Assembly (NCBI GenBank): GCA_021513695.1
Contig: CP084166.1
Location: 2,272,001-2,336,000, forward strand
Source: Candidatus Heimdallarchaeum aukensis
GTDB taxonomy: Archaea > Asgardarchaeota > Heimdallarchaeia > Heimdallarchaeales > Heimdallarchaeaceae
DNA: 64,000 bases
Direction of reading: 5' to 3'
The notes below the pieces were generated by a model that had not been told where the DNA came from, ran no database searches, and was given only the letters and a program-made list of their open reading frames with translations. Both the position numbers and the translations under genes were made by a program. Positions 1 through 64,000 of this stretch are shown here, one piece after another (positions within the stretch are counted from its first letter, which is position 1; each line of letters opens with the position of its first letter).

Positions 1-98
1 ATACTCACAAGGATAAAATATATGGTTTCTTCCTTGGAAATGAGGACGGTATTATCTTTAAGCATAGAATTTTCAACAAGGAACTCTGTCCTGAATCA

Positions 99-983
99 GT
101 GTTGGAAAATGTTGTAAGTTCTGTTTGTTCTTTTTTAAGAGAAACAGATCTCTCTGACCGGGGATCAATTACCTTGTCAAATTCTCTTATTTCATTTATT
201 AGAATTAAAGATGTTACTTATGTAATAAGTCATGGGATAGCAGAAATAAAAGAAGTCTATGAGATTCTGAATGAAATTGCAGACATATTTGAAGATCGGT
301 CTAAACGCCGTTTTCATAGTGGCAGTGAGAATCAGTTATTTTCTGGAGCTTCAGCTTCTTTTTCAGAAGTAGTGGAGGAAGTATTTAGAGAGATAATAAT
401 AGCTCAACAGAGGAAAGTTATGTACGAAGAAACAGTAGAAACAGATGCTGAAGAAATAATTCTTTCTGATCTAGAAATTGTTGACTTTCCTGTTTCTGTT
501 TCAGGAGAATCAAAAACTGAGCAAATTTCAAAAGAAAAAGAAGAAAAAGCAGCTACTGAAGGAAAAGAAGAAAAAGTAAAACCTGTTAGTAAGGAAGATC
601 ACTTGAGATCTATTTCATATAATATATTAAATTCTCTATCTGGAATCAAGCATCTAGTTTTTATCGAACATGCTGATAACAAAGCTAAAATGTTTTTTGA
701 ATATGGTGAGATTGAAGAAAAAATAGTTCAGCAAACGGTATCTATATGTGAAAAATTCCTAAAAGAAATTATAGAACTTATGGCTGATAAAGAAGAAAAA
801 AGTGCGATAGAAGTAAGTAAGAACTATCAGATTATCTTTGTTCCATTAAATGAAACTAATTTTATGTATGCTATCGCCACAAAAAGTATTGACCCTGTAA
901 TTATGGAACCTGTTTTTGAAAGAATTGCAAGACGGATAGTCCAGCTTGTTCTTGACTATAAAAAAGAAAAAAATGAAAGTTAA
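99..983 (+). CDS. Hypothetical protein. The N- and C-terminal halves each resemble roadblock/LC7/longin-like alpha-beta domains, separated by an acidic K/E-rich linker.
   Basis: 294-aa ORF with normal K/E/I-rich host composition. The two-domain hydrophobic pattern looks roadblock-like to the eye; no catalytic motif seen. Confidence 0.4.
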   Translation: MLENVVSSVCSFLRETDLSDRGSITLSNSLISFIRIKDVTYVISHGIAEIKEVYEILNEIADIFEDRSKRRFHSGSENQLFSGASASFSEVVEEVFREIIIAQQRKVMYEETVETDAEEIILSDLEIVDFPVSVSGESKTEQISKEKEEKAATEGKEEKVKPVSKEDHLRSISYNILNSLSGIKHLVFIEHADNKAKMFFEYGEIEEKIVQQTVSICEKFLKEIIELMADKEEKSAIEVSKNYQIIFVPLNETNFMYAIATKSIDPVIMEPVFERIARRIVQLVLDYKKEKNES

Positions 984-984
984 T

Positions 985-1683
985 TTATGTGTTGAAAGCT
1001 CTATCTCCTGCATCTCCTAATCCTGGAACAATGTAACCTTTTTCATTCAGTTCCTTGTCTATGTCTCCCGTGAGAATAATGGTTTCTGGATATTTATCCA
1101 ATATCCTATTGATGCCATATTCAGAAGCTATAGCACTTAATACAACAATCCTTTTCGGTTTTTGCTGGTAAAGATGATCTAGAATGAACAACATCGTTGA
1201 TCCACTAGCTAACATGGGGTCTACAATAATAGCTACATTTGATTCATCTAAATAAGGTATGTTTATGTAAGGGACATCAATTCTGAACTCTTTTCCTCCC
1301 TCCCGAAGCATTTTTCCTCTAGATGCAGAAACAACGCCCATTGAAGCTCTAGAAAACTGATTAATTACGCCCTCTGCCATTGGTAGCGCAGCTCTAAGTA
1401 TAGCAACCACTACAATATTGTCTCTAATCTTTCTTACTTCTGCAATACCTAATGGCGTTTCTACTTTTTCTCCTACATTATCAAAATATCTAGCTGCTTC
1501 ATAAGCTAGGTAAGTACCCAACTTTTGAAGATTAAATCTGAATTCTGCAGGTTCTGTTTCTTTATTACGTAAAGTTCCAACAACTTGAGAAACAAGTAAG
1601 TTTTCGTTACTTATATTTTTATACATCTCAAGAGGACTATAAATTTGAAAGAAGAAAAACATTTCTGAAGATGTAAACTTCAT
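985..1683 (-). CDS. upp: Uracil phosphoribosyltransferase
   Basis: UPRTase motifs: VVAILRAALPM, IVDPMLASGST (PRPP-binding loop), YIVPGLGDAGDRAFNT at the C-terminus. True start is probably the internal Met (MYKNIS, ~1626). Confidence 0.85.
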   Translation of the reverse strand: MKFTSSEMFFFFQIYSPLEMYKNISNENLLVSQVVGTLRNKETEPAEFRFNLQKLGTYLAYEAARYFDNVGEKVETPLGIAEVRKIRDNIVVVAILRAALPMAEGVINQFSRASMGVVSASRGKMLREGGKEFRIDVPYINIPYLDESNVAIIVDPMLASGSTMLFILDHLYQQKPKRIVVLSAIASEYGINRILDKYPETIILTGDIDKELNEKGYIVPGLGDAGDRAFNT

Positions 1684-1773
1684 GTCAAGTAAAGTTATCC
1701 TATAAGAAAGAATTATCTTTATTCAAAAAGTAAATTAAGAATAGTGAATATAGTTAATCATTAGATTTACAAG

Positions 1774-2463
1774 TTGTTCAGCATGTATTCGGAGCTAGAT
1801 AAAAAAAATAAAAGAAACTTAATTAAAAGAATAGGGGTTATGCATGGAATAGAGATTACAGATAGAATGATTCAAGCTTTTATTAATGTTCCACGTGAGG
1901 AGTTTGTTCTCGAAAGAGATAAAAATTCAGCTTATGTAGATTCTCCAAGACCAATTCTCGCTGGACAAACAATTTCAGCTATACACATGGTAATTATGTA
2001 TATTTCTCCCTCCCTCTCTGATCCAAAGGAAGGAGATATCGTTCTTGAAGTTGGAGCAGGAAGTGGGTACAATGCAGCACTTTTTGCAGAAATGGTGGCT
2101 CCAAAAGGGTCATCTAACCCTGGGCATGTGTATGCGTTAGAAATTATCCCCGAGCTGGTAGAGTTTGCAAGAGAAAACATCGAAAGAACAGGTTATTCTG
2201 ACAGAGTTACAATAATTCATGCAGATGGAGGTATAGGATATCCCGAAAAAGCTCCTTTTGATATAATCTCTGTTGCTGCTGCATCTAAAGGGATTCCAGA
2301 GCCGTTAAAGGAACAACTTAAGGTAGGAGGAAGAATGATTATTCCTGTTGGGACAACATTTTTTCAAGAACTGATATTAATAAGAAAGGAATCAAGTGGA
2401 AATTTTTCACAAAAAAATATTTGTGGAGTTAGATTCGTTCCTTTGACGGGAAAATACGGGTAA
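1774..2463 (+). CDS. pcm: Protein-L-isoaspartate O-methyltransferase
   Basis: SAM-binding motif VLEVGAGSGYNAALFAEMV, plus PIMT-typical GQTISAIHMV and FDIISVAAA, and C-terminal RFVPLTG. Confidence 0.85.
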   Translation: MFSMYSELDKKNKRNLIKRIGVMHGIEITDRMIQAFINVPREEFVLERDKNSAYVDSPRPILAGQTISAIHMVIMYISPSLSDPKEGDIVLEVGAGSGYNAALFAEMVAPKGSSNPGHVYALEIIPELVEFARENIERTGYSDRVTIIHADGGIGYPEKAPFDIISVAAASKGIPEPLKEQLKVGGRMIIPVGTTFFQELILIRKESSGNFSQKNICGVRFVPLTGKYG

Positions 2464-2495
2464 AAAGAGAATACAAAGACAGCCAATTTCTCTAT

Positions 2496-3530
2496 TCAAC
2501 TAAAAAAGGAGTCTAATCTTTTTTGTTGGAGAATGGATTTTTGTTCTTCTTTTGTTTTTGACAAAACATTTCTTACTCTAGCTTCATCAAAGCCTCTTTG
2601 TTCACACAAGAATTCAACTATTCCTTCAATATCTATCTCTCCAAAACTAAGGTCATAGTCTTCAGTAATTACAGGATTTCTAAAAACTTCGCGTATCTCT
2701 TCATAATCTGCATTTAACTCAATGTTAACATTTTCTAGAACTTTCTCTATAGTACCATACTGCTGAATATATTTGTAAGCTGTTTTTGGTCCCACTCCTT
2801 TTACTCCATCAGGATTGAAATCAGTTCCAATTAGAATGGCCATATCGATAAGTTGATCCGGAGTTAAGTTCAATTCCTTTAACAGATTTTCTCTGCGATA
2901 TATCTCAACATTTACAGTAATATATCGATTACTTCTGGGGAGTTTTCTTCTACCTGAGAGAGTTAAATTTCTAATCAATATTGGAGCTCCAAATAACAAA
3001 CTATCAAAATCTTGTGAAGCTACACCCCATACTTTCCTATGTTGAGCTAGATAAGCAGCCTGAGCTTCTCCTTCTTGTGGAGCTTCAATATAAGGGATTC
3101 CCATTAATCTGAGCAAGTGTTTAGCATCTTTTAACATATCTTCAGTCAATGAAACAGTTCTTTGTGCAACAGTGCGAACACGTTCCATGTCTCCTCTTTC
3201 TCTCGCTTCTTCTAGTTCTTCTCTTGCTTTTTCTTTTAATTTTACTCTTCTTCTTATTTCTTCCTTTTTAAGTTCTGATGGTTTTCCATCAAAAACATAA
3301 ACCAATTTTATTCCATGTTGTAATAGTCTAGCATTGCGGTATAAAAGACCAGATAAATGACTAGTAACCATTCCGTCTATATTTTTTAAAAGAGAACCAT
3401 CCATTCCTCTGATGGAAGCTAAAAATTGGTAGAGAATATTATATGCGTCTACAGCTAAACGCTTTCGACTTAAATCAGAAAGTTCTATAGGTTCTCCTTT
3501 AATGAGGTCTGAAATTTTCTTTACTCCCAT
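2496..3530 (-). CDS. fen: Flap endonuclease 1 (FEN-1)
   Basis: N-terminal MGVKKISDLI...AVDAYNILYQFL...GMVTSHLSG...VYVFDGKPSELK signature, an H3TH region (GIGPKTA-like GVGPKTAYKY), and a C-terminal PIP-like QKRLDSFF. Confidence 0.9.
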   Translation of the reverse strand: MGVKKISDLIKGEPIELSDLSRKRLAVDAYNILYQFLASIRGMDGSLLKNIDGMVTSHLSGLLYRNARLLQHGIKLVYVFDGKPSELKKEEIRRRVKLKEKAREELEEARERGDMERVRTVAQRTVSLTEDMLKDAKHLLRLMGIPYIEAPQEGEAQAAYLAQHRKVWGVASQDFDSLLFGAPILIRNLTLSGRRKLPRSNRYITVNVEIYRRENLLKELNLTPDQLIDMAILIGTDFNPDGVKGVGPKTAYKYIQQYGTIEKVLENVNIELNADYEEIREVFRNPVITEDYDLSFGEIDIEGIVEFLCEQRGFDEARVRNVLSKTKEEQKSILQQKRLDSFFS

Positions 3531-3656
3531 TTAAAACACCATTACTTGTATAACCTATATATTTTATTATTTAAAGTTAATTTCAAATAAAGATCTGAGA
3601 ATAAATGGTCTGAACAGACAAGAATTAAATAAGGAAAGAAAAAAGTTAAACCGCCA

Positions 3657-4898
3657 ATGACTAAAAGTAATGAATATGTATTTTTTAAACTTGGACGGAA
3701 TAAGGAGTTGGCGGAAGTTGAAATTTCCACAATTCTTGAGAAAGTGGGAATAAATAGAAAAATTAGTTATTTTCAGTGGAAAGAATTTCTCTTTGTTAAA
3801 ATAGAAAAAAAAGAAGAACAGAAGGTTCTTCAAAAAATTAGAGAAACTGGAAGTATAGTAAAAGTTGGTAGTTGTTTTGCAAAATGTAATTCTGAGATTG
3901 AAGTTAAAAAAGTGATACCAGACAAAATTAATCAGATAATAGAAAAATTCTCAGGAAAAAAAGAAAAAATAAAATTTTCAATTAACCTTCAAATAGAGAA
4001 AGAAAAACAAAAATCTTTTTCTGAAATAGTGAAGAATGAGATACTAAAAATTGCAAAAGATAAAAGGGTAGAAGTGAAGATAATTCCAAAAAAAGGATAT
4101 TCACTAGAACTTAGCCCTTACCAGTATCACAAAGAAAATATGCCAAAAAGAGGTGTAGAATTAATTATTTTTGGTATAAAGTCAAAGTTGTATCTTGGAG
4201 AAACAAAATGGGTAACAAATCCATTCTTTGACATAAAACTTGATGAAGGACGGCCAGAACGATTATTTACACATGGGACATCAATAAAAATGGCTCGTTC
4301 ATTAATTAATCTCACAAATATCAAGAAAGGTTGTAAAATAGTAGATCCTTTTTCAGGAACAGGAACTCTATTGATTGTAGGATTGTTACAAGGTTATGAT
4401 GTTTTGGGTTTTGAAAAAGATCCGAGATGTGTTAGAGTTGCTAAAACAAATATACGTTGGGCAGTTGATAAATACAAACTTGAGCGAAGTTGGAAAATAT
4501 ACAAGAATGATGCCAGGGATATGCATAAAATAATTAGTGAAAAAGTTGATGCAGTTGTAACAGAACCATATTTAGGGCCATTTCTAAAAACTCTTCCTGA
4601 TTTAGAAGAAGGAAAAAAAATAATCCATGAACTTGAAAAGTTATATGCTAAAGTTTTATATTCGTGTAGTCAAATCTTGAAAGATGATTCTAGAGTAGTC
4701 ATAATCTTTCCTTTTTATGAATATCCAGACAAAACTAAACTTTCAATTAATTTAGAACGTGTAATAAATGGTTTATCGTTAGAACTAGTAGAAAAGACTC
4801 TTCACTTTAATGTTAGTTTTCCTATCAGCATCGGAAGAGAACATAATATTATCTCAAGACAAATTGTTATACTAAAGAAAAATAGTATGAAACAATAA
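3657..4898 (+). CDS. THUMP-domain RNA/tRNA methyltransferase (Trm11/Trm-G10-like class I SAM-dependent methyltransferase)
   Basis: An N-terminal THUMP-like region followed by a Rossmann fold carrying VDPFSGTGTLLIVG (motif I) and the later VVTEPYLGPF (motif IV-like). Confidence 0.55.
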   Translation: MTKSNEYVFFKLGRNKELAEVEISTILEKVGINRKISYFQWKEFLFVKIEKKEEQKVLQKIRETGSIVKVGSCFAKCNSEIEVKKVIPDKINQIIEKFSGKKEKIKFSINLQIEKEKQKSFSEIVKNEILKIAKDKRVEVKIIPKKGYSLELSPYQYHKENMPKRGVELIIFGIKSKLYLGETKWVTNPFFDIKLDEGRPERLFTHGTSIKMARSLINLTNIKKGCKIVDPFSGTGTLLIVGLLQGYDVLGFEKDPRCVRVAKTNIRWAVDKYKLERSWKIYKNDARDMHKIISEKVDAVVTEPYLGPFLKTLPDLEEGKKIIHELEKLYAKVLYSCSQILKDDSRVVIIFPFYEYPDKTKLSINLERVINGLSLELVEKTLHFNVSFPISIGREHNIISRQIVILKKNSMKQ

Positions 4899-4931
4899 TC
4901 TTTCAATCTTTGTTTAATTTACTAATCTTAT

Positions 4932-5195
4932 TTAATCTTCGCCAACCGCAAGAAAACTCATATCTTTTGTTAGTTTTTGGATACGTCTTTTAGTTTTAGA
5001 AATCCATGAGACATGAATTAATCCATTAGTTTCCAAAGAGAGTAGAGCTTTGTTTAATTCAGTTTCGGAATAATCGCCATAAAGTTCTCTAAGTGGATTT
5101 TCTAGCTCATTCTCAATAATTACTCCGCCCCGTTTTTCTAAAATTGCGAGAATACAAGATTTTAATGGCGTAACTCTCCATGCTGCAGAGGTCAT
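4932..5195 (-). CDS. Small winged-helix (wHTH) DNA-binding-like protein
   Basis: 87-aa ORF with a helix-turn-helix-like pattern (LAILEKRGGVIIENEL...NGLIHVSW). No further assignment possible. Confidence 0.3.
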   Translation of the reverse strand: MTSAAWRVTPLKSCILAILEKRGGVIIENELENPLRELYGDYSETELNKALLSLETNGLIHVSWISKTKRRIQKLTKDMSFLAVGED

Positions 5196-5343
5196 CGTAG
5201 AATCACCTAAAATAAAGATGTAGTAAGCTTTTTAGAATGTTTTGTTCCACAAGAAAAAGAGTCGAACTTTTAAATCTAAGAGACAAAATAAATTAGAAAG
5301 ACAAAATTTTTAATATATACTTTTTTTCAAGTTTTTAGTTATT

Positions 5344-5523
5344 ATGAACACACGAAATCGTATATATGTGATTATTACTTTATCGATAGCAATATTATTC
5401 TTAATCATTGCAATTGTTCAATCACAAATTGACAGTTTTAGCGCAATAACGAAGATGACTGAAGAAGAAGTGAAAAATTTCTTGTCGGGATACTTAGCAG
5501 GTTTCCCAAAACCATGGGAATAA
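5344..5523 (+). CDS. Small single-pass membrane protein (59 aa), immediately upstream of the polyferredoxin gene
   Basis: ATG..TAA ORF. The hydrophobic segment IYVIITLSIAILFLIIAIV is followed by an acidic tail. Below the 60-aa cutoff of the ORF track; co-oriented with 5539. Confidence 0.3.
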   Translation: MNTRNRIYVIITLSIAILFLIIAIVQSQIDSFSAITKMTEEEVKNFLSGYLAGFPKPWE

Positions 5524-5538
5524 AGTGAGAGGATTGAA

Positions 5539-6465
5539 ATGACAAAGAACAAAGAAAAAAACATAACATTATCTTTACGTCCGATAACTAATCATAAAAT
5601 TAGAATAGTTAGAATCATTACACAATTAGTAATATTTAGCTTATTAAACGGGTTAATATTTGGGCTAGCTAGAGTAAGTTTAATTTTACCTATTGAATAC
5701 CCTACAGGAGGACCATTTTCTACGGTATGGAGTGGTTTTGAAGCGTTACAGTATGGGCTAACAATCTTTACCTTCCCCTATCTTGTAATAGCTATCTTTG
5801 GATTATTTGGAGCTGTGGCTGGAAAAACAACTTGTGGATGGGCTTGCCCAATGGGATTATTCCAAGATTTATTTAGTTACATCCCAATAAAAAAGAAAAA
5901 AGTTTCTAAACCAACAGAAAAGTCACTAAGAAGTTTCGCCGTGTTCATTATTATATTCGCTTTAGTATTCTCTTTAGTCATAGGAATATCTTATAATAAA
6001 AACGGTTCTGCAGCAAAAGACGCTTATGGAATATGGGGAAATATTCCTTATAGTGTGTTAGATCCCGTAGCAACAATTTTTGCAACTCTGTTTTATTATC
6101 TAAAATGGGGAATCCAAGCAGAAACACTTGGAGCTGAAATGGGTGATTGGAAATTTTGGTTTATTGCAAGAATATTATTCTTAGCAATAATCTTAATCCT
6201 CATAACCTTATATCCAAGAGCTTATTGTAGATGGTTCTGCCCAACAGGATACATATTAGGCTTTTTCAATAACTTTAGTCTATTTGGTTTAAAAATAAAT
6301 AAGAATAGATGTCCAACTGGTTGTAATAAATGTGAAAAAGCTTGTCCGGTTCAAGTACCTATACTAGATTATGATAAGAACATAACACATCCCAATTGTA
6401 CAAATTGTGGAGAATGTATAGATGCTTGTCCTGAAGGAGCTCTAAAAATAGGTTTCAGATTCTGA
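5539..6465 (+). CDS. Membrane-bound polyferredoxin (NapH/MauN-like 4Fe-4S protein)
   Basis: Multiple TM helices with CGWACPMG and CRWFCPTG motifs, and a C-terminal 2x[4Fe-4S] ferredoxin region (CPTGCNKCEKACP ... CTNCGECIDACP). Confidence 0.65.
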   Translation: MTKNKEKNITLSLRPITNHKIRIVRIITQLVIFSLLNGLIFGLARVSLILPIEYPTGGPFSTVWSGFEALQYGLTIFTFPYLVIAIFGLFGAVAGKTTCGWACPMGLFQDLFSYIPIKKKKVSKPTEKSLRSFAVFIIIFALVFSLVIGISYNKNGSAAKDAYGIWGNIPYSVLDPVATIFATLFYYLKWGIQAETLGAEMGDWKFWFIARILFLAIILILITLYPRAYCRWFCPTGYILGFFNNFSLFGLKINKNRCPTGCNKCEKACPVQVPILDYDKNITHPNCTNCGECIDACPEGALKIGFRF

Positions 6466-6519
6466 TTATCCAAACTTATTTCATAGAAATTCTTTTTCTT
6501 TTCTCTTTTCTTTTTTGTA

Positions 6520-7773
6520 TTAACTTTGAATTTGTAAAGAATGATGGTATGCTTCTTTTTCTGTTTTTTGAAGAATAGAACTGTAACCTTTTTCTAAATA
6601 ATCCTGAATAATCGAAAGAACTGATTTTGATATGGGAAGTTTAACACTGTTATTAGTTTTCAGTATTTCTTCTATACTCACTTCAAGAGAGTCAAGATAA
6701 AGAGCAGCAGAATAAAGTTCCTTAATAAAGTTGTAATTCTTATGTATAATGAACCCTTTTAAATGAGACATTTTTAATAAAATCTCTGATAAAATTAAAT
6801 TAACCTTATTCGCTTGCTCTGGAATATATCGAATAGGAGAATAACCAAGTTTCATTTCATAATTATATCTAAAAGCTTTAACGCGCGGAAGAACCAATCC
6901 TAATCTTTTGAATGCTTTTCTGTCGAAATCCCCATATTTATCATTGTTTCCGTAAAGCTCTAAATATTTGGCTACCAAATGAGGATAATGTTTTCTAAGG
7001 GTATCAATAAATTCATCTTTATTTCTCCCTGGCTTAAGAGTAAGTCCCCAAGTGATAACATACTCTGCATTAGCTTTTTTTGCTTTGTGAAAAATATTTT
7101 CAATGTTTTCTTTTGTATCTCCAATAAAGGGTAAACATGGATTGAAATAAACCCCAGAATGTATTCCTTCTTTACGTAATTTAGAGATAGCTCGAAAACG
7201 ATCCTCTGAAGAACTAGCACGAGGTTCGAAAATCTTACGAACTGAATCATCCGCGAGAGTGATAGTGAAATTAACACTAGCATAAGTCTGTTCATTAATA
7301 GCTTTAAGCAAGTCAAGATCACGAAGAACGAGAGTGCTTTTTGTGAGAATGAAGACTGGTAATTCATAATCATGTATGACTTGAAGAAGTTTACGAGTAA
7401 GTTGAAGTTCTTTTTCTGCAGGTTGATAGACATCGCAAACTCCTCCACCTACAAAAATAACGAATTTAGAAGGAGAAGGCATCTGAATTCGCTCAACTGT
7501 AGTATCTAAATAGTTGAGTAATGAGTGGGATGAATTAGGAGAAAAAAATCCTCTTTTTTTGAGATATTTCTCCAAGAGCTCTGGAGCATTAACCTTAACT
7601 TTGATTCGATTAGCAAAATCTTCATGCATATAATAGGATTCAGCTTTACCGTCACAATATTTGCAATCGTGCCAACAACCCTGATAGGGATTAAGGTAAA
7701 CTTTAGCCCAAGAGAAAAAAGAAGGTGTTACTTCTTTAATTAACGATTTAGCACGAATACGTTCAATGATCAT
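6520..7773 (-). CDS. Radical SAM protein (SplB-like / COG1533 family)
   Basis: N-terminal CxxxCxxC radical-SAM cluster motif (GCWHDCKYCDG). 417 aa, normal host composition. Confidence 0.65.
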   Translation of the reverse strand: MIIERIRAKSLIKEVTPSFFSWAKVYLNPYQGCWHDCKYCDGKAESYYMHEDFANRIKVKVNAPELLEKYLKKRGFFSPNSSHSLLNYLDTTVERIQMPSPSKFVIFVGGGVCDVYQPAEKELQLTRKLLQVIHDYELPVFILTKSTLVLRDLDLLKAINEQTYASVNFTITLADDSVRKIFEPRASSSEDRFRAISKLRKEGIHSGVYFNPCLPFIGDTKENIENIFHKAKKANAEYVITWGLTLKPGRNKDEFIDTLRKHYPHLVAKYLELYGNNDKYGDFDRKAFKRLGLVLPRVKAFRYNYEMKLGYSPIRYIPEQANKVNLILSEILLKMSHLKGFIIHKNYNFIKELYSAALYLDSLEVSIEEILKTNNSVKLPISKSVLSIIQDYLEKGYSSILQKTEKEAYHHSLQIQS

Positions 7774-7876
7774 TGTTTTCCCAATTAATCAAATAGAGTT
7801 TTTTTTATTTATAAAGATAGTTAGGTTGCTAGATTATCACCTTTAGATAAAGAAAAAAAGACATAGAATTAAAATA

Positions 7877-8947
7877 TTAAAACGATAAGGAAAAAAAGTC
7901 ATTGTTATTAAGTTTCGAATGAAACAAATAGCTTTTCCATTCAAGTTTACACGAACAAGAAGGTAAGTCCTGAAGAATATTGGGATCTTGAGAAAGAGTG
8001 AAATCTTTTAGGGCTTGAACAATTGTAGAGTCACAAGAACCACAGTTATGAGCTCCTCTCTTTTTACCTCCTGCAACAGGGTCACAAATGATTCTTAAGT
8101 TGGGATAGAGAGTAGAAAGTTCTCGGCAGATATGTACAAGTGACCATAAGTAGGGGGGACGATAAAGATTCTTATCAAAAAGTGAAGAGAGATAAGTGTC
8201 GCGTTGTATATTTATTGCATTAATTGATACGGTGTCTACCCCTAAAGAAACAACCTGTCTAACACTGTTAAAAACGTCCAACATGGAGTCAAATTCTGAA
8301 ACAAAAGGTGGTTTGAAAAGAAGGTAAGCTTTAATTTTTGCCCCAAAGGAAAAAACACGTTTTGTAGCACGTTCGAAATCTTCCCAAAAGAAACCTTTGT
8401 TTATAGAATCACGAAGAATAGCATTATTCGCACTTTCTAATCCTATAGCAATCTCAACTTTAGAAATATCAAAGTGATCACGGAGAAGTGTTAGTTTTTT
8501 TTCTGTAACATATGAAGGTCGAGACTCTAGTACTAACTCTTTAATACTTGACGAATAAGGTTGAAGTTCATGAAGGATAGAAATTAGAACATGGTTTGGG
8601 ACTTCGAGAGAATCAAGAATGCTACCACTAGTAAATAGTTTTATAGAATAAGAAAGGGACGGATCAATTAAAGAGGATAATTTAGAAGAAAAATCAGAGA
8701 GCATCTCTGAAAAATCTGGTTTTTGAGGGTTATCATAAAGATAACCGCAAATTGAACAACCTCCACTACGAGAAAGAGCCCAAGAACAACCTCTTGTAGG
8801 AAGAATAAAAACAATAGCTTTTGCTGGGCCAGTACGAAGACGATGATCTTCAACCCATGCAACAAGACGACGTGAAGTAGAACGCTTGGAAAGGGCTGAT
8901 TGGCGGTAACTATGGATTATGGAACTAAAAGAAGGGTTTATTTTCAT
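7877..8947 (-). CDS. Elp3-related radical SAM enzyme, likely RaSEA, the archaeosine-formation partner of ArcS
   Basis: Elp3-like cluster motif with long spacing (RGCSWALSRSGGCSICGY). A 4-nt ATGA overlap with the upstream arcS start suggests translational coupling. Ser-rich atypical composition. Confidence 0.6.
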   Translation of the reverse strand: MKINPSFSSIIHSYRQSALSKRSTSRRLVAWVEDHRLRTGPAKAIVFILPTRGCSWALSRSGGCSICGYLYDNPQKPDFSEMLSDFSSKLSSLIDPSLSYSIKLFTSGSILDSLEVPNHVLISILHELQPYSSSIKELVLESRPSYVTEKKLTLLRDHFDISKVEIAIGLESANNAILRDSINKGFFWEDFERATKRVFSFGAKIKAYLLFKPPFVSEFDSMLDVFNSVRQVVSLGVDTVSINAINIQRDTYLSSLFDKNLYRPPYLWSLVHICRELSTLYPNLRIICDPVAGGKKRGAHNCGSCDSTIVQALKDFTLSQDPNILQDLPSCSCKLEWKSYLFHSKLNNNDFFSLSF

Positions 8948-10872
8948 TTTGTTTCACCTTTTTTGAGTTTGAGTTTTTTCTTTACTATAGCTAAAGAACC
9001 AGATGACATTTTATTCATGTCAACACCAGCAATAAGTGCACGAGCAGTGGCCAAAACACAACCTGAATTAACAATAAATATTTCATCAGATGGAAGAATA
9101 AATTCAGAAGCGTGATTACAACCAGGGGCGTAGATAGAACTACCTGTGATGGTCTCTGCAGCAAAATCTAAGTTGACGAGAGAGTAATCGAGAATCTCTT
9201 GAGCTGCTGCTGGCTGGAGAGAAAGAAAACCTGTACGGGAAAGATATGTGGCTATAAGTTTTTTTTCTCTGAATATCTGGATGTCTCTAGGATATTTACC
9301 ACGAGTGCGAATTGGAGAAGAAAAGAGAATATTACCTGAGCCAGGACCGTATTGGTAATCTGCCGTAGCAATGAGTTTGCGGAGAAAAGGAGATAGATTG
9401 TGAGATGAATTGGAGTCAGTAAGGTCCAAAGAAGAAAAAACTTCGCGTAGGGTTGAAGAAAGATTAGAAAGAGATGAAGAACTAGTTGGACGATCAGATA
9501 TGGAAGTATGATATACAGTCAAATTCAAAGAATTAGAAACACGTTCAACTATATCAGAGTAACCTTGACCATATGTGTGATTAATAAGAATAATGTTTTC
9601 TGGAAACTTAGAAAGAACATCAATGAGAAGAGACGAAGTGACAGCTATTTCTTCTTCTGACCAGAAACCTGAAACTGGTATATCATAAAAACGAGGAGGA
9701 TAAAGAGATTCGAGTTCACGAGGAACAACAGAAAGCGGAGAGGTAATTATTAACTCTGAAAGAAATGGTAAAAAGGATTTTCCTGCTTGACGGAGAGATT
9801 GAATAAAAAGTGAATGAGAGCGAGAAAGAGAATAAGGTTTTCTTGCAGAACAAGGAAAAAGAATTACAACTCGAGTTTGAGGAGATGGATTAAAGCGTTC
9901 TCGAACACGATGTCGGAAAAGTTCAACTTCAGGACGATTAAGCGATGAAGAGCTAGTACAAACTAAAGAAGTAGACTGTTGAGCTGGAAAGCGAGAAAGG
10001 AAGGTAGAGGAATAGTTACGGTCGAAGTAATTGAGAGTCGAAGAAAGAAGGGGTGAAGAATGAACATCGCGTTCTACTAAAGTACGAAGGTTATCAGACT
10101 CCAAAAAGAAACGGATTTGAGAAAGTTTGTTAGCCATGACTTGAAGATTGTGTCCTAGGATGTCGGGAGGAGAAGAGCGGCAGAAAGAACAATAACATTC
10201 TGGATGATTAGAAAGAGGATAAACAGAATCAGAAGTGAGGAAAAAACCTCGTTCTGAGAGATAGTAAGCAAGAGAATCGTCGAAAAAGTCTATACCTGAA
10301 TAGACAAGAAAAGAATAATAGGCGGGGGCAATTGGACCAGGAACATATAGAGCTATATCTGGAGAAAGTCGAGAGCGTAGAGAAACAAATAATTCAGAAA
10401 GTTTACGCTGATTGTTAAAGAGAGAAGAAAGACCAGTAAGAACAAAAAAAGAACAGTCAGTAGATAAAACATCTTCTAATAGAGGAGAATCGAAGAAAGT
10501 ATAAGGTAAAGTAAAAATTTGAGAATGAAGGTCTGGGAGAGATAGAAAAGAGGTAACATATTCAGAAAAAGATGATTCTGACAGAGTAGATGAAACAAAC
10601 GAAGGGTAAAATGGTTGAGATGAAAGTGTAAAAGAAGAAGAAAGAACTCGCTCGGAAAGGTGAGGTGGAAAAGACCATCGTAACTGGAAAGAAGAATCTA
10701 AGTCAGAAAAACGGGGAGGAAAAGAAGAATCAAAAAAACCTGAAAAGCCAAAATTAGAAGGTTTGTTACCAGAATTGAAAGAGAGAAGACCTGGTGCGAG
10801 GATATGAGAAGTACGAGTCTCAGCTAAAAGGCGAGAAAAACCAAAGGCAGAGAGAGGTTGAAAGAAACGCAA
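8944..10872 (-). CDS. arcS: Archaeosine synthase ArcS (TGT-like catalytic domain + ArcS-specific domain + PUA)
   Basis: TGT-type zinc site CxCxxC...H (HPECYCSFC). ArcS-specific PCxxxKPY motif (FPCSARKPY). TGT-like YVPGPIAP...GIDFFDD segment. C-terminal PUA-like region. Strongly Ser/Leu/Phe-rich. Confidence 0.7.
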   Translation of the reverse strand: MRFFQPLSAFGFSRLLAETRTSHILAPGLLSFNSGNKPSNFGFSGFFDSSFPPRFSDLDSSFQLRWSFPPHLSERVLSSSFTLSSQPFYPSFVSSTLSESSFSEYVTSFLSLPDLHSQIFTLPYTFFDSPLLEDVLSTDCSFFVLTGLSSLFNNQRKLSELFVSLRSRLSPDIALYVPGPIAPAYYSFLVYSGIDFFDDSLAYYLSERGFFLTSDSVYPLSNHPECYCSFCRSSPPDILGHNLQVMANKLSQIRFFLESDNLRTLVERDVHSSPLLSSTLNYFDRNYSSTFLSRFPAQQSTSLVCTSSSSLNRPEVELFRHRVRERFNPSPQTRVVILFPCSARKPYSLSRSHSLFIQSLRQAGKSFLPFLSELIITSPLSVVPRELESLYPPRFYDIPVSGFWSEEEIAVTSSLLIDVLSKFPENIILINHTYGQGYSDIVERVSNSLNLTVYHTSISDRPTSSSSLSNLSSTLREVFSSLDLTDSNSSHNLSPFLRKLIATADYQYGPGSGNILFSSPIRTRGKYPRDIQIFREKKLIATYLSRTGFLSLQPAAAQEILDYSLVNLDFAAETITGSSIYAPGCNHASEFILPSDEIFIVNSGCVLATARALIAGVDMNKMSSGSLAIVKKKLKLKKGETK

Positions 10873-11055
10873 AAATTACACCTAATAAAAGAAAATAAAA
10901 GAAGATTAAAAAGAATACGATTAGAAAGAAAAGAAAGACGGAACATTAGAAATAATTAAAACGATTTATATAAAATTTAAAATAAAAAAGGCTAATACTC
11001 TTGAGAAAAAATCAGTTGTATAATAAAAAAAGCAAAAGAAAAACTTTTCAAAAGT

Positions 11056-11096
11056 AACGAAAATTTTAAAACAGTTAAAAAAGTAGAAGTATCAGA
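11056..11096 (+). promoter_or_regulatory. Copy 1 of a 41-bp direct repeat (aacgaaaattttaaaacagttaaaaaagtagaagtatcaga) upstream of tRNA-Lys(CTT). Contains a TATA-like tttaaaa.
   Basis: Exact repeat of 11275..11315. Downstream flanks remain similar for ~25 nt more. The position fits an archaeal tRNA promoter cassette. Confidence 0.6.
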
Positions 11097-11132
11097 AAAG
11101 CCTAAAACTTGCGAAAACGAGCGTTTTAGATG

Positions 11133-11209
11133 GGCCTCGTGGCTTAGTTAGGTAAAGCAACGGACTCTTAATCCGTCGATCAGGGGTTCAAATCCCCTCG
11201 AGGTCACCA
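11133..11209 (+). tRNA. tRNA-Lys(CTT), 77 nt with encoded CCA
   Basis: Manual fold: acceptor GGCCTCG/CGAGGTC; D stem GCTT/AAGC; anticodon stem ACGGA/TCCGT with loop CTCTTAA (anticodon CTT at 11167-11169); T arm AGGGG-TTCAAAT-CCCCT; discriminator A + CCA. Confidence 0.9.
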
Positions 11210-11217
11210 ATTTTTTA
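11210..11217 (+). terminator. Oligo-T tract (attttttag) directly after tRNA-Lys(CTT). Archaeal-type terminator.
   Basis: A T6 run immediately 3' of the tRNA. Confidence 0.4.
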
Positions 11218-11274
11218 GATTGTTCTTTTAAATAAGTTTGAATCCTCTACAATCCATTTTTGATTTTATTCTTA

Positions 11275-11315
11275 AACGAAAATTTTAAAACAGTTAAAAA
11301 AGTAGAAGTATCAGA
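11275..11315 (+). promoter_or_regulatory. Copy 2 of the 41-bp promoter-cassette direct repeat, upstream of tRNA-Lys(TTT)
   Basis: Identical to 11056..11096. Confidence 0.6.
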
Positions 11316-11347
11316 CATGCTTAAGACTTGAGAAAACAACATTCTCG

Positions 11348-11455
11348 GGGCTTGTAGCTCAGCTAGGTAGAGCAGCAGGCTTTTAAGCTTTCTGCGAGCC
11401 ATGCAAAAGCGCTGACACCTGTCGGCCATGGGTTCGAATCCCATCAAGCCCGCCA
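11348..11455 (+). tRNA. tRNA-Lys(TTT) with a ~31-nt intron in the anticodon loop (approx. 11386..11416). Encoded CCA.
   Basis: Acceptor GGGCTTG/CAAGCCC; D stem GCTC/GAGC; anticodon stem GCAGG...CCTGT interrupted after position 37; anticodon TTT at 11382-11384; T arm ATGGG-TTCGAAT-CCCAT; discriminator G + CCA. Confidence 0.85.
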
Positions 11456-11556
11456 AACTCTTTTTACCTTGTTTGAAAAGAAATCAAGAAGAGATACTAT
11501 AAAGTCAAAAATTTTTTTCAACATATTTTAATAATTTATTATTTTCTATATCTTGC

Positions 11557-12606
11557 ATGAAAACTACTCATGAAATTATATACTCCTCTTCTAGCTCTCT
11601 TCCTTCTATTCTTTCAAGTAGTGTTAATATTGTTGTCACTTCTCCCCCTTATCCAATGATTGAGATGTGGGATGAGCTTTTTTTTAATCTTAATCCTGAA
11701 ATCAAAACTTCTTTAACCTCTTATCCATCTTTAGCTTTTGAGCTTATGCATTTAGAGCTTGACAAAACTTGGAATGAAATTGATCGTCTTCTCAAACCTG
11801 GTTCGATTGTTTGCATAAACATTGGTGATGCAACGCGAAAGATTGATGGTAACTTTGCTCTTTATTCTAATAGTTCTCGAATAATCAGAAAATTTCTTGA
11901 ATTGGGCTATTTTTGTTTACCTTCTATTCTGTGGCGCAAACAAACTAACTCTCCCACCAAATTTATGGGGTCAGGCATGCTTCCTCCCGGTGCCTATGTA
12001 ACTTTAGAACATGAGCACATCTTGCTTTTCCGTAAAGGTTCTAAGCGAGAGTTTAATTCTTCCGAATCTAAATTGAATCGTCGTCGTAGCGCTTATTTTT
12101 GGGAAGAACGTAACCTTTGGTTTTCTGATATTTGGGAGTTTAAAGGCGTAAGTCAAAAACTAAATTCTGAAGTTTTGCGCTCTCGTAGTGCTGCATATCC
12201 TTTTGAGTTAGCTTTTCGCCTTATTAACATGTTTTCAGTTCAAGGTGATACAGTTCTTGATCCTTTTTTAGGTACGGGAACAACTACTCTAGCAGCTATT
12301 ACTTCATGTCGTAACAGTATTGGTGTAGAAATTGATAAAAATTTCAAGGCTATTATTCTCGAAAGCATAAGAAAGGTAAAAGATTTTGCAAATGGTTATA
12401 TTGATAATCGTTTGCAGGCACATCTGGCTTTTGTTAAACAAAAAGAAGAAACACATTCCTTTAAGCATCGTAACTCTATTTATGGTTTTCCTGTTATGAC
12501 TGCACAAGAAACTGATCTTTACTTTCCTAAAATTAAAAATGTTAAAATAAAAGATGAATCGCTTTTCGAAATTATTTATAAAAATAAAGAAAAGATTTAT
12601 TCGTAA
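11557..12606 (+). CDS. DNA methyltransferase, beta-class amino-methyltransferase (N4-cytosine or N6-adenine); no cognate restriction enzyme nearby
   Basis: Motif IV SPPY (VVTSPPYP) precedes motif I (DPFLGTGTT). Atypical codon usage (TCT/CTT/CGT-rich). Confidence 0.8.
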   Translation: MKTTHEIIYSSSSSLPSILSSSVNIVVTSPPYPMIEMWDELFFNLNPEIKTSLTSYPSLAFELMHLELDKTWNEIDRLLKPGSIVCINIGDATRKIDGNFALYSNSSRIIRKFLELGYFCLPSILWRKQTNSPTKFMGSGMLPPGAYVTLEHEHILLFRKGSKREFNSSESKLNRRRSAYFWEERNLWFSDIWEFKGVSQKLNSEVLRSRSAAYPFELAFRLINMFSVQGDTVLDPFLGTGTTTLAAITSCRNSIGVEIDKNFKAIILESIRKVKDFANGYIDNRLQAHLAFVKQKEETHSFKHRNSIYGFPVMTAQETDLYFPKIKNVKIKDESLFEIIYKNKEKIYS

Positions 12607-13376
12607 AAATCATCTCTTGTTCCAAACTCTCTTTCTATTGCAGCGATTAGTGTTTCTATATTATGCATAGTTGTCGCGCTTATTGGAAACAGTTCACCTG
12701 TGTTTCTAAATTGTTCTATAGTTTGTATTATGTTCAATCCTAGTTGTTTTGATAATGATATTGTTTGTCCTCTTTCTATTTCTATTCCTATTGTTTCTGG
12801 TTCTTCTATCCATCTTTCTAATCTTTCTTTGTGATCTTTTTTTATTAAATCTGCTTTTGAAATTACGGGTATTTGAGGGAGTTCTAATTGGAATTCTACT
12901 GATAGGCTTAGTAATAATATGCTTGCTAAACCTTCAGGTTTTAGTACTAATGATGGATCTATTAGGAACACCGATACAGGTTCTCTGTTTTCTTTTAACA
13001 TATTAGCGATAAACTTTCCACTGCTTCTATATGCAAATAATTCTATTTGTCCTGGTGTGTCTACGATTAAATATTGAGGGTCAACGTACTCCACTTCTGA
13101 CATCAAATCATGTATTTTAGTTGCTATTAGGTCCATACTGGCTATCATCGCCCCATTTGGACCTAGGTTGTATTCGTTTACTATTTCATTTATGTCTACT
13201 ATATCTCTTACATCTATCGCAGGAGCGTAAGGTATTGTTCTTACACCCGCATCTAAGTTAAGTATACCTACATCTAACTTCTTTTCCGAGAACCAATCAA
13301 ATAATGTCCTTGTCAGAAAAGTTTTTCCTGCTCCCGCAGTTCCAAGTAGGTAAATTATGTATTTTCTATCTGGCAC
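12597..13376 (-). CDS. GPN-loop GTPase (Npa3/XAB1 family)
   Basis: P-loop GTAGAGKTF, a signature GPN loop (EYNLGPNGAMIAS), and DTPGQIE. Confidence 0.85.
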   Translation of the reverse strand: MPDRKYIIYLLGTAGAGKTFLTRTLFDWFSEKKLDVGILNLDAGVRTIPYAPAIDVRDIVDINEIVNEYNLGPNGAMIASMDLIATKIHDLMSEVEYVDPQYLIVDTPGQIELFAYRSSGKFIANMLKENREPVSVFLIDPSLVLKPEGLASILLLSLSVEFQLELPQIPVISKADLIKKDHKERLERWIEEPETIGIEIERGQTISLSKQLGLNIIQTIEQFRNTGELFPISATTMHNIETLIAAIEREFGTRDDFYE

Positions 13377-13379
13377 TTT

Positions 13380-14165
13380 TTATTCTCCTATTTCTGTTAT
13401 CTTTATTTTGGGTTGATTCTCTTTTATTTTATCCATCAAAAACCTTTTTGCTTTTGCGACTATTTTTTCTCCTTCTTCTCCAGAATATGAAAAATGAATT
13501 GTTATTCCTTTTCTTTCTCCAAATTGAGGATGAGATTTAACATACAGTTTTTTAAATTTCTTCTTTGTTTGATTAATATAAGGTGCTATCTCACTTTCTC
13601 TACAGTTTTCTATCAGTATTTTACATTCTGTTATGCGGGTTTTTATTTTAGACGATAGGTAAGGGTGAATAGCCGTTGTGTATATAGATTTCACCTCCGT
13701 TGGGACACCAGGCAAACAGAATATCTCTGTTTTCTTATATTTTATTAAACATCCTGGCGCTGCTCCCGCACTGTTGTTTAGTATTTTTCCTCCTTCAGGT
13801 ATCATTGCCATCTTTCTTCTCTCTTCACTCATTTCTAATCCATACTTTTCATAATGCTCTTTTATTAACTCTAAGGCTTCTTTATTTTCTATAAGTCTCT
13901 TTCCTGTTACTCTTGATATAACTTCCATTTGTATATCATCATATGTTGGACCCAATCCACCTGTGACAATCAATATTTCTGGTTCTCTCTCTATGACTTC
14001 TTTAATGCACTCGCTTGCTTGTTCTAGATCATCCCTTACACTAGTTATTCTTCTTACTTCTATTCCTAATCTGGTTAGCTGTTCTCCAAGGTAAGTTGCG
14101 TTTGTATTAACAGTAATTCCCATTAGCAGTTCGTTTCCTAAACAAACAATCTCCGCTGTAACCAT
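13380..14165 (-). CDS. CinA-like molybdopterin-binding (MoCF_biosynth) domain protein
   Basis: N-terminal AEIVCLGNELLMG...LIVTGGLGPTYDDIQ pattern typical of CinA/MoaB-fold proteins. Confidence 0.6.
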   Translation of the reverse strand: MVTAEIVCLGNELLMGITVNTNATYLGEQLTRLGIEVRRITSVRDDLEQASECIKEVIEREPEILIVTGGLGPTYDDIQMEVISRVTGKRLIENKEALELIKEHYEKYGLEMSEERRKMAMIPEGGKILNNSAGAAPGCLIKYKKTEIFCLPGVPTEVKSIYTTAIHPYLSSKIKTRITECKILIENCRESEIAPYINQTKKKFKKLYVKSHPQFGERKGITIHFSYSGEEGEKIVAKAKRFLMDKIKENQPKIKITEIGE

Positions 14166-14195
14166 TTTTTTTCCTTCTTTACATTTTTCTAATTA

Positions 14196-15272
14196 TTATT
14201 TTGATCTGTTTACTCCCATTTTTGCTATTTCTATGAGATATTCTTTATACTTCTTTTCAAATGCAGGCTCTGCTTTTTCAATAAACAATTTACATGTTGA
14301 GAATAATTCTTCTGCTTTTGCTTTAGCATAATCTAAAGCTCCTGTTTCTCTCATAATGTCTTTTATTTCTTCTATTTCTTCTTTTGTTGCATTTCTTTTC
14401 CCAATTACTTGTTTGAGTTTGTCTTTTTCTTTGTCATTCGCATTTTCTATTGTCTTTATTAGTAAAATTGTTTTTTTTCCTTCTTTAATATCGCTATCTA
14501 CTGGTTTTCCTGTTTTCATTTCATCTCCAAACGTACCAATGATGTCATCTACAATCTGGAAAGCTATTCCCATATTTCTTGCATAGGATGACAAAGCTTT
14601 AAGTTGCGTTTCTTCTGCTTCTGCATAAATTGCTCCCATTTTTGTTGCTTTTTCAAATAACGCTGCTGTTTTTCCATTTATCATTTCAAAATATTGCTTT
14701 TCTGTTACTTCAAATCTCCCTTGCATGTCTGTTTCATAGATGACCCCTTTTACAACTTCCATAAATCCCTTATTAAATTCTGAAGCTGCTTTTATCATTA
14801 TATCTGGTTTGAAATCTACTCTGTTTAGTGCTTTGTATGCTAAATTATAAACAAAATCTCCCCCTAGTATCCCCATGGCTAGGCCATAATCTTCAGGTTG
14901 AACATTCTTTTTGGGATAATTTTGCTTTGAATAATCTCTTAAAACTACATGAAAAGCTTTTTTTCCTCTTCTTGTTTCAGCAAAATCCATTATGTCATCA
15001 TGAATTAAACTAGCATTATGAAGAAGCTCTATCGATAATGAAGCAGGATAAATGGATTCATTGAAGTTAGTGTTTAAACAAGCTTCATAGGAAAGTAACA
15101 TAAGTACTGGTCTTATCCTTTTTCCTCCTGAAAATAGAAAATTATTAACTTCTTGAACATAATATTCTAAAAAAGGATTGTCCTTACATGCAGCAATTTC
15201 TTCGTTTATAAACTGTGTAAGTGCAATATTTACTTGTTCCATTTTTTTAGTGTAGAAACCTTTGAAATTCAT
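14196..15272 (-). CDS. Polyprenyl diphosphate synthase (GGPP synthase-like, trans-isoprenyl diphosphate synthase)
   Basis: First and second Asp-rich motifs LIHDDIMD and QIVDDIIG, plus GKxxxxD. Confidence 0.85.
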   Translation of the reverse strand: MNFKGFYTKKMEQVNIALTQFINEEIAACKDNPFLEYYVQEVNNFLFSGGKRIRPVLMLLSYEACLNTNFNESIYPASLSIELLHNASLIHDDIMDFAETRRGKKAFHVVLRDYSKQNYPKKNVQPEDYGLAMGILGGDFVYNLAYKALNRVDFKPDIMIKAASEFNKGFMEVVKGVIYETDMQGRFEVTEKQYFEMINGKTAALFEKATKMGAIYAEAEETQLKALSSYARNMGIAFQIVDDIIGTFGDEMKTGKPVDSDIKEGKKTILLIKTIENANDKEKDKLKQVIGKRNATKEEIEEIKDIMRETGALDYAKAKAEELFSTCKLFIEKAEPAFEKKYKEYLIEIAKMGVNRSK

Positions 15273-15420
15273 TAACTATCCCTTGATATTTTGAGAGAAA
15301 GGTAATATTATTAATTTTTTTCTAAGAATTTATCCTTATCTGTATTTTCCATTTTTTTAAATTAAAAAATCCTTTATCCCAATTTATTTAAACTCTCTTT
15401 CCTTCCTTTATAAGAATAAT

Positions 15421-16050
15421 ATGCATTCCTATTTAAAAAAATTTCAAGAAGTTGCACAATCAATTGAAACAGAACTTAATAAAAAATCAACTTTAAAGGA
15501 AAAGTTGCTAAAGTTATCTCGTGATCTAGTAAAAACTTCTGGAAAAGTTATTTCAAATGTCCATTCAAAAAGAGTAAACGAAGCAGAACAGTTGCTCTCT
15601 ACTGCTATGTCACTTCACTCTCAGATCTGTGAGTTACTTTCTCAAGATCCGTCTTTTACAGATTCAGGATATATTTTAACAGCTTTACAAGAGTTTACTG
15701 AAGCCCACATTTTCTTCTCTTTGATTTCTAATTCTCCAATTCACTCTCCAACAGAGTTAAATGTAACTGATCAAGCTTACTTGTTAGGAATTGCAGATGT
15801 TATTGGAGAACTTCGGAGGCATATTCTTGAGATATTAATAAATGATAATATTGAGGAAGCAAAGAGGTTTTTTCAATTAATGAAAGACTTGTATGATATT
15901 TTCTTACAAATAGAAATCGACAAATCTTTGATCAGTGACTTTAGAAGAAAGCGGGACATGGCTAGAGTTTTGATAGAAAAAACTCTCTCCGATTTGTTTA
16001 TTGCAATTCAAAGTAAAAGATTAGAACTAAAAATGAAAGACTTAAGCTAA
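15421..16050 (+). CDS. Translin-family protein
   Basis: All-alpha ~209-aa protein with a YLLGIADVIGELRR segment closely matching the translin YLLGVADLTGELMR core. Confidence 0.6.
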   Translation: MHSYLKKFQEVAQSIETELNKKSTLKEKLLKLSRDLVKTSGKVISNVHSKRVNEAEQLLSTAMSLHSQICELLSQDPSFTDSGYILTALQEFTEAHIFFSLISNSPIHSPTELNVTDQAYLLGIADVIGELRRHILEILINDNIEEAKRFFQLMKDLYDIFLQIEIDKSLISDFRRKRDMARVLIEKTLSDLFIAIQSKRLELKMKDLS

Positions 16051-17423
16051 TCTCTTGTAATAATTAATACTCCCACATCCATTACGTTTGTACCAGTGTA
16101 TCCCGTGATTATTTCTCCATGGAATTTATGGAAAAAACTATTCGTATCATGCTTTTTTAAACTCTTTTTTGCCTCTTTTTTTCTTAGTCTGTTACTAATT
16201 GTAAACGGCCCTACAATTGCTCCAGCTGCCTCAGAATTTCCGTCAATACCATCAGTTCCAAATTCAATAAGATATGCTTTTTTATTCTTTCCTAGCTTTA
16301 ATACAAAAGACAGAGCTAACTCTTGATTTCTTCCGCCTTTTCCAATATTTTCTGTATTTTTAGGAAGTTCTACTGTGGTTTCTCCACCCCACAAAAAAAC
16401 TCTCTCTCGTGGATTTTTTTTCACATATTTTTTAGCTATCCACTTACCTATTTTTGCAGCCTTTCCTTCAATGTTGTATGAAATTATTTCTCCATCGATA
16501 TTGTTTTGCTCTAAAATGTTTTCTCTTAAATGGTTTAGAACTACTTGGTTGCTACCGATTAATACATTATTTACTTTACGGAATTTTTCTCTATCTTTCG
16601 GAGTTTCATAATTTTTTTGTTTATGTCTATCTTGTAGTATCTCTTTTACTTCTATTGGTAATTTCTTTTCAATTTTGTATTTTCTAATTATTCTTTTACA
16701 GTCTTCCCATGTTGTTGTATCCATAACCGTAGGACCTGAAGATATGTTTGTTGGGTCATTCCCTGGTACATCAGAGATAATAAATGAATAGATATTTGCA
16801 GATGTATAGTTAACTATTTTTCCCCCTTTGATTTGAGAAAAGTGTTTTCTTACAGTATTTATTTCATGTATTGTGGCACCACTTGATAATAAAAGTTTCA
16901 TTAACTTTACATAACTATCCATTTTGATTATTGGTAGTTCAAATAGAGATGATCCTCCTCCTGAGATGAGGAAAATGCAAACATCTTGTTCTTTTAATTT
17001 TGACAGTATTTCGATTGTTTTTTTGGCAGCTTTTATACTTTCATCATTTGGTATAGGATGTCCTCCCCTAAAAAAATGACAATTTGGGATATTTTTTATT
17101 TTATCACTTGGTTCATCAGGAGAAGAAATAAGTATCTGATTAAAGGAATAGGGGGCATTTGTTATAAACCAATTAGCCATTGTCTGTGCTGCTTTTCCAA
17201 ATGAAATTAAGTAAAAATTTGCATTTTTGTCAAATACAAATTTCTCTTTTTTGCATATCAAGCTATTTTCTTCAAATTTTATATTTCTATTCAAAAAAGA
17301 ACTCGGTTGTGCAAAATTTATAGCTTCTTCTGCTGTATCTAATAGAAGTTTTACATATTTTCTTTCCTTCTCATCTGAGATTTTTGATAGAATTTCTCTC
17401 TTATTTTTAATCCATTCACTCAT
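16047..17423 (-). CDS. Glycerate 2-kinase (MOFRL family)
   Basis: DUF4147/MOFRL architecture. GGETTVELPK...GKGGRNQELALS motif typical of GckA-type glycerate kinases. Confidence 0.75.
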   Translation of the reverse strand: MSEWIKNKREILSKISDEKERKYVKLLLDTAEEAINFAQPSSFLNRNIKFEENSLICKKEKFVFDKNANFYLISFGKAAQTMANWFITNAPYSFNQILISSPDEPSDKIKNIPNCHFFRGGHPIPNDESIKAAKKTIEILSKLKEQDVCIFLISGGGSSLFELPIIKMDSYVKLMKLLLSSGATIHEINTVRKHFSQIKGGKIVNYTSANIYSFIISDVPGNDPTNISSGPTVMDTTTWEDCKRIIRKYKIEKKLPIEVKEILQDRHKQKNYETPKDREKFRKVNNVLIGSNQVVLNHLRENILEQNNIDGEIISYNIEGKAAKIGKWIAKKYVKKNPRERVFLWGGETTVELPKNTENIGKGGRNQELALSFVLKLGKNKKAYLIEFGTDGIDGNSEAAGAIVGPFTISNRLRKKEAKKSLKKHDTNSFFHKFHGEIITGYTGTNVMDVGVLIITRD

Positions 17424-17426
17424 TCT

Positions 17427-18062
17427 TTACATCCTGATGTTCTTTTGGATAATTTCTTGCATAATTTTTGAGGTTGATTTTCCTGGAACATATTGATTTA
17501 ATCTGATTATCTTTATATGTTCTAATCTATTCTCTTTTAATCTATTCTTTAGATCTTCTTCATTGAATTTTTGGTCATAACCTAAAGCTATAATATCTGG
17601 CATTATCTGCTTTACTGTTAAAATGAAATCTTCTTCATTTCCAATAACTGCCACATCTACATCTTTTATGTGGGCTATTACTTGTGCTCGATCCTTTTGC
17701 GAATTTGTTGGTTCGCGTTTTTTTAATTTCCTAACATTATTATCTGTAGTTATAACTACAACAAGCACATCCCCTAGTAACTTTGCCTGTTTAAGGGTAA
17801 AAATATGCCCAATGTGAATGAGGTCAAATACTCCCCCAGTCATAACTACTGAAATTTGTTTCCTCCCAAATTCTGTCAACGATAAATCATTTTCGTCTTG
17901 TCTTGCCAAAGAACCATTTCTTATTAATTCGTTAACAGTTTCTTGGATAATCTCTACAGGCAGTTCTAATCTTCGAGCAAGGTTTATACTATTCGTCTTT
18001 CTTTTTACTAATATGTCACAATAAGCATGTCTTAGAATCAAATTATCAATTGAGCCTGTCAT
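17427..18062 (-). CDS. ribL: FAD synthetase RibL-like cytidylyltransferase fused to an N-terminal wHTH domain
   Basis: C-terminal half matches archaeal RibL (GGVFDLIHIGH nucleotidyltransferase motif, DIIALGYDQ). The N-terminal ~65 aa are predicted wHTH. Confidence 0.7.
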   Translation of the reverse strand: MTGSIDNLILRHAYCDILVKRKTNSINLARRLELPVEIIQETVNELIRNGSLARQDENDLSLTEFGRKQISVVMTGGVFDLIHIGHIFTLKQAKLLGDVLVVVITTDNNVRKLKKREPTNSQKDRAQVIAHIKDVDVAVIGNEEDFILTVKQIMPDIIALGYDQKFNEEDLKNRLKENRLEHIKIIRLNQYVPGKSTSKIMQEIIQKNIRM

Positions 18063-18068
18063 CTTTTA

Positions 18069-18761
18069 TCAACTTTTTTTTAATGAATATCGAATTATTA
18101 TTTCGTCTCCGTCCTTCAAGTTAAATTTTTCCCTAATATTAATGTCACTTACAATTTCTGCTATATTTTTTCCATAATGCGTTCTTCTTGGAACAATAAT
18201 TGCAGCTTTTTCATCAGAGTCAAATAGTTTAACTGAATAGCATAACACATCTCCAAAACTTCTTCCTTCTTCTTTAAAGCCAGTTATTATCTTTGGAAAT
18301 GATCCTCTAATAAGATCTAATTTCTCGACATCATTAGGGTCTATTCTTACATTTAGTGTTCCAGGGTAAGGGACAAAGCCTAGTGTCTTTTTGAAACTTT
18401 TTACATAACTTGGTTGAGACATATAATATTTTCCTTCTCCAAATCCAGTAAAAACTAATCCACGCAACACAAGTTCTGTTTTATCAGGGTGGATAGCTTT
18501 TTCTAGCTCAAATCGAAGGTTATGTAGTGTCTCAATACCCTTATCAGTTAACTGTGCATTAGAACCTCTAGGGCCTGATTCCCATAAAATAAAATCCATT
18601 GCTGCCAGTTTCAATAAGTATCTTGACGCACTTTGTTGAGACATATTGAATACTTTAGCAACTTCTGTTGTAGTAATCTCCACTTTATGATCGATTGCAT
18701 GCTTTTGTGCTATATATATTAGTAATCCAATCTCTCGATTTGATAAATGAAAAATGTTCAC
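18069..18761 (-). CDS. ribK: CTP-dependent riboflavin kinase with an N-terminal wHTH (RbkR-like bifunctional regulator/kinase)
   Basis: Archaeal RibK core (YPGTLNVRI, GEGKYY) preceded by an HTH region (LLIYIAQKHAI...MSQQSASRYLLKL). Confidence 0.75.
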   Translation of the reverse strand: MNIFHLSNREIGLLIYIAQKHAIDHKVEITTTEVAKVFNMSQQSASRYLLKLAAMDFILWESGPRGSNAQLTDKGIETLHNLRFELEKAIHPDKTELVLRGLVFTGFGEGKYYMSQPSYVKSFKKTLGFVPYPGTLNVRIDPNDVEKLDLIRGSFPKIITGFKEEGRSFGDVLCYSVKLFDSDEKAAIIVPRRTHYGKNIAEIVSDINIREKFNLKDGDEIIIRYSLKKS

Positions 18762-19023
18762 GAGTTATCAAAAACATAGATATTTGTACTTTCTTAAATT
18801 TTTCAGTTAATCAACTTAATTTTTTTGCATTTTTTTAATCAATTTTGCTCTCACGGACTTTTAAAGGGGTAGAACTGGTCTTTTATTGTACCATAGTAGG
18901 CGGTTGAGTGCCATACAAAAATAATTAGTTGCTTTTATGTTATCTCCTTCTTTTCATCAAAAGTATATTTTTTTGTAATTCGAATAAAAACCTTTAAATA
19001 TCCAGTTAGAAACTGTATAATGG

Positions 19024-19048
19024 GGACTTACATTTTTATGTAAGTCTT
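19024..19048. promoter_or_regulatory. Perfect 9-bp-arm palindrome (gacttacat-ttttt-atgtaagtc) upstream of the SD-led operon. Candidate operator or hairpin.
   Basis: Inverted repeat read directly from the sequence in an AT-rich intergenic region. Confidence 0.3.
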
Positions 19049-19073
19049 TTACATCTGATTGGAGTGAAGAAGG

Positions 19074-19208
19074 ATGTCTCGAAAAGAATCAGTGAAAAAA
19101 ATAGATGAGGAAGTAAAGAAATTGAAAGAGAAATTAGAAAAAGATGGAAAGAAAAGTGTTTCGTCTAGAGAATGGGTGAATTACGAAACTTTCAGTATTA
19201 TTTTTTAG
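19074..19208 (+). CDS. Small K/E-rich ORF (44 aa), MSRKESVKKIDEEVKKLKEKLEKDGKK...
   Basis: ATG..TAG ORF, followed 11 nt later by the SD+ATG of the next gene. Not in the ORF track (<60 aa). Confidence 0.25.
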   Translation: MSRKESVKKIDEEVKKLKEKLEKDGKKSVSSREWVNYETFSIIF

Positions 19209-19219
19209 GAGGAATAAAA

Positions 19220-19516
19220 ATGAAAGAAGAAAATTACAATTTTGATTTATGGTCTGAAGAGCTATCAAAATCAATAAGAAATTGGGTTGAAACAACAATA
19301 TGCAATTTACAGAATGACCTAAAACAATTCCATGGTCCATTGAAACAATTCTCACAAATTTCATCAGAAGGAATACAAACTGCATTGGTTAATTTTACAA
19401 CAAATCTAAAAGAAACAATAACAGAATTATCGGAAGATTTCTTAGATACAATAGAAGATGCTCTTGATGCTATTGAGGATGTAATGGAAGATCTAGAAGA
19501 AGCTGCTGAAGAATAA
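19220..19516 (+). CDS. Small acidic protein with an extremely acidic C-terminus
   Basis: Strong Shine-Dalgarno AGGAGG 7 nt upstream of ATG 19220. C-terminal DFLDTIEDALDAIEDVMEDLEEAAEE. Confidence 0.5.
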   Translation: MKEENYNFDLWSEELSKSIRNWVETTICNLQNDLKQFHGPLKQFSQISSEGIQTALVNFTTNLKETITELSEDFLDTIEDALDAIEDVMEDLEEAAEE

Positions 19517-19562
19517 AAAGAGAAATAAAAAAAAGTAAACGGTGAAAAAAATGGAAAGTAAA

Positions 19563-19640
19563 TATATTGGAATGAATTTGTTGAAAAGTTTATCAAACTT
19601 AGATAAGGGGATGAGAAAGAAAAATATTGGAATGTATTTC
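19563..19640. promoter_or_regulatory. Two copies of the direct repeat AATATTGGAATG(A/T)ATTT, 58 bp apart, upstream of the ArsR-type gene. Candidate operator sites.
   Basis: aaatatattggaatgaattt (19563-) and aaaatattggaatgtattt (19621-). Confidence 0.3.
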
Positions 19641-19785
19641 CTTTACTTTTCTTCTCTAAATAGAAATTATTTGTATAAGACTTTTAATTGTTTTGAATTA
19701 TCGTCAAACAAATTCTCAAATGATATAGCCTATCTTGTAGCAAATAATTCTTGGAATATCAGTTCTATAGAGAGGAGGATTTTCT

Positions 19786-20916
19786 ATGAGTGATGATGAT
19801 GAATATAAAATAAAGAAGGAATTGGAAGAATTAAAGAAAAGAAATCAAGAATTAGAGAAAATGATTAAAGCTGTATTTAACAGAATGGATAAGATAAATG
19901 GTTCAAGAAAAGAAGATGAAAAAACAGGTGATAATGTCTCTGATAAAATCGAAAAAAAAGAGATTGAAAAGCTTCTTGAAAAAGATCTCAGACGGTTAAA
20001 AAAGGAAAGAATCAGCAACCAACATCATAGACACCACTTCTCTCCTAATTTAGAAGAAAGAAGATTTGAACGTGATGAGAGAGTTCATTCGATACGAAGA
20101 GCTCCTTCTCCTCCTAGCGCTCCTTCTACACCTAGAACTCCTTCCACACCTAAAGAACCTTTACCTCCAGAACATATCGGTCGTCCTCCAAGAAAACACA
20201 TTTTATTGTCTAAAGAAGAGATTGCTCGAGCTAGAGAAGAGATTAAACGTGCAAAGGAAGAGCTTCGACGAGAAAGAGAACGAATGAGACTTGAAGCTAG
20301 AAGAAAAGCTTTAGAATCTGCAAAAAAATCTGATGTTAAGCCATTTATTTTTTCTAAAAATATCGATTTAGATGGTTTTGGAGAAACAATCTCAAAGTAC
20401 GTTGAAAGTATCCTAGAATCTGTTTCAAGAAATATCGAAGAAACTGTAAAAAGTGCTTTTTCAACAGAAAAATCTTCAACTGGTAGAATCTCTGGTTCCA
20501 ATTTTCCCACATCAAATAAAAAGGCTAGTAAATTTTCCTTTCCTTACGATTACAGGAGGATTCCTATAGACGAAATAGAATCCTACCTTGATGAGATATC
20601 TGAGCTTTTATCTGCAATAGGTGATAAGAATCGATTACATATCTTAAAATTGCTTGAACTTCAACCTGAATATCAAAAAGAGCTTTCAGAAAAAACTGGT
20701 CTTCGTGGTGGTACATTTAAGCATCATACAGACATTCTTGCAAAAAATGGACTTATTACACAAGAAACAGTAAGAGGAAGATATCTTATAACACAACTAG
20801 GGATTGAAGCTCTAAAGTTAGCAGAGATATTATATACCAGAAAACAGGACCTGTATTCTTCAGAAGATTCGTTAGATGATGAAGATGATGATGAAATAAA
20901 TATTGATATTAATTAG
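19786..20916 (+). CDS. ArsR-family wHTH protein fused to a long N-terminal coiled-coil and a proline-rich segment
   Basis: SD GAGGAGGA before the ATG. C-terminal ArsR-like HTH (DKNRLHILKLLELQPEYQKELSEKTGLRGGTFKHHTDILAKNGLI). PSPPSAPSTPRTPSTPKEPLPP tract. K/E/R coiled-coil. Confidence 0.6.
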   Translation: MSDDDEYKIKKELEELKKRNQELEKMIKAVFNRMDKINGSRKEDEKTGDNVSDKIEKKEIEKLLEKDLRRLKKERISNQHHRHHFSPNLEERRFERDERVHSIRRAPSPPSAPSTPRTPSTPKEPLPPEHIGRPPRKHILLSKEEIARAREEIKRAKEELRRERERMRLEARRKALESAKKSDVKPFIFSKNIDLDGFGETISKYVESILESVSRNIEETVKSAFSTEKSSTGRISGSNFPTSNKKASKFSFPYDYRRIPIDEIESYLDEISELLSAIGDKNRLHILKLLELQPEYQKELSEKTGLRGGTFKHHTDILAKNGLITQETVRGRYLITQLGIEALKLAEILYTRKQDLYSSEDSLDDEDDDEINIDIN

Positions 20917-20930
20917 GGGGAGTTTAAAAA

Positions 20931-21593
20931 ATGACATTGAGTATTAGAAATTCTCCTATAAAAATTAAGAAAACAATTACGCACACCTTTAACAGTAAAC
21001 ATGTCAAATTAGAGTTGAAGAAGGGGTCTTTGCTCTTTCCTATTTTTGATGATTCTAACGATGTTCAAGTGGGTTGGCTGTTCTCTGGAACACTTACTGT
21101 TTTTGGTGATTTAATTGTCCACACTAATGATGGAGCTGCAGGAAAAATCGTTTCACAACAATACTCTAATAGTGTTTTTATGCCTGTAGTTCTTGAATTT
21201 TTATCTTTCAATGCTGTAAGAGAAATTAAACCTTTATCCGATTTTAGTTATTATACGAAGATTATAATGGACTTTAATAAAAAGATAATTTTCACTAATT
21301 TTATAAGAAAAACAGCACCCAACACCTTTATTTGGGGAGATAAACATGGGTCTTTTTGGATGATCTCAAAGGAAAAAACGTTTTTTGTGAATTTACCTGA
21401 AGTACTAGCGAGAGAAAGAGATGATGAATTACTATATCTAGATAAAAAGGGTTTCACTATAGTAAAAGACGGTGTTATTTCCTTCGAAACATCTACATTT
21501 TTATCTGGTCAAAGAATTAGGAAATTCATTTCTGAAATGTTGGATAATGTAAACATCGATACTTTTCTTAAAAATTTTAATATTACTTTTTGA
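20931..21593 (+). CDS. Hypothetical protein (third gene of the SD-led operon)
   Basis: SD AGGGGGAG before the ATG. 220 aa, no recognisable motif. Confidence 0.5.
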   Translation: MTLSIRNSPIKIKKTITHTFNSKHVKLELKKGSLLFPIFDDSNDVQVGWLFSGTLTVFGDLIVHTNDGAAGKIVSQQYSNSVFMPVVLEFLSFNAVREIKPLSDFSYYTKIIMDFNKKIIFTNFIRKTAPNTFIWGDKHGSFWMISKEKTFFVNLPEVLARERDDELLYLDKKGFTIVKDGVISFETSTFLSGQRIRKFISEMLDNVNIDTFLKNFNITF

Positions 21594-21682
21594 AATTTTT
21601 TTCTTTTTTTATTTAAATCATCGAAATTGAATATTTATACAAGAAAAAGTAATTAAGAAGAAATTGTTTTTGAACTTAATTT

Positions 21683-22117
21683 TCAAAACACTTGTTTTAG
21701 TTTTTCAGATATTTCATTTAGCAATTGTTCCAGTTCTAACAATTCCGTTTCTTTCTTTGCTTTTAATTGACTTTCAATATTTTCTTTGAATTGCTTTAGA
21801 TCCCTTAGCACTAAAATATATTGTTCAATTTTTTCTTTCTTTTTTTCTATTAGTTGGGGAATGTCTTCTATTGATGTAACTGAAGATAATAAACTAGGGT
21901 CATTTTTTTCTTTTGCTACTATCAAGTTGCTAATTTCATTATCCAATTTGTCAATATTTCGATTAGTTGCATATATTTTTTGATTGATCTTTATTAAAAT
22001 ATCTTGAGCTCTTTCGATTATAGGCGATTGCTCTTGCTTTTTTCTTAATAAAATAAGCAATAAGGCAATTGAAACTATTCCAATTACACATAAAATTATT
22101 ACTAAAATGGTTTGCAT
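21683..22117 (-). CDS. Membrane-anchored coiled-coil protein
   Basis: N-terminal TM helix ILVIILCVIGIVSIALLLILL followed by K/E-rich heptad sequence. Confidence 0.5.
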   Translation of the reverse strand: MQTILVIILCVIGIVSIALLLILLRKKQEQSPIIERAQDILIKINQKIYATNRNIDKLDNEISNLIVAKEKNDPSLLSSVTSIEDIPQLIEKKKEKIEQYILVLRDLKQFKENIESQLKAKKETELLELEQLLNEISEKLKQVF

Positions 22118-22259
22118 AAGTAAAAGAATCTGTACTAATAAAAAAAACTATTGAAATATAAATTTGATTTATTGATTGATTTACTGCTGAAAGTTCCTTT
22201 TGGCTTGTATCTTTGAAAAATAAATTTTTTTTATAAAAAAAAAAGAATAGTATTAACAG

Positions 22260-23723
22260 TTAGAGTTGTTTGTAATTGATAATTCTAACTGTTAGTGGTT
22301 TTTTTGAAATATCTGCAATTCTTGCACCAATTATAAGTGAGATTCCTTTTGTATGTGCAATTTCAAGTAATCTTTGAGTTACTACTCCATCCACTATCAT
22401 TGTTTGAGCTTTTTCAATATTTTGTAGTTTGTTAAAAATCTCTTTTACTGAACTTTTTAGCACAACATTATAATTTTCATCAAAAACAACAGCTTCAAAT
22501 TGTTGTTTTACATCATTTACAGCTTTTTCTAACTGTTCAGGAAGCCTTATTCTTCTGATTACGCGTCTGGTGTGTTGTTGTCTTCCGCTTTGTGGATAAC
22601 TTCTTTGTTGTCTTCCGCTTTGTGGATAACTTCTTTGTTGTCTTCCGCTTTGTGGATAACTTCTTTGTTGTCTTCCATTCTGTGGATAACTTCTCTGTGG
22701 ATGACTTATTTGCTCTTTTTGTGGAGTGTGTCTATGATGAATCTCTTGTTCGTCTCTTCTTATAGTTTTTGAGGGGCGGAGTTCATGTTCATCTCTTTTT
22801 TTGCGTTTTTTTGGTTCTCCCTTTCTCTTTGTTCTCTCCTTGAACTCTGCAACAGTGATACCTTTATCGCTTCCAGTCAAGAAAATTGCTTTTTCTATCG
22901 GAACAGCATTTTTTAGTGCTTCATGTATCTCTGCCTCTGTGAGGTCTTCTACTTCTTTTCCCACAGGTGCTCTAGCTACATAACTTACATTAGCAACTTG
23001 AATTAGTTCTTTTAAAATTAAGTCTGCTCCCCTATCTCCATCGAGAAAAGCTGTTACTGTTTTATTTTTTATCAATTCTAGTAGTTTTTTAGGTATACTT
23101 GTTCCATTAACTGCTATTGTATTATCTATTCCAACTTTCAATAGGTTTATTACGTCTGCTCTACCTTCTACTAGAATAACCTTAGACGATTTCTCAAACC
23201 CAGGTCCTGCGTTGAATTTTTCATCTGTTAAACGTATCACAGTAGATTCTTTTACTTTTTTTGATGATTCTTCAACTTCTCTTTGAATTGAAGCACTAAA
23301 AGGACTTACCTTTTCATCCCATTGTCTAATAATCTCTGCGGCCCGATTAACAATGGCTTTCCTCTTTTTTATTCTTACATCAGTTATCTCATTCAGTTTT
23401 ATTTCACAATTACAAGGTCCAACCCTATCTACTGTCTCAAGTGTTGCAGCTAAAATCGCTGTTTCAGTTCTTGATAGACTAGATGGGATGATAATTTCAC
23501 CTGTTGTTATTCCCTCTTTGCTTGATATTTTTACATCAATTCTTCCAATCTTTCCAGTTTTTTGTAATTCTCTAATATCTAATTCCTCACTGAGTAAACC
23601 ATCAGTTTGGCCATATAATGCCCCTATAATGTCTGGTTTTTCTACTATTCCAATTACTTTAAAATTTGCATGTATCTCATATTTTGTCGTTGCTGTATCG
23701 GTTTTAGCACCCATTTTCATCAT
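22260..23723 (-). CDS. dnaG: Archaeal DNA primase DnaG (Toprim) with an internal low-complexity repeat insertion
   Basis: N-terminus matches archaeal DnaG (FKVIGIVEKPDIIGALYGQTDGLLSEELDIRELQKTGKIGRI...IIIPSSLSRTETAILAA...VGPCN). Toprim DGDRGAD. A 4x RSYPQSGRQQ repeat lies in the linker. Confidence 0.85.
   Translation of the reverse strand: MMKMGAKTDTATTKYEIHANFKVIGIVEKPDIIGALYGQTDGLLSEELDIRELQKTGKIGRIDVKISSKEGITTGEIIIPSSLSRTETAILAATLETVDRVGPCNCEIKLNEITDVRIKKRKAIVNRAAEIIRQWDEKVSPFSASIQREVEESSKKVKESTVIRLTDEKFNAGPGFEKSSKVILVEGRADVINLLKVGIDNTIAVNGTSIPKKLLELIKNKTVTAFLDGDRGADLILKELIQVANVSYVARAPVGKEVEDLTEAEIHEALKNAVPIEKAIFLTGSDKGITVAEFKERTKRKGEPKKRKKRDEHELRPSKTIRRDEQEIHHRHTPQKEQISHPQRSYPQNGRQQRSYPQSGRQQRSYPQSGRQQRSYPQSGRQQHTRRVIRRIRLPEQLEKAVNDVKQQFEAVVFDENYNVVLKSSVKEIFNKLQNIEKAQTMIVDGVVTQRLLEIAHTKGISLIIGARIADISKKPLTVRIINYKQL
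22575..22694. repeat. Perfect tandem repeat, 4 x 30 bp (ttgttgtcttccgctttgtggataacttct), in-frame within dnaG. The last unit carries 2 substitutions.
   Basis: Read directly from the sequence. Encodes a (QRSYPQSGRQ)n disordered segment. Confidence 0.9.
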
Positions 23724-24144
23724 CTCATGTAACTTTTTGTTAAGTCAGAATGGATACAGCGTTTCCTCTAACTCTCCCTACCTACTCTCAACAATAACAT
23801 TATCAAATCTGTTAAATCTTGATTATTCTAATTTATTTATTATGAATTATGATATTGTGATGTGAGTGTGATCGTGATGAGTCAGAGGATAGTTCTATCC
23901 ATACTATTATAGTTATTATTAAGACTCAATTATTTACTTACTGTGTCTGACACTTATTTTTATTATTTCTTATCAGACCTCATGATTAACTCCACATACA
24001 ACATTAAAAAACTTACCATTCTGTACAAACAGTAACTGTTAAACTTCCTAGAATGTAGTTTCTTTAGAGTTGAGGATTGTTTGATGTATTTAAATATTTA
24101 TAGCTGATAAAAAAAACTAAAAGAGAGTTTAACTATTTTATATT

Positions 24145-24801
24145 ATGCAAGAATTCACTTCTCATTTACTTCCTTTTAATGAAAATCACTCTCTTCATTA
24201 TTTAAAAATTGGAGAATCAGAAAATGCTATTATCTTAATTCATGGAGGGGATAGAAAATTCCAAAATGCACAATATTGGACCCCTCTCTTCCATGATTTG
24301 TCAAATAGTTTTACCGTGTTCGCAATTGACCTTTTAGGACATGGTGATTCTATCCCTGGAGAATCTCTAGCACAAAGTCAAAGAGTTCCAATTGAAACTC
24401 AAATAGAGGTTTTGAAAAAATTTAGTGATAAAGTGCTGATAAACTATGAAAAAAAGATTTGGGTTGGTCGGTCATATGGTGCAAATGTAGTTCTACACTT
24501 TACAAATAAATATCCAGAAGTAGTAACTCATCTATCTCTAATAGCTCCAGCTGTTTTTAGTATTTTCGTGGAAAATTTGAGTGATATAGTAAAGAATAAA
24601 CCTTTAATGCTATTTTGGGCAGAGAATGACCCAATTGTTCCTTTTTCCAATAATCATTTCTTTCTTAAACATTTTACTGATTGTAAATTAGTAAATGCAG
24701 GAACTATTACTTGCTCTGAAACAGAAAAATGGAGAGCACATACTCCTGAAATGGAAAAAAAAGATTTATTTCTCTCTTCTTTTTTAGCTTCTCTTCGTTA
24801 A
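24145..24801 (+). CDS. Alpha/beta-hydrolase fold protein
   Basis: IILIHGG...FAIDLLGHGDS and the nucleophile-elbow-like GRSYGA pattern. Confidence 0.65.
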   Translation: MQEFTSHLLPFNENHSLHYLKIGESENAIILIHGGDRKFQNAQYWTPLFHDLSNSFTVFAIDLLGHGDSIPGESLAQSQRVPIETQIEVLKKFSDKVLINYEKKIWVGRSYGANVVLHFTNKYPEVVTHLSLIAPAVFSIFVENLSDIVKNKPLMLFWAENDPIVPFSNNHFFLKHFTDCKLVNAGTITCSETEKWRAHTPEMEKKDLFLSSFLASLR

Positions 24802-24846
24802 TTTTTTTGACCAAAAAAAGAAAATAGGTGTTGATTAAAAGTTAAA

Positions 24847-25350
24847 TTATACATATTCTATGTAGACTCCAGTTCCCAATATTGATGAAACTGTTTGTAC
24901 TAATACTTCTTCTGATATTGGGAGTTTGTCTTTGTATTTTTTGTTAATCTCAACTTTGTATTCTTTGTCGCTAAAGGGAGGAATATACAAAACAGTAACA
25001 TTTTGTACAGGTGTTGGATCAATTAAGCTTTCTACTAGTTTTTTAGGATCATTTGTCTTCTTTAAGAATCGTATTTTTTTAGCTGCGATATTCTCTAACT
25101 CAGGTAAGATATAATCAGAAGATAAAACTGGAACATCTTGACTTCGTACAACTAGTATTACTAAATCTTCTAATTCAATAGAAGAATAAAAGTGAATATC
25201 ATTAAGTTCTTTATGTGATTTAGCTAGATCTACTAATAATTTTGAAATTTCTATGTCTAAATCGCTGATTTTTCCTTCCCTGTAAAGAACTTTGCATTTT
25301 CTACATAGAGTATTTGTTTGGGCGTCAATACGACATATTGGAAGTTTCAT
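24847..25350 (-). CDS. Hypothetical protein with an N-terminal Cys-rich (zinc-ribbon-like) segment
   Basis: N-terminal PICRIDAQTNTLCRKCK; the rest is a mixed alpha/beta pattern. No confident family. Confidence 0.35.
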   Translation of the reverse strand: MKLPICRIDAQTNTLCRKCKVLYREGKISDLDIEISKLLVDLAKSHKELNDIHFYSSIELEDLVILVVRSQDVPVLSSDYILPELENIAAKKIRFLKKTNDPKKLVESLIDPTPVQNVTVLYIPPFSDKEYKVEINKKYKDKLPISEEVLVQTVSSILGTGVYIEYV

Positions 25351-25601
25351 TCTACATCACGTATAGCAAATTATTAGTTTTAAATTTCAAGTTTTATTTA
25401 AAAAACTATTTATGTCTTCAAATTTAACGGACATCTTCTCTTTGATGTAAAATCCTTATTTCTCAAAGAATATGTTGGTTATTATCTTATTCTCTTAATC
25501 TGATAGGTTACGATCTATCTTTTCGATTAAAAAAACTGTGTCCATAGTAATTAAAACTTAAAAAATTGTTTAATAAAAAAAAATGAATTAGGTTTCTGGA
25601 G

Positions 25602-26657
25602 CTATATAAGACCCCTTTCCATGAGAACTCTAAATTCTTCAAGAGATAAACTCTCACCATTCTTATATTTTGTCAGAATGGCTTCAGCTCTTGAATCTAG
25701 AATCTCATCTCTTATTTGTTTAGCTCTGATTTTCCTTTCTTTTCTTCGTGCTTTTAGCTCAATTCCTACTGTTTTTGAAAGGATTTTCATATCTTTTGTT
25801 ATAGAATCTAATTCTTTCTTTATTTCTTTAATTTTAGAGCTAATAGTTAATACTTCTGCGTGTAATGAATCTGCTTCTTCTTTTGCAATTTTAGCTTCTT
25901 TTGTGGCTTCAACCATTCTCTTCTGATGAACTTGTGATTGATTAGCTAGTGTAGTGACGCTTGTATGATATGTTTTAATTTCCATTTGCATTTGTCTGAG
26001 TTTATTTTGCATTTCTTTAATTTCACTCTTTAGTTCTCTGAAAATCTCTAGTTTTTCAAGTGCTCCACTTAATGCTTCTAACTGCTTAAGGGTTTCTCTC
26101 TCTTGATCTTTATCCAGAAAAGGAGTTGTTTCTAGTTTTCTTTCAATAGCTCTTATTTTTTCACCTACTCTTCTATCTCGAGGAGCTCCTACATCTTTTA
26201 TCTTTGAGGATAGCTCTAAAAGTCTATTTTTAATCTTCTCTGCTTCCTCTTTAAGGATATCTCTCATCTGTTTTCTTACTTGTACTTCTTCGTTGATTTT
26301 GTCTCTTTTCTCTTTTTCACTTCTTGCTTCCTGAAAAAGTTTCTTCACAAGTTCATTTTTCTCGTCTCGTAACTTTCTCTTCTCACTTCTTTCTTCTAAA
26401 AGTCTATGTAATTCATTAGAAAGCATACTTCGTCTTTGTCTAAGATAACTTAGTTTCTCTTTCTTTTCCTCAAGACTGAGTTCAGCAAAACGTGATTCTT
26501 CTTTCTCTTTTTGTTCTTCAGTATCTGTTTTTGGGGTAGCTTGTTCCTGTATTAATTCTTGTTTTTGTTCTTGTTCTGGATTAGCTTTGTTTTCCCCTGT
26601 TAATTCAGATTCACTCTCTTCCTCTTTGATATTAATATTTTCCTCGTTCGAGCTCAT
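25602..26657 (-). CDS. Archaeal coiled-coil protein (COG1340-like)
   Basis: 351 aa, E/K/R-rich heptad repeats throughout with an acidic N-terminus. Confidence 0.5.
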   Translation of the reverse strand: MSSNEENINIKEEESESELTGENKANPEQEQKQELIQEQATPKTDTEEQKEKEESRFAELSLEEKKEKLSYLRQRRSMLSNELHRLLEERSEKRKLRDEKNELVKKLFQEARSEKEKRDKINEEVQVRKQMRDILKEEAEKIKNRLLELSSKIKDVGAPRDRRVGEKIRAIERKLETTPFLDKDQERETLKQLEALSGALEKLEIFRELKSEIKEMQNKLRQMQMEIKTYHTSVTTLANQSQVHQKRMVEATKEAKIAKEEADSLHAEVLTISSKIKEIKKELDSITKDMKILSKTVGIELKARRKERKIRAKQIRDEILDSRAEAILTKYKNGESLSLEEFRVLMERGLI

Positions 26658-26749
26658 TTGTCAGCACACTAGAAGTTCTAAATTCTTTTTTAGCAAAGAG
26701 TTTTCCACTCTCTGCGACACAACCTTTGGATAAAGGAGATTATTATAAT

Positions 26750-26908
26750 TTATTTTTTGTCAGATCGTCTCATACGTAGATTCTTTGATCTGCATTTTCT
26801 ACATTTTTTTGCAGTTATCGGGTTAGTAGCTGAGCATTCTCTACAAACCTTTACATCCATCAGATGTGCTCGTGCTATTGCGCGATGTTCGGGATTAGTT
26901 ACTGGCAT
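26750..26908 (-). CDS. rpl40e: Ribosomal protein L40e
   Basis: 52-aa product MPVTNPEHRAIARAHLMDVKVCRECSATNPITAKKCRKCRSKNLRMRRSDKK, carrying the L40e C4 zinc motif and N..N..CRKC signature. Translated manually from the minus strand. Confidence 0.7.
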   Translation of the reverse strand: MPVTNPEHRAIARAHLMDVKVCRECSATNPITAKKCRKCRSKNLRMRRSDKK

Positions 26909-27257
26909 TTTTTTAAACTCCTATAATTCTCCTTTACGTGTCCTAATTTCTGCTCTGTGTTTGATATTAAAAAAATTTCTATCGGTGTCTTGAACTTTTG
27001 TCTGAAGGAGTATTTATCAAGTAAAATTTAGTGTTGTTGTTTCTCCGTTAAACAACTTGATTTCTGCGTAGTTTTTTGTATGTTGATCCTGCACTCAGAT
27101 AAGCTAATTCAAGAGAGTGCAACTAGCATCTATTAACCTGAGGAGAAGGTTAAGTTTTCTTATATTAATTGGAGCAAAATGAAACAAACTCTTGCTCATA
27201 AAGAGCTGTTAGTATTTATGCTTCTATGTTTTAGAAAGACTAAAAAGTGATAATGTT

Positions 27258-28523
27258 TTGAATTACTCAAAGCGGTTTAATAATTGTCGAATGGCGGTTG
27301 TAACAATGAATAAAACTATACAAGAAACGCTTAAATGGTTTGAAAATGAAATTTCTTCTGAACTTGCTAAACCTAGAAAAACTGCTTCTAAGCACCTTGA
27401 TGTTATAAAAGATAGGGTAAATGATATTAAAGATACTTCAGAAAGATTTGATTATAGTGATGTTAACGATCCTGATGTTTATCAAAACTATGCTACATCA
27501 ATTTATAAGAAAACTTTAGAAAAAATGAATGAAATTGAATTTCCAGAAGTAATTACATATAAGAATATTGACGATTTTTATAATCGGACTTTAAATATCC
27601 TTAATTCATATATTGAAATTCTAGCGAAGTACTTAACTTGGCTTAAACGTGATCGTTCTTATAAAACTAGAGTTAAAAATTTAGATAGGGCAATTACTAG
27701 ATTACAGCAAGAATTGTATAAACTTAACACAAAAACACTTGATGAATACTTAGAATATGAAAAATATGAGAGCGTGATTGATGATTTAAACTATCTGCAG
27801 GAATTAATTAATAGAAAAAAAGAAATTGAAAATGAAATTGAATCTCACAAAGATGATATTGAGCGATTAGATAAAATCATTGCAGAAAAATCTCGTGAAA
27901 AAGAAGAATTAGAGGGTCACCCGGGTTTTGCACAGCTAAAAGAAAATAAGGCGAAACTTTCACAGATTGAACTTACTATCTCTTCCAAAGTTAATGAAAT
28001 TAAGAAATTATGCTCAAAAATACTTAAAGCTGCTGATACAAGAAAAGTTGAACTTGACGATTATACACGAGAGCTGATTAAATCTATTATCAAAAATCCG
28101 CTAGAAGAGCTTGTTAAGGAAACTGATGGATATCCTGGCATCAAAAGTATGTTAAAAGAAGTTAGAAAGATTAGTGAATCACCAAATATTCAAATGAAAA
28201 AGGAGAAACTAGAAAAAGCTTTTAACAATATGGAGGAAATTCTAAACGATAGTTTACTTGACCTACAAAAAGAAGCTAAATTTTTACTAAAACAAACACA
28301 AGCTATTGAAGAGAAATTCGCTGAATTAGAAATTGATCGGAAAATATCCAAATTAAAACGTGAAATTGAAGACCTAAAAATAGATAAAGATAGAATAACA
28401 TTAGCTCAACGACGCGAATTAGCTGAAATAGAAAAAGAAGTAAACAATCTTTATGAAGATTTAATGAAACGTATAGAAGAATATACTGGAAAACACGTAA
28501 ATATTCTCTTAGAAGCCACTTGA
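27258..28523 (+). CDS. Long coiled-coil protein (hypothetical)
   Basis: 421-aa ORF dominated by K/E/L heptads. True start possibly MNKT at ~27306. Confidence 0.5.
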   Translation: MNYSKRFNNCRMAVVTMNKTIQETLKWFENEISSELAKPRKTASKHLDVIKDRVNDIKDTSERFDYSDVNDPDVYQNYATSIYKKTLEKMNEIEFPEVITYKNIDDFYNRTLNILNSYIEILAKYLTWLKRDRSYKTRVKNLDRAITRLQQELYKLNTKTLDEYLEYEKYESVIDDLNYLQELINRKKEIENEIESHKDDIERLDKIIAEKSREKEELEGHPGFAQLKENKAKLSQIELTISSKVNEIKKLCSKILKAADTRKVELDDYTRELIKSIIKNPLEELVKETDGYPGIKSMLKEVRKISESPNIQMKKEKLEKAFNNMEEILNDSLLDLQKEAKFLLKQTQAIEEKFAELEIDRKISKLKREIEDLKIDKDRITLAQRRELAEIEKEVNNLYEDLMKRIEEYTGKHVNILLEAT

Positions 28524-28694
28524 TTAATAGCTTTTTTTTTTATTTTTTATAAAGAAATGATATTGCAATTATCAACACAATTTTTAAATGATATGACTAA
28601 ATGATATAAGATAGTAAACATAGAACAACATTTAATATGTTTAACATCATTTAGCATATTAAGGATATGTAAATATATTTGAGGAGAATCAACT

Positions 28695-28994
28695 ATGATT
28701 TCACAAAAACAATTTGAAGAAACTCTGAAAAAGTTAGAAAGCCATCCCAGTGTAAGGGGCGTTATAATAACAAGTAATGATGGCTTACCTATCTCTAGTA
28801 CAAAAAATCTTTCAATAGAAATGCGAGAAAATGTTTCAGCATTAGTAGCTTCATTGGTTGGAAGAGCTAAAGCTGTGGTTAGCGAACTAGAAGAAGGAGA
28901 CTTGAATTTCTTTACTTTAGACACAACAAAGGGTGAGATTCTTGTCGCTCCAGAACAGGATTATGTGTTAATCGTTTTACGTAATAAGCAATAA
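28695..28994 (+). CDS. Roadblock/LC7 (MglB-like) domain protein
   Basis: 99 aa. SD GAGGAG upstream. [14 protein letters not shown]...ALVASLVG...[15 protein letters not shown] is the canonical roadblock pattern. Confidence 0.7.
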
Positions 28995-29065
28995 TAGAGT
29001 CATCATTAGTAGAAATTATATATAAAAGAAATAGGTTTCATTAAACAACGGAAGAGAGAGTTAGA

Positions 29066-29632
29066 ATGAGAAAAGATGCCTCAGGAAAGCAACACTTTAA
29101 GATAGTGTTTGTTGGACCTAGTTTAGCTGGAAAAACAACTTTACTTAGAAGACTCCATTCTGATGTCACAGGAATAAAAAAAGGTGGATTAAACAGTATA
29201 GAAGATCCTTCAGGAAGAACAATTTACTTTGATTTCTCACCTTTTATGGCGACATCAAATGTCATTTTGGATATTTACACAGTGGCTGGTCAAAAAAGGC
29301 ATAGACACCAAAGGGCGTTAGTTTTGAAGGGTGTTGACGGTCTCTTGTTTGTTGCAGATTCTTCAAGAGCGATGTTGGCCGATAATGTCGAATCAGCAGA
29401 AGAATTGAAAAAAGAACTTGGAGACAAATTAAACAATGAGATTCCACTAGTTATAGTTCTAAATAAACGTGATTTGCCAGATGCAATGGATAAACGAGAG
29501 TTAATCGATGCTTTAAATCTTGGAACAAATTTACCAGTTTACGAAACAATCGCCACAGAAGGTATAGGTGTTAAACGCGCTTTTCAGTCCCTAGCTAGAG
29601 AAGTTTTATTAAAACAAGTTTATAACATGTAG
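29066..29632 (+). CDS. Small Ras-superfamily GTPase (MglA/Arf/Rag-like), cognate of the upstream roadblock protein
   Basis: G1 GPSLAGKTT; switch I Thr; G3 DIYTVAGQ; G4 LNKRDL; G5 TIATEG. Confidence 0.8.
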   Translation: MRKDASGKQHFKIVFVGPSLAGKTTLLRRLHSDVTGIKKGGLNSIEDPSGRTIYFDFSPFMATSNVILDIYTVAGQKRHRHQRALVLKGVDGLLFVADSSRAMLADNVESAEELKKELGDKLNNEIPLVIVLNKRDLPDAMDKRELIDALNLGTNLPVYETIATEGIGVKRAFQSLAREVLLKQVYNM

Positions 29633-29653
29633 GAATAATCGTCACATAATAAG

Positions 29654-30994
29654 ATGAACTTGGAGAACAATTTTTTAACCTTTTTTTTAGCTTGTAAATA
29701 TCGTTTTAAAAATTTAAAAGGAGAAAAGCTTCAAAGATATCAAGAAAATCGGTTGAAGAAAATTGTTGATTATAGTGTAAAAAATTCTCCTTTTTTTAAG
29801 AGGTATTATTCTAATTACAACATTAATGATGTTTTCAATTTACCGACTGTAAATAAACATATAATGATGGAAAACCTATCAGAGTATAACACAGTTGGTT
29901 TTACAAAAGAAGAATTAATCAATTTCTGTTTGGAAGTGGAAAGGTCTAGGGACTTTTCTAAGAGATATAAAAAGTATAATGTTGCTATGTCTTCTGGAAC
30001 AAGCGGAAATAAAGGAATTGTAATAACTAGTCCAAAAGAAGAACGATATCTTAAAGCAGCTTTTTTTGCACGATTCCCTTTTCCTAGAACCTTGAAATTA
30101 AATATCGCTTTTATTTTGAGGGTTAGTACTCCTGCATTTAACATTAATAAATTTGGACAGAAACTCACCCATTTCAGTTTGCTTGATCCCCTAGAAGAAA
30201 TAGTAGAAAATCTAAACTCGCTTCAACCAAATATTCTCTCTGCTCCTCCTTCAATGCTCAATCTTCTTGCGGACGAGTACAGTGAGGGAAAGTTATGCAT
30301 TAAACCAAAAAAAATTATCTCTTATGCTGAAATCTTATATCCCGATATTAGAAAAAAAGTTGAAGAAACTTTTGGTATTAGAATTGATGAAATCTACCAA
30401 GCAAGTGAAGGCCCAATCGCTATGACTTGTAAACATGGATCATTACACATAAATGAAGACCTACTTGTTTTACAAACTCTAAACGAAGATGGTAGTCCAA
30501 CAGAAAAAGGAGAACTTTGCCACAAACTTATTGTATCTGATTTATATAAAACATCTCAACCCATAATCCGCTTTGAACTTAACGATATGATTAGAATAAG
30601 AGCTGAAAAATGTACTTGCGGTTCTGGATTTAGAATAATCGATGAAATTGTAGGGCGAACTGATGATTTATTAATTGGGGTTAATTCATCTACTGGTCAG
30701 GTTCATTACATTTTTCCTGATTATATACGCAGAGCTATTATCTCTTCTTCTGAGCAAGTAATCGAGTATCAAGCAATTCAAACCAGTAAAAACAGATTAG
30801 AAATTTCAATTCAATTATCAAAAGATAAAGACGAATTCCAAAACATCAAATCAGTTATCAAAAGAGCTGTAGAACAAGTTTTCAAAACTTACAATTGTGA
30901 GATTCCTGATGTTACAGTGAAAATTAGTCAATCTCAACTTCATCCAGTTTCTAAGAAGTTAATACGCATTCAACGAAAGTTTTCTATTGCTTGA
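29654..30994 (+). CDS. Adenylate-forming enzyme of the phenylacetate-CoA ligase (PaaK/F390 synthetase) family
   Basis: PaaK-type AMP-binding motif MSSGTSGNKG, YQASEGP (Y-x-S/T-E-G), and a C-terminal GRTDD. Confidence 0.7.
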   Translation: MNLENNFLTFFLACKYRFKNLKGEKLQRYQENRLKKIVDYSVKNSPFFKRYYSNYNINDVFNLPTVNKHIMMENLSEYNTVGFTKEELINFCLEVERSRDFSKRYKKYNVAMSSGTSGNKGIVITSPKEERYLKAAFFARFPFPRTLKLNIAFILRVSTPAFNINKFGQKLTHFSLLDPLEEIVENLNSLQPNILSAPPSMLNLLADEYSEGKLCIKPKKIISYAEILYPDIRKKVEETFGIRIDEIYQASEGPIAMTCKHGSLHINEDLLVLQTLNEDGSPTEKGELCHKLIVSDLYKTSQPIIRFELNDMIRIRAEKCTCGSGFRIIDEIVGRTDDLLIGVNSSTGQVHYIFPDYIRRAIISSSEQVIEYQAIQTSKNRLEISIQLSKDKDEFQNIKSVIKRAVEQVFKTYNCEIPDVTVKISQSQLHPVSKKLIRIQRKFSIA

Positions 30995-31046
30995 AGATTA
31001 ACTCTTCTCTTTAAACTTTATATACGAGAGCATTAATTTTCCTTTT

Positions 31047-32309
31047 ATGCGCCGTTATTTATCTATAGATTTTCTTCGAGGGTTAGGCATATTTTTTGTT
31101 GTGTTATTACATCAGCTTGTGTTTCATTACACTAATATTATTGAAGCAATTGAAAATCCCAACATTATTGTAATAATAGTAGGTTTTCTTTTAGAATTTG
31201 GAGGATTATTTGTTATAATCTCATCTATGGCGCATACGGTAACCAACTATGGAAGATTGAGAGACAATACTCAATCTCTCAGAAATATCTTAACTAGTTC
31301 AATTTTTTATGGATTCTTTTTCTTAATAATGAATTACATTTATTTCCTTATTTTTGCTCCTGGTCTATTAGACAGAGGTGTGGGAGAATTCAGAATGTCT
31401 ATTATTCCCGCTTTAATAAGGAAAGGAGTTTTTGTTCCTCCTGACATTGATCGTTATTTCCACGCAACTATTTTGGGAATCATTGGTTGGAGTATAATCT
31501 TTGTGAATATAGTTCTTTATTTCATATTTAGGAAAAATGGTTTACAAAAAGTTAAACGAAATATAATAATCATGTTTACCATAGGGACTCTATTTACAGT
31601 AGCAGGATTATCTCGAATATATCTTTATCCCGTATTTAACGGACTTGTTGACAATTCAAATTATTTTTCTGCGATTTTCCTTGGATTTTTAGTAAATAAT
31701 TATTATCCAATTTTTCCTTATCTTGGGTTCGCTTTCTATGGTTCTATGATAGGGTTAGCAATAGTGTATGAAGAATATAAAAAATATTACTGGAAGTTCT
31801 TTTTTGTTCTTGGTTTTTTCTGGTTAATATTAGGTGTTGCTGGTTATGTCTCTTTTGAAGATACAATGCTTGAGCGAGCTGTTGATATGCATGCTGTTTC
31901 TTTTGAAGCACTAATGTTAGGTATTTTTATTCTGTTATTTCAACTATTCTTTAAACTCATTGATCAAAATGGAGATGATGTTAGCCCAAAAAAAGAAAAA
32001 ACTACTCGTTTCTTTAGAAGATTTGGTGTTGTTTCATTTACAATTTTTATGTTTGAAACTACCTTCTCTGAACTGATCGGAAAAGTATTCGATTTAGTTT
32101 GGGCTGGCTGGAACACAGAAATGTGGTCATGTTTTATATTTTCATTTACAAATCTGATTCTTTGGACAATTATTATTGTTTTATGGGAAAAAACGGGATT
32201 TAAATATGGGTTAGAATGGATGACTGGAAAGATCCTCTATTTACTAGTAAAACGCCCTTCTACAAAAATCTATTTGAAGCAAATTCTATATTTAGAGGAA
32301 ACAAAATAA
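31047..32309 (+). CDS. Polytopic membrane protein, acyltransferase-3/DUF1624 (HGSNAT-like) family candidate
   Basis: N-terminal R...SIDFLRGLGIFFVVLLH signature of the acyltransferase_3/DUF1624 family. ~10 predicted TM helices. Confidence 0.45.
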   Translation: MRRYLSIDFLRGLGIFFVVLLHQLVFHYTNIIEAIENPNIIVIIVGFLLEFGGLFVIISSMAHTVTNYGRLRDNTQSLRNILTSSIFYGFFFLIMNYIYFLIFAPGLLDRGVGEFRMSIIPALIRKGVFVPPDIDRYFHATILGIIGWSIIFVNIVLYFIFRKNGLQKVKRNIIIMFTIGTLFTVAGLSRIYLYPVFNGLVDNSNYFSAIFLGFLVNNYYPIFPYLGFAFYGSMIGLAIVYEEYKKYYWKFFFVLGFFWLILGVAGYVSFEDTMLERAVDMHAVSFEALMLGIFILLFQLFFKLIDQNGDDVSPKKEKTTRFFRRFGVVSFTIFMFETTFSELIGKVFDLVWAGWNTEMWSCFIFSFTNLILWTIIIVLWEKTGFKYGLEWMTGKILYLLVKRPSTKIYLKQILYLEETK

Positions 32310-32356
32310 TACTTTTTTCTACCCCTATTATGTAACAAACAATTAATTAACAGGCA

Positions 32357-32833
32357 ATGAGAACTTTTTTTAGATTGAGAATGAGTTTAAAAACAAGTTT
32401 CTACTGCTATGGACATAAAAATGTTTTATGTAAGCATTTAACTACACTTGAATTTACTACAGATGACTTTCTTACATTAAGAGGTGACTGTATAATAGGA
32501 ATAAGATCCAACATGAGTTTGTTTTCACTACCAGAAAAAATGAAACAATTTATCAGAAATGATAATACAAAAATAATTGTCAAGATGGAAGTTGACGATT
32601 TAGTTGAAGAAGTAATAGGCTATGGAAATTCAAAGCTGGAATTATCAGACACACATGCAATGATTATTAGAAAAAGCTCTTACACATGTTCAAGGACTTT
32701 AATGATAGGTGCAAATAAGGCTGCAATTGATATTTCAAGAGAGATTGTTCAAAAAATGAAAAACCCTGATTCTAAAATGAGGGTCACAATTCAAGTGTTT
32801 CCTGCAGATAATAGAAGATCAATACACGCATGA
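32357..32833 (+). CDS. Hypothetical protein (possible DUF371-like)
   Basis: 158-aa ORF. 3' end overlaps the convergent trm5 by ~43 nt. Confidence 0.35.
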   Translation: MRTFFRLRMSLKTSFYCYGHKNVLCKHLTTLEFTTDDFLTLRGDCIIGIRSNMSLFSLPEKMKQFIRNDNTKIIVKMEVDDLVEEVIGYGNSKLELSDTHAMIIRKSSYTCSRTLMIGANKAAIDISREIVQKMKNPDSKMRVTIQVFPADNRRSIHA

Positions 32834-33864
32834 ATCTCATGTGGAGCACTTTCTCTTATTTTTTGAAAGTGAAGAATTTGCTTTATTCTCCAATTTGTTT
32901 TACTTAACTCGTTTTTTACTAAATTGTAGAGGTCATTTCTTCCTGTTTCATCTTTGACAAAAGAATAAAAGTGTAGAATTGTTCCTTCTTTAAAAATTTG
33001 TGAAGCTAATTGTAGAAATTGGATGGACGTTTTTGGTAAATTCATAATGACTCTGTCGGTTTTAGGTAGGTTGTCTATAATTTCTCTAATATCACCTACA
33101 ATTGGGTAAATTTTTCCTTTAAGTTTGTTTAGTGAAATTGATTTCTTAAGGCAATCAATAGCTTTTTGGTTAATATCTATTCCATAAATAGTAGCTTTTG
33201 TTTTTTTGGCTATATGAAGAGGAAAAGGACCTGTACTTGTAAACATGTCTACAACAATTTCTCCCTCTTTGACTAAATTTGCTATTCGATTATGTTCGTC
33301 TCCTAACCTGGGACTAAAATATGTTTTTTCTACATCTACAAATATTCTTATTCCATATTCTTTATGAATTGTTTCGGTTTTTTTTTCGCCAAATAAATGT
33401 TCAATTTTTCTGAGTCTGTATTCACCTGAGACAGCAGAAGTTTTTCTATAAACACTTTTTATTGAAGGAAAGAGGTTACAAAGCATCTTTCCAATTTCAT
33501 GTTTAAAAGGTGAAAGCGTTTCATCAAATTCGATAATTGCGATGTCACCAATTTGATCAAACGATTTTGGGATAAAATCCACCATATTATTTGGAATAAC
33601 ATTTTTTAAAGCTTCAGCAAGGCTTTTTGGTTTTTGTCTTTTTTTCTTAAAGAAAAATTCTACTATCTCTCCTTGCTCTTTTAGTGGAAAATCATTGATG
33701 AAGGCTTTTTTTTTATCAAGATTTATTTTTAATGGAAAAAAAAGATAGTCTTCTTGTTTTGAAATTTTAAAATTAAAATCCAAATAATTGTTATTAATTA
33801 ACCATTTTCTAGTCTGTTCTCCATATGAACAATGAATTTTTAATGCAATGGAACGAACAGACAT
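32791..33864 (-). CDS. trm5: tRNA (guanine37-N1)-methyltransferase Trm5 (Trm5/Tyw2 family)
   Basis: FDQIGDIAII, YFSPRLGDEHNRI (NPPY-like loop), DMFTSTGPFPL (SAM motif), and NLP. Confidence 0.75.
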   Translation of the reverse strand: MSVRSIALKIHCSYGEQTRKWLINNNYLDFNFKISKQEDYLFFPLKINLDKKKAFINDFPLKEQGEIVEFFFKKKRQKPKSLAEALKNVIPNNMVDFIPKSFDQIGDIAIIEFDETLSPFKHEIGKMLCNLFPSIKSVYRKTSAVSGEYRLRKIEHLFGEKKTETIHKEYGIRIFVDVEKTYFSPRLGDEHNRIANLVKEGEIVVDMFTSTGPFPLHIAKKTKATIYGIDINQKAIDCLKKSISLNKLKGKIYPIVGDIREIIDNLPKTDRVIMNLPKTSIQFLQLASQIFKEGTILHFYSFVKDETGRNDLYNLVKNELSKTNWRIKQILHFQKIRESAPHEIHACIDLLLSAGNT

Positions 33865-34023
33865 ACTTTGCTTTCATTTTGTTTTTTTATAAATTTATTT
33901 TTATAGAATGAATTTTTTCTTTTTTATGCGTAAAGAAAAGAAAAAGTGAGAACCAACAAGCGATAAGAGTTTTTATACTAAATTAGCTTACGAAAAATAT
34001 AGCTAATAAAGACAGAATAATTA

Positions 34024-34455
34024 TTATTGTTTAATCTTTTCTTTTTTGACTACTTTGATTTCATCAATTTCTGTAACAGGATACTGTCCATCTTTATCTT
34101 TTTCTAGATATTTTACCATATCCCAGATTGTTGAAAGGAAAATACTTACTCCTACAACTGCTTCCATTTCTACTCCTGTCCGAGCAACAGTCTTTACTGT
34201 TACCTCTACAATTATCTCCTCTTCTTTAATCTCATGATTAAAATCAACGTGTGTTATTGGTATTTGATGACACATAGGAATTAGTTCAGGAGTACGTTTA
34301 ATTGCTTGCATAGCTGCAATTTTTCCTACAACTAATGGGTCACCTTTTTTTATTGTGCGTTCATTTATTTGTTTTATAGTTTCTTTTTTAAGTTGTATTT
34401 TTCCTCTAGCTGTAGCGATCCTGGTAATATGATTTTTATTACTTATATCAATCAT
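34024..34455 (-). CDS. moaC: Cyclic pyranopterin monophosphate synthase MoaC
   Basis: MIDISNK...KGDPLVVGKIAAMQAIKRTPELIPMCHQIPITHVD signature. Start assigned to the internal Met, giving an 8-nt overlap with moaA. Confidence 0.85.
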   Translation of the reverse strand: MIDISNKNHITRIATARGKIQLKKETIKQINERTIKKGDPLVVGKIAAMQAIKRTPELIPMCHQIPITHVDFNHEIKEEEIIVEVTVKTVARTGVEMEAVVGVSIFLSTIWDMVKYLEKDKDGQYPVTEIDEIKVVKKEKIKQ

Positions 34456-35350
34456 AGAAATTTTTTCCTTTGACAAAAAAGGGTCTCCTCCTTTCCATTG
34501 CTTTTTTAAGAGATTTCTCAATATCTTCTTCTATTGGAACTAGGTTGTCAATTCTGTATAAACATGGTTGAAATTGAAAATCGTTTGTTACACGTAAAGT
34601 CTTACAATTCATGCAGAAATTGGTGTTGTGAACTGGATTAACTATTTCTATTTTTGCACCGTTTGGGAGAGTATACTGTTTTCTATGATGTAAATCTCTT
34701 ATTTTTATTTCAACCGCTTCTTTTTCTAATTTTGAAGCAAGATCTTTTAGACTAACATGAAATTTGTTAAAGTATTCTTTGTCTAAATCGATTAATTCAA
34801 TGATTTGCAACATAACATCCTTTTCTGCAGCAAAATTAATCATAGGTTCAATCTCATTCTCATTTATGCCCTTTAGTAAAACCATGTTTAGTTTGATAGG
34901 TGTCAAACCTATTTCTTGTGCAATTGTAATTTGCTTGTCTATTGACTTTAATGATTTATACGAAGGGTTGTAGTGATATGAGTCACAACTGATGTTTACC
35001 CTATCTAAACCTGCTTCTTTTAGCTGTTCTGCATATTTTTCTAATAGAAGTCCATTTGTTGTCATAGATAAATCTTCAATTTTTGGGTGCGATGAAAAAA
35101 TTTTTACTATGTCAACAATTTGGGGGTGAATTAAAGGCTCTCCACCCGTAATTTTTATGCTTGATATTGAATACTTGTCAATAATCGACAAAAGTTTTTT
35201 TATTTGATCAAGAGTTAATTTATTAGAATTATGTGAAGAAAAACCTTCATTGTGGCAATAAGGGCAGTTTAGGTTACAACTAGAAATAACAGAAACTCTT
35301 AATCTTGTTATCTCTCTATTGTATTTATCTATTAGTTTTATAATGATCAC
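34448..35350 (-). CDS. moaA: GTP 3',8-cyclase MoaA (radical SAM)
   Basis: Radical SAM CNLNCPYCHNEG. GxE motif ITGGEPLIHP. Archaeal short-form MoaA length. Confidence 0.85.
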   Translation of the reverse strand: MIIIKLIDKYNREITRLRVSVISSCNLNCPYCHNEGFSSHNSNKLTLDQIKKLLSIIDKYSISSIKITGGEPLIHPQIVDIVKIFSSHPKIEDLSMTTNGLLLEKYAEQLKEAGLDRVNISCDSYHYNPSYKSLKSIDKQITIAQEIGLTPIKLNMVLLKGINENEIEPMINFAAEKDVMLQIIELIDLDKEYFNKFHVSLKDLASKLEKEAVEIKIRDLHHRKQYTLPNGAKIEIVNPVHNTNFCMNCKTLRVTNDFQFQPCLYRIDNLVPIEEDIEKSLKKAMERRRPFFVKGKNFYD

Positions 35351-35353
35351 CTG

Positions 35354-35800
35354 TTATTTAATAACCTCTATTTTATCGTCAACAGAGATGGTTCCTGTTT
35401 TTATAACTTTAGTAAATATTCCTTCTTTTGGCATAATACAATTTCCCACTAACTTCCTTATTTCACAGCCATGATGGCACTCTTTTCCGATTTGAGTAAC
35501 TTCTAAAACTACATTATTTATCTTTATTTTTGTTCCAATTGGTAGTTCATGAAGTGATATACCTTCTGTCGTTATATTTTCAGCAAAATCACCGTAGTTA
35601 AGGGATAAACCTTGTTTTTTCATCTTGTCAATACTTTCTTTTGCTAAAAGAGAAACTTGTCTGTGCCAATCTCCAGCGTGAGAATCCCCTTTTAATCCAG
35701 TTTGGGTAATTTCACAGCTGTACACATTAGTTTTTTTTGTTCCTTTTCTTTCACTAATATTTACAGCTTTAACCCTTCCTATCATTTCAATAAAAAGCAC
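35354..35800 (-). CDS. MOSC-domain protein (Moco sulfurase C-terminal-like)
   Basis: 148 aa with the GDSHAGDWHRQVSLL and conserved Cys (ECHHGCE) pattern of the MOSC beta-barrel. Confidence 0.65.
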   Translation of the reverse strand: MLFIEMIGRVKAVNISERKGTKKTNVYSCEITQTGLKGDSHAGDWHRQVSLLAKESIDKMKKQGLSLNYGDFAENITTEGISLHELPIGTKIKINNVVLEVTQIGKECHHGCEIRKLVGNCIMPKEGIFTKVIKTGTISVDDKIEVIK

Positions 35801-35905
35801 CTATGTTCTTTTTTAAATATTTACTATTTACACTTTTACTTGTAGAGACAGAGAGAATCCTTGCCATTTGTTAAAATTTATAAAAGGAGAGACGACAATC
35901 AAAGT

Positions 35906-37114
35906 ATGAGACCCTTTAAAAGATTAATTAGTTTAGATGAAGCTTTAAGAATTCTAGATGAAAATACAACTCCATTATCTGAAACGGAAACTGTTTCTAT
36001 CTTTGAATTATTAGGTAGAGTTTCTGCACAAGATGTCATTGCTGACCTAAATATTCCCCCATTTAACAGATCAGCAATGGATGGTTTTGCTGTGAAAGCA
36101 TCCTCAACTTTTTTGGCTTCTGATAGAAATCCTGTGTATTTGGAGTGTATAGATAAAATACTAGCGGGTGACGTTCCGCATAAAGAAATAAATGAAAATG
36201 AGTGCATTGAAATCGCAACAGGAGCAATGCTTCCTAGTTCTGCAGATGCTGTAGTTCCAGTGGAATATACTAATAGAGAAGGAAATAAAATTGAAATTAT
36301 CAAAAGTTTTCCTCCTAACGCTAACGTTTCCTTAGAAGGTGTTGACATTAAAAAAGGAGAAAAAGTTATTGAAAAGGGAATGGTTCTAGTTCCAGGAAGA
36401 ATAGGTGTGTTAGCTGCCTTAAATATCTCTTCTTTAGAAGTTTACCGGAAACCAAAGGTTGCAATTATTCCAACAGGAAGAGAGATTGCTCCTTTAGGTG
36501 GAGAATTAAAATTAGGACAAGTCTATGACATTAATACTTATACAATTACCTCTTTAATAAAAGATATTGGTGGAGAACCAATTGTTTTTGATATTGTAGA
36601 AGATAAATTCGAAGATCTGGAAAAAGCAATTTTAGAAGCATTAGAAAAAGCAGATTTAGTTTTGATACTAGGCGGAAGTTCTGTTGGAGAGAGAGACATT
36701 AACATTGACGTATTAGAAAAACATGGTACTATACTTTTTCACGGAATTCAACTTAAACCAGGAAAACCGAATTTATGTGCAAAAATTAATGGAAAATTAG
36801 TTTTAAATCTTGCAGGTTATCCTACGTCTTGTCTTACTAATGGCTATATTATCGTTTCTCCAGTTTTAAAGAAAATGGCTCGCCTTCCTCAAAGACCAAA
36901 ACAGAAAATCAAAGCAAAGTTAGGAAGAAAAATTGTTTCAAACCTTGGAAGACATCAGTTTTTCACTGTACGTTTAGAAGGTGATATCGCCTATCCCGCA
37001 TTCAAAGAATCTGGTGCAATTACAAGTATTGCTTTAGCTGATGGTTATATTGAAATCCCCTATAATGTAGATTTGATTGAAGAAGGGGCAGAAGTTGAAG
37101 TAACATTATTTTAG
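35906..37114 (+). CDS. moeA: Molybdopterin molybdenumtransferase MoeA
   Basis: LDEALRIL...TETVSIFELLGRVSAQDV, GAMLPSSADAVVPVE, and a MoCF-binding domain (GGSSVGERD). ATG 35906 preferred over the upstream TTG 35861. Confidence 0.85.
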   Translation: MRPFKRLISLDEALRILDENTTPLSETETVSIFELLGRVSAQDVIADLNIPPFNRSAMDGFAVKASSTFLASDRNPVYLECIDKILAGDVPHKEINENECIEIATGAMLPSSADAVVPVEYTNREGNKIEIIKSFPPNANVSLEGVDIKKGEKVIEKGMVLVPGRIGVLAALNISSLEVYRKPKVAIIPTGREIAPLGGELKLGQVYDINTYTITSLIKDIGGEPIVFDIVEDKFEDLEKAILEALEKADLVLILGGSSVGERDINIDVLEKHGTILFHGIQLKPGKPNLCAKINGKLVLNLAGYPTSCLTNGYIIVSPVLKKMARLPQRPKQKIKAKLGRKIVSNLGRHQFFTVRLEGDIAYPAFKESGAITSIALADGYIEIPYNVDLIEEGAEVEVTLF

Positions 37115-37122
37115 TGATTAAA

Positions 37123-37650
37123 ATGAATGAAACTCCCAAAGAGAAACATACGGTTAACAAAAACATTTCAATAAATGTTCAGCTTATAATGGTAAGTGAT
37201 TCTTTATCTAAAGCAGATGATATAACTAGAAAAAGAAACGATAAATCTGGAAATATAGCTAAAGATATGCTTGAAAAAGCAGGGATTTCTCCAGGAACTA
37301 TAATTTATGTAGAGGATAGCCTTGCAGAAATTCAGAAAAAAATAAAGCTAGCAGTTGAAGAAGGCAAAAATTTTATTATAACTATGGGTGGAACCGGAAT
37401 TAGCTCACGAGACGTAACTATTGAAGCAGTAAAACCTTTATTAACAAAACAGCTAGATGGTTTTGGAGAACTCTTCCGATCTCTAACATTTGAACAAGTA
37501 GGTACAGTTTCAATAATGACCCGTGCACTTGCAGGAATAATAAAACAATCACTTGTTGTTTCTCTCCCAGGTTCTCCAAATGCAGTTAAATTAGGAATAG
37601 ATATTATCTTAAAAGAGCTGATGCATATATTGAATTTAATTAGTAGATAG
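37123..37650 (+). CDS. moaB: Molybdenum cofactor biosynthesis protein MoaB/MogA
   Basis: ITMGGTGISSRDVTIEA and GSPNAV motifs. An upstream in-frame GTG at 37114 is possible. Confidence 0.8.
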   Translation: MNETPKEKHTVNKNISINVQLIMVSDSLSKADDITRKRNDKSGNIAKDMLEKAGISPGTIIYVEDSLAEIQKKIKLAVEEGKNFIITMGGTGISSRDVTIEAVKPLLTKQLDGFGELFRSLTFEQVGTVSIMTRALAGIIKQSLVVSLPGSPNAVKLGIDIILKELMHILNLISR

Positions 37651-37662
37651 TGAGATGAATAA

Positions 37663-38070
37663 ATGAGTAAAAAAAGAGCAACAAGTTACGAACGAAATCT
37701 GGGTGATAGATTTTGGAAGGAGGGATTCGCTGTTATGCGTGCCCCTTCTTCTTCAGGAACCTCTGTTTTTCCTAGGCCTGATCTACTTGTAGGGTCATCA
37801 AAAAAGAAGAAAATCTTTGCTATCGAACTTAAAACAGCAAGACAAGATACTTTTTACGTTACGAAGAAACAAATAAATGGATTAACTAAATTTTCTGAAA
37901 TCTTTGGGGCAATTCCTATTTTAGCTGTTAAATATGTGTCAAAACGTCTTCCTTTTCTTTTTCTTAAAATCCCTGACGATTTGATTGAAAGTCGAGGAGA
38001 GAGCTACGTCATAAATATAGAACATGTTACTAGGGTTGGAAAAAAATTGGAAGAACTAATTAGTGATTAA
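37663..38070 (+). CDS. hjc: Holliday junction resolvase Hjc
   Basis: ERNLGDRFWKEGFAVMRAPSSSGT...PDLLVGSSKKKKIFAIELK (PD-(D/E)xK core) typical of archaeal Hjc. Confidence 0.8.
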   Translation: MSKKRATSYERNLGDRFWKEGFAVMRAPSSSGTSVFPRPDLLVGSSKKKKIFAIELKTARQDTFYVTKKQINGLTKFSEIFGAIPILAVKYVSKRLPFLFLKIPDDLIESRGESYVINIEHVTRVGKKLEELISD

Positions 38071-38179
38071 GTTAGTTTTTCTCTTTTCTTTTTATACTAA
38101 TTTCTTTATTAAAAAACTGACCAACCACTAAATTTAAAACAGTCTTTATGGCGAGGATTTAACCAGAGAAACAGAACGG

Positions 38180-38464
38180 ATGAACACTATGATTACAATA
38201 AAACGAGAAATAAAGTCACCTTTCAGTAATTACGGTTTTGAGAAAACCAGTAGTCAATACCAGGTGATTTTAACTTATTTAGAAACCAATGATGCAGAAA
38301 AGAGAAGAATTGGCTACGCACTTTCTATTCCGAAATTTGATGAATTACCAGATGGGCTTAAAGAAATAGTACGCCAAAAATGGTTTTCCGAACAAAAAAA
38401 AGAAAACTTTGAAAAAGAATTTTGCGCTTTATGTGACAAAGTTTTTCGTTTTCAACCAGAGTAG
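38180..38464 (+). CDS. Hypothetical small protein
   Basis: 94-aa ORF; no motif. Confidence 0.3.
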   Translation: MNTMITIKREIKSPFSNYGFEKTSSQYQVILTYLETNDAEKRRIGYALSIPKFDELPDGLKEIVRQKWFSEQKKENFEKEFCALCDKVFRFQPE

Positions 38465-38502
38465 TTTGTATTCAAAGAACTTATATTTTTCCTCTTAGTT
38501 TT

Positions 38503-39603
38503 TTGATAAGGTGTGAAAAATACTTGAAAATTCTAAGGCAAGATTATCGTCATGGCTATCTTGAACTAATTCCTGAAACCATAGATGATCTCTATGCTAT
38601 CTATCGTATTCTAAAACCAGGAGATAGAGTGCGTGCTTCAACAAAGAGGAGAATACGTAAAGATTCTGAAGATAGCCGAGCAGATTCTGGGGAAAGAGTC
38701 AAATTAGTTTTAGAAATTAAGGTTGAAAACATTTCCTTTGGAGATAACCTTAGTATTAAAGGACCTATTGTCGCGGGAAATGAAAATCTTATTTCCTTAG
38801 GTGAGTACCACACCATTGCTTTAAAAGAAATGGAAAAAGTCATAATTTATAAGGATCACTGGAATACTTCGGAGAAGCAGATAATTAGCGATATAGAAAA
38901 AGAATCTCGATTAGCTAAAATAGTAATTATTACTCTTGATGAAGGAAGCGTGTGTGTTGCTTTAGTTACACAATTCGCGGTAAAAATTGTTGCTGAAATT
39001 GATCATTCTATCACTCGTAAATTTTCTGATGCAAAACAGCATTCTTCTGCTTTAGGAAAGTTTTTCCAAGAGGTTCTTGAGATCATCAAAGAAGTCTATG
39101 AACAACACAATCCTCAAACGATTATTCTCGCTGGACCTGGCTTTACTCCAGAAAATTTTCTAGATTTTGTTAGAAAAAGAGATAATAGTTTAGCTCAAAA
39201 AATTCAATTTGTTCATGCTAATACTGGAGGACGAGTAGGTTTACATGAAGTTTTGTCCCGCAACCTTCCTGAAAAAATAGCTGAAGAACAAAGAGTAGTT
39301 TACGAAACCAGGTTACTTGAAGAATTCTTTAAGCGTGTAGGTAAAGATACTAACACTGTAACATATGGTTATGACAATGTAAAAAAGGCATTAGAAATGG
39401 GTGCTGTAGATACGTTAATGATTTCAGATGATAAATTGCGGATCTATGACGAAAAAGAGCGAGAAAAAGTTGAACAGCTTATAGAGCTTAATAGACAAAT
39501 GGGTGGAAAAACTGTGTTTTTTTCGACACAACATGAGACAGGAGAAAAGTTAAAATCATTGGGCGGTATCGTAGCGCTATTACGTTATTCAGTTGAGATA
39601 TGA
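38503..39603 (+). CDS. pelA: Pelota (Dom34 homologue), mRNA surveillance factor
   Basis: LKILRQDYRHGYLELIPETIDDLYAIYRILKPGDRV N-terminal Pelota signature. eRF1-like domains 2 and 3. Likely TTG start (38503 or 38524). Confidence 0.8.
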   Translation: MIRCEKYLKILRQDYRHGYLELIPETIDDLYAIYRILKPGDRVRASTKRRIRKDSEDSRADSGERVKLVLEIKVENISFGDNLSIKGPIVAGNENLISLGEYHTIALKEMEKVIIYKDHWNTSEKQIISDIEKESRLAKIVIITLDEGSVCVALVTQFAVKIVAEIDHSITRKFSDAKQHSSALGKFFQEVLEIIKEVYEQHNPQTIILAGPGFTPENFLDFVRKRDNSLAQKIQFVHANTGGRVGLHEVLSRNLPEKIAEEQRVVYETRLLEEFFKRVGKDTNTVTYGYDNVKKALEMGAVDTLMISDDKLRIYDEKEREKVEQLIELNRQMGGKTVFFSTQHETGEKLKSLGGIVALLRYSVEI

Positions 39604-40706
39604 CTTTTTTCAAAAAGGGGATCAAGGTAAGTAATAAACCCATTTTCCATAGGATATTGTTCAATTATAGCTATTTGGGATATCTTATCCTCAAATTTAT
39701 TTTTTAGAATTTCAGCTGTCTCTTTTATTATTAGTGAACTAGTGTAAATTGCCTTTTTTTCTATTTCAGCACTGAGCATGTCTTCAGAAACATATAACTC
39801 ATTTTTCATGTATTCCAATATATCTTTAATATCCTCTTTTTTATCTACAATTATTCTTCCTCTGACAATTAATCCTTCTTTTGTTATCCAGTCATGCTTT
39901 TTAGCATAGTTCTTTGCTCGTCGAATAAATCTATTACGCAGTTGTATTCTGTCTTTATACACTGAAGAGCAAAAATGTAAAGTGATGTTACTCTTTCTAA
40001 ATTTTTTTAATATCTTCAAAGCTAGTTCCTTACTTCCTTTTACTGCAGATTGTGTGTTAGAAACTGGTCTAAAATCCTTTTTCCTTAAGTTCTTGAAATT
40101 TGTTTCAGCAAATTCGAACTCATTTAAATTTACAAAATCTAACTTATTTTTAATTGCAAATTCTACAATATGTTCTATTTCTAATTTCTTTCCCGGTATA
40201 GCTGGTATCTCTATACCTACTTTCCAATTGTGTTTTGCAGCTTCTTTAATCGATTTTTCTATCTCTTCGCTTTTTTTTAATTGAGGAAAATGAAAACGAA
40301 TCTCATCTAGTCCTACACTATAAAGCATTTCCAGTTCTTCATTAGGTATGGCTCTTGCTGTGTAGAGGTGTATATGAAATTCTTTTCCAAATTCTTCTTT
40401 CAATCTCTGAATATAATTTAAAGTCCTTTCAATTTTGAGTGTTGGTTCTCCCCCAGTAATACTCGCTCCTAAAGCATTGATTTGTTTTGCTTCATCTATT
40501 GCTTCCTCCACTGCATCAATTTTTTGCTCATTAGCAAAAATTACGTCTGCTTTTCTTTGTGTACTGACAGGACAATAGTAGCAATTGAAAGGGCATTTAC
40601 CTGTAATAAAAATCACTAATTTAGAACCTAATGCGCATAGTTGACAACCTAAAGGGGGCTTACCCACTATTTTATTCTTTTTTGACCATGTTCGGACTTT
40701 TAACAT
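39585..40706 (-). CDS. Radical SAM protein (PFL-activating-enzyme-related, COG2108-like)
   Basis: CQLCALG..GKCPFNCYYCPV cluster motif; ITGGEP. Confidence 0.6.
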   Translation of the reverse strand: MLKVRTWSKKNKIVGKPPLGCQLCALGSKLVIFITGKCPFNCYYCPVSTQRKADVIFANEQKIDAVEEAIDEAKQINALGASITGGEPTLKIERTLNYIQRLKEEFGKEFHIHLYTARAIPNEELEMLYSVGLDEIRFHFPQLKKSEEIEKSIKEAAKHNWKVGIEIPAIPGKKLEIEHIVEFAIKNKLDFVNLNEFEFAETNFKNLRKKDFRPVSNTQSAVKGSKELALKILKKFRKSNITLHFCSSVYKDRIQLRNRFIRRAKNYAKKHDWITKEGLIVRGRIIVDKKEDIKDILEYMKNELYVSEDMLSAEIEKKAIYTSSLIIKETAEILKNKFEDKISQIAIIEQYPMENGFITYLDPLFEKSHISTE

Positions 40707-40771
40707 CTGTTAAATAACAAACTTGGACAATATTATAAAGTATAGGATTTGTTTCTTCCAAAAAAGACTTA

Positions 40772-41743
40772 TTGGTATCCTCCTTTTTTTCCTTAATGAA
40801 ATGTACATTTTGCGGGACTGATGAAGTTGTCTACGTTCGTCCATATGATAAAATTGCCTTGTGCAAAGAACATTTCAACGAGCAGTTTGAAAGGAGAGTT
40901 AAGCGAACAATTAATCGTTATAAAATGTTTCAACGAAAAGACAAAATTGCAGTAGGAGTTTCTGGAGGAAAAGATAGTATAGCACTTCTTGATACACTTG
41001 TAAAAATCGAAAAGAATTTTCCCGAAAGTGAAATTATTGCTATAACAATAGATGAAGGTATTGAAGGATACAGAGAAGAAGGTTTGTATTACGCTAAAAA
41101 ACACGCAAAAAGGCTTAACGTTGAACACCATATCTTTTCTTTTGAAGAAGATTTTGGTTATTCTTTAGATGAAATTATAGCCATTTTAGGAGAGAGAGGA
41201 GGAAAAAACCGCGCTTATGGAGCTTGTTCATATTGTGGAATTTTACGAAGAAAAATACTTAATGCCGCAGCTAAAACAGTTGGGGCAAATGTAGTCGCAA
41301 CTGGACACAACCTTGAAGATGAAGCTGAAACAGTTCTTTTGAATATAATACGAGGAGATGTCAATCGTTTAAGCAGACAAAGTCCTTTCCCTAAGAAAGT
41401 TCACAAGGATTTAGTTCCAAGAGTGAAACCCTTTAGACTTACTCCTCAAGCAGAAATTGTAATGTATATGATTGTTAATGAATTAGAATATCAGGAAGTT
41501 GCATGCCCATATGCAGTTGAGGCATATAGAGGAAATGTTCGTGATTTTATATTTGAATCACAAAATTCACAACCCATGCTTTCGTTCAATATTGTGAAAG
41601 CTCAAGATAAACTAGTTCCATACTTAACAAGAAATAGAGATGAAACTAAAGCAAAAATTAAAAGTTGTAAAATGTGCGGTGATCCTTCTGCTAGTGAAAT
41701 ATGCAAGGCATGTAGCCTGAAAGAACAATTGTCTAATCTTTGA
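40772..41743 (+). CDS. ncsA: tRNA thiolation PP-loop ATPase NcsA/TtuA (Ncs6/Ctu1 homologue)
   Basis: N-terminal zinc finger CTFCG...CKEHF. PP-loop GVSGGKDS. GH motif. C-terminal zinc finger CKMCGDPSASEICKAC. Confidence 0.8.
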   Translation: MVSSFFSLMKCTFCGTDEVVYVRPYDKIALCKEHFNEQFERRVKRTINRYKMFQRKDKIAVGVSGGKDSIALLDTLVKIEKNFPESEIIAITIDEGIEGYREEGLYYAKKHAKRLNVEHHIFSFEEDFGYSLDEIIAILGERGGKNRAYGACSYCGILRRKILNAAAKTVGANVVATGHNLEDEAETVLLNIIRGDVNRLSRQSPFPKKVHKDLVPRVKPFRLTPQAEIVMYMIVNELEYQEVACPYAVEAYRGNVRDFIFESQNSQPMLSFNIVKAQDKLVPYLTRNRDETKAKIKSCKMCGDPSASEICKACSLKEQLSNL

Positions 41744-41762
41744 GAAAAAAATAGAAAAGAAG

Positions 41763-42404
41763 TTATCCTAAAGGAGCTCCGCAATTTGCACAAAAACTGT
41801 AAGAAGATTTTTGTTTTGCTCCACAATTGTCACAATAGACGAAACTTTCTGTTTTTTTAACAGTCTTTGAGGTGTAGGGTTGTGCATAAGCTGAAGAACT
41901 TGTGGGCGCGCTTGATACTCCAGTTTTTGCAGCTCCACCGTAAGGCTGGTATCCAGTGCTTTCATAATTCGCTGCTCTTATTACAGAACGAATAATTGAG
42001 CCTGCAATTATAAATATGAAAATAAATACAATAATTGGTACTATAAATGAAGTTTCATAAGATGTCGCAAGTGTGGATACAATTATTATTATGAAAATAA
42101 ACGCAATGAACATAAATATAGGCAAAAAGCAGAATCCACTGAAATAATGTCCGTGTCTATAGTGTCTTCGTCTATAATAGGGATAGATACCCCAACCTGC
42201 TCTGTGGTAGTGACGACTACTTGTATGTCTTCGTGTACTTCCAGCTCTTATTAATGAACCACTGGAGCGATGAAATGATCCTCCTCCTCTTGTTATTGAT
42301 CTTCCAAATGAAGAAGAACCTATTCGACTAAACGATCTACCACCAAAGCTTCTAGCTCCGCTGAAGCCTCCACCTGTTCTTGATATTCTTGGCATAACTA
42401 CCAC
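41763..42404 (-). CDS. Membrane protein with an N-terminal Gly/Ser/Arg-rich low-complexity region, two TM helices and a C-terminal zinc ribbon
   Basis: RGG/RSF-like N-terminus (GGGFSGARSFGGRSFSR...). Hydrophobic FCFLPIFMFIAFIFIIIIV and IVPIIVFIFIFIIAGSII. C-terminal CDNCGAKQ...CANCGAPL. Confidence 0.5.
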   Translation of the reverse strand: MVVMPRISRTGGGFSGARSFGGRSFSRIGSSSFGRSITRGGGSFHRSSGSLIRAGSTRRHTSSRHYHRAGWGIYPYYRRRHYRHGHYFSGFCFLPIFMFIAFIFIIIIVSTLATSYETSFIVPIIVFIFIFIIAGSIIRSVIRAANYESTGYQPYGGAAKTGVSSAPTSSSAYAQPYTSKTVKKTESFVYCDNCGAKQKSSYSFCANCGAPLG

Positions 42405-42505
42405 GATACTATTTTTTTTGGAAGAATATAAAGTCTTCTAAATAGATTGACAAAAATGATAATTATAAAAGAATATTTAATATGGTAGAAAACAAAATCA
42501 TAATG

Positions 42506-42513
42506 TTTAAAAT
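42506..42513 (+). promoter_or_regulatory. TATA-like box (tttaaaat), ~25-30 nt upstream of the SRP RNA
   Basis: Position and sequence fit an archaeal promoter. Confidence 0.35.
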
Positions 42514-42537
42514 CTCTTTACTTTTTCTAACATAAGA

Positions 42538-42880
42538 AGATGCTGAGCTGATAGCAACAGCTAAAGTGGGAAGCTAGGGCTCTCCTGTAACCGGAAACGC
42601 TCTATATGCCGGGCTGAAAACTGCTGCTGAGGGCTCGTCGAGGAAGATACGCTCTGTCTGGAAAGCGTCGAAGCATCGCCCCATGAGATTGTGCACACCC
42701 GAGGCGCCTTTGGAGGAAGGTGTTAGAAGGGTTGAGATCAAAAAGGGTCAGGCACGGAAGTGAGCAGCCCTAAGATCGATGCATGATGCCCATGGCAAGC
42801 GGTGTGGAGCTTAAGGGCAGTAAAACGGCTTCCAAAACGGGTTCGAACAGCAGGCTGCTAAGATTAGTTCAGCAGTCTTG
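42538..42880 (+). ncRNA. ffs: Signal recognition particle RNA (7S/SRP RNA). Boundaries approximate.
   Basis: A GC-rich (~55%) island in AT-rich DNA. Domain IV/helix 8 motif GGUCAGGcaCGGAAGugAGCAGCC. Alu-domain-like CCUGUAACCGGAAAC. Ends in an oligo-T tract at 42881-42889. Confidence 0.65.
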
Positions 42881-42977
42881 TATTTTTTATTTAAGGAAAG
42901 AGTAAAATTAATTCTTTCTACAGCAACCAAAAAGTTATTTTATTAATATACCTTAACCTATCAAAGAAGAAAATAAG

Positions 42978-44132
42978 ATGGTCGTTATGAGTGGATATAG
43001 CCCTACTTGGACTTCAAAAGGCTCTGACAAATTAAGGATCCTTCAAGTCACAAAGATACTAATGAATATAATAGATAGATTGATCAATTCGATTGACGTA
43101 ACTGATGAAAAAACAAGAAATATGGTTGAAGGAATAATAGCGAACACAATTTATAATTATTTTACACCAAACAAAGATTTAGCGATCGAAAAACAGTATG
43201 AATATCTACTAGAATTCTTAGGTTGGAAATTAATTTCTATCGAAAAAAAAGATGATGATTCACTCTCATTAAGTTTAGGTGCAAATCGTTTTATTGATGA
43301 AGAAACAGATAATTTAGCATATAACGCAATTGTTTTAGGCATTGCAAAATCTATTGGATATTTCATTTTCAATAAAGATGTTAAAGTAGAATTGATGGTA
43401 AGTCAGTTTGATTCGACTCAAATAACTGCTCTAATTGAGCGAACTGATAAAGAAATAGCTGTTGAAACTCAAGAAAAGTTAGGTATTCAAATCTCAAAAG
43501 AAGAAGGAGAATTAGGAATCGAACAGAAACAAGCTCCAGCTACCAAAAAAACTCCTGCAATTGAAGTTAAGCCTGAATTAGAATTAGATGTTAAATCTAT
43601 ATTTTCTCCTATTCTTCAGAATTATCCACCCACATCAATTTTGCCTGTATTTCATAAAGTTTTATCTGAAATTGTTACAAGCTTCTTTTCAGAGATTGAA
43701 GACAGTCAAGTAATTAATGCAAAGGCATCGTATTCCGAAATAAACACCGTTTTCTTAATAGAATTTATACTTAGAACCTTACCAACTATTGGAAAAGATG
43801 TGAGTGAGATTGCTACTCTCGCAGGGCAATATCTAATTAAAGCTATACTTACAAAAACACCTGATGATATCATAAAATATTTACCAAAAGAACTTCTTTC
43901 TGAAATCTCTAGACGTGTATCTTATGTTGAATTTGGTGCGCGAGATTATTGTTCTTATGCTCCAGGAGAACGATGTGTTGAAGGGAAAAGAGATTTATGC
44001 GACTTTGTTCTATTTCTTTGGCAAGGAATGTTAGATTCTCTCATTCCTGAAAAAAAATTCAAACTTGGAGAACGCATTCCGGCAACAAGAAGAGGAAAAT
44101 TCTGTTTGGTGGAATTTATAAAACAACAGTAG
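42978..44132 (+). CDS. Hypothetical protein with possible tandem V4R (TRAPP Bet3-like) domains
   Basis: Two internally similar halves with a G..LG..A/K.IG pattern. A C-terminal Cys triad (CSYAPGERCVEGKRDLC) reminiscent of V4R domains. Low confidence. Confidence 0.35.
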   Translation: MVVMSGYSPTWTSKGSDKLRILQVTKILMNIIDRLINSIDVTDEKTRNMVEGIIANTIYNYFTPNKDLAIEKQYEYLLEFLGWKLISIEKKDDDSLSLSLGANRFIDEETDNLAYNAIVLGIAKSIGYFIFNKDVKVELMVSQFDSTQITALIERTDKEIAVETQEKLGIQISKEEGELGIEQKQAPATKKTPAIEVKPELELDVKSIFSPILQNYPPTSILPVFHKVLSEIVTSFFSEIEDSQVINAKASYSEINTVFLIEFILRTLPTIGKDVSEIATLAGQYLIKAILTKTPDDIIKYLPKELLSEISRRVSYVEFGARDYCSYAPGERCVEGKRDLCDFVLFLWQGMLDSLIPEKKFKLGERIPATRRGKFCLVEFIKQQ

Positions 44133-44142
44133 GTGTGAAAAA

Positions 44143-44604
44143 ATGGGTAGAAAAACAATAAAAAAAACATATAAGGATACATATGCAAGAGGACAAGTTG
44201 ATAAAAGTGAATTTCAAGGTAGATATTTTGTTAAAATAGAGCTTGTATCTCTGAAGGTACTGGAAGATAAAGATTTACTTGGAAATGAAAGTGAATTTTA
44301 TTTTAAAGTGGGAAGAATGTTACACAAGCATCGAATTCCTCAGAAAGGTACTATTAATTTAGAGAAAAATGAGGTTTTTCAGCCAACAGATGGGTTGACT
44401 TTATATACACAATTTATTCATAAACCTGAAAGGGGAACAATTGTGGTTCCTTTTCGTCTACGCGAAAGAGATCCATTGAAGGTGGATGACCACATTATTA
44501 AAACTAAGTTATCTATTCCTCTAGGATCTTCTGATTATATAGTTCTGGTAGAAAAATCTGTAAAAGTAAAACTAAAAATTTCAGCTTTGGAAACTCGATA
44601 CTAA
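44143..44604 (+). CDS. Hypothetical protein, co-oriented with the V4R-like gene
   Basis: 153-aa ORF with an SD-like GGTG...AAAAATGGG context; beta-rich. Confidence 0.4.
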   Translation: MGRKTIKKTYKDTYARGQVDKSEFQGRYFVKIELVSLKVLEDKDLLGNESEFYFKVGRMLHKHRIPQKGTINLEKNEVFQPTDGLTLYTQFIHKPERGTIVVPFRLRERDPLKVDDHIIKTKLSIPLGSSDYIVLVEKSVKVKLKISALETRY

Positions 44605-44616
44605 AATAACAAATTC

Positions 44617-45828
44617 TTACCATTTATTTTTTTTAAAAATAAATTTCAACCCTGTTTTCATGAAGAAAGGCCAAAGTTCTAATTTTGTTAATAACTTCCA
44701 AACTATGGCCTGTTGATTATCTACATCTCCTTTAGATGTAAATATTTGTTTATACTTTGGTTTATTGAATATTTTTAGTAGATTATCGATGTCTTTGTCA
44801 TCTAAAGAATCTAAATATTGTCTAACAAGCTTCATTATGAAAAGATTTCTAGCAAATTCCTTTTTCCACCTTTTTTCATACTGCTTTAGGAATGATTTTT
44901 TATAATTTTCTTCGATTATTGCTTTTGCAGCTATCTCTCCCGCAATTCTGGCTGCTATACCCCCTAAAATTACACCGCCCCCTGTCGTAGGTTTCGTCTG
45001 TCCTGCTGCATCTCCAACAACTAAGATATTATCAGTATAGCTTCTGTTAATATAAGATCCTAATGGTATCGCTCCACTCATTTCTCTCAAAATTTTTGCA
45101 GAATAAAATCTCTCCTTCAATAGTTCGCTATTTATAAAATTTCTCAAATATTTTTTTGCTGGTCGATATCTAGTTCCTATTCCTACCTTTGCCACACTAT
45201 TGTCTATTGGAATAATCCACCCAAAGAAACCTGGGGCATATTTTGATATCTGATATAACTCCACATATCTTTTATCTAAATTTTCTATACCATCAATTAT
45301 AAATTGCGAAGCAAAGATTATCTCATCAGGATTAGATAATCCGACTTGAGAATTAAGTTTAGGAAATCTTCCTTCTGCTAGAATCGAAACTTTAGTTGTT
45401 ATTCTACTCTCTTTAGCTTGTTTTCCTAACACTAATTCAATATTTTCTGATTTTCTGTGTATATTTTTAACCCTTGAATTTGTTCTTATTTCTATTCCAT
45501 TATCATGTGCAATTGATGCCAAATATCTGTTAAACTTACTTCTATCTACTACAAGTGCATGATTTGAATTTTTTTCAACTACTAACTCTGTTCCATTAGC
45601 AGAAAATATTTTGGCTCCTATTATTTCCTTGTTTTGAATAATTTCTGATGGTAATTTGTTGAGACCTATTTTTTCTAACCCTTCTATACTTAGTAATCCT
45701 GCACAGTGTTCAGTAATTCCTATTTCTTTTTTGGATTCAAGTACTAGAACATCTACATCATATTTACTCGCTTCAATTGCAGATAGTAGTCCAGCTGGTC
45801 CTCCACCAATAACAACGATTTTTTTCAT
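44617..45828 (-). CDS. Geranylgeranyl reductase family FAD-dependent oxidoreductase (digeranylgeranylglycerophospholipid reductase)
   Basis: N-terminal dinucleotide-binding VVIGGGPAGLLSAIEAS and GGR-family length/architecture. Confidence 0.8.
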   Translation of the reverse strand: MKKIVVIGGGPAGLLSAIEASKYDVDVLVLESKKEIGITEHCAGLLSIEGLEKIGLNKLPSEIIQNKEIIGAKIFSANGTELVVEKNSNHALVVDRSKFNRYLASIAHDNGIEIRTNSRVKNIHRKSENIELVLGKQAKESRITTKVSILAEGRFPKLNSQVGLSNPDEIIFASQFIIDGIENLDKRYVELYQISKYAPGFFGWIIPIDNSVAKVGIGTRYRPAKKYLRNFINSELLKERFYSAKILREMSGAIPLGSYINRSYTDNILVVGDAAGQTKPTTGGGVILGGIAARIAGEIAAKAIIEENYKKSFLKQYEKRWKKEFARNLFIMKLVRQYLDSLDDKDIDNLLKIFNKPKYKQIFTSKGDVDNQQAIVWKLLTKLELWPFFMKTGLKFIFKKNKW

Positions 45829-45881
45829 TAAGAATGAAGAAAACTAACTATTCAAAAATAATGTTGTCCTATTATAAAAAA

Positions 45882-46805
45882 TTAAAAAGCTAGTTCTAAC
45901 TCATCTACAGCTTTTATTTCATTTTGTTTAATGATGTGCTTTTCCCATGTTTCTGTGTCGATAGCCAACTTTAGAACTTCCTCGAATTCTATTCTTTTGT
46001 TATAGTCTTGAAATATCTCAATAGCTTTGTTTTCATTTTCTTTAATCCACTCGTTAGAAAAATTAGATAGAAATTCAGTAAATATCTGGTAAGCTTTTAT
46101 TTTTTCTTTATTTGTTGTTAAAACGATTGTAAACGCTTTTTCTATTTTTCTAATGAGGACTATGATGTGCTCTGATTCTATTTCAGTTAAATCTCCTAGA
46201 CCATATTGCTGACTCATGTTCAGTATTGCAGAAATAAAAGCGACTAATAAAACAGCATCATAAGGTAAAGATTGGGTAATTAGCAGATACAAAGGTTGTC
46301 CATCTTCATTTGCAATCAATATGTCTAAATCCTTTAGAACCAAGCCAAACGATGTAAATATTTTTTCGTTACCAACTTTTATTTTTTCAATATTTGTTCT
46401 TTTGTTTACAACTAAATTTAGTGATCTCGCAAAATTACTCACTTGCTTTCTCTCATATTCTATAGTCTTTTTATCTTCCATTATGTCATTTATAGAACTA
46501 CTTTTGACCCATGCAAATTGTTGACGAAAGATTTTTACTACTTTTTTGACTACTGTTGAATAATAATCCTTTTTCTTGACGATAACTAAAAAATAATCAT
46601 TTACTGCTTCATAAATAACTTCATTTTCTCCAAAAATGACTTTTTTTGGTATTTTTTCTCCTAATTCTGTAGTAAGTGTTGTCACAGCACTTATGAAACT
46701 TATAAGGGACGCTTTGATTTCCCTGTTAGACCAGGTTCCATGATAGATTCTGTAAAACCTACATGAACCGTTTCTTTTTAGTATCAAAATGGCCTTGATT
46801 AACAC
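45882..46805 (-). CDS. Hypothetical protein; two roadblock/longin-like domains suspected
   Basis: Two ~110-aa segments (MLIKAILILKRNGSCRFYRIY... and IFTSFGLVLKDLDILIANEDGQPLYLLI...) with a beta-beta-alpha-beta-beta-like hydrophobic periodicity. Confidence 0.35.
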   Translation of the reverse strand: MLIKAILILKRNGSCRFYRIYHGTWSNREIKASLISFISAVTTLTTELGEKIPKKVIFGENEVIYEAVNDYFLVIVKKKDYYSTVVKKVVKIFRQQFAWVKSSSINDIMEDKKTIEYERKQVSNFARSLNLVVNKRTNIEKIKVGNEKIFTSFGLVLKDLDILIANEDGQPLYLLITQSLPYDAVLLVAFISAILNMSQQYGLGDLTEIESEHIIVLIRKIEKAFTIVLTTNKEKIKAYQIFTEFLSNFSNEWIKENENKAIEIFQDYNKRIEFEEVLKLAIDTETWEKHIIKQNEIKAVDELELAF

Positions 46806-46913
46806 TGTTTTTCACTTTGTTTTATTTTCTTTATTTATCACTTTTTTTATAGTCTCAGTTTTTATGTGCGCAGTTTAAAAAAGTATAAATTGGTTTTTTC
46901 TAATTATAACTAA

Positions 46914-47990
46914 TTAATCAATAATATAAACTGATGAAGCTTTGAAGATTGCGCATATTTCTTTTCCTTTCTTTATATCTAACTTTCTTTTTGATGTTCT
47001 CGTAATTACAGATGTAATCTCTATTCCACAATCCAGTACTACTTTCACATTTGATGATAAGTTTTCAATGATTTCAACAACTTTGCCCTCAAAACAATTT
47101 CTTGCACTGGTGAAATCCATTTTTTTAGGAGAAAGTATAATGTCCTCTGGTCGTATTGTTATAGTTATTTTTTGATTCGGTTTGAGTTTAAGATCATCAG
47201 ATAAAAATATCTTAATTTTCTTATTAGCATTTTCTGGAATAAAAAAAGTGAGATTCTCTTCATGATAAATAGTTCCTGAAAAAATATTCTCAAAATTAAA
47301 AAACTCTGCAATAAATTGAGATTTAGGATCCTCTATTATATCTTCAGGAGTGGCAAATCGTTCTATTTGTCCATTATTTAGTATTATGACTTTATTTGCT
47401 AATTCTGTTGCATCACCAATATTATGAGTAACATAAATAATTGTTTTATTGTAAACCTCTTTCGCTTTTTTAAGTAGTTTTATTATCTCTCTAGCTTTTC
47501 TTCTATCAACTCCAGAAAGAGGTTCATCCAATAAAATCAGTGGAAAATCAAGAATTAAAGCTCTGGCAATCGATATCCTATGCGCTTCTCCTCCAGACAA
47601 ATTTTTAGGTAATCGATTCCTCTTTTCTTCTAATCCCATGAATTCAAGAATGTCGTTAATTCTTTTTTCTCGTTCTTCTTTTGGAAAGTGATTAAGAATA
47701 AGTGCATATTCAAGATTTTCCTGAACTGTCATGTGAGGAAATAGTGTCGGTTTTTGTGGTACATAAGCTATTTGCCTTTTATTTAGAGGAAGGTAGGTGA
47801 TATCTTTCCCTCTGTAAACAATAGTCCCTTCGTTAGGAGAATAAATACCAAGGATAGTTTTTAGTAAAGATGTTTTTCCACTTCCAGAGGGCCCCAAAAT
47901 AACTATTGAATCATTTTTGGAGGCAGAAAATGTTATATCCTTTAACTCAAATTTTCCTAGAGTTAATCTAATTGAATTCACTTTTAACAT
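46914..47990 (-). CDS. wtpC: ABC transporter ATPase for molybdate/tungstate (ModC/WtpC) with a C-terminal TOBE domain
   Basis: Walker A GPSGSGKTS; signature LSGGEAHRISIARAL; Walker B ILLDEP; TOBE/MOP C-terminal ~120 aa. Confidence 0.8.
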   Translation of the reverse strand: MLKVNSIRLTLGKFELKDITFSASKNDSIVILGPSGSGKTSLLKTILGIYSPNEGTIVYRGKDITYLPLNKRQIAYVPQKPTLFPHMTVQENLEYALILNHFPKEEREKRINDILEFMGLEEKRNRLPKNLSGGEAHRISIARALILDFPLILLDEPLSGVDRRKAREIIKLLKKAKEVYNKTIIYVTHNIGDATELANKVIILNNGQIERFATPEDIIEDPKSQFIAEFFNFENIFSGTIYHEENLTFFIPENANKKIKIFLSDDLKLKPNQKITITIRPEDIILSPKKMDFTSARNCFEGKVVEIIENLSSNVKVVLDCGIEITSVITRTSKRKLDIKKGKEICAIFKASSVYIID

Positions 47991-48806
47991 TTATCTGTCC
48001 TCCTTCATCATAATTCTTGCTCCTACTCTTGCTAAGGCAAAAAGAATTGTACTTATAATAATGATAAAAACAGCAACAGGTCTAGCTGCATTTGTTCCTT
48101 GAGAGTTGTATAAATCGAAAACAATTACTGGAGCTGTTAAGGGATAATATGCCATGAAAACCACGGCACCAAACTCTGATGCTGCTCTTGCCCAACACAA
48201 AATAGTACTTGCTAAAATACTTTTTCTCGTTTGAGGAAAAACCACTTTTCTAAATGTGGTAAAAGATGATGCACCTAATATGTGCGAAAAAATTTCAAAA
48301 TCTGGGTCTATTAGATCAAATGTCTCTCTTGCACCTTGTATTAAAATGGGGGCGCTAACGAATAATTGAGCTATTACTATTCCTAGAATTGACCTTGTAA
48401 ATATAGTACCATACTCTGATGGGAATATTTGACCGATTAAACCATATCTACCAAAAACAGATAATAAAGCAATACCAGCAACACTATGGGGGAGAGCTAA
48501 AGGTAAATCTACTAATGTAATAAGAAAATTTTTTCCAAAAAACTCTTTTCTTGAAAAAATATATCCTAAACTAATTCCAAAAAATATTGAGACTATTGCT
48601 GTAATTGTAGCTGTAAAGAAAGTTGTCAGTATTGCTAGTTGCACTTTCTCAATCTTTAGAATCTCAATAAGACTTTGAGGTTTTTCTGAAAAAACCATCC
48701 ACAAAATAGGAATCACTAAAAGAAATAGGGCTAACATACTAAATAAGTAAAGAATAAGATAAAAAAGAGATATTTTTTTGGTAAAATGTTTTATTTTTAC
48801 TTTCAT
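47991..48806 (-). CDS. wtpB: ABC transporter permease (ModB/WtpB)
   Basis: Six TM helices and an EAA-like loop, adjacent to and co-oriented with the ATPase and binding protein. Confidence 0.75.
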   Translation of the reverse strand: MKVKIKHFTKKISLFYLILYLFSMLALFLLVIPILWMVFSEKPQSLIEILKIEKVQLAILTTFFTATITAIVSIFFGISLGYIFSRKEFFGKNFLITLVDLPLALPHSVAGIALLSVFGRYGLIGQIFPSEYGTIFTRSILGIVIAQLFVSAPILIQGARETFDLIDPDFEIFSHILGASSFTTFRKVVFPQTRKSILASTILCWARAASEFGAVVFMAYYPLTAPVIVFDLYNSQGTNAARPVAVFIIIISTILFALARVGARIMMKEDR

Positions 48807-48809
48807 AAT

Positions 48810-49844
48810 TTACAGCTCTACATTAGCTATAACTTTATCTTTTAATTTTTCTGGTAATAAACTTATGTTTTTTGTTTGTGGAGGATTAATAACCGGTTGG
48901 TAAGCTTGTTCGCTAATTATTCTTAATCCTTCTTCTGAAAGAATAAAACTAACAAAATCAACGGCTTCTTGGAAATTGGGTGCATTGTTTGGGATTGTTA
49001 ATCCGTACCATATTGCTTTACCTGTTTTTTCAGTAATACCTGGGCCTGTTGTATTTACAACTTCTCCAGTTATCGAGTTAAAGTAAACTGTTGCCTTACT
49101 ATAATAATCATTAAACGATTGGTTTGCGAGATTAATGTGTTCATCCAATTTGATATATGATAAATTATACTGAAGAGCCATGCTTTCATAAAGAAAAGCA
49201 TAGTCTATTTCTCCGATTTGTAATGGCCCCACAAGCTGTGCTTCATTACTTGTCCAAGGGTTTTTGAGTGTGGGGTGATTTATGTAATTATTCCACAGAC
49301 TACTATCATTATAAAAGAATGAAGCAAGTTTAAGAGTAATAAGTGTTCTATATCCACATGGATCATCTGCAGGATTAGATCTAGTTGTTATCACAGATGA
49401 TCGATTTGCATATAGGTACCAATTTGAAGCGTTTATCTCCGATGAAAATTGACTTTTTGAAGTGTAGGCTAAAACTATTGCATTTCTGGCAAAAACAACA
49501 CTCCAATTTGCCCATTTTGGTTGTGTTTCAACCATCATAGTATCAATTAGTTTATAATCAGAACTGAAAAGGATATCAGCTAATCTTCCTTCCTCAGTTA
49601 TTTTTCTTATTGAAGCTGCGCTCCCTGCTGATTCATGTTCAATAACAATATTAGGGTGTTGTCTTTCATATTCTTCTGCTAATTTTTCGATAGGGTAACT
49701 CAAGCTTCCTGCATGAAAAATAACAAGATGTGTTTTTTTATCACGTAAAAGTATCATACTAGCTGAAAATATAAAAGCTACGATAAAAAGACCGATTAAG
49801 ATATTAATAATGATCTTTTTGCTATTCATTATCTTCGAGAACAT
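48810..49844 (-). CDS. wtpA: Periplasmic/extracellular molybdate-tungstate binding protein (WtpA/ModA family)
   Basis: N-terminal TM/signal. FHAGSL...NPADDPCGYR motifs resembling WtpA-type oxyanion-binding proteins. Confidence 0.65.
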   Translation of the reverse strand: MFSKIMNSKKIIINILIGLFIVAFIFSASMILLRDKKTHLVIFHAGSLSYPIEKLAEEYERQHPNIVIEHESAGSAASIRKITEEGRLADILFSSDYKLIDTMMVETQPKWANWSVVFARNAIVLAYTSKSQFSSEINASNWYLYANRSSVITTRSNPADDPCGYRTLITLKLASFFYNDSSLWNNYINHPTLKNPWTSNEAQLVGPLQIGEIDYAFLYESMALQYNLSYIKLDEHINLANQSFNDYYSKATVYFNSITGEVVNTTGPGITEKTGKAIWYGLTIPNNAPNFQEAVDFVSFILSEEGLRIISEQAYQPVINPPQTKNISLLPEKLKDKVIANVEL

Positions 49845-50118
49845 CTACAAGATTTAAAAAAATATTTGTTGATATATGGACTTAATTTCTTATAAAATCA
49901 AGCAATAGAGCTTGAGAGATGTTTATCGACACAATAACATTAAATCAAATAGTGGTTATCAAATTGTCGCTTGTAATATATTATGAAGACAGTAAAACAA
50001 CCTTTAGCTTGTTTATCAATTAGAAATAACATATTACTATTTTGTTCTTATTTTCTAATTTTTAAATTAAAAGAGATTTTTTTGTTGTTTTCTCATCTCA
50101 TTAATTGTATCAAAAAGT

Positions 50119-50571
50119 CTAAATTTTTACCGAAGCTATTACAGTTTCAAAGTTTATGTCTTCGAATTTATTAATAATTGAATATCCTTCACTATTAATT
50201 GGTAAGTTTGAAATAAATAAAGCATGTATTCTTCTTCCTTCTGGTTTTACTCTTGTAATACGTTCGATGAAATCTTTTATGTCTTCAATAGGAACAAAGC
50301 TGTCTCTATAAAACCTACATTCACCTAAAATAAGTTTTTGTTCATTAAAAGCTACAAAATCAAAAATGAGTATCTCGTTCAGTGTCCAACTTACCCATTG
50401 ATATCCATCGTTTTCATAATCATACATAGGGATATCGAAACCTGATTTTTTTAATTCCTCAACACATAGTTTTACAACATCTGGATGAGCCTTACCAGGG
50501 ACAAAGTAACTTAATTTAGGTAATATATTTGATATTTTTAGTACTAGTTGTGTTGTGAGATTCATCCTCAT
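50119..50571 (-). CDS. Hypothetical protein (possible PD-(D/E)xK-like fold)
   Basis: 150 aa. An ILIFDFVAF...ILGECRF segment loosely resembles a nuclease core; unassigned. Confidence 0.3.
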   Translation of the reverse strand: MRMNLTTQLVLKISNILPKLSYFVPGKAHPDVVKLCVEELKKSGFDIPMYDYENDGYQWVSWTLNEILIFDFVAFNEQKLILGECRFYRDSFVPIEDIKDFIERITRVKPEGRRIHALFISNLPINSEGYSIINKFEDINFETVIASVKI

Positions 50572-50752
50572 TTTTTATATTGGAAAATAGTATAAGAATA
50601 TATTCATCATCTTGATTTTCGTATATTTTTTTCATTCTCTGTTGTTACTTCATATTTTGTCCTATTTCATTCATTTTTTTCATTTTCTTCTTTAGTAAAA
50701 GGTCTTTATCTCTAAACTTAAATATAATAGTAAAAATCTCGATTTAGTTAAA

Positions 50753-51625
50753 ATGAGTTTCGAGATTCTGGATACACGAGAGTTAAATTCCGAGAATACT
50801 TGGATGAAAATTAAAGCTCCTTTAATTGCTGAAAGATGTAAAGCAGGACAATTTGTTATTATACGTGCAAATGAAAAAGGAGAACGAATTCCTCTAACCA
50901 TTGCTAATTGGGATAAAGAAGAAGGTTCTTTTGAAGTTGTTTTTCAAAAAGTGGGTGCAAGTACATTAGAATTAGGCACTTACAAAAAAGGAGATCTATT
51001 GCTCGATGTTGTAGGTCCTTTAGGAATACCCACACATACAGAAGGAGCGGGAAATACCGTGGTTATTGGTGGAGGATTAGGAATTGCAATTGCTACTCCT
51101 GTTGCACGAGCTTATAAAGAAGCAGGAAATAAAGTACATGTTATTATAGGGGCTCGAACAAAAGAATTGCTCTTTAATATTGAAATTTTAGAATCTTTTG
51201 CAGATGGACTAACGATTTGTACAGATGACGGTAGTTTTGGTATTAAAGGCTTTGTGACCCAACCATTACAAGAAATGATCGATAAAGGAGAAAAAATTGA
51301 TACTGTATTTTGTGTTGGCCCCCCCATAATGATGAAGTTTATTTCAAAAATAACAGAAAAACATGGGATTCACACTGTTGCTTCTCTCAATACTATTATG
51401 TTAGATGGAACAGGTATGTGTGGTGCATGTAGAGTTACTGTTGGTGACGAAATTAAATTTGTTTGTGTTGACGGTCCTGACTTCGATGCACATTTAGTAG
51501 ATTGGGATGAAATGATGGCTAGAACACAAGCTTATAGAGAAGAAGAGAAAATAGCATTAGAGCACTACCATAAATGTAGAGCTGAAAAGGCTTTAGAAGA
51601 GCAAAATGCTCAAGAAAATAAGTAG
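50753..51625 (+). CDS. nfnA: NfnA/SudB-like FAD/NAD(P)-binding ferredoxin-reductase-type subunit with [2Fe-2S]
   Basis: PyrK-like fold: RIPLTIA, GGGLGIAI, and C-terminal CGACRV..C cluster. Confidence 0.7.
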   Translation: MSFEILDTRELNSENTWMKIKAPLIAERCKAGQFVIIRANEKGERIPLTIANWDKEEGSFEVVFQKVGASTLELGTYKKGDLLLDVVGPLGIPTHTEGAGNTVVIGGGLGIAIATPVARAYKEAGNKVHVIIGARTKELLFNIEILESFADGLTICTDDGSFGIKGFVTQPLQEMIDKGEKIDTVFCVGPPIMMKFISKITEKHGIHTVASLNTIMLDGTGMCGACRVTVGDEIKFVCVDGPDFDAHLVDWDEMMARTQAYREEEKIALEHYHKCRAEKALEEQNAQENK

Positions 51626-51637
51626 AGGTAGAAAAAG

Positions 51638-53104
51638 ATGGGTTCCGAAGCAAAAAAAAGTAGGGGTAGAAAGCCATTAGTAAGAACAAGATTACCTATG
51701 GCTACACAGAGACCAGAAGATAGAGTAAAAAATTTTAATGAAGTTCCTTATGGTTATAATGAAGCAGAAGCAGTCCTTGAATCACAAAGATGCCTTCAAT
51801 GTAGAAACGCTCCTTGTGTTAAAGGATGTCCTGTTGAAGTTCCAATTCCTCAATTTATTAAATTGGTTCAAGAAGGTAAATTCGTTGAGGCTGCAGAAGT
51901 AATAAAAACAAAAAATAGTCTTCCTGCTATAACTGGAAGAGTATGCCCACAAGAACTTCAATGTGAAGCACGTTGTGTTATGGGGAGAAGATATCAACCT
52001 GTATCAATAGGTAATCTTGAACGTTTTGTTGCTGATTATGCAAGAGAACATGGTGAAGCGTTACCTGAACTCCCTGAACCAACTGGAAAAAAAGTGGCTG
52101 TAGTAGGTGCAGGCCCAGCAGGATTAACATGTGCAGGGGATCTAGCTTTACTTGGACATGAAGTAACAGTTTTTGAAGCTCTTCATGCTCCTGGTGGTGT
52201 TTTAATATATGGTATTCCAGAATTTCGTTTACCTAAAGATATTGTCAGATATGAAACTAATTACTTAAAGAAATTAGGTGTAAAGATTATACCCAATTTT
52301 ATTATTGGGAAAAATAAAACCGTTAAAGAGCTACTAAATGAATTTGATGCAGTTTTTATAGGCACTGGTGCAGGTTCTCCAAGATTGCTAAAAATTCCAG
52401 GAATAAACCTAGTTAATGTATATTCAGCTAATGAATACCTAACCAGAGTAAATCTGTTGAAAGGTTATCTGTTTCCTGAATATAAAACTCCAGTGAAAAA
52501 AGGAAAAACTGTTATTACAATTGGAGCTGGAAACGTAGCTATGGATGCGGCACGAACCGCAAAAAGACTTGGAGCAGAGAACTCAATAATAGTTTACAGA
52601 AGAAGTAAAAAAGAATGTCCAGCTAGAGTAGAAGAAGTACATCACGCAGAGGAAGAAGGTATAGATTTCAGATTTTTAACTAATCCAATTAGAATAATAG
52701 GCGATGAAAATGGACGTGTAAAGGCTTTAGAATGCCTGCGTTACAAACTTGGCGAACCAGATGAAACAGGAAGAGCTAAACCTATTCCTATTGAAGGTTC
52801 AGAGCATATAATCGAATGTGATGTTGTTATAATTGCAATTGGAAACAATCCTAACCCCATTATTCCTCAAACTACACCAGACTTAGAAACTAGTAAGTGG
52901 GGAACAATAATCACTAACTCGAAAACAGGAGAAACTAGTTTACAACGAGTTTATGCTGGAGGAGATATAGCAACAGGAGCAGCAACAGTTATTGCAGCGA
53001 TGGGAGCAGGAAAAATAGCCGCAAAAAGCATCCACAAACAATTAATGGGTCACGAAATCGATGAAGAAGAACATAACCTCGAAGTTGGCAAATGTGACTC
53101 TTAA
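51638..53104 (+). CDS. nfnB: NfnB/SudA-like glutamate-synthase-small-subunit-type NADPH oxidoreductase
   Basis: N-terminal 2x[4Fe-4S] (CLQCRNAPCVKGCP, CPQELQCEARC); FAD site VAVVGAGPAGL; NAD(P)H site IGAGNVAMD. Confidence 0.8.
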   Translation: MGSEAKKSRGRKPLVRTRLPMATQRPEDRVKNFNEVPYGYNEAEAVLESQRCLQCRNAPCVKGCPVEVPIPQFIKLVQEGKFVEAAEVIKTKNSLPAITGRVCPQELQCEARCVMGRRYQPVSIGNLERFVADYAREHGEALPELPEPTGKKVAVVGAGPAGLTCAGDLALLGHEVTVFEALHAPGGVLIYGIPEFRLPKDIVRYETNYLKKLGVKIIPNFIIGKNKTVKELLNEFDAVFIGTGAGSPRLLKIPGINLVNVYSANEYLTRVNLLKGYLFPEYKTPVKKGKTVITIGAGNVAMDAARTAKRLGAENSIIVYRRSKKECPARVEEVHHAEEEGIDFRFLTNPIRIIGDENGRVKALECLRYKLGEPDETGRAKPIPIEGSEHIIECDVVIIAIGNNPNPIIPQTTPDLETSKWGTIITNSKTGETSLQRVYAGGDIATGAATVIAAMGAGKIAAKSIHKQLMGHEIDEEEHNLEVGKCDS

Positions 53105-53177
53105 ATTTCTAAACCTTTTTTTAATTCCCTTTCAATCTTTTTTTGGTAAAAAAGTCTTAATCCAGTATTGATCTTAT

Positions 53178-53657
53178 CTATAAGATTAAACGATAAAGAT
53201 AGGCATTTTCTCCATCTTCATAATATTTTCGAATAGTTCTGATTCGCTTAAAACCCATTTTTTCATATAGATTAATTGCATAATTATTAGTTACTCTTAC
53301 CTCGAGTTTAATCGAACTAAAACCTAGTTCTTTTACTTTAGTTACGAAGTATCTAAGCAGCATTTTTCCGTATCCTTTCTTCCTAAAATTTCTATGAATT
53401 GCTATAGAAAGTATATGTGCTTCAGACTTAAATGATGATCTTCCACCAAGAATGAAACCTATTATCTTGCTATTAGAATTACTATTATCCAATAAATTAA
53501 CATCTGTTTCTAAAACAAAGCATAGGTCAGGATTCTGAAAGAAAATTAAGGAAATATACGATTCAGGGAAAGGAAATGCAAACGTGATTCGCTCTAAATC
53601 ATAAACATCAATAATATCTTCAGCTTGCATTTCCCTTATCTGCACCATAAGTTTCAC
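53178..53657 (-). CDS. GNAT N-acetyltransferase (RimI-like)
   Basis: Acetyl-CoA motif A (HRNFRKKGYGKMLL) within a GNAT fold. Confidence 0.7.
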   Translation of the reverse strand: MKLMVQIREMQAEDIIDVYDLERITFAFPFPESYISLIFFQNPDLCFVLETDVNLLDNSNSNSKIIGFILGGRSSFKSEAHILSIAIHRNFRKKGYGKMLLRYFVTKVKELGFSSIKLEVRVTNNYAINLYEKMGFKRIRTIRKYYEDGENAYLYRLIL

Positions 53658-53769
53658 AATTAGTAGTCATTGATTACAACCATAGTTTAGTAGAAAAAAA
53701 CTTTGTGTTCTATTAAATAGTTTAAAATAGGGAAAGTTAAATAAGACTTTGAGTAGATTCTTATGCCTT

Positions 53770-54010
53770 CTATCGAGGACTTGCTAGAGGTTGTTTATGA
53801 CAAACGATGAAAGCAAGAGCAAAAAGAAGGCTACAGCCTATCATATACGGGCTCTTTACCAAGTTGAGTGTGTCACTCAGAACAATGAGGTTGAGTCAAC
53901 CCTGATAGGCTACATTGGGTTCTCCTGAGGAGCTCTGCTAGCAGATGTGGGGTTGTCCCAAAGATGAAGCTTAGTGTTAGCCTTAGGGGAACCCTTTAGT
54001 TATATTGAAA
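53770..54010. ncRNA. Candidate structured noncoding RNA of unknown class (GC-enriched spacer with multiple perfect short hairpins)
   Basis: GC ~45% against a ~30% background. Hairpins gagtgTGTcactc, ggttgaGTCaacc, ctccTGAggag, tgggGTTGtccca. No ORF. Strand undetermined. Confidence 0.25.
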
Positions 54011-54057
54011 CAGAAAAATTAAAAATAGGTTGGAATTAAGCAATTCAGTAGAAAATA

Positions 54058-54132
54058 GGGGTAGTAGTCTAGTGGTATGACAACGCCTTCACGCGGCGTA
54101 GGTCGCAGGTTCAATTCCTGCCTACCCCACCA
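54058..54132 (+). tRNA. tRNA-Val(CAC), CCA encoded
   Basis: Acceptor GGGGTAG/CTACCCC; anticodon stem ACGCC/GGCGT with loop TTCACGC (anticodon CAC 54090-54092); T arm GCAGG-TTCAATT-CCTGC; discriminator A. Confidence 0.9.
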
Positions 54133-54140
54133 CTAACAAT

Positions 54141-55121
54141 TTGTTGAGAAATCAAATGTCAGAATCAAATACTGATCACGGATTTATTGACCTTTTTTCG
54201 GGAGCTGGAGGTTTTAGTTCTGGGTTTAGACTTGCTGGCTTTAAAGAATTACTCGCTATTGAAAGAGATCCCTCTGCCTTAAGAACATACAACTTGAACC
54301 TGCCTGATGCAATTTGTATAAATGATGATATACGAAATATTCATTCCTTAGAAATAGAACAAAAATGTTCTCAAAAACCAACAGTTATATTAGCTTCTCC
54401 TCCTTGTGAACCATTCACTGCTGCAAATACAAAACGAAAGGAAACTGCGTGGGAAAGGTTTTTTGAGGACCCTCAAGGTGATTTAATTTTTCATGCAATA
54501 AGGATAATCAAAGACTTGAATCCCGATTTTTTTGTTATTGAAAATGTTGTGCCTATTATAGATGGTGAAGGAAAAGATATTATTCTCGAAGCTTTTGCAG
54601 ACTCCAAATTCCAAGACATCCATTTTAATGTTATTCGTGCAGAAAAACACGGTTCTCCTTCTTCTAGAAAACGTGTTTTTATTTCTAACATTAATCTTAA
54701 TTTAGAGAAAAAAAAGACTGTTACTGTTGGTCAAGCTTTATCTGGTCTTCAGGATCCTTCCTATCCAAATGATCTTCCCAATCATTTTTTATCTCCTGTT
54801 CCTGATAAGATTCAAAAAAGAATTCATCAAATCAAGCCTGGGCATGCAGCTGTTTACTTTGAAGGAGCTTTAAGTGAAAAAGTAAATTGGGTCAAGCTTG
54901 ATAAAGACAAAGTTTCCCCTACTGTGATGGGGAAATCTCGATTTATTCATTTTCATCAAGATAGAGCCTTAACTGTACGTGAACATGGACGATTGATGAC
55001 CTTTCATGATGATTTTAAATTTACTGGAACGATTGAGGAAATGTATAACCAAGTTGGAGAGGCAGTTCCTCCATTAATTTCTTATTTGATCGCAGAAGAG
55101 ATAAAAAAACAAATTAGTTGA
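54141..55121 (+). CDS. DNA (cytosine-5)-methyltransferase (Dcm family), orphan
   Basis: Motif I FIDLFSGAGGF; motif IV PC (ASPPCEPFT); motif VI ENV; motifs IX/X at the C-terminus. Starts 9 nt after tRNA-Val. Confidence 0.85.
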   Translation: MLRNQMSESNTDHGFIDLFSGAGGFSSGFRLAGFKELLAIERDPSALRTYNLNLPDAICINDDIRNIHSLEIEQKCSQKPTVILASPPCEPFTAANTKRKETAWERFFEDPQGDLIFHAIRIIKDLNPDFFVIENVVPIIDGEGKDIILEAFADSKFQDIHFNVIRAEKHGSPSSRKRVFISNINLNLEKKKTVTVGQALSGLQDPSYPNDLPNHFLSPVPDKIQKRIHQIKPGHAAVYFEGALSEKVNWVKLDKDKVSPTVMGKSRFIHFHQDRALTVREHGRLMTFHDDFKFTGTIEEMYNQVGEAVPPLISYLIAEEIKKQIS

Positions 55122-55174
55122 AAGTATCAATTTTTCCAAAACATTTAATTTTTCTATAGTAAATTTCTTTTAGA

Positions 55175-56227
55175 ATGTCTTCGAGTAAATCATCTAGTAA
55201 AGCGAAAAGGATAAATTTTTCCACTCTTTTTAAAGGAATAATTAAAGCTGGTTATTGTGCTTCTTGTGGAGCTTGTGTAAGTGTCTGTCCTGTTAATAGT
55301 ATTGAAATGCAAAATGATCTTCCAAAACTTGTTTCTACATGCATTTCTTGTGGAGCTTGTGTAGATGCTTGTTATCGTTTCCAAAAACGAGAGAAACAAG
55401 AACAAGCAGCAATGGATCCGAATGAAATTTTAGAAATATATACTGCTAAAGCTAAAGATGAACGTATTTATACTCAAGCACAGAATGGGGGTGTTGTTAC
55501 AACTCTTCTAGTTCATGCATTTGAGGAAGGGCTAATTGATGGGGCTTTAGTTACGGATAAGTACTCTAATCTTTTTGAACCTAAACCTATCCTAGTAAAT
55601 ACCTCAGAAGGTGTTATTCATGGGGCTGGATCAAAATATGTTATTAGTAATAGCTTAACAAAATTAGATGCTGTTCGTACTAGTCATAAAAAGAAAGCAG
55701 CAATTGTTGGTGTTCCTTGTCATATTGAATCTCTTACACGAATCATGGAATTTGGATATCTGGGACTTGATCATAGGGTTGCTTTGAAAATAGGTCTATT
55801 CTGTATGCACTCTTATGATAAAAATCTGCTCAAACAATTTGTTGCTGATAAATTTAACATTACTCCTGAACAAATAATAAAGATGGATATTGATAAAGGT
55901 AAGTTCATTTTTGTTACTGAAACAGAGAAATACAAAGTAAAGTTATCAGATATAGATTCCGCTTTCTACAATGGATGCCACTTTTGTTCAGATTTTACTG
56001 CAGACTATTCAGATATTGCTGTAGGTAATATTGGTGTAGACACAAAGAGCAATGTTGTTTTAGTTCGCACTCAGAAAGGCAAAGAATTGTTTGAATCTGC
56101 AATCGAAAAGGGACTTCTTGAAGTAACAAAAATTGATTCTTCAGAATGGGAGACAAAATTTGGGCTTGTCTTCAAACTTGAAAAAAGAAAGAAAAAAGAG
56201 GCTAAAGCCCTTCCCGCTCTAGACTAA
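55175..56227 (+). CDS. FrhB/FdhB-family protein (coenzyme F420 hydrogenase/dehydrogenase beta-subunit-like) with N-terminal 2x[4Fe-4S]
   Basis: CASCGACVSVCP and CISCGACVDAC ferredoxin motifs, followed by FrhB_FdhB N/C domains. Confidence 0.65.
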   Translation: MSSSKSSSKAKRINFSTLFKGIIKAGYCASCGACVSVCPVNSIEMQNDLPKLVSTCISCGACVDACYRFQKREKQEQAAMDPNEILEIYTAKAKDERIYTQAQNGGVVTTLLVHAFEEGLIDGALVTDKYSNLFEPKPILVNTSEGVIHGAGSKYVISNSLTKLDAVRTSHKKKAAIVGVPCHIESLTRIMEFGYLGLDHRVALKIGLFCMHSYDKNLLKQFVADKFNITPEQIIKMDIDKGKFIFVTETEKYKVKLSDIDSAFYNGCHFCSDFTADYSDIAVGNIGVDTKSNVVLVRTQKGKELFESAIEKGLLEVTKIDSSEWETKFGLVFKLEKRKKKEAKALPALD

Positions 56228-56235
56228 CCATTGAT

Positions 56236-57000
56236 TTGGTGATCTCTTCATTGAAAAAAATTGAACTTTTTTCCATTCCTTTTCCTATTGTTAAAAAAGG
56301 AGATAATATCGCTGAACTGATTCTAAAAGAATTAAGTGAAAACAATATAGAAATTCAAGATGGAGACATTTTTGTTATTGCTCACACTATTATTTCTCGC
56401 GCAGATGGAAATGAATACTATCTACCAACAATTTCTCCTTCTTTTCTTGCTGAAATAATTTCTCGTAAAACAGGAAAAGACCCTTCTTTAGTTCAATTAA
56501 TTCTAAATGAGTCGTCTTCTCTAGAGAAAGTTCAGAATAACATTATTATTAGTAAACATCGTCTAGGGTGGATATCTGCTAATGCCGCAGTTGATCAGTC
56601 CAACTCTCTTCCTAACCATGCTGTTACGTTACCTACTGATCCTGAAAAAACTGCTAAAAAAATTGGCTCTTATTTACAATCCAAATTAAAGAAAAAGATT
56701 TCAATATTGATTTCAGATACTCATGGTCGTGCTCTTAGGAGAGGAGCAATTAACATAGCAATTGGTTCTTATAATTTTTCAGTAATTGATGATGCAAGAG
56801 GTCGCAAAGATATTTTTGGCAATGAACTAAAATCCACTCTTGTGGCATTAGCTGATGAAGTTTGTTCTGCTGCAGAGTTATTAATGGGACAAGCTGACGA
56901 AATGTCTCCGATTGTTATTATAAGAGGATTTACTCAACGTTCACCTGTTTCTTCAATTTATGAATTGCAATATGAAGATGATAAACGACTTTTTAAATGA
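56236..57000 (+). CDS. cofE: Coenzyme F420-0:L-glutamate ligase CofE
   Basis: Near-collinear match to the CofE signature: KKGDNIAELI...DGDIFVIAHTIISRADG...ISANAAVDQSN...ISDTHGRALRRGAINIAIG...IFGNELK...ALADEVCSAAELLMGQADE...VIIRGF. Confidence 0.8.
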   Translation: MVISSLKKIELFSIPFPIVKKGDNIAELILKELSENNIEIQDGDIFVIAHTIISRADGNEYYLPTISPSFLAEIISRKTGKDPSLVQLILNESSSLEKVQNNIIISKHRLGWISANAAVDQSNSLPNHAVTLPTDPEKTAKKIGSYLQSKLKKKISILISDTHGRALRRGAINIAIGSYNFSVIDDARGRKDIFGNELKSTLVALADEVCSAAELLMGQADEMSPIVIIRGFTQRSPVSSIYELQYEDDKRLFK

Positions 57001-57063
57001 AAAAAGAGTAAGTTTAAATAATAACCAAATTAATTCAATCAACAAAAGCAATTCGCTTGTAAG

Positions 57064-57795
57064 GTGTATTATGTGTTTAAACGTTCAAAACGCTCAAAGC
57101 TTGAAGAAGCTAATATACTCTTAGGAGAAGCAAAGGTTCTAGGTCAGCAAAGGAAATATCAAGAAGCCACTGAAACAATTGAAAAAGCAATAGCACTTTT
57201 TACACAGGAAAATGATAGACAAAAACTTGATCTGTCTAAAGCTCTATTTTATGAATTCAAAGCTGAACAATCTATAAAGTCTAACAGAGCTTTAGAAGCT
57301 TCTAACTATCTCGGGAGAGCCGGAGGATTTTACATGCGTTTGCATATGGTTAACGATTTAAACCGGGTTTACAAGAAACAAGCGGACATTTTACTTATTC
57401 TAGCTAGACAAACTATGAAAGAAAAACATTTTATTGAAGCAGCGTCTTATTTTGAGCAAGCCGCTATGGCTTATCAAAAATTAAAAAATAAAGAAATGGA
57501 ACTTGATTGTAAAGCTAAATCTTATGTTTCTCGTGCAGCTGCAGAAAAAACTATATCTGGAAGGAAGGTTTATCTTAGAAAAGCAGTGGAAATAATGCAA
57601 GAAACAGGAACTGATAATCCAATAATAAAGGGCCATCTAGCTTATTATAATGGTTTATTTATTAAGGAAGAAAAGAAAGAGGAAGCTCTTCGCTATTTTA
57701 GTGAAGCTTTACAGAACTATCAAAAAGCTGGAATGTCAAAAAGGGTAGAAGAAATAAAAAAGATGATTAATGACCTAGTTTCAAGCCAGATCTAG
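57064..57795 (+). CDS. Helical-repeat (TPR-like) hypothetical protein
   Basis: 243-aa all-alpha sequence with repeated A/Y/L spacing (EATETIEKAIALF...EAASYFEQAAMAYQKL...EALRYFSEALQNYQKAG). Confidence 0.4.
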   Translation: MYYVFKRSKRSKLEEANILLGEAKVLGQQRKYQEATETIEKAIALFTQENDRQKLDLSKALFYEFKAEQSIKSNRALEASNYLGRAGGFYMRLHMVNDLNRVYKKQADILLILARQTMKEKHFIEAASYFEQAAMAYQKLKNKEMELDCKAKSYVSRAAAEKTISGRKVYLRKAVEIMQETGTDNPIIKGHLAYYNGLFIKEEKKEEALRYFSEALQNYQKAGMSKRVEEIKKMINDLVSSQI

Positions 57796-57847
57796 TTTCA
57801 AAATAGTAGAATTGTTCTGACTTACTTTATTAGAGATGAATAAAATA

Positions 57848-58504
57848 CTATCTAATGTATATCTCTCTAAATTTCAAAACCTTTTCTTCACTTTGGATAG
57901 CTAATCTTGCAGCATGAGAAAAAAGTTTTTCAACATTTTCAGATGATAATGCAGATGTTTCTATATAATCAAAATTATTTTCTTTTGCATATTCTTCTGC
58001 TTTTTCTCTGTCTACAGCTCTTGCATTTTTTAGATCACTCTTATTTCCACATAAAATAATTGGAATTTCTGAACATTTTTTCTTTATTTCACTAACCCAA
58101 AAGGATACATCATCAAATGTTGACGTTTTAGTAATATCATAGACTACGATAGCAACTTTAGCTCCTAGAAAATATTTTTGTCTAACAAATCCAAAAATTT
58201 CTTGAGCTCCTGTATCCCATAAACTAATTCTAACATTAACATCATCGGTGAGTATATTTTTAGACAAATTTTCATTTAATTCGTCCTTTGTTAAGGAAAG
58301 ACTTTTCGTTAACCAACTCACACCCATTGTTGGGATATAAGAATATGAGAAAGTGTTCATAGCATATCTTCTTGCCAATGATGTTTTTCCTACAAAAGCT
58401 GAACCAATTGTTATAATTTTATACAAATGTCGTTCTATCATTTTTATCTCCAAAATATTTCTATTAGTTTTCTTTCTATGTTGATACTGCTTAAACGCCT
58501 CCAA
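57848..58504 (-). CDS. Rab/Ras-like small GTPase (eukaryote-like)
   Basis: G1 GSAFVGKTS; switch I YIPTMGV; G3 LWDTGAQE; G4 GNKSDL; G5 ETSAL. Confidence 0.8.
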   Translation of the reverse strand: MEAFKQYQHRKKTNRNILEIKMIERHLYKIITIGSAFVGKTSLARRYAMNTFSYSYIPTMGVSWLTKSLSLTKDELNENLSKNILTDDVNVRISLWDTGAQEIFGFVRQKYFLGAKVAIVVYDITKTSTFDDVSFWVSEIKKKCSEIPIILCGNKSDLKNARAVDREKAEEYAKENNFDYIETSALSSENVEKLFSHAARLAIQSEEKVLKFREIYIR

Positions 58505-59292
58505 TCATCGAGAATCAAAGGCTTTGTATTCGTATTGATTAATTCTCTAAACTGTTCTGGTTCAAAATACTTACTAGTGATATCAACAAATTCTGAAATG
58601 AAATTAAGGAATGTCTCCTTTATTTGGCTATAATCTTCAATTTCTGTTATTTCTGTTGAGTTTACTTCATCTCTTATAAAGAACCCTTCTTTGTCAAAGA
58701 AAAATAACTCGTCAATTTTTTTGTAATCATTTATTAATTTATTAACATCATTTCTTAGTAACTGATTAATTTTTTTCCTTTTCGATTGATCTTCCACAAC
58801 TTTTTGTATTCCTGAACATACTGAATTTATTATATTCTCAAATATTTCTAATAAATTTCTGAACTCAATATCTTTGATGTGATTAGATATAATAGCGTTC
58901 ACTTTGAAAACTTCGGAAATCACCATAGATGGCGATAAGGGTTTTTTTACTTGTTTAATTTCATCAAGGAAATTTTTAGCAGTTTCTTTATCATAGATGT
59001 CAAAAGAGTATAGAAAGAGATTCATTAAAAAGAATAATTGAGAATACGCCATTCCTTCTTTTTGCTCTTGGGAGATTAGTACAAATATGAAATCATACTT
59101 CTTTTCAACTAAAACAATTGTTTTCTTAAAAATTATTTCTCTTAATGGTCCTAATTCTCTTTGTTCTCCCATCTTTATGAATTTTAATAGTTCCGCAAAT
59201 TGGTCAGGTTTAAGAATTAAATTTTCACTATTAGGCGTGTCTGTAAAGATAGTATCGTAGTTATTTTTGTTGAGTATGTAAAAATTAACCAA
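58444..59292 (-). CDS. Hypothetical protein with an N-terminal longin/roadblock-like domain; candidate partner (GEF-like?) of the adjacent Rab-like GTPase
   Basis: 282-aa ORF whose 3' end overlaps the GTPase start by ~60 nt. N-terminal beta-beta-alpha-beta-beta pattern (IIFKKTIVLVEKKYDFIFVLIS). Confidence 0.35.
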   Translation of the reverse strand: MVNFYILNKNNYDTIFTDTPNSENLILKPDQFAELLKFIKMGEQRELGPLREIIFKKTIVLVEKKYDFIFVLISQEQKEGMAYSQLFFLMNLFLYSFDIYDKETAKNFLDEIKQVKKPLSPSMVISEVFKVNAIISNHIKDIEFRNLLEIFENIINSVCSGIQKVVEDQSKRKKINQLLRNDVNKLINDYKKIDELFFFDKEGFFIRDEVNSTEITEIEDYSQIKETFLNFISEFVDITSKYFEPEQFRELINTNTKPLILDDWRRLSSINIERKLIEIFWR

Positions 59293-59419
59293 TTAGTACA
59301 CCTTTCTATAATTACTTTTAAATAAATTTAAACTTATTCCTTCTTTAGATTCTGCGTTAACTTTGCCAGTTTCTATTTTTCTTCTATAAATTTTAAAAAG
59401 TATAAAAAAAGATAGAAAC

Positions 59420-61612
<2,193 letters not shown>

Positions 61613-61780
61613 TTATTTCCTCTGATGAAATTCATTTATTATTCCTTGATTCAAAACCTTAATTGACCTTTATTAAGGTTATTTTTTGACAGCATTTTAT
61701 TAACAAATGGGAAATTAGTATTTATATTATATTTTATAAAGAACAAAGAAAAAAGAAACAAAGAAAAAGAAAATGTACTT

Positions 61781-63499
61781 TTAGCAACCCGGAGTGAAGT
61801 AAGGCTTAAGTTCTCCAATATGAGAATCTTCTTCGAGAGTTGCTATCTGATAAATTTTATACCCTCCAGTTAGATTTCTTGGATCAAAACCATGTTGCTT
61901 TAGAATTCGGTATGCGAGATAAGAAGTGAATCCAGTCACACAATGTAGATATACTGGCTTATTTTTTGGAATCTCATCTAGCCTTTCTCTTAATTGACCA
62001 ATAGGTATGTTTATCGCACCTGGAATACAACCTTCAGCATGTAATTCTGGTCCTCTTACGTCAATAATTGTCGCCCCTTCTTCTTTTAATTTCTGTGCTT
62101 CATTCCAATGCCATATCTTCACTTCTCCCCTCATTACGTTAGAAGCAACAAAACCAGCCATATTTACACAATCTCTGGCACAACCAAATTGTGGAGCATA
62201 GCACAATTCAAGATTTTCTAAATCATATACTGTCCCCTTAAAGTTTATAACTGTTGCAATGACATCTATCCTTTTTTCTGTTCCTGGCCCACCTACTGCT
62301 TGTGCTCCTAATATTCTGCCATTTTTAGAGTCAAAAATCAGTTTCATTGATATTTCTTGGGCATCAGGGTAGTAACTTGCATGATTTTGGGGATGAACAT
62401 AGATTTTCTCATAGTTAGTAATTCCTAATGATTTGAGTTGTTTCTCGTTTAATCCAGTTTGAGCAACAGTTTTGTCAAAGACTTTAAGAACAGCCGTACC
62501 TATTGAGCCTTTGTAAGTTGTATCTCTTCCAGCAAGATTGTCAGCAGCTATTCTCCCTTCTCTGTTAGCTGGACCAGCAAGAGGAACAACAGTCGGCTTT
62601 TCAGTAATGAAATTTTTAATCTGAACAGCATCACCTACAGCATATATATCAGGGTCAGAGGTTTGCATGTGTTCGTCAACTATTATATATCCTCGTTCAG
62701 TTAGTTCGAGACCACAATCTTTAGCTAAATGTGTGTCTGGTCTAATCCCTATACTCAAAATGACAAGATCTGTTCCAATTTTCCTTCCGCTTTTAGTAAT
62801 AACTTTGTACTTTCCTTCTCCATCTGTAGACTTCTCAATGCCTACAACCCCATCTCCTAAAATAAGTTTGACCCTATTGAGTACAAGTTCATTATGGATA
62901 AATTGTGCCATCTCTCTGTCTAATGTAGGTAAAACTTGGTCTAAAAGTTCAATTACTTTTACACGAATACCTCTTCGACTAAGATTTTCGACCATTTCTA
63001 ATCCTATATACCCTCCTCCTATTACTGTTGCTGTAACAGGGTTGTTCTTCTCAATAAATTCATATATTTTTTCTGTATCTGGAATATTACGGAGAGAAAA
63101 AATAGGTATATCATCCATTCCTCTGAAAGGAGGACGAATTGGCTCTGCACCAGGTGCTAAAACAAGCTTGTCATAAGAAAGTTCATACTCTTTTCCCACT
63201 TCTCTGTCAATCACTTTAACTATTTTCCTTTCTCGATCGATTGAAATAGCCTCATTCAAAACTCTGACATCAATATTGAAAAACTGTTTAAATTTTTCAG
63301 GTGTCATTAAAACTAGTTTTTCGCGGTCTTGTATCACTTTTCCAATATAATAAGGAAGACCACAGTTTGCAAAAGAAACATATGGTCCTCGTTCTAGTAT
63401 TATTATTTCCGCAAATTCATCTAATCGCCGATATCTAGCTGCTGTGCTTGCGCCACCAGCAACACCACCTATTATTATTATTCTCTTTTTCAATTTCAT
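61781..63499 (-). CDS. CoA-disulfide reductase / NAD(FAD)-dependent oxidoreductase fused to a C-terminal rhodanese domain
   Basis: FAD site IIIGGVAGGAS; redox Cys in SFANCGLPYY; NAD site VIGGGYIGLE; C-terminal rhodanese with active-site CVTGFTS. Confidence 0.8.
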   Translation of the reverse strand: MKLKKRIIIIGGVAGGASTAARYRRLDEFAEIIILERGPYVSFANCGLPYYIGKVIQDREKLVLMTPEKFKQFFNIDVRVLNEAISIDRERKIVKVIDREVGKEYELSYDKLVLAPGAEPIRPPFRGMDDIPIFSLRNIPDTEKIYEFIEKNNPVTATVIGGGYIGLEMVENLSRRGIRVKVIELLDQVLPTLDREMAQFIHNELVLNRVKLILGDGVVGIEKSTDGEGKYKVITKSGRKIGTDLVILSIGIRPDTHLAKDCGLELTERGYIIVDEHMQTSDPDIYAVGDAVQIKNFITEKPTVVPLAGPANREGRIAADNLAGRDTTYKGSIGTAVLKVFDKTVAQTGLNEKQLKSLGITNYEKIYVHPQNHASYYPDAQEISMKLIFDSKNGRILGAQAVGGPGTEKRIDVIATVINFKGTVYDLENLELCYAPQFGCARDCVNMAGFVASNVMRGEVKIWHWNEAQKLKEEGATIIDVRGPELHAEGCIPGAINIPIGQLRERLDEIPKNKPVYLHCVTGFTSYLAYRILKQHGFDPRNLTGGYKIYQIATLEEDSHIGELKPYFTPGC

Positions 63500-63664
63500 C
63501 CCTTAAAAGTTATTTAGTAGAGACTCCTAAATAGAAATATAAAATTAAAGGTATAACTATATTATATCTAATACTAAAAAATATCCAGCAAACTAATGTT
63601 TTTTACATTTTTAGTTAATAGAATTTTGGAAAAATATTAACATATAAAAAAAGAGAAAGTGCAT

Positions 63665-64000
63665 TCACTCTATTTCTTCTAATTCTTCTAACAAATAGCG
63701 AGTACTAGTTTGTTTCATTCGTGAATCTTGTTCTTTTTCTCTTTCACTAATAATATCTCTTTCTATTCGGTCTAAGGCAATAGCAAACGCTCCAAATAAT
63801 CCATAACCCTCTGAGCGAGAGACATAAGTTTTTCCTTTATTTGTTGTTATTCTTAATCTAATCTGATACAAACTGTATCCTCTAAATTTCTTCTTTGGAA
63901 TAGATTTAATATGGATATAGAAATGTCCTGCATTCCCAATCATCAAAGAATATTTATCAATGAACTCTGAAGATAAATCAAAAAGTTGCTTTAAATCTTC
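63665..64000 (-). CDS. hpf: HPF/RaiA-like ribosome hibernation factor. Partial: the N-terminus lies beyond the window end.
   Basis: The reading frame stays open upstream to the window edge. The ...EDLKQLFDLSSEFIDKYS...HFYIHIK...TTNKGKTYVSRSEGYGLFGAFAIALDRIERDI pattern resembles the HPF beta-alpha-beta-beta-beta-alpha core. Confidence 0.4.
   Translation of the reverse strand, partial: EDLKQLFDLSSEFIDKYSLMIGNAGHFYIHIKSIPKKKFRGYSLYQIRLRITTNKGKTYVSRSEGYGLFGAFAIALDRIERDIISEREKEQDSRMKQTSTRYLLEELEEIE

Follow-up and report, generated by a model that had tools for sequence, protein, structure and literature searches.

Organization of the locus

The gene under study lies in a 64-kb window, by which we mean the whole stretch of DNA that was analysed, from Candidatus Heimdallarchaeum aukensis, and it stands between a pair of tRNA-Lys genes and a gene for a GPN-loop GTPase that runs towards it. 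The open reading frame, on the forward strand at positions 11557..12606, starts with ATG and codes for 349 amino acids, its stop codon being included in these coordinates. Upstream, on the same strand, tRNA-Lys(CTT) at 11133..11209 was found by ARAGORN and scored 71.8 bits against Rfam, while tRNA-Lys(TTT) at 11348..11455, which has its CCA encoded, was missed by ARAGORN and recovered with Rfam (11348-11452, 60.7 bits); the anticodon loop of the latter is followed by an intron of about 31 nt (approximately 11387-11417, with boundaries read from the sequence). A repeat search placed two copies of a 63-nt element on the forward strand, 92% identical to each other, at 11056-11118 and 11275-11337, so that each tRNA-Lys gene has one copy upstream, and these are presumed to be duplicated tRNA promoters. 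With two tRNA genes thus confirmed and the ATG of the methyltransferase lying some 100 nt past the second, the position that the initial annotation had given to the gene, directly downstream of tRNA-Lys genes, is correct.

In the interval between the second tRNA gene and the ATG, a putative archaeal TATA-like box, TTTTAATAA, can be read on the forward strand at 11526..11534, 23-31 nt 5′ of the start codon. It is also found in Candidatus Heimdallarchaeum endolithica and in the related lineage L011, and it would give the methyltransferase a promoter of its own together with a leaderless or short-leader messenger RNA. On the other side, the GTPase gene occupies 12597..13376 of the reverse strand (PF03029, E=7.5e-56), its product being 100% identical to a protein assigned to Ca. 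H. aukensis, and the 3′ ends of the two convergent genes overlap by 10 nt.

A beta-class amino-methyltransferase

The protein matches the PF01555 N6_N4_Mtase profile of Pfam over positions 1-220 of its 221 (E=1.3e-37, 130.4 bits for a cut-off of 26.7), and is matched over its full length by the PADLOC model PDLC03283 MTase_II (E=3.7e-146). Its catalytic motif IV, SPPY, is encoded at 11641..11652 (forward strand, residues 29-32), and its S-adenosylmethionine-binding motif I, DPFLGTGTT, at 12259..12285 (forward strand, residues 235-243). Motif IV being N-terminal to motif I, the order is the circularly permuted one of the beta class. In two alignments of the family, with 21 and with 32 members, S29 and Y32 of the first motif are invariant and P30 and P31 are at least 90% conserved, while D235, P236, G239 and T242 of the second do not vary at all. 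The earlier assignment of the gene to the beta-class DNA amino-methyltransferases is thus borne out by the profile, by the order of the motifs and by the conservation of SPPY, with its serine and tyrosine invariant and its prolines nearly so.

Two further regions deserve attention. Beta-class enzymes have their target-recognition elements in the central region, and here a central segment at 11932..12201 (forward strand, residues 126-215), where similarity to M.MthZI peaks, is the putative site of target recognition and DNA contact; it has many invariant columns in both of these alignments and includes two family-invariant stretches on the forward strand, KFMGSGM at 11959-11979 and FWEERN at 12097-12114. 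Beyond it, a C-terminal extension specific to the family is encoded at 12367..12591 (forward strand, residues 271-345), with R285, H289, Q317 and E318 invariant in the two alignments.

With 32 homologues as input, AlphaFold2 gave a model with a pLDDT of 85.4 and a pTM of 0.87. The C-terminal extension is modelled as a long helix followed by a beta-hairpin, at a pLDDT of about 90, while residues 130-149 and 197-202 fall below 50 although their sequence is invariant; they may be loops that become ordered on DNA. Among the PDB structures matched by Foldseek, TTHA0409 of Thermus thermophilus HB8 (PDB 2zie/2zif/2zig) came first, followed by the bdelloid rotifer N4CMT, RsrI, CcrM, M.BceJIV and PvuII. 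TTHA0409, deposited as a 'putative modification methylase', is also the closest solved structure by sequence (E=3.7e-29), and the structural match (Foldseek E of about 3e-20, target TM-score 0.81-0.84) covers the catalytic and cofactor-binding core; it lacks, however, the C-terminal extension of some 75 residues, and its PDB alignment with our protein stops near residue 280. M.PvuII (PDB 1boo) and the rotifer enzyme (PDB 8s9m) are alike in fold class and in type of catalytic motif, but they are only 18-23% identical to our protein and differ in their recognition regions and targets.

Family membership and predicted target

A tblastn search of plasmids identified, on the Methanothermobacter plasmid pFZ1 (NC_001337.1), a methyltransferase that is 52.7% identical to the Heimdallarchaeum protein over 98% of its length. 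In the record of that plasmid, the convergent and overlapping neighbour of the gene is named 'MjaI family restriction endonuclease'. Nolling and de Vos 1992, as cited in later reviews, reportedly describe mthZIM as plasmid-encoded and CTAG-specific, and it is on the strength of this description and of the MjaI-family neighbour that we take the pFZ1 enzyme to be M.MthZI. Identity to M.MthZI is unevenly spread, 68% in residues 126-215 and 24% in the C-terminal extension. The Heimdallarchaeum protein has in common with M.MthZI and M.MjaI full-length homology, the beta-class order of motifs, SPPY and the family-specific C-terminal extension, and it is almost certainly a DNA methyltransferase of this family.

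The family is a large one. More than 8000 homologues at 50-63% identity were scored, in methanogens, DPANN archaea, several Asgard groups, bacteria and 74 contigs of a viral collection, while cultured phage genomes gave distant beta-class relatives only. Since characterised members of the M.MthZI/M.MjaI family make m4C at CTAG, homology leads us to predict the same product and target here, and this prediction is likely to be right. M.MjaI and the haloarchaeal CTAG enzymes are entered as m4C in tables derived from REBASE (PMC11033074; PMC10609329), which agrees with the conserved SPPY motif.

One must ask, all the same, whether an orphan member of the family might have a target other than CTAG, or make m6A instead of m4C. 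The sole experimentally characterised member that was aligned is the pFZ1 enzyme with its 52.7% identity, and methyltransferases at about 53% identity sometimes differ in target; the C-terminal extension, as we have seen, is much further from that of M.MthZI than the rest of the protein. Against this stand the central region, where identity to M.MthZI is highest and where long stretches are invariant family-wide, and the fact that relatives at a similar distance (54-59% identity) adjoin MjaI-family endonucleases. As for the m6A variant, adenine-specific beta-class enzymes usually carry Asp where SPPY has Ser, and the Ser of this motif is invariant. A different target or product appears unlikely.

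The ratio of observed to expected CTAG sites in the window is 0.85 under a Markov model and 0.88 at zero order, a mild depletion, and the sites are Poisson-distributed over the window, with no clustering. The want of any striking depletion or clustering can be counted towards another target, yet with a depletion that is only mild and sites that do not cluster, these statistics speak neither for nor against CTAG. Avoidance of motifs in general was also tried as a clue to specificity and was abandoned: the most depleted four-letter words in the window are GATC (0.66) and GTAC (0.70), to be set beside 0.85 for CTAG, and nothing in these values is decisive.

A quite different proposal would be that the protein methylates RNA, either tRNA or rRNA, and is tied to the tRNA genes and to the genes for the tRNA-modification enzymes ArcS and RaSEA. 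Two tRNA genes and genes of the archaeosine pathway are indeed close by, and a Trm14/Trm11-like methyltransferase is encoded 7 kb upstream. But the strong matches, in sequence and in structure, are all to DNA methyltransferases, and adjacency to tRNA genes is not kept outside Heimdallarchaeum, P0003 and the copies of L. ossiferum and D. magnum being found in unrelated contexts. As this is a family that belongs to restriction-modification systems, with members paired with restriction endonucleases, we treat an RNA substrate as excluded, and would give the proposal only the slightest probability. The initial annotation was thus right to speak of a DNA rather than an RNA enzyme, in view of the frequency of pairing with an endonuclease and of a predicted fold that matches DNA methyltransferases.

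The place of the restriction partner

How often do members of this family travel with an endonuclease? We took 80 metagenomic loci and 74 loci of the viral collection, probed them with R.MthZI, and counted those whose downstream flank was 700 bp or longer. An endonuclease of the MjaI family was present in 22 of the 61 metagenomic loci that qualified and in 18/70 of those from the viral collection, both figures being lower bounds because endonucleases of other families would be missed. When linked, the endonuclease gene is nearly always convergent, and it lies tens to a few hundred nucleotides downstream in the metagenomic loci, whereas the distance is mostly 0.5-1.8 kb for the viral collection. 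In M.MthZI itself, the convergent MjaI-family endonuclease gene overlaps the 3′ end of the methyltransferase gene. In the window, by contrast, the slot used by the MjaI-type endonuclease in relatives is that of the GPN-loop GTPase gene.

A tblastn search of the 64-kb window with R.MthZI found no endonuclease of the MjaI family (best E=0.29), and the same query found nothing in a 17-kb locus of H. endolithica. Pfam and PADLOC scans of the flanking open reading frames, and the Pfam annotation of the H. endolithica locus, gave nothing that resembles an endonuclease: the assignments were of the housekeeping kind, where there was one at all, and comprised uracil phosphoribosyltransferase, PCMT, FEN1, the Trm14/Trm11-like methyltransferase, a ferredoxin, radical-SAM enzymes, ArcS, a CinA-like protein, GGPP synthase, translin, glycerate kinase, RibL, riboflavin kinase, an HTH regulator and a Toprim protein. 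The original observation that no restriction endonuclease is adjacent, the next gene being the convergent GPN GTPase, is therefore upheld by the R.MthZI search, while its suggestion that a degraded restriction gene might be sought nearby met with no match to R.MthZI in the window.

It could still be argued that the gene provides the modification activity of a restriction-modification system that works, with an endonuclease that is unlinked or whose family cannot be told from its sequence. An MjaI-type endonuclease accompanies about a third of family members, homology searches tend to miss type II endonucleases (PMC10609329), and the search for a partner covered 64 kb of a genome of roughly 3 Mb. 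Where the family has partners, however, they are adjacent, and here tRNA genes stand on one flank and a conserved GTPase gene on the other; neither the window nor the H. endolithica locus has a match to R.MthZI, and no open reading frame of unknown function adjoins the methyltransferase. A working system accordingly seems improbable. Judged from these 64 kb, the methyltransferase is probably an orphan, and with no endonuclease in this span and a GTPase gene in the slot, it is filed here as an orphan member of its family and not as part of a restriction-modification system.

Conservation and history of the locus

Four lineages at the level of Heimdallarchaeum share one arrangement, tRNA-Lys(TTT), methyltransferase, GTPase, and the open reading frame is intact in each of them. 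In addition to the window, these are Ca. H. endolithica (CP084167.1), with a methyltransferase of 95% amino acid identity in the same gene order; the metagenome contig L015, with 90% amino acid identity and 93% nucleotide identity over 2.9 kb; and L011, with 85% amino acid identity, again in the same order, but with an extra 1.2 kb containing a 323-residue open reading frame between the methyltransferase and GTPase genes. The six pairwise comparisons that these lineages allow all gave a dN/dS of 0.14-0.23 for the methyltransferase, to be compared with 0.01-0.04 for the neighbouring GTPase gene, which points to purifying selection on the methyltransferase, weaker than on its neighbour.

When the GTPase was used as query against a genome collection, Ca. 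H. endolithica alone was recovered; the loci of more distant relatives were reached through a search with the GTPase protein and then through their contigs. Three more distant Heimdallarchaeaceae, whose GTPases are 63-75% identical, keep the block of genes that runs from riboflavin kinase to the GTPase, but in these three the methyltransferase is absent after the GTPase gene, and a cis-prenyltransferase or TruD gene is found instead. In one of these distant genomes, ArcS and tRNA-Lys(TTT) stand next to the block at its other end. Since the block is kept in distant Heimdallarchaeaceae without the methyltransferase, we place this gene at a synteny breakpoint specific to Heimdallarchaeum. A copy that is 62% identical does exist in a more distant genome of the Heimdallarchaeaceae, elsewhere and in an unrelated context. 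In a neighbour-joining tree, built without support values, this copy is sister to the Heimdallarchaeum clade, the two stand next to a clade that contains M.MthZI, and members linked to an endonuclease are mixed with solitary ones over the whole tree.

Of the two origins proposed initially, the first was a remnant of an integrated element that had lost its restriction partner. On this view, a mobile element would have inserted at the tRNA-Lys genes and decayed, and the methyltransferase would be its passenger and not a gene upheld by the host. The locus does have features that would suit such a history. The gene lies directly 3′ of tRNA genes, beside which the mobile elements of Heimdallarchaeum often, and by preference, integrate (PMC8813620); the family moves readily between genomes, as relatives at 50-63% identity are spread over archaea, bacteria and the viral-collection contigs; the position is a synteny breakpoint; and the locus is unstable, H. 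endolithica having an inverted tRNA-Lys(TTT) with a 1.07-kb insert and L011 the 1.2-kb insert mentioned above. But no integrase domain was found in the flanking open reading frames that were scanned, nor in the Pfam annotation of the orthologous H. endolithica locus. Repeats resembling att sites and matching tRNA 3′ ends, which the first reading had proposed to look for, are likewise missing, the 3′ end of either tRNA-Lys gene occurring once in the window (at up to 3 mismatches), in the gene itself; a general search for repeats showed the 63-nt duplication upstream of the tRNA genes as the sole notable one. Lacking an integrase, an att-like repeat and a degraded endonuclease, the locus does not support a recent insertion in decay, and an open reading frame that is intact in four lineages with a dN/dS of 0.14-0.23 is not what such a remnant would be expected to leave. 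The additional frame of L011 is from a family that is widespread and shows no consistent link to methyltransferases. We hold this origin to be rather unlikely. The other of the two, a domesticated or retained orphan, is the better fit, the gene being intact and at the same locus in four lineages under purifying selection; the methyltransferase is probably a retained orphan, and an older acquisition beside tRNA genes is plausible.

The 323-residue frame of L011 had been considered as a lost restriction partner and was set aside, as it is not a convincing endonuclease. It has no match in Pfam, NCBIfam, PADLOC or the PDB, and two metagenome variants carry it with a frameshift. The family to which it belongs, with 2787 homologues at about 52% identity, is uniform and widespread, and in the three contexts sampled there was no link to a methyltransferase, except for one locus near an unrelated DpnII system.

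The tRNA-Lys locus is, for its part, rearranged and intron-variable between sister species. In Ca. H. endolithica, where tRNA-Lys(TTT) is inverted, both tRNA-Lys genes have T-loop introns, and the 1.07 kb that separates them contains an open reading frame of 106 residues.

Proposed function

Taking these observations together, we consider it probable that the gene encodes a solitary type II beta-class DNA N4-cytosine methyltransferase of the M.MthZI/M.MjaI family, presumably CTAG-specific. By analogy with its family, the enzyme would bind S-adenosylmethionine through DPFLGTGTT and read, with its conserved central region, a short palindrome, most probably CTAG; the target cytosine would be flipped into the SPPY pocket and its exocyclic N4 methylated, on both strands. 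The gene would have entered the Heimdallarchaeum lineage before its four sampled members split, at the synteny breakpoint next to the tRNA-Lys genes, and the methyltransferase would then have been kept under purifying selection without a cognate endonuclease. What it is kept for may be understood in two ways. The more likely role would be to shield the chromosome from CTAG-cutting endonucleases of the MjaI type that travel with the family on mobile DNA. Alternatively, the role may be epigenetic; a role of this kind has been proposed for the CTAG orphan methyltransferase that is conserved in Halobacteria.

A stronger version of the epigenetic role can be formulated, in which the restriction-derived CTAG m4C methyltransferase that turned into a persistent orphan in Halobacteria would have been fixed independently in Heimdallarchaeum for a host function, such as marking replication, repair or transcription, and not for defence. 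We regard this as doubtful, but were it true, Asgard archaea would have a chromosome-wide m4C mark. In its simplest description the gene is an ordinary orphan methyltransferase of a well-known and widely transferred family, and it illustrates cleanly what has been described before in Halobacteria, the methyltransferase of a restriction-modification system being kept without its endonuclease. Heimdallarchaeum is an Asgard lineage in cultured enrichment, close to eukaryotes, and its methylome is almost unknown; the present gene adds to it one predicted specificity, m4C at CTAG. Among the papers searched, none treats this methyltransferase gene or an Asgard methylome. Nanopore reads exist for Heimdallarchaeum genomes (PMC8813620).

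The comparison with known systems sets some bounds on the parallel. M.MthZI is borne by a plasmid, pFZ1, whereas the Heimdallarchaeum gene is chromosomal. The orphan of Halobacteria (HG1, or cHG U; HVO_0794 = M.HvoDSI) resembles it in being solitary, conserved in its lineage and presumed to make m4C at CTAG (PMC10609329; PMC6471742). Haloarchaeal megaplasmid copies of the M.MthZI/M.MjaI family are 47-50% identical to the Heimdallarchaeum protein, and HVO_0794 presumably belongs to a common family with it. Halobacteria show a strong under-representation of CTAG, with clusters of the site near orc/cdc6 genes (PMC10609329; PMC6471742), unlike the Heimdallarchaeum window, with its ratio of 0.85 and its unclustered sites. 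Finally, in comparison with persistent orphans as they have been described (PMC10609329), presence is shown here in four closely related lineages only.

Codon usage around the locus

The codon usage of the gene had been read initially as foreign. The deviation itself is real, the methyltransferase ranking third of 58 genes for deviation in synonymous codons, but it is regional and common to the core genes that flank it: ArcS ranks first, the GPN GTPase gene second, the CinA-like gene fourth and RaSEA sixth. As the deviation is shared with ArcS, the GTPase and the CinA-like genes, codon usage is no evidence of foreign origin, and it counts against a decaying remnant of a mobile element.

A symmetric switch in strand skew at the tRNA locus was considered as a source of this codon usage and rejected, the right side being no more skewed than other runs of minus-strand genes in the window. 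Because the skew of that side is ordinary for such runs, only the left side, with ArcS and RaSEA, and the methyltransferase itself are truly anomalous. The ArcS and RaSEA genes are pyrimidine-loaded and serine-rich.

Synonymous divergence and composition around the methyltransferase

When the stretch at 8944-14165 of the window, together with the genes on either side, was compared with the locus of the sister species Ca. H. endolithica (L001), synonymous divergence (dS) was found to be 0.09-0.13 in the ArcS-like gene, the methyltransferase, the GTPase gene and a CinA-like gene, while in the other flanking genes compared it reached 0.24-0.93, far above the values of this stretch. Such low divergence over 5 kb could be the mark of a recent recombination between Ca. 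H. aukensis and Ca. H. endolithica, or it could come from constraint acting on the synonymous sites themselves.

The composition of this neighbourhood is also worth describing. The coding strands of two core tRNA-modification genes, the RaSEA-like gene (7877-8947, minus strand) and the ArcS-like gene (8944-10872, minus strand), are pyrimidine-rich (7877-10872). Purines make up a fraction of 0.34 of the coding strand in ArcS and 0.42 in RaSEA, against 0.55-0.65 in most genes, and at third positions 0.28 and 0.34, respectively, where the mean for the window is 0.52 +/- 0.08; the plus-strand purine/pyrimidine skew has its maximum in the window at 10-11 kb (+0.42). The bias is mildly present in the methyltransferase too. 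The ArcS-like protein contains 17.4% serine and 2.8% lysine, the serine content of 144 ArcS relatives having a median of 7.0% and a maximum of 12.6%. With its closest relative it shares only 61% identity, and with the second closest 35%.

Variation of the locus among relatives

At the tRNA-Lys locus (window 10873-11556, compared with L001 6188-8000) the sister species differ. In the window both genes lie on the plus strand; the CTT gene has no intron, and the TTT gene contains a single canonical one. In Ca. H. endolithica, in contrast, a CTT gene with an intron in its T-loop is followed by a 1.07-kb insert. The TTT gene beyond the insert is on the minus strand, contains two introns and has an acceptor stem unlike the one in the window. 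Neither of the two Ca. H. endolithica genes was detected by ARAGORN or Rfam, and the 106-aa ORF of the insert has no match in Pfam.

In one Heimdallarchaeaceae lineage an ORF of 323 aa, P0121 (1291-2262 of the contig L011), is inserted between methyltransferase and GTPase gene; it is found also in L013 and is frameshifted in L010 and L012. Without match in Pfam, NCBIfam, PADLOC or PDB, it belongs to a family widespread in archaea and bacteria, with 2787 matches at about 52% identity, all close to 324 aa in length. The three neighbourhoods sampled in this family differ: a DpnII system is near the first, while the second adjoins a PycTM gene and the third MutS.

Other features of the window

Over the whole 64 kb, the rarest tetranucleotides relative to expectation are GATC (observed/expected 0.66) and GTAC (0.70), CTAG being only mildly depleted (0.85). 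A DpnII-type GATC system is present on another Heimdallarchaeota contig (L169).

Another methyltransferase, of 413 aa (3657-4898, plus strand), has a UPF0020/RMKL-like domain (E=4.6e-16), partial matches to TIGR01177 and Trm14, a weak match to PF01555 and a PADLOC mad2 match. Its motif I reads VDPFSGTGT, and an unusual TEPY replaces (D/N)PPY. The protein probably acts on guanine N2 in tRNA, as a tRNA guanine-N2 methyltransferase, rather than on DNA.

The window also contains an archaeal SRP RNA (42554-42861, plus strand; Rfam RF01857, 114.8 bits) and a third tRNA, tRNA-Val(CAC), at 54058-54132.

Follow-up and report, generated by a model that had tools for sequence, protein, structure and literature searches.

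The closest described counterparts of the locus analysed here are the MglA-MglB pairs of T. thermophilus and M. xanthus (PDB 3t12/3t1q, 6hjh and 6izw). Group 1 MglA proteins have been described as bacterial, and an R-T pair in G2 together with a TxxGQ motif in G3 are their hallmarks (PMC4316618). Roadblock dimers serving as platforms for small GTPases are also the general logic of Rag-Ragulator. In the cultured Lokiarchaeon MK-D1, small GTPase genes are reported generally not to share operons with roadblock genes (Tran et al., PMC10933270). Two enzyme groups are also relevant: the AT3/HGSNAT acyltransferases (OafA/OafB and human HGSNAT), marked by DxxR and R-x10-H motifs in TMH1 (PMC12423673, PMC7448272), and the adenylate-forming superfamily that includes PaaK and coenzyme F390 synthetase.

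The window, by which we mean the whole 64-kb stretch of DNA analysed, comes from an Asgard archaeon: its GTPase has a 99% match in Ca. Heimdallarchaeum endolithica PR6 (CP084167.1), in agreement with the archaeal host supposed in a sequence-only reading of this DNA. All five ORFs lie where that reading had placed them, on the same (+) strand, and the intergenic distances, which it had named as a check on operon structure, are 171, 71, 21 and 52 nt. The features are as follows.

27291 to 28523, + strand: helical protein, here CC, 410 aa (ORF and gene call)
28532 to 28548, + strand: T10-A-T6 run, read from the sequence, 9 nt past the CC stop codon
28695 to 28994, + strand: roadblock protein, here Robl1, 99 aa (Pfam Robl_LC7, 1.3e-19)
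29066 to 29632, + strand: predicted MglA-family small GTPase, 188 aa (PDB matches and motifs)
29654 to 30994, + strand: predicted F390-synthetase-related adenylate-forming enzyme of the PaaK superfamily, here the ligase, 446 aa (TIGR02304)
31047 to 32309, + strand: predicted transmembrane acyltransferase of the AT3/HGSNAT (TmAT) superfamily, 420 aa (AF2 fold and TMH1 motifs)
32357 to 32833, + strand: DUF371 protein (Pfam DUF371, 2.1e-46)

The DUF371 protein is a co-oriented neighbour outside both units discussed below; in related genomes its gene travels with those of Trm5 and CC.

The call of a Ras-superfamily GTPase was borne out by Pfam profile searches, and in a PDB search the protein proved homologous to MglA of T. 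thermophilus and M. xanthus at E about 4e-31 (3.5e-31 to 4.7e-31), while Arf chains matched at only about 1e-11. It aligns with M. xanthus MglA at 39% identity, the stretch from G1 to G2 being free of gaps, and carries G1 (GPSLAGKT, 17–24), G2 (R51-T52), G3 (TVAGQ, 72–76) and G4 (NKRD, 133–136). R-T in G2 and T-V-x-G-Q in G3 are common to MglA, whose G3 reads TVPGQ. The gap between the MglA and Arf E-values, taken with these motifs, identifies the protein as a member of the MglA family, here in an Asgard host and not, as described for Group 1, a bacterial one. The catalytic Gln proposed from the sequence is thus present (Q76), but the DxxGQ motif proposed with it is not, since G3 is TxxGQ (T72-V-A-G-Q76). 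A Rag/Ragulator-like identity, which had been offered as an alternative, was considered and rejected: Gtr1_RagA scored 19.7 bits (Pfam cutoff 22) and LAMTOR5 26 bits (cutoff 27), and the protein, unlike Rag GTPases, lacks a C-terminal roadblock domain. MglA matches it better by about 20 orders of magnitude.

The roadblock/LC7 assignment likewise held. The best PDB match of Robl1 is a 94-aa Asgard Robl_LC7 chain (7f8f, 1.6e-25), presumably the Odin-RBLC7 described by Tran et al. (2024). Dynein light chain roadblock of eukaryotes matches at 1e-15 to 1e-17, whereas no bacterial MglB chain matched at E<=1 in the same search. With 99 aa against 136–192 aa for the MglB chains of the PDB, Robl1 is much the shorter protein, and the C-terminal region of MglB is missing. 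By family, length and similarity, Robl1 is therefore classed as a predicted short RBLC7 or dynein-LC7-like protein and not as MglB-like, and it may not be a GAP. We know of no dynein in archaea. What sets Robl1 apart from RBLC7 and LC7 is the tight linkage of its gene to that of an MglA-type GTPase.

This linkage is strongly conserved in Asgard archaea. We compared 80 Asgard loci with an orthologue of the window GTPase, 79 of them from other genomes, with orthologues at 55–88% identity in the sampled lineages. A roadblock gene lay on the same strand within 1.6 kb upstream of the GTPase gene in 69 of the 80, and within 3.5 kb of it in 74. Robl1 orthologues occur upstream of the GTPase across the sampled loci, with or without a second roadblock protein, Robl2, and across at least family-level divergence. 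Robl2 is MglB-like (155 aa; best PDB match MglB 1j3w, 1.7e-5), and in 37 loci its gene is placed between those of Robl1 and the GTPase; no second roadblock gene exists within the 64-kb window. Of the MglB/MglA-type logic that had been proposed for this archaeon, the MglA-type GTPase and its conserved pairing with a roadblock gene stand, but the MglB-like roadblock does not. In 11 loci of Thor- and Prometheo-type, a count that excludes one further locus cut by a contig end, a Sec23/24-like gene, roadblock genes and the GTPase orthologue follow one another on one strand, an arrangement that recalls Sec23/24-Sar1 of COPII; the window has no Sec23/24-like gene, and its GTPase is of MglA type, not Sar1/Arf.

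A protein upstream of the pair had been noted as a 421-aa coiled coil. It does precede the pair, but gene callers and the alignment of homologues favour 410 aa from the ATG at 27291 over 421 aa from the TTG at 27258, and it belongs to a specific family, for which a set of 1.84e9 proteins yielded 81 representatives (E<=1e-3). Homologues are about 400–420 aa long, apart from some fragments, and align over nearly their full length. The AF2 model (mean pLDDT 95.1) is all helices with short terminal strands, and it has no specific fold match in the PDB; the family shows no consistent Pfam match and has no Pfam model. CC is thus best described as a predicted all-helical rod protein of a small uncharacterised family. 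Its family HMM matches in 17 of the 80 GTPase loci, at 0.6–7 kb from the GTPase, and further linked examples occur in L094, L095 and L096.

Downstream of the pair, the phenylacetate-CoA-ligase-family assignment was confirmed at the level of the PaaK superfamily. The ligase passes TIGR02304, 'F390 synthetase-related' (6.1e-96; 322 bits against a cutoff of 251.9), and best matches PaaK in the PDB (4r1l, 6.3e-16; 9s3l, 1.5e-13). The stretches SSGTSGNKG (113–121), YQASEG (248–253), GRTDD (334–338) and SKKLIR (433–438) are what we take to be the core motifs of the ANL superfamily. The protein falls far under the equivalog cutoffs for PaaK (50.7–69.2 bits against 646–700) and F390 synthetase (37.1 against 458.7); TIGR02304 is a family without a known substrate, and no mention of it was found in the literature searched.

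The polytopic membrane protein had been read as DUF1624/acyltransferase-3-like, and this is upheld by fold, motifs and homologues. Its AF2 model (pLDDT 86, pTM 0.87) has one genuine fold match among PDB entries, human HGSNAT (probability 1.00, TM 0.50–0.53; runner-up E 0.49, TM 0.19), and D8, R11, G12 and H22 are invariant in its family, giving DxxR and R-x10-H in TMH1. The HMM assignment that had been called for gave a Pfam score under the cutoff for the protein itself (17.9 against 31), while among 23 homologues 10 matched Acyl_transf_3 and 9 HGSNAT_cat. Model and motifs together place it in the AT3/HGSNAT (DUF1624) superfamily as a predicted member of a tiny close family of about 15 proteins of 400–470 aa. 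It differs from described AT3/HGSNAT enzymes in having no fused SGNH or luminal domain and in being paired with an adenylate-forming ligase. This pairing recurs: in L090, L091 and L093, unrelated and apparently bacterial contigs, an AT3-like gene lies next to a TIGR02304-type ligase gene (33–40% identity over aligned parts), or the two overlap by a few nucleotides. Outside the genus, the ligase is missing from two of five AT3-like homologues (L089 and L092).

We consider it fairly probable that the locus comprises two functionally separate units, a GTPase switch with unusual partners and an unrelated acylation pair, which stand side by side in no genus other than Ca. Heimdallarchaeum. Unit A (27291–29632) would be a small-GTPase switch in which the MglA-type GTPase is equipped with both a catalytic Gln (Q76) and an Arg finger (R51) of its own, and a Robl1 dimer, by analogy with MglB-MglA, probably associates with the GTP-bound form and modulates its hydrolysis or nucleotide state. 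CC would most likely serve the switch as an effector or a scaffold. In unit B (29654–32309), to judge from the chemistry of its family, the ligase would activate a carboxylic acid as acyl-AMP, probably yielding acyl-CoA, and the enzyme of AT3/HGSNAT fold would carry the acyl moiety through the membrane and onto an acceptor outside the cytoplasm, probably a glycan. The ligase gene begins 21 nt past the GTPase stop codon with no T-run between them, so the two are probably co-transcribed in the window genome; the position of the ligase beside the GTPase would nevertheless be an accident, with no conserved regulatory link.

The sequence-only reading had instead proposed that these genes could form one GTPase-regulated membrane-modification or polarity module. 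Framed as a five-gene operon in which the switch controls the ligase and acyltransferase, with CC as scaffold, this is the explanation that we regard as the least probable of those weighed here. The shared strand, the short gaps and the uninterrupted junction between GTPase and ligase speak for it, as does an identical order in a near-identical sister species, at 88–90% amino-acid identity, which was identified apart from the 80 loci and is the only one with which the five-gene order is shared. In 5 of the 21 informative loci of Heimdallarchaeaceae the ligase comes next after the GTPase, and this adjacency is more than a single-species accident, given that it occurs in four other genomes of the family, with ligases only about 57% identical. 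Another envelope-related enzyme, a cis-prenyltransferase, abuts the GTPase cluster in other Asgards. Against it, the five ligase-bearing loci are patchy on a neighbour-joining tree, the ligase follows the GTPase in none of 55 loci outside the family, and among the 80 loci the membrane protein appears in the window's own alone, the 79 of other genomes all lacking it. Conversely, for three ligase orthologues (L006, L007 and L008) taken from genomes of other Asgards and of Bathyarchaeia, no GTPase or Robl_LC7 gene was called within 6 kb, and no small-GTPase or roadblock gene was called in the 5.6–10 kb around the ligase-acyltransferase pairs of L090, L091 and L093. In one assembly, an AT3 homologue with 43% identity (L089) and a GTPase locus without the ligase (L030) lie on different contigs. 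The five-gene module is thus not conserved, and since the linkage of ligase and membrane protein to the pair is largely missing elsewhere, the comparison of neighbourhoods does not support a single GTPase-regulated membrane module. A strong oligo-T tract also separates CC from the remaining genes; archaeal transcription termination occurs at such tracts, so T10-A-T6 is likely a terminator that splits CC from the roadblock-GTPase transcript.

This likely terminator also favours a reading, unlikely in our view, in which the roadblock-GTPase pair is the sole functional unit and CC is kept by synteny with Trm5, DUF371 and DUF7121. In most Heimdallarchaeaceae, CC lies 5–7 kb from the GTPase alongside Trm5 and DUF371, always so in the six such loci, with the order Trm5(+), DUF371(-), CC(+) found 3.5–7 kb downstream of the GTPase in related genomes; this co-travel could be plain synteny. 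Moreover, no recognisable GTPase-binding domain was found in CC by fold and Pfam searches, and one homologue (L097) has no GTPase within its 2.4-kb contig. Set against this, a second Heimdall lineage has CC abutting the pair in four orientations (L041, L045, L046, L050, L058 and L064), and at least five arrangements are seen overall: CC, roadblock, GTPase (the window and L064; CC directly upstream of the roadblock gene is visible on the short contigs L094 and L095, whose ends were not read), CC divergent from the pair (L030 and L058), GTPase then CC (L045, L046 and L050), CC convergent (L041) and CC about 2–7 kb from the GTPase (L012, L013, L015, L019, L024, L029 and L096). Such varied arrangements argue for selection on linkage and not for inherited order. 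A divergent homologue of 24% identity is again found about 2 kb from a roadblock-GTPase pair (L096). The chance of a given gene falling within 8 kb of another is about 0.5% in a 3.3-Mb genome. CC is also strictly complementary to Robl2, none of the 37 Robl2 loci having CC and none of the 17 CC loci having Robl2 (Fisher p=4e-6, phylogeny ignored). It also seems improbable that the roadblock protein does not regulate the GTPase and is an LC7-like adaptor with another role, the GTPase being under an unlinked MglB-like protein or cycling unaided. The LC7-like character and short length of Robl1 fit this idea, as do the better MglB candidate nearer the GTPase in other Asgards and the single roadblock gene of the window; on the other hand, Robl1 is retained upstream of the GTPase regardless of Robl2, and RBLC7 dimers share the platform face of MglB and LAMTOR proteins (PMC10933270).

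Among the neighbours of the pair in the window, CC has the best evidence of real linkage, and it is likely a lineage-specific partner of the roadblock-GTPase pair; in Heimdallarchaeia CC would take the place of the MglB-like roadblock found beside the pair in other Asgards. In other Asgard phyla, a cis-prenyltransferase follows the GTPase cluster in 36 of 55 loci, and given these neighbours there may be a recurrent link between the switch and envelope or glycan-lipid enzymes.

The interval holds five co-oriented ORFs, all of them in the six-frame ORF list and where the sequence-only reading had placed them, separated in order by gaps of 171, 71, 21 and 52 nt and followed by a DUF371 gene:

27258/27291-28523, helical protein
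28695-28994, roadblock protein of the short type (Robl1)
29066-29632, small GTPase
29654-30994, F390-synthetase-related ligase
31047-32309, membrane protein
32357-32833, + strand, DUF371 gene, next after the five ORFs

The G+C content is ~31% across, with no compositional break at the interval. The GTPase gene is 99% identical to that of Ca. Heimdallarchaeum endolithica PR6 (CP084167.1), and the proteins of the interval recur on several metagenome contigs. The DUF371 ORF (+) converges with a Trm5/TYW2 ORF (-), their 3' ends overlapping by 43 nt (32791-32833), and a molybdenum-cofactor set (MoaC, MoaA, MOSC, MoeA and MogA-like) begins at 34024.

The best Pfam matches of the GTPase are Arf (4.8e-18) and Ras, while a PDB search returned the MglA chains of Thermus thermophilus and Myxococcus xanthus at 3.5e-31 to 4.7e-31 and the best Arf chain at 7.5e-12; judged by these E-values, MglA is its nearest group within the Ras superfamily. 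The P-loop GxxxxGK[ST] (GPSLAGKT, residues 17-24) and the guanine-specificity motif NKxD (NKRD, 133-136) are present. Aligned with M. xanthus MglA and 13 Asgard orthologues, the GTPase is gap-free from G1 to G2, and R51-T52, an Arg beside the G2 Thr, is invariant in all 15 sequences. Group 1 MglA proteins, described as bacterial, are defined by this Arg and by a Thr replacing the Asp of DxxGQ (PMC4316618, PMC3000849), their G3 motif being TVPGQ (Wuichet & Sogaard-Andersen 2014, PMC4316618). In the window's GTPase, G3 is T72-V-A-G-Q76 (TTAGQ in some orthologues), which keeps the Thr, Gly and Gln and replaces the Pro with Ala. Given R51-T52 and the Thr in G3, the DxxGQ motif reported previously is wrong in detail, and the MglA-type interpretation of a roadblock-GTPase pair in an Asgard archaeon, also favoured by the PDB E-values, is right. 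Coupling of MglA with MglB has been described in prokaryotes (PMC4316618). Orthologues of the GTPase, with 55-88% identity, occur in genomes labelled Heimdall-, Kari-, Hod-, Jord-, Frey-, Baldr-, Odin-, Wukong-, Thor- and Promethearchaeota. The other option raised from the sequence, a Rag/Gtr GTPase with a Ragulator-like partner, was discarded: Gtr1_RagA scores 19.7 bits against a cutoff of 22, the relevant Pfam matches are all below cutoff, the 188-aa protein consists of the G domain only, without a C-terminal roadblock domain, and MglA is a far closer match. Elsewhere in the window, 57848-58504 (-) encodes a further small GTPase, of Ras/Rab type (PF00071, 1.6e-45), and is followed by a 282-aa ORF without Pfam match.

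The roadblock protein, encoded 71 nt upstream of the GTPase, has 99 aa and matches Pfam Robl_LC7 at 1.3e-19. In the PDB it matches a 94-aa Asgard Robl_LC7 chain (7f8f, 1.6e-25) and the eukaryotic dynein light chain roadblock (DYNLRB, 1e-15 to 1e-17), with no bacterial MglB chain found at E<=1. It resembles MglB in its roadblock/LC7 fold and in the position of its gene beside an mglA-type GTPase, but MglB proteins are about 136-192 aa long with a C-terminal extension, whereas the window's roadblock has only 99 aa and no detectable sequence similarity to them. The RBLC7/DYNLRB type, a Robl_LC7 protein of ~95-100 aa with DYNLRB-like sequence, fits on both counts. Given the short length, the matches to 7f8f and DYNLRB and the lack of an MglB match, we assign it not to MglB but to RBLC7, a truncated type that Tran et al. 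described (PMC10933270). Its length suggests that the C-terminal helix is missing.

Roadblock genes beside GTPases in archaea were reportedly noted by Koonin and Aravind in 2000, as cited in PMC10933270. A small group of MglA-like GTPases is known from the cultured Lokiarchaeon MK-D1, where the structural survey of Tran et al. places small GTPase genes generally outside operons with roadblock genes (PMC10933270). The Asgard core of Liu et al. comprises three roadblock/longin and two small-GTPase families, and their GTPase operon differs (bioRxiv 10.1101/2020.10.19.343400). One MglA-MglB pair from Thorarchaeota has been modelled in a paper of 2026 (PMC13408092). We took 80 loci with an orthologue of the window's GTPase from one-genome-per-species Asgard assemblies; the window's proteins and HMMs served as queries against their ORFs. 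In 69 of the 80, a roadblock gene precedes the GTPase gene on the same strand at a distance of up to 1.6 kb, and in 74 one lies no more than 3.5 kb away. Loci outside Heimdallarchaeia usually have the order Robl1, Robl2, GTPase, Robl3 and a cis-prenyltransferase, in which Robl1 is the orthologue of the window's roadblock, Robl2 is a 155-aa protein with MglB as its best PDB match (1j3w, 1.7e-5) and Robl3 has ~123 aa and matches 7f8m at 7.9e-27. Of the 55 loci outside Heimdallarchaeaceae, 36 have the cis-prenyltransferase (UppS family, PF01255, 1e-79), 29 of them on the GTPase strand (for example, L054:9048-9818 and L048:11172-12000). It starts ~1 kb after the GTPase start, right after Robl3, in Odin, Baldr, Thor and Prometheo types, and lies ~3-3.6 kb from the GTPase in Jord and Frey types. 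A lipid-carrier enzyme is in this way linked to the GTPase switch across phyla. Several other Asgard loci have a GPN-loop GTPase orthologue 2-5 kb away from the MglA cluster, and in the window such a gene (PF03029, 7.5e-56; 12597-13376, -) lies 16 kb from the MglA-type gene. In Heimdallarchaeaceae (25 loci, GTPase 84-99% identical), Robl1 alone precedes the GTPase, and the 64-kb window contains no second roadblock gene, no Robl2 and no prenyltransferase.

The helical protein encoded upstream has no Pfam or NCBIfam match; Foldseek against the PDB gave TM-scores of at most 0.25, and 40 family members scanned against Pfam produced nothing beyond scattered coiled-coil noise. Exhaustive HMMER searching recovered just 81 cluster representatives (E<=1e-3); with the exception of some fragments, they have ~400-420 aa, align over nearly their full length at 16-52% identity and share a few conserved positions (P85, K243 and K303). 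The family HMM matches 17 of the 80 GTPase loci, all of Heimdall type and without Robl2; 37 loci have only Robl2, 17 only the helical protein and none both (Fisher p=4e-6, shared ancestry ignored). Nine loci of the Heimdall lineage whose GTPase is 59-63% identical to the window's have the helical gene, and in six of them it adjoins the pair, on the upstream or the downstream side and on either strand. Among Heimdallarchaeaceae, the helical gene is next to the pair in the window and in one further locus (L030), and in six others it lies 5-7 kb off, next to Trm5 and DUF371. A narrower search with the family alignment returned two 2-kb metagenome contigs, in both of which the helical gene immediately precedes Robl1; a more distant homologue (24% identity) is encoded ~2 kb from a Robl-GTPase pair, and the 2.4-kb contig of another homologue carries no GTPase. 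We read the helical protein as a lineage-specific partner of the GTPase switch, which may act as effector, scaffold or regulator. A literature search, with most subscription journals outside its reach, found no description of this family or of a widely shared Asgard roadblock-MglA cluster. Divergent from the helical-protein gene are genes for a DUF7121 coiled-coil protein (25602-26657, -) and ribosomal protein L40e (~26749-26907, -). A DUF7121 homologue lies within ~2 kb of the helical gene in L012, L024 and L029, and the helical-family HMM matched none of the DUF7121 ORFs at E<=1e-3.

All five genes had been proposed to form one GTPase-regulated module for membrane modification or polarity, and their linkage in other genomes proved not to be conserved. 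Among the 80 loci, only that of the window's own genome has the membrane-protein gene, the 79 from other genomes lacking it; the full five-gene order is shared only by one near-identical sister species, which was found separately from the census of 80 loci. The ligase gene comes right after the GTPase gene in 5 of 21 informative Heimdallarchaeaceae loci (L009, L015, L021, L024 and L031), which are scattered on a neighbour-joining tree of Robl-GTPase DNA, and several of the remaining loci have a GNAT acetyltransferase gene on the opposite strand in the ligase slot. Outside this family, the ligase gene occurs in 0 of 55 loci.

The ligase matches TIGR02304 (F390 synthetase-related protein) with 322 bits against an NCBIfam cutoff of 251.9, over residues 8-443 of 446. 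Its best PDB relatives are PaaK enzymes; the PaaK equivalogs give 50.7 and 69.2 bits, where the cutoffs are 646 and 700, and on this comparison the protein is a superfamily relative of PaaK only. The F390-synthetase equivalog also fails its NCBIfam cutoff, by a wide margin. Some stretches can be read as adenylate-forming core motifs. With 668 homologues at E<=1e-10 the family is large, and no GTPase or Robl_LC7 gene was called within 6 kb of three sampled orthologues, whose surroundings are unrelated: one comes after a CoA-biosynthesis cluster, one after an SBP_bac_5 solute-binding-protein gene and one after an MZB-domain gene. The first of these, in Heimdallarchaeota contig RDOD01000002.1 (L006:56-7344), directly follows a co-oriented six-gene cluster whose Pfam matches (GHMP_kinases_N, PPS_PS, Pantoate_transf, ApbA, Pyridoxal_deC and Flavoprotein/DFP) suggest CoA biosynthesis, which hints at a CoA-related substrate; a DAGK_cat kinase gene lies 3' of the ligase gene.

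For the membrane protein, only 46 homologues were detectable. D8, R11, G12 and H22 are invariant across 23 of them, and the first transmembrane helix contains D8-F-L-R11 as DxxR and R11...H22 as R/K-x10-H with the catalytic His, the two TMH1 motifs that define AT3/TmAT enzymes (PMC12423673, PMC7448272). An AlphaFold2 model (pLDDT 86, pTM 0.87) matched only human HGSNAT in the PDB (probability 1.00, TM 0.50-0.53), the next hit having a TM of 0.19. The protein itself misses the AT3/HGSNAT_cat threshold (17.9 bits against a gathering value of 31), and Acyl_transf_3 was detected in 10 and HGSNAT_cat in 9 of the 23 homologues (E<=0.01). The DUF1624/acyltransferase-3-like assignment is borne out by the fold match of the model and the invariant motifs, with the protein's own Pfam score below cutoff. 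In three of five homologues sampled outside the genus, a TIGR02304-type gene is directly downstream of the AT3-like gene:

L090:5001-7573, AT3-like gene and TIGR02304-type gene, overlapping by 4 bases
L091:644-3231, the same pair, overlapping by 4 bases
L093:4001-5610, the same pair, overlapping by 1 base

These contigs look bacterial by their neighbours and closest named homologues, and their ligases are 33-40% identical to the window's over the aligned parts. The gene order is opposite to that in the window and no GTPase was called. The other two of the five (L089 and L092) lack the ligase. The recurrence of the pair in distant organisms, in opposite order and with no called GTPase, argues that ligase and membrane protein cooperate independently of the GTPase. 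The ligase would activate a carboxylate, and the membrane enzyme would carry the acyl group across to an outside acceptor. The literature search, with the same limit on journals, returned neither a description of such a two-gene module nor any work on the TIGR02304 family.

The non-coding sequence was read for possible transcription signals. A T10-A-T6 tract at 28532-28548, starting 9 nt past the stop codon of the helical-protein gene, probably ends its transcript. No comparable tract was seen in the 71-nt gap before the GTPase gene or the 21-nt gap before the ligase gene, so that in this genome one transcript may cover the genes for roadblock, GTPase and ligase. The membrane-protein gene has a TATA-like element on its 5' side. 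A sigma-70 promoter scan (28 promoter-like sites against 28.9 expected) and a hairpin-terminator scan (0 terminators) employ models that do not cover archaeal signals. Rfam detected no RNA family in or near the interval; elsewhere the window encodes the archaeal SRP RNA (42554-42861, +) and three tRNAs (11133-11206, 11348-11452 and 54058-54129, +), one of which, with a match of 105 nt, probably contains an intron.

Thor- and Prometheo-type genomes have a gene for a Sec23/24-like protein of 540-575 aa upstream of, and on the same strand as, the Robl1-Robl2-MglA-Robl3-prenyltransferase cluster (L069, L070, L073, L075, L076 at 5096-6778, L078, L081, L082, L084, L085 and L087; truncated in L088). 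All ten members tested match Sec23_trunk (best 9.7e-13) and Sec23_BS (best 5.8e-10), seven match the Sec23/24 zinc finger, and a profile of the protein matches PDB Sec24A at 1.8e-8. The one published interaction test that we found for an Asgard Sec23-like protein involves an Arf-like GTPase, not an MglA-type one (PMC11914678). A far-reaching interpretation, which we consider unlikely, is that the pair in the window is the Heimdallarchaeial remnant of a widely shared Asgard membrane-associated cluster of Robl1, the MglB-like Robl2, an MglA-type GTPase, Robl3 and cis-prenyltransferase, with the Sec23/24-like coat protein ahead of it in Thor-/Loki-type genomes. The MglA-type GTPase, not an Arf-like one, would then be the native switch of an archaeal proto-COPII protein, the eukaryotic dynein light chain would descend from its LC7-like roadblock partner, and the 410-aa helical-rod family would have taken the place of the MglB-like regulator in Heimdallarchaeia.

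The initial observation is real, with the corrections given, and its MglA-type pair stands, while the extension to a GTPase-regulated membrane-modification module is unsupported. The locus is best described as a variant MglA-roadblock switch, with only the LC7-type roadblock and a probable new helical partner, beside an independent acyl-activation/transmembrane-acyl-transfer pair; ligase and membrane protein should be annotated as such a pair and not as GTPase effectors. Small GTPases and roadblock proteins both count among the 'eukaryotic signature' genes of Asgard archaea. One orthologous MglA-type GTPase with flanking roadblock genes in most of the 80 loci is a clear exception to the MK-D1 pattern, and cognate pairs can thus be named and tested. 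Of the roadblocks, the lineage usually placed nearest to eukaryotes retains the dynein-LC7-like one alone, and it has probably gained a new helical partner; in Thor-/Loki-type genomes the same cluster takes in a Sec23/24-like protein.

Follow-up and report, generated by a model that had tools for sequence, protein, structure and literature searches.

The archaeal box H/ACA guide sRNAs closest to the locus described here are Pab40, Pf7 and Pho40 of the Thermococcales (Rfam RF00064) and Afu4 of Archaeoglobus, which carry three adjacent H/ACA motifs. Their 23S rRNA sites, P. abyssi 2588, 2678 and 2016, are equivalent to E. coli 2496, 2586 and 1915 and have been assigned to motifs 1-3 of Pab40/Pf7/Afu4 and to the halobacterial homologues (PMC2377435, PMC2584109). 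The first, P. abyssi Psi2588, has Pab40 motif 1 as its guide and is also conserved in eukaryotes (PMC2377435). The second, U2586, is the expected target of Pf7/Afu4 motif 2, and pseudouridine occurs there in H. marismortui, Drosophila and mouse (PMC2377435). The third, U1915, is the site of Pab40 motif 3 (PMC2377435, PMC2584109). Active Pyrococcus motifs have a 6-bp upper stem and an ANA sequence 14-15 nt from the target-adjacent guide nucleotide, and ANA has been reported as needed for Cbf5 binding (PMC2377435).

In Halobacteria, the hairpins HP1 and HP2 are homologues of Pf7 stems II and III and have been proposed as guides of Psi2621 and Psi1956/1958 in H. marismortui numbering (Grosjean et al. 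2008, PMC2584109). Psi2621, the HP1 target, is U2586, and the halobacterial helix 69 hairpin was proposed to serve two uridines (the 1915/1917 equivalents) by alternative pairings (PMC2584109). In eukaryotes, snR191 of yeast and U19 of human guide the helix 69 pseudouridines at the E. coli 1915/1917 equivalents (PMC2584109). These two RNAs use the same Cbf5/dyskerin chemistry as is proposed below for the Heimdallarchaeum sRNA, but their organisation is hairpin-hinge-hairpin-tail, has both an H and an ACA box and lacks a K-turn. The likeness is one of targets and not of demonstrated RNA homology.

Here we analysed 64,000 nucleotides of the Candidatus Heimdallarchaeum aukensis genome, referred to as the window. 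A literature search combining Asgard or Heimdallarchaeum with H/ACA found no title or abstract on such guides among the papers listed, which is no proof of their absence. We conclude with high confidence that positions 53765-53997 of the plus strand encode a stand-alone archaeal guide sRNA of the box H/ACA type with three motifs, which corresponds in Heimdallarchaeum to Pab40/Pf7/Afu4 (Rfam HgcG). It is a diverged new member of a known family and not a new kind of RNA. Judged from its sequence, it most likely guides pseudouridine formation in 23S rRNA.

A match to RF00064 in the window

Rfam searches were run both at the curated gathering thresholds and by E-value. At the gathering thresholds, only the SRP RNA and three tRNAs were reported from the window. 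By E-value, a scan of 53550-54200 matched RF00064 (HgcG/Pab40, archaeal H/ACA sRNA) at 53709-53998, covering the full model (positions 1-276) with 50.5 bits and E = 8.5e-13. When the whole window was compared with 4,227 families, the same match had E = 8.4e-11 and was the sole sub-threshold match of note. True Thermococcus members of the family score 207-210 bits. The Heimdallarchaeum score lies below the RF00064 gathering threshold of 77 bits, which is a curation threshold and no biological feature, and the sRNA is therefore missed by routine annotation.

A sequence-only reading of this DNA had described 53700-54057 as a GC-enriched, hairpin-dense noncoding region holding an unassigned structured RNA candidate, which it could not match to RNase P RNA motifs or to SRP RNA. 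The RF00064 match and the motif anatomy given below bear out a noncoding structured RNA gene distinct from both. That reading had listed H/ACA among the families to be scanned with Infernal, and it is an H/ACA family that was found; it had also named a confident Infernal assignment as grounds for refuting its candidate, and the label "unassigned" is accordingly withdrawn. The GC enrichment was reproduced (47.0% at 53765-53994 on the plus strand, compared with 32.3% in the whole window and 38% in the full interval 53700-54057). Within that interval, the structured core spans 53765-53997, and the remainder is putative promoter and spacer.

The plus strand of this region folded with a minimum free energy of -85.3 kcal/mol, compared with -65.8 +/- 4.9 kcal/mol for 200 dinucleotide shuffles (z = -4.0), none of which folded as well. 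The opposite strand gave z = -2.8 against dinucleotide shuffles. The plus-strand fold is organised as three consecutive long hairpins, whose coordinates were confirmed by script (Table 1).

Table 1. Positions of the sRNA and neighbouring elements, counted from the first nucleotide of the window
Feature	Position	Strand	Evidence or remark
Whole H/ACA sRNA, three hairpins plus UUU tail, ~230 nt	53765-53997	+	RF00064 match; fold z = -4.0; 98.3% identity to PR6
TATA-like box UUAAAUAA, preceded by purine-rich GGGAAAG	53737-53744	+	Read from sequence; invariant in PR6 and L039
Hairpin 1	53765-53831	+	Fold; covariation of both helices
Hairpin 1 5' guide AUCGAGGA	53772-53779	+	CGAGGA invariant in all lineages
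Hairpin 1 3' guide A-GCAAAA(A)	53818-53824	+	Then U before ACA
ACA box, hairpin 1	53833-53835	+	Invariant column
Hairpin 2	53836-53910	+	Fold; AACCC-to-ACA spacing as in Thermococcus
ACA box, hairpin 2	53912-53914	+	14 nt from target-adjacent guide nucleotide
Hairpin 3	53917-53994	+	Fold; GUUA common to the helix 69-targeting motif 3 of Pab40
AAC, non-canonical box of hairpin 3, paired within extended lower stem	53990-53992	+	GUUA + 10 nt position
TATA-like UUAAAAAUA of tRNA-Val	54020-54028	+	~30 nt upstream of tRNA
tRNA-Val(CAC)	54058-54132	+	63 nt past hairpin 3; outside the sRNA

Anatomy of the three hairpins

All three hairpins contain a lower stem, an internal-loop pocket and an upper stem of about 6 bp, and the pairs listed here are canonical. 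At the sequence level, each upper stem is capped by a predicted K-turn, that of hairpin 2 being an A.A variant. The motifs lie in the order of RF00064, with the family guide sequences at the family spacing.

In hairpin 1, the lower stem GCCUUCU/AGAAGGC has 7 bp and the upper stem CUUGCU/AGCAAG has 6 clean bp, followed by the K-turn A-GA ... GAU-GA-A (53786-53788 and 53806-53811) and an apical stem. From G53819 to U53832, which directly precedes ACA, there are 14 nt. Hairpin 2 has an 8-bp lower stem (GCCUAUCA/UGAUAGGC), the 5' guide UAUACGGGCU (53844-53853) and an upper stem, CUUUAC/GUUGAG, of 6 bp with one U.U mismatch. Its K-turn variant, C-AA ... AAU-GA-G, carries A.A in place of A.G at one sheared position and supports the apical stem GUU-GAGUG/CACUC-AG-AAC, and its 3' guide UC-AACCC (53896-53902) is followed by U and then ACA. 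With 6-bp upper stems and ACA at 14 nt, hairpins 1 and 2 satisfy the spacing rules established for Pyrococcus (6 bp and 14-15 nt; PMC2377435), and by sequence they display the stem, pocket, K-turn and box features expected of an archaeal H/ACA motif.

The lower stem of hairpin 3, GGGUUCUCCUGAGG/CCUUAGGGGAACCC, has 14 bp. Its 5' guide is AGCUCU (53931-53936) and its 3' guide GUUAG (53976-53980), the upper stem GCUAGC/GCU(U)AGU comprises 6 bp with one bulged U, and the K-turn is canonical (A-GA ... GAU-GA-A, 53943-53945 and 53963-53968).

The four short hairpins quoted in the sequence-only reading are all present in the DNA, two as parts of this architecture and two as incidental complementarities. 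GAGUG-UGU-CACUC (53866-53878) and UGGG-GUUGU-CCCA (53948-53960) are the apical stems over the K-turns of hairpins 2 and 3, respectively. CUCC-UGA-GGAG (53922-53932) lies within the 5' strand of the hairpin 3 lower stem. The remaining one, written as ggttga-GUC-tcaacc, is actually GGUUGAGUCAACC (GGUUG-AGU-CAACC, 53889-53901), which can form at most 5 bp with a 3-nt loop; because it overlaps the 3' strand of the hairpin 2 upper stem and the 3' guide, we regard it as a competing, non-functional fold.

Comparison with Pab40, Afu4 and other relatives

Like Pab40/Pf7/Pho40 and Afu4, the Heimdallarchaeum sRNA places three H/ACA motifs next to one another, and their order is the same. It shares with Pab40 and Afu4 the ACA-GCC junction between motifs 1 and 2, the CGAGGA...GC guide elements, AACCC placed 14 nt before ACA and GUUA followed by the 10-nt spacing. 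Unlike those of Pab40, its stems are AT-rich and fully re-coded, with changes on both sides in 5/8 and 5/6 pairs of hairpin 1, and its K-turns bear extra apical stems instead of being K-loops. Motif 3 departs furthest, with AAC where Pab40 has ANA, a 14-bp lower stem and another 5' guide; the score under the Rfam cut-off is a further difference. Compared with halobacterial HP1 and HP2, all three hairpins are contiguous in Heimdallarchaeum.

A two-hairpin homologue was found in a Methanofastidiosia MAG (JBHIDS010000045.1; locus L003, 3528-3730). Its two hairpins correspond by homology to hairpins 1 and 3, each with an apical stem above its K-turn; it lacks hairpin 2, and the box of its hairpin 3 is a canonical ACA. 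With 51.9 bits, it too falls below the Rfam cut-off. The RF00064 family seems to gain or lose hairpins as modules.

Conservation and covariation

We scanned a pattern based on hairpin 1 over one genome per prokaryotic species. The pattern matched Thermococcales MAGs, the Methanofastidiosia MAG and, as a complete genome, Candidatus Heimdallarchaeum endolithica PR6. A further dozen or so matches, scattered over bacteria, were taken as chance, about 8 being expected. A locus from a PR6-like strain (L039), reached through FrhB-like homologues, carries a near-identical sRNA. In a synteny look-up in the distant relative GCA_054001415.1, the sRNA was not near the RimI or FrhB-like homologues, and a hairpin 1 covariance model detected no further homologues in the loci examined. 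A 16-kb contig identical to part of the window occurs in SRR15988954.

The window aligned to PR6 over 50059-57729 at 88.5% identity. Within this block, identity was 98.3% for the sRNA and 98.7% for tRNA-Val, compared with 93-95% for the intergenic flanks, 85-93% for the neighbouring CDSs and 69-88% for third codon positions. The sRNA is under purifying selection. All four substitutions that separate it from PR6 are structure-neutral: two lie in stems, turning C-G into U.G (upper stem of hairpin 1) and U-A into U.G (lower stem of hairpin 3), and the other two fall in apical loops, one in hairpin 2 and one in hairpin 3.

Hairpin 1 aligned cleanly across Heimdallarchaeum, Methanofastidiosia and Thermococcus, and its helices covary across these three lineages, a comparison that the sequence-only reading had proposed. 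The two helices showed standard pairs in 97.1% of cells and changes on both sides in 10 of 14 pairs, values reached by 0 of 500 shuffles, whereas slid registers gave only 39-64% pairing. The guide elements CGAGGA and GC, the AUGA of the K-turn and the ACA are invariant. The formal column-wise count covers hairpin 1 only, and close homologues come from one genus; in the MAFFT alignment, a spacer nucleotide, a bulge and the longer stem shift the columns of hairpins 2 and 3 out of register. Their spacing is fixed in the lineages compared (AACCC 14 nt before ACA in hairpin 2, GUUA plus 10 nt in hairpin 3), and the hairpin 2 lower stem, with 5 of 8 pairs re-coded relative to Thermococcus, is still fully paired.

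Predicted targets in 23S rRNA

Target sites were searched on the 23S and 16S rRNAs of H. marismortui (a PLSDB replicon), with positions mapped to E. coli rrlH; this rRNA is a heterologous proxy and not the cognate one. The top site for hairpin 1 was UUGC[UA]CCUCGAUG, the E. coli 2496 equivalent, with a score of 27 against 14 for the runner-up. The AUCGAGG of hairpin 1 pairs with 23S CCUCGAU (E. coli 2498-2504), and the 3' guide pairs with UUUU(U)GC directly 5' of the target U; E. coli 23S itself has C at 2496. The same H. marismortui site ranked first for the Methanofastidiosia hairpin 1 and second for the Thermococcus one. The predicted target of hairpin 1 was also used to scan metagenomes, which returned one contig (Ga0172288_1230385, L033), whose archaeal-type LSU reads UUUUGC-U-U-CCUCGAUG at the 2496 equivalent, a perfect 14-bp match. 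These complementarities give good support to the 23S U at the E. coli 2496 equivalent, in 5'-UUUU(U)GC-U-N-CCUCGAU-3', as the predicted target of hairpin 1.

The L033 contig was rejected as a cognate stand-in for hairpins 2 and 3, being divergent and probably chimeric. Over 1-3203, its archaeal-type LSU (model positions 755-2987) is joined directly to a bacterial LSU 5' third, a junction probably due to chimeric assembly. Divergence in the archaeal-type part is unusually high (as in GGGUUCAAUUCGUCGCAAGACAG), and directly after AAGGUAGC the contig leaves the usual LSU sequence, possibly at an intron.

For hairpin 2, AACCC pairs with GGGUU (2581-2585), which puts U2586 in the pocket. The 5' guide ACGGGC fits GCCCGU perfectly; the corresponding sequence, part of a covarying helix from 2588, is GACCGU in H. 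marismortui and GAACGU in E. coli, and on the heterologous H. marismortui rRNA the expected site was tied for second place. By sequence, U2586 in GGGUU-U-A-G(C)CCGU is the probable target of hairpin 2.

For hairpin 3, GUUA is complementary to UAAC (1911-1914) in the helix 69 loop, a pairing that brings U1915 into position. On the H. marismortui proxy, the motifs of Thermococcus and Methanofastidiosia recovered the helix 69 site at ranks 3 and 4. With the 5' guide AGCUCU of the Heimdallarchaeum hairpin, no helix 69 match was found on H. marismortui or L033, both heterologous rRNAs; from its sequence, this guide would fit only a lineage-specific helix 69 stem, with three or four loop nucleotides unpaired. 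Homology to motif 3 alone points to helix 69 U1915 (UAAC-U-A...) as the target, with U1917 possibly an additional one.

From the biochemistry of the family, we infer how the expressed sRNA would act. On each hairpin, L7Ae would bind at the K-turn, whereas the lower stem and 3' box would be bound by a Cbf5-Nop10-Gar1 module. Pairing of both internal-loop strands with 23S rRNA would leave a U-N unpaired between them, and Cbf5 would isomerise this U to pseudouridine. No Cbf5, Nop10, Gar1 or L7Ae gene was found within the window (Pfam scan of 50 ORFs and precomputed matches, 44-60 kb).

The box of hairpin 3

At 14 and 15 nt, hairpin 3 reads AAC and ACC, respectively, neither of which is ANA, and the AAC pairs with the GUU of the 14-bp stem. 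The same AAC is present in PR6 and L039, and the corresponding position reads ACA or AUA in 16 of 16 Thermococcales sequences and in the one Methanofastidiosia sequence. The element is best called H/ACA-like.

One reading of these features, which we consider unlikely but of real weight, is that only hairpins 1 and 2 work as H/ACA motifs, hairpin 3 having degenerated or been repurposed as an ANA-less H/ACA-like element or towards a target other than helix 69. The replacement of ANA by an AAC sequestered in the long stem speaks for this, as do an upper stem that requires a bulged U and a 5' guide that matches helix 69 of neither the H. marismortui nor the L033 LSU rRNA. However, because the helix 69 stem differs from lineage to lineage, rRNAs other than the cognate one are expected to mismatch the guide. 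Hairpin 3 is also conserved like hairpins 1 and 2 (97.4% identity to PR6, both substitutions structure-neutral) and retains a textbook K-turn and the family GUUA 3' guide at the family spacing. Its conservation and intact K-turn argue that the hairpin is still in use.

Were hairpin 3 instead a functional module independent of ANA, the 14-bp stem might replace the single-stranded ACA anchor for Cbf5, and one pocket might serve both U1915 and U1917, as with the eukaryotic guides snR191 and U19. We regard this proposal as speculative and doubtful. Under it, the short guides would leave 3-4 nucleotides of the helix 69 loop (U-A-U-G) unpaired. In Pyrobaculum "H/ACA-like" sRNAs, the lower stem is reportedly wholly absent; unlike them, the Heimdallarchaeum hairpin 3 has an unusually long one. 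Those RNAs are K-turn guide hairpins that lack a canonical ACA (PMC4652768) and offer a possible analogy to hairpin 3. If this proposal is true, the archaeal lineage closest to eukaryotes would contain an intermediate guide design, ANA-less and dual-target. The ANA-less hairpin 3 poses a small, testable question, namely how strict the need of Cbf5 for the ACA box is.

Putative promoter and genomic context

The TATA-like box UUAAAUAA lies 21-28 nt upstream of hairpin 1. Archaeal promoters generally place the TATA box about 26 nt from the start, here taken to the first base of hairpin 1. The box is thus a putative promoter, with a predicted transcription start near 53763-53767. Pab40 transcripts begin at the first base of motif 1, which matches this predicted start. 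A UUU (53995-53997) directly follows hairpin 3.

The structured region could also be the 5' leader of a tRNA-Val precursor, co-transcribed with the tRNA and released by RNase P, its hairpins serving both processing and guiding. The closeness of the tRNA, whose start is just 63 nt past hairpin 3, the shortness of the UUU after the sRNA and the retention of the sRNA-tRNA-Val arrangement in three Heimdallarchaeum genomes (the present one, PR6 and L039) are compatible with such a precursor. However, tRNA-Val has a separate TATA-like sequence of its own, and the Thermococcus and Methanofastidiosia homologues were found without reference to any tRNA. We judge such a precursor improbable, and it would leave the identity of the RNA unchanged, that is, a three-motif H/ACA guide sRNA.

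The flanking genes encode a RimI-like acetyltransferase, a C5 DNA methyltransferase, an FrhB-like protein and a CofE-like protein, all unrelated to pseudouridylation. The methyltransferase gene downstream of tRNA-Val (54141-55121) is intact in the window and split into two ORFs, an apparent pseudogene, in the PR6-like strain (L039, 4927-5952). In GCA_054001415.1, whose RimI is 51% identical, an SRP RNA gene (L034, 9523-9828) lies divergently upstream of RimI, in the slot that the sRNA occupies in Heimdallarchaeum; the SRP RNA of the window is at 42554-42861, 11 kb from the sRNA.

Several features elsewhere in the window were recorded. An Rfam tRNA match of 60.7 bits and 105 nt at 11348-11452 (+), about 140 nt downstream of tRNA-Lys (11133-11209), was not reported by ARAGORN and is probably an intron-containing archaeal tRNA. 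Genes for small GTPases of the Arf/Ras/Roc type at 29066-29632 (+) and 57848-58504 (-) are typical of Asgard genomes, and genes for CDC48 (59420-61609) and an eRF1/Pelota-like protein (38503-39603) are also present. The tRNA-modification genes at 8944-10872, 32791-33864 and 40772-41743 (ArcS/TGT-like with DUF5591, Trm5/TYW2 and a TtuA-like PP-loop protein) include none tied to pseudouridylation. A weak Rfam match to Vibrio V_AS7 at 63300-63468 (+), with 35.5 bits against a cut-off of 90 and E = 0.004, is antisense to the CDS 61781-63499 and most likely due to chance.

Other RNA classes and coding potential

Nothing beyond GC richness and hairpins speaks for a different class, such as an RNase P variant, a riboswitch or riboregulator, a C/D sRNA or a cis-regulatory element. 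HgcG was the only significant Rfam match; no competing family was found in the interval, all other matches having E >= 0.06 and lying far below their cut-offs. Neither the local nor the whole-window E-value scan lent support to an RNase P, SRP, riboswitch or C/D reading, and the options of an RNase P variant, a riboregulator or a cis element, raised from the sequence earlier, are unsupported. Together with ACA boxes, K-turns and rRNA complementarity, which are specific to H/ACA guides, this makes another class highly improbable.

The likelihood that the region encodes a small protein is negligible: short ORFs do exist (a 45-aa TTG-start ORF at 53791-53928 and a 32-aa ORF at 53807-53905), but 53765-53994 holds no ORF of at least 60 aa and none over 45 aa, in agreement with the first description of the region as noncoding, those of 30-45 aa are of chance size and lack a supporting start context, the single substitution inside them (53873) falls at a second codon position yet in an RNA loop, and conservation tracks the RNA structure.

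Discussion

The triple guide of the Pab40/Afu4 type was known before from Thermococcales, from Archaeoglobus and, in part, from Halobacteria. Our results place it also in Heimdallarchaeum, an Asgard archaeon near eukaryotes, in a form too diverged for the Rfam threshold; this is a gain in annotation more than a discovery. The predicted targets, namely the helix 69 loop and the E. coli 2496 and 2586 equivalents, are positions reported as pseudouridylated in eukaryotic large-subunit rRNA. The presence of the sRNA in this lineage fits a pre-eukaryotic origin of these guided modifications.

What the first reader, a model, noticed from the sequence alone, without database searches (positions are those of the whole stretch)
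54058..55121. Second tRNA-adjacent orphan DNA methyltransferase: Dcm-type C5-methyltransferase 9 nt after tRNA-Val
A complete C5-methyltransferase (FxGxGG, PC, ENV motifs) begins 9 nt downstream of tRNA-Val(CAC), with no endonuclease, Vsr or integrase gene nearby. Two different orphan methyltransferases, each immediately 3' of tRNA genes in the same window, is an unusual recurring arrangement. It could mark ancient integration sites or tRNA-linked epigenetic regulators.
Basis: partly seen in the sequence, partly recalled or inferred. Interest (0 to 1): 0.5.

Follow-up and report, generated by a model that had tools for sequence, protein, structure and literature searches.

The report
Core archaeal orphan cytosine-5 methyltransferase
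The gene after tRNA-Val is a real, complete cytosine-5 methyltransferase, but it is not a remnant of an inserted element: it belongs to an old, vertically inherited family found across Archaea, and its place behind this tRNA is conserved in related Heimdall-group genomes.

Summary
tRNA-Val(CAC) lies at 54058-54132 and is followed by an intact 321-aa C5-methyltransferase. Its start is most likely ATG 54156, 23 nt after the tRNA, not TTG 54141. No restriction enzyme, Vsr or integrase lies within about 10 kb.

- The tRNA 3' end has no repeat in the window.
- Composition is native.
- The closest viral relative is only 34% identical.
- The protein tree follows taxonomy.
- All eight related Heimdall-clade genomes with upstream sequence have the same tRNA-Val(CAC) upstream of the gene. 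A conserved three-hairpin H/ACA guide RNA precedes it, although the flanking protein genes differ.

The protein belongs to the known "persistent" archaeal orphan group HG2 (M.SuaII, M.Asp7I, MJ0563/MJ1200). Two members methylate CCWGG when expressed in E. coli. It is probably co-transcribed with the tRNA.

Three features of the family remain unexplained:
- tRNA genes flank it far more often than expected (25 of 80 genomes).
- In 52 of 80 genomes, though not here, a SPOUT-fold DUF2122 gene follows it directly.
- Two cofactor-pocket residues are glutamate (PCE, GEAV) instead of the usual Gln and Asn.

The other methyltransferase in the window shows no tRNA linkage in its relatives.

The parts
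53709..53998 (+). Three-hairpin H/ACA-type guide sRNA, similar to Pab40/HgcG. It is the first element of the conserved module.
   Evidence: Rfam RF00064 scores 50.5 bits, E 8e-13, below the gathering score of 77. nhmmer finds it directly upstream of tRNA-Val in all 8 Heimdall-clade loci, E 4e-21 to 2e-29. RNAalifold on 9 sequences gives three hairpins with 53 pairs, 14 of them with compensatory changes.
54008..54027 (+). Conserved A/T-rich promoter-like element (AAACAGAAAAATTAAAAATA, BRE/TATA-like) about 30-50 nt upstream of the tRNA.
   Evidence: The same AACAGAAAAAATAAATA-type element lies at the same distance in all 8 related loci. Its promoter function is inferred, not shown.
54058..54132 (+). 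tRNA-Val(CAC), with CCA encoded.
   Evidence: ARAGORN; Rfam tRNA 70.7 bits. tRNA-Val(CAC) is in the same position in L001-L006, L008 and L009.
54133..54155 (+). 23-nt spacer with no TATA-like box at a usable distance and no run of five or more T.
   Evidence: Read directly from the sequence. Relatives have spacers of 20-31 nt in 6 of 8 genomes and about 135 nt in L002 and L003. Co-transcription with the tRNA is inferred from this.
54156..55121 (+). C5-cytosine methyltransferase CDS (321 aa), a member of the HG2/'PCE' family. Catalytic Cys84 is at 54405-54407, the atypical Glu85 at 54408-54410 and the atypical Glu302 at 55059-55061.
   Evidence: PF00145 3e-46 and TIGR00675 2e-42. It is 43% identical over its full length (8e-88) to the Ignicoccus islandicus C5 methyltransferase P0210 taken to be that genome's HG2 member. 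The model has pLDDT 95.9, and its nearest folds are DNA C5 methyltransferases.
55131..55153 (+). Two T5 runs (55131-55135 and 55149-55153) directly after the stop codon. They resemble archaeal oligo-T terminators.
   Evidence: Read directly from the sequence. Terminator function is inferred.

Best explanation
The gene encodes a vertically inherited, chromosomal orphan cytosine-5 methyltransferase. It belongs to the archaeal 'persistent' group HG2, which includes M.SuaII, M.Asp7I, MJ0563 and MJ1200. By homology it flips a cytosine out of double-stranded DNA, attacks C6 with Cys84 and transfers a methyl group from SAM to C5. The target is most likely the inner C of CCWGG.

In this Heimdall lineage the gene is the last element of a conserved module: H/ACA guide RNA, tRNA-Val(CAC), methyltransferase. 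The tRNA has a conserved promoter-like element. Only 23 nt without a promoter or terminator signal separate the tRNA from the ATG, and oligo-T runs follow the stop codon. The mRNA is therefore most likely made by read-through from the tRNA promoter and released by tRNA 3' processing.

Shown: gene integrity, family membership by sequence, conserved position, and absence of mobile-element marks. Inferred: CCWGG specificity, DNA as the native substrate, and co-transcription.
For: Family and fold:
- Pfam and NCBIfam assign a C5 methyltransferase.
- The model has pLDDT 95.9 and matches DNA C5 methyltransferases at TM 0.72-0.81.
- More than 1,600 homologues of about 312-330 aa are 40-60% identical across Heimdall, Thor, Hel, Nezha, Thermoplasmata and Crenarchaeota.
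- 523 relatives occur in species-representative genomes.
- The protein is 43% identical over its full length to the Ignicoccus islandicus C5 methyltransferase P0210. That genome carries an HG2 member (cluster 254) in Table S3 of PMC10609329, which I take to be P0210.
- The target-recognition region is conserved in the family alignments.
- That paper reports CCWGG methylation by M.SuaII and M.Asp7I in E. coli.

Not mobile:
- No tRNA-end repeat.
- Flat GC content.
- Housekeeping neighbours.
- The best viral relative is 34% identical.
- The tree follows taxonomy.

Conserved module:
- tRNA-Val(CAC) is upstream in 8 of 8 clade genomes with upstream flank.
- The H/ACA RNA is conserved upstream of it.
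- Flanking protein genes are not syntenic.
- Spacers are 20-31 nt in most of these genomes.
Against: - The native substrate of this family is unsettled. MJ0563 and MJ1200 gave no clear activity on lambda DNA, and the authors doubted they are DNA enzymes (PMC2615612).
- No m5C was detected in S. acidocaldarius DNA by dot blot (PMC5809426).
- CCWGG is not depleted in the window: 44 observed against 46.9 expected. There is thus no deamination footprint of heavy methylation.
- Specificity is extrapolated across about 43% identity.
- M.SuaII and M.Asp7I themselves could not be retrieved for a direct comparison.
- Co-transcription rests on spacing and the absence of signals, not on RNA data. L002 and L003 have a spacer of about 135 nt that could hold a promoter of its own.
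Confidence: 0.62

Rival explanations
1. The enzyme's native target is RNA (tRNA, rRNA or another stable RNA) rather than DNA. On this view it is a DNA-methyltransferase fold put to RNA work, as in Dnmt2, and the CCWGG activity seen in E. coli is a side activity.
For: - tRNA genes are the immediate neighbours of the gene, or of its two-gene operon, in 25 of 80 genomes from at least 9 lineages. Density is 0.30 tRNA per kb within 500 nt, against about 0.05 per kb further out and 0.014 per kb for the control family.
- SRP RNA and H/ACA RNA genes are also neighbours.
- In 52 of 80 genomes the next gene, often overlapping the stop codon, encodes DUF2122/COG4080. This protein is predicted to have the SPOUT RNA-methyltransferase fold (PMC1829167).
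- DNA assays and native-host DNA analyses were negative or unclear.
- Motif IV is PPCxPFT, as in Dnmt2 (from memory of the Dnmt2 motif, not tested here).
Against: - Two family members produce a clean palindromic DNA motif in vivo (PMC10609329).
- Dnmt2 is a much weaker match (8e-8) than the DNA enzymes (1e-25 to 1e-27) and is absent from the top 50 fold matches.
- There is no CFT motif in the target-recognition region.
- The adjacent tRNAs differ between lineages (Val-CAC, Val-TAC, Val-GAC, Ser-GCT, Pro-CGG, Gly-GCC, Glu, Gln), so no single tRNA substrate is implied.
- Commercial lambda DNA is usually already Dcm-methylated at CCWGG (my own knowledge). This could explain the negative 2009 assay.
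- COG4080 lacks the catalytic residues of 2'-O-methyltransferases.
Confidence: 0.15
2. The enzyme is a C5-transferase with altered chemistry or tightly gated activity. The two pocket residues next to the transferred group are glutamates instead of Gln and Asn. It might therefore use a modified cofactor, or close its catalytic loop only under particular conditions.
For: - PCE occurs in 313 of 317 family members and GE[AS]VP in 312 of 317. E85 and E302 are invariant in a 70-sequence alignment.
- None of the 80 nearest viral C5 methyltransferases has this pair; 70 of them have PCQ and GN[AS].
- In M.HhaI, Gln82 and Asn304 line the pocket around the transferable group (PMC3526304).
- In phage CmoX the residue equivalent to E302 is Arg350, which selects carboxy-SAM (PMC12783734; alignment).
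- m5C in native host DNA is low or undetectable.
Against: - RIMS-seq read the product of two members as m5C at CCWGG.
- No natural SAM analogue with a positively charged transferable group is known to me.
- DNMT3 enzymes have Arg at the motif X position yet use SAM (from memory), so this position alone does not dictate the cofactor.
- No biochemical data exist for the E/E pair.
Confidence: 0.08
3. One reading: the methyltransferase is the remnant of a mobile element or restriction-modification system that integrated at the 3' end of tRNA-Val.
For: The position directly 3' of a tRNA gene is the classic integration site, and the gene is a Type II-like methyltransferase (PADLOC MTase_II).
Against: - No repeat of the tRNA 3' end.
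- No integrase or nuclease within about 10 kb.
- Native GC content.
- The same tRNA-gene pair occurs across a clade diverged to 53-58% protein identity.
- The family is absent from 2.9 million viral contigs above 34% identity.
- The phylogeny follows taxonomy.
Confidence: 0.02

Closest known systems
HG2 'persistent' orphan m5C methyltransferases of Archaea (M.SuaII, M.Asp7I; REBASE survey, PMC10609329)
   Same: - Same length (about 320 aa) and motif order.
- Same PCE and GE[AS]VP signature.
- 42-45% identity to the Sulfolobales, Acidilobaceae, Desulfurococcales and Thermococcus homologues. It is 43% identical to the Ignicoccus islandicus C5 methyltransferase P0210 taken to be that genome's HG2 member.
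- No restriction enzyme partner, and vertical inheritance.
   Different: - The survey described HG2 in Crenarchaeota, Methanococci and Pyrococcus. Its single Asgard genome (Lokiarchaeum B-35) lacks the group. Here the family is shown in Heimdall, Thor, Hel, Baldr and Wukong lineages.
- In the Heimdall clade the gene sits behind an H/ACA RNA and tRNA-Val, and has no adjacent DUF2122 gene.
- CCWGG specificity is untested for this protein.
MJ0563 / MJ1200 of Methanocaldococcus jannaschii, and the MJ1199 (COG4080) partner
   Same: - The PCE variant of motif IV was noted in PMC2615612.
- The association of the methyltransferase with a COG4080 SPOUT-fold gene was noted for MJ1199/MJ1200 in PMC2441816. 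I find the same pairing in 52 of 80 genomes.
   Different: The window's gene has no COG4080 neighbour, and none is detectable anywhere in the 64-kb window.
E. coli Dcm (with Vsr)
   Same: - Orphan chromosomal C5 methyltransferase.
- The family's reported target, CCWGG, is the same.
- Elsewhere in the family a small gene overlaps the methyltransferase's 3' end, as vsr overlaps dcm.
   Different: - The target-recognition domain is not homologous. NCBIfam PRK10458 matches only residues 5-135, at 57.5 bits against a cut-off of 710.
- There is no Vsr here.
- The overlapping partner in other archaea has a SPOUT fold and is not a Vsr-type nuclease.
Dnmt2 / TRDMT1 (tRNA C38 methyltransferase with a DNA-methyltransferase fold)
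   Same: C5-methyltransferase fold, small size, PPCxPFT-type motif IV, and a genomic association with tRNA.
   Different: Only weak sequence similarity (8e-8) and no CFT motif. DNA enzymes are much closer in both sequence and fold. Family members show sequence-specific DNA methylation.
Phage CmoX (PDB 8YF3), DNA cytosine C5-carboxymethyltransferase
   Same: Best-scoring solved structure by sequence (2.8e-27, full length). It shares the SPPC motif and a non-Asn residue at the cofactor-selecting position of motif X.
   Different: CmoX has Arg350 there, which binds the carboxylate of carboxy-SAM. This protein has Glu302, which would repel it. No cmoA-like gene is nearby.
tRNA-mRNA co-transcription units such as the E. 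coli thrU-tyrU-glyT-thrT-tufB operon (own knowledge)
   Same: A protein-coding gene lies directly 3' of a tRNA gene with no promoter or terminator of its own between them.
   Different: This is an archaeal system. The arrangement is inferred from sequence only, and no transcript data exist.

Membership tests
C5-cytosine methyltransferase superfamily (PF00145) | Motifs I (FxGxGG), IV (PC), VI (ENV), VIII (RxR) and X, in canonical order, with a two-domain fold | tested here: met
   PF00145 3e-46 and TIGR00675 2e-42. The motifs were read in the alignments. The model has pLDDT 95.9 and TM 0.72-0.81 to HaeIII, 3g7u, DNMT1 and CmoX.
HG2 persistent archaeal orphan m5C methyltransferases | Full-length sequence relationship to recognised HG2 members (clusters 316, 613 and 254 in Table S3 of PMC10609329) | tested here: met
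   43% identity, 8e-88, over residues 10-320 to P0210 of Ignicoccus islandicus; that genome's HG2 column holds cluster 254, and I take P0210 to be that member. 42-45% identity to Sulfolobales and Acidilobaceae homologues. M.SuaII and M.Asp7I themselves could not be retrieved.
HG2 persistent archaeal orphan m5C methyltransferases | PCE instead of PCQ in motif IV (noted for MJ0563 and MJ1200) | tested here: met
   P82-P83-C84-E85 at 54399-54410. PCE is found in 313 of 317 family members. Literature: PMC2615612.
HG2 persistent archaeal orphan m5C methyltransferases | No cognate restriction endonuclease (orphan) | tested here: met
   Pfam and PADLOC scans of neighbours between 43 and 61.6 kb find no nuclease or defence gene.
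HG2 persistent archaeal orphan m5C methyltransferases | Persistence: vertical inheritance and presence in most members of a taxon | tested here: inconclusive
   The tree follows taxonomy, and the gene is present in at least 10 Heimdall-group species genomes at a conserved locus. The fraction of Heimdall genomes that carry it could not be counted.
HG2 persistent archaeal orphan m5C methyltransferases | Methylation of the inner C of CCWGG in DNA | not testable with these tools
   Only indirect evidence is available. The target-recognition region is conserved. CCWGG is not depleted in the window, O/E 0.94.
Type II restriction-modification system | Adjacent restriction endonuclease gene | tested here: not met
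   None was found in the window neighbourhood. The DUF2122 neighbour seen in other lineages has a predicted SPOUT fold and is not a nuclease.
tRNA-integrated genomic island or prophage remnant | Direct repeat of the tRNA 3' end, an integrase, atypical composition, and patchy presence among relatives | tested here: not met
   No repeat, no integrase, flat GC, and conservation behind the same tRNA in 8 of 8 clade genomes.
Dcm-Vsr module | Dcm-type target-recognition domain and an overlapping vsr gene | tested here: not met
   PRK10458 matches only the N-terminal catalytic part, at 57.5 bits against a cut-off of 710. PDB Dcm chains match residues 9-166 only. No Vsr family hit among the neighbours.
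Dnmt2 / tRNA (cytosine38-C5) methyltransferase | Closest similarity to Dnmt2, and the CFT motif in the target-recognition domain | tested here: not met
   Dnmt2 chains score 8e-8 to 8e-5, against 1e-25 to 1e-27 for DNA enzymes, and are absent from the top 50 fold matches. There is no CFT in the sequence.
Archaeal H/ACA guide sRNA (for the upstream element at 53709-53998) | Hairpins with an internal pocket, a K-turn-like GA motif and ANA/ACA boxes, and a match to a curated family | tested here: inconclusive
   RF00064 scores 50.5 bits, E 8e-13, below the gathering score of 77. Three hairpins are supported by 14 covarying pairs. ATGA motifs and ACA boxes follow hairpins 1 and 2. The 3' box is unclear and the rRNA targets were not mapped.

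The most novel reading that the evidence does not exclude
The HG2/'PCE' family, including this gene, may be functionally tied to stable RNA rather than being an ordinary DNA epigenetic methyltransferase. It could modify tRNA or another stable RNA, possibly together with the SPOUT-fold COG4080 protein. Alternatively, its unusual Glu/Glu cofactor pocket could give a product other than plain m5C in DNA. The conserved H/ACA RNA, tRNA-Val, methyltransferase module in Heimdall archaea and the family-wide tRNA adjacency would then be signs of that function.
Probability: 0.15. Interest if true: 0.75.

Novelty: new member of a known kind. Interest (0 to 1): 0.38.

Why it matters
For the finding as stated, the result is deflationary. 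This is a core gene, not a scar of an old integration, and the 'two tRNA-adjacent methyltransferases' pattern is one conserved linkage plus one coincidence.

The wider value is modest but real:
- The enigmatic persistent archaeal C5 methyltransferase group extends into Asgard archaea, including the Heimdall lineage closest to eukaryotes.
- The family is unusually often wedged against tRNA and other stable-RNA genes.
- It usually forms an operon with a SPOUT-fold protein.
- It carries a Glu/Glu pocket that is absent from its nearest viral relatives.

These observations bear on an open question in the literature: whether these enzymes really act on DNA in their hosts, and why hyperthermophiles would keep a mutagenic m5C methyltransferase. 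They point to concrete experiments.

Tried and rejected
- **att-type repeats.** A 25-mer and a 17-mer of the tRNA 3' end, with up to 3 mismatches, and a general direct-repeat scan of 50-64 kb found nothing.
- **Deamination footprint.** CCWGG O/E is 0.94 in the window, 0.75 in 88 kb of Heimdall loci and 0.92 in 811 kb of all loci. The product words CTWGG/CCWAG show no consistent excess. This is uninformative and consistent with low methylation or efficient repair.
- **Direct retrieval of M.SuaII.** A search with a Sulfolobales MAG homologue returned only MAG proteins and Ignicoccus or Ignisphaera entries. Membership was linked through Ignicoccus islandicus instead.
- **DUF2122 elsewhere in Heimdall genomes.** The top 120 hits were all Thorarchaeota, so the question stays open.
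- **Hidden nuclease among unannotated neighbours.** The ORFs at 50119-50571 and 58444-59292 have no significant Pfam or PADLOC hit.
- **Solved structure for DUF2122.** No PDB sequence match.
- **H/ACA RNA next to the gene in other lineages.** Not found at Rfam gathering thresholds in 12 loci. SRP RNA and more tRNAs were found instead.
- **A single tRNA identity as a possible substrate.** Rejected, because the neighbouring tRNAs differ between lineages.
Full report
**What is there**

ARAGORN and Rfam place tRNA-Val(CAC) at 54058-54132 on the + strand, with CCA encoded. An open frame follows, running from TTG 54141 or ATG 54156 to the stop at 55119-55121. The product matches Pfam DNA_methylase (PF00145, 3e-46) and TIGR00675 dcm (2e-42).

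It carries all the catalytic motifs: FSGAGG, PPCE with Cys84, ENV, PSSRKRVFIS and GEAVPP. An AlphaFold2 model built on 70 homologues is very confident (mean pLDDT 95.9, pTM 0.93). Its nearest solved folds are all DNA C5 methyltransferases: 3g7u, M.HaeIII, DNMT1/MET1, CmoX and M.HhaI, at TM 0.72-0.81.

Two details need adjusting:
- The 99%-identical database protein is 321 aa, and all relatives start at an ATG. The start is therefore ATG 54156, 23 nt after the tRNA, not 9 nt.
- The window's other methyltransferase (11557-12606, PF01555) lies 101 nt after an intron-containing tRNA-Lys(TTT) at 11348-11455.

**Surroundings**

The window comes from a Heimdall-group Asgard archaeon.
- Upstream genes: SudB-like, GltD-like and a divergent GNAT acetyltransferase.
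- Downstream genes: FrhB-like, CofE, a TPR protein, a Ras-family GTPase and CDC48.
- Further upstream: an ABC transporter and a geranylgeranyl-reductase-like oxidoreductase.

No restriction enzyme, Vsr, integrase or defence-system partner is detectable. GC content is flat at about 0.33 across the gene. The tRNA 3' end has no second copy in the 64 kb, even with three mismatches, and no other notable direct repeat exists.

**Relatives**

The protein has more than 1,600 homologues at E<1e-10. Nearly all are 312-330 aa. Identity is 53-61% in other Heimdall genomes and 42-48% in Thor-, Hel-, Nezha-, Thermoplasmata, Thermococci and all orders of Crenarchaeota. A neighbour-joining tree of 81 sequences follows taxonomy: an Asgard clade containing Hel, Heimdall and Thor subclades, then TACK groups, then Thermococci. 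The best match among 2.9 million viral contigs is only 34% identical.

In every one of the eight Heimdall-clade genomes that has upstream sequence (L001-L006, L008, L009), a tRNA-Val(CAC) gene lies directly upstream on the same strand. The spacer to the ATG is 20-31 nt in six of them and about 135 nt in two. The flanking protein-coding genes are not conserved.

**A conserved three-part module**

The 400-nt GC-richer intergenic stretch upstream of the tRNA matches the Pyrococcus H/ACA sRNA family HgcG/Pab40 (53709-53998, 50.5 bits, E 8e-13, below Rfam's gathering score). nhmmer finds the same RNA directly upstream of tRNA-Val in all eight related loci (E 4e-21 to 2e-29). An alignment of nine copies folds into three hairpins with 53 pairs, 14 of which show compensatory changes.

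Between this RNA and the tRNA, every genome has the same A/T-rich element (AACAGAAAAAATAAATA type) about 30-45 nt before the tRNA 5' end. This is where an archaeal BRE/TATA promoter would sit (inference). The 23-nt spacer between the tRNA and the methyltransferase ATG has no TATA-like box at a usable distance and no oligo-T run. Two T5 runs follow the stop codon. I therefore infer that the methyltransferase mRNA is made by read-through from the tRNA promoter and freed by tRNA 3' processing. The E. coli tRNA-tufB operon is a comparable case (own knowledge).

**What family it is**

A REBASE survey of archaeal genomes (PMC10609329) defined 'HG2', a persistent orphan m5C methyltransferase. It is present in 99 of 100 Crenarchaeota, most Methanococci and Pyrococcus. 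Two members, M.SuaII and M.Asp7I, methylated C(m5C)WGG in E. coli by RIMS-seq. Table S3 of that paper puts clusters 316, 613 and 254 in HG2, and Ignicoccus islandicus carries cluster 254.

The I. islandicus C5 methyltransferase (P0210), which I take to be that HG2 member, is 43% identical to the window protein over the full length, including the target-recognition region (8e-88). Homologues from Sulfolobales, Acidilobaceae and Thermococcus are 42-45% identical.

An earlier paper noted that MJ0563 and MJ1200 have PCE rather than PCQ in motif IV. It could not show DNA methylation on lambda DNA, and suggested they might not be DNA enzymes (PMC2615612). The window protein has the same PCE. No m5C was seen in S. 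acidocaldarius DNA by dot blot (PMC5809426).

I file the gene as a new (Asgard) member of this known family. The survey contained only one Asgard genome, and that genome lacks HG2.

**Mechanism**

By homology the enzyme should flip the target cytosine, form the Cys84-C6 adduct and transfer methyl from SAM to C5. The target is most likely the inner C of CCWGG in DNA. This is inferred, not shown.

CCWGG is not depleted: 44 sites against 46.9 expected in the window, and O/E 0.92 over 811 kb of family loci. That fits low in vivo methylation or efficient repair, and does not discriminate between them. The target-recognition domain is unrelated in sequence to that of E. coli Dcm. Shared CCWGG specificity, if real here, would therefore be convergent.

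**Things about the family that remain unexplained**

1. *tRNA adjacency is a family trait.* Within 500 nt of the gene, tRNA density is 0.30 per kb. It is about 0.05 per kb at 0.5-6 kb and 0.014 per kb for 80 relatives of the window's other methyltransferase, which serve as a control. The arrangements by lineage are:
   - Heimdall: Val-CAC upstream.
   - Hel and a TACK lineage: Ser-GCT upstream, with SRP RNA next to it in L011 and L025.
   - Culexarchaeia: Ser-GCT, divergent.
   - Thermococci: Val-TAC 50 nt downstream.
   - Thor and several Crenarchaeota: a tRNA 16-85 nt beyond the two-gene operon.

2. *A SPOUT-fold partner.* In 52 of 80 genomes the gene is followed directly, often with overlapping stop and start codons, by a DUF2122/COG4080 gene of about 155 aa (PF09895, 1e-24 to 1e-31). 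Its 'RecB nuclease' label is considered spurious, and it is predicted to have the SPOUT RNA-methyltransferase fold (PMC1829167). The MJ1199-MJ1200 pairing was noted in PMC2441816. This partner is absent next to the gene in the Heimdall clade, in the two Hel genomes, the Baldr genome and Thermococci. It is not detectable anywhere in the window.

3. *A Glu/Glu cofactor pocket.* The two conserved residues that line the pocket around the transferred group in M.HhaI are Gln82 and Asn304 (PMC3526304). In this family both are glutamate: PCE in 313 of 317 members and GE[AS]VP in 312 of 317. None of the 80 nearest viral homologues has this pair. The equivalent of Glu302 in the best-matching solved structure, phage CmoX, is Arg350, which selects carboxy-SAM (PMC12783734; alignment).

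Together these keep alive a minority reading in which the family's native role involves RNA or unusual chemistry. Against that reading:
- Two members show clean DNA motifs.
- Similarity to Dnmt2 is weak.
- The neighbouring tRNAs are diverse.
- Lambda DNA is usually already Dcm-methylated (own knowledge), which could explain the old negative assay.

**Verdict**

The feature is real but ordinary in kind. It is a vertically inherited member of a described family at a lineage-conserved locus. The integration-site interpretation is refuted, and the 'recurring arrangement' in the window is half coincidence. The residual interest lies in three things: the conserved H/ACA RNA, tRNA-Val, methyltransferase module; the family-wide association with tRNA genes and a SPOUT-fold partner; and the Glu/Glu pocket. 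All three are leads for experiments on an unresolved family.

Noticed in passing
window 53709-53998 (+): Three-hairpin H/ACA-type guide sRNA related to Pyrococcus Pab40/HgcG. It scores below Rfam's gathering threshold but is conserved with covariation in nine Heimdall-clade genomes, always directly upstream of tRNA-Val(CAC). Its rRNA targets were not mapped.
   Followed up: partly
L043:6938-7420, L057:6978-7457 and 50 other loci: A DUF2122/COG4080 gene (about 155 aa) directly follows, and often overlaps, the methyltransferase gene in 52 of 80 archaeal genomes. It is annotated 'RecB-family nuclease' but predicted to have the SPOUT fold. It is absent from the Heimdall clade loci and from the window.
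   Followed up: partly
window 54408-54410 (Glu85) and 55059-55061 (Glu302): Glutamates replace the Gln of motif IV (PCQ) and the Asn of motif X (GN) that are nearly universal in C5 methyltransferases. The pair is present in about 99% of 317 family members and in none of the 80 nearest viral relatives. Its functional meaning is unknown.
   Followed up: partly
window 11557-12606 (+): The N4/N6-type DNA methyltransferase (PF01555; PADLOC MTase_II, 4e-146) belongs to a very widespread family. At least 538 metagenome relatives were found; the 80 closest retained are 52-60% identical (one at 90%). It may be another 'persistent' orphan enzyme. Its relatives are not next to tRNA genes.
   Followed up: partly
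window 11348-11455 (+): tRNA-Lys(TTT) with a 13-nt intron. Default ARAGORN missed it; Rfam and ARAGORN in intron mode found it. It lies 138 nt after tRNA-Lys(CTT) at 11133-11209.
   Followed up: yes
window 42554-42861 (+); L011:4364-4685; L025:5359-5689: Archaeal SRP RNA lies in the window, 11 kb from the methyltransferase. In a Helarchaeote and a TACK genome, SRP RNA and tRNA-Ser(GCT) sit right beside the homologous methyltransferase. This hints at an old linkage of the gene to a cluster of stable-RNA genes.
   Followed up: no
window 57848-58504 (-) and 58444-59292 (-): A Ras-family small GTPase gene (PF00071, 2e-45) overlaps by 61 nt an upstream 282-aa ORF that has only a faint longin-domain hint (PF19036, E 0.03). 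This may be a eukaryote-like GTPase plus regulator pair, typical of Asgard archaea.
   Followed up: no
window, whole: CTWAG is the most under-represented NNWNN palindrome in the window (60 observed, 100 expected, O/E 0.60). CCWGG is at expectation.
   Followed up: no
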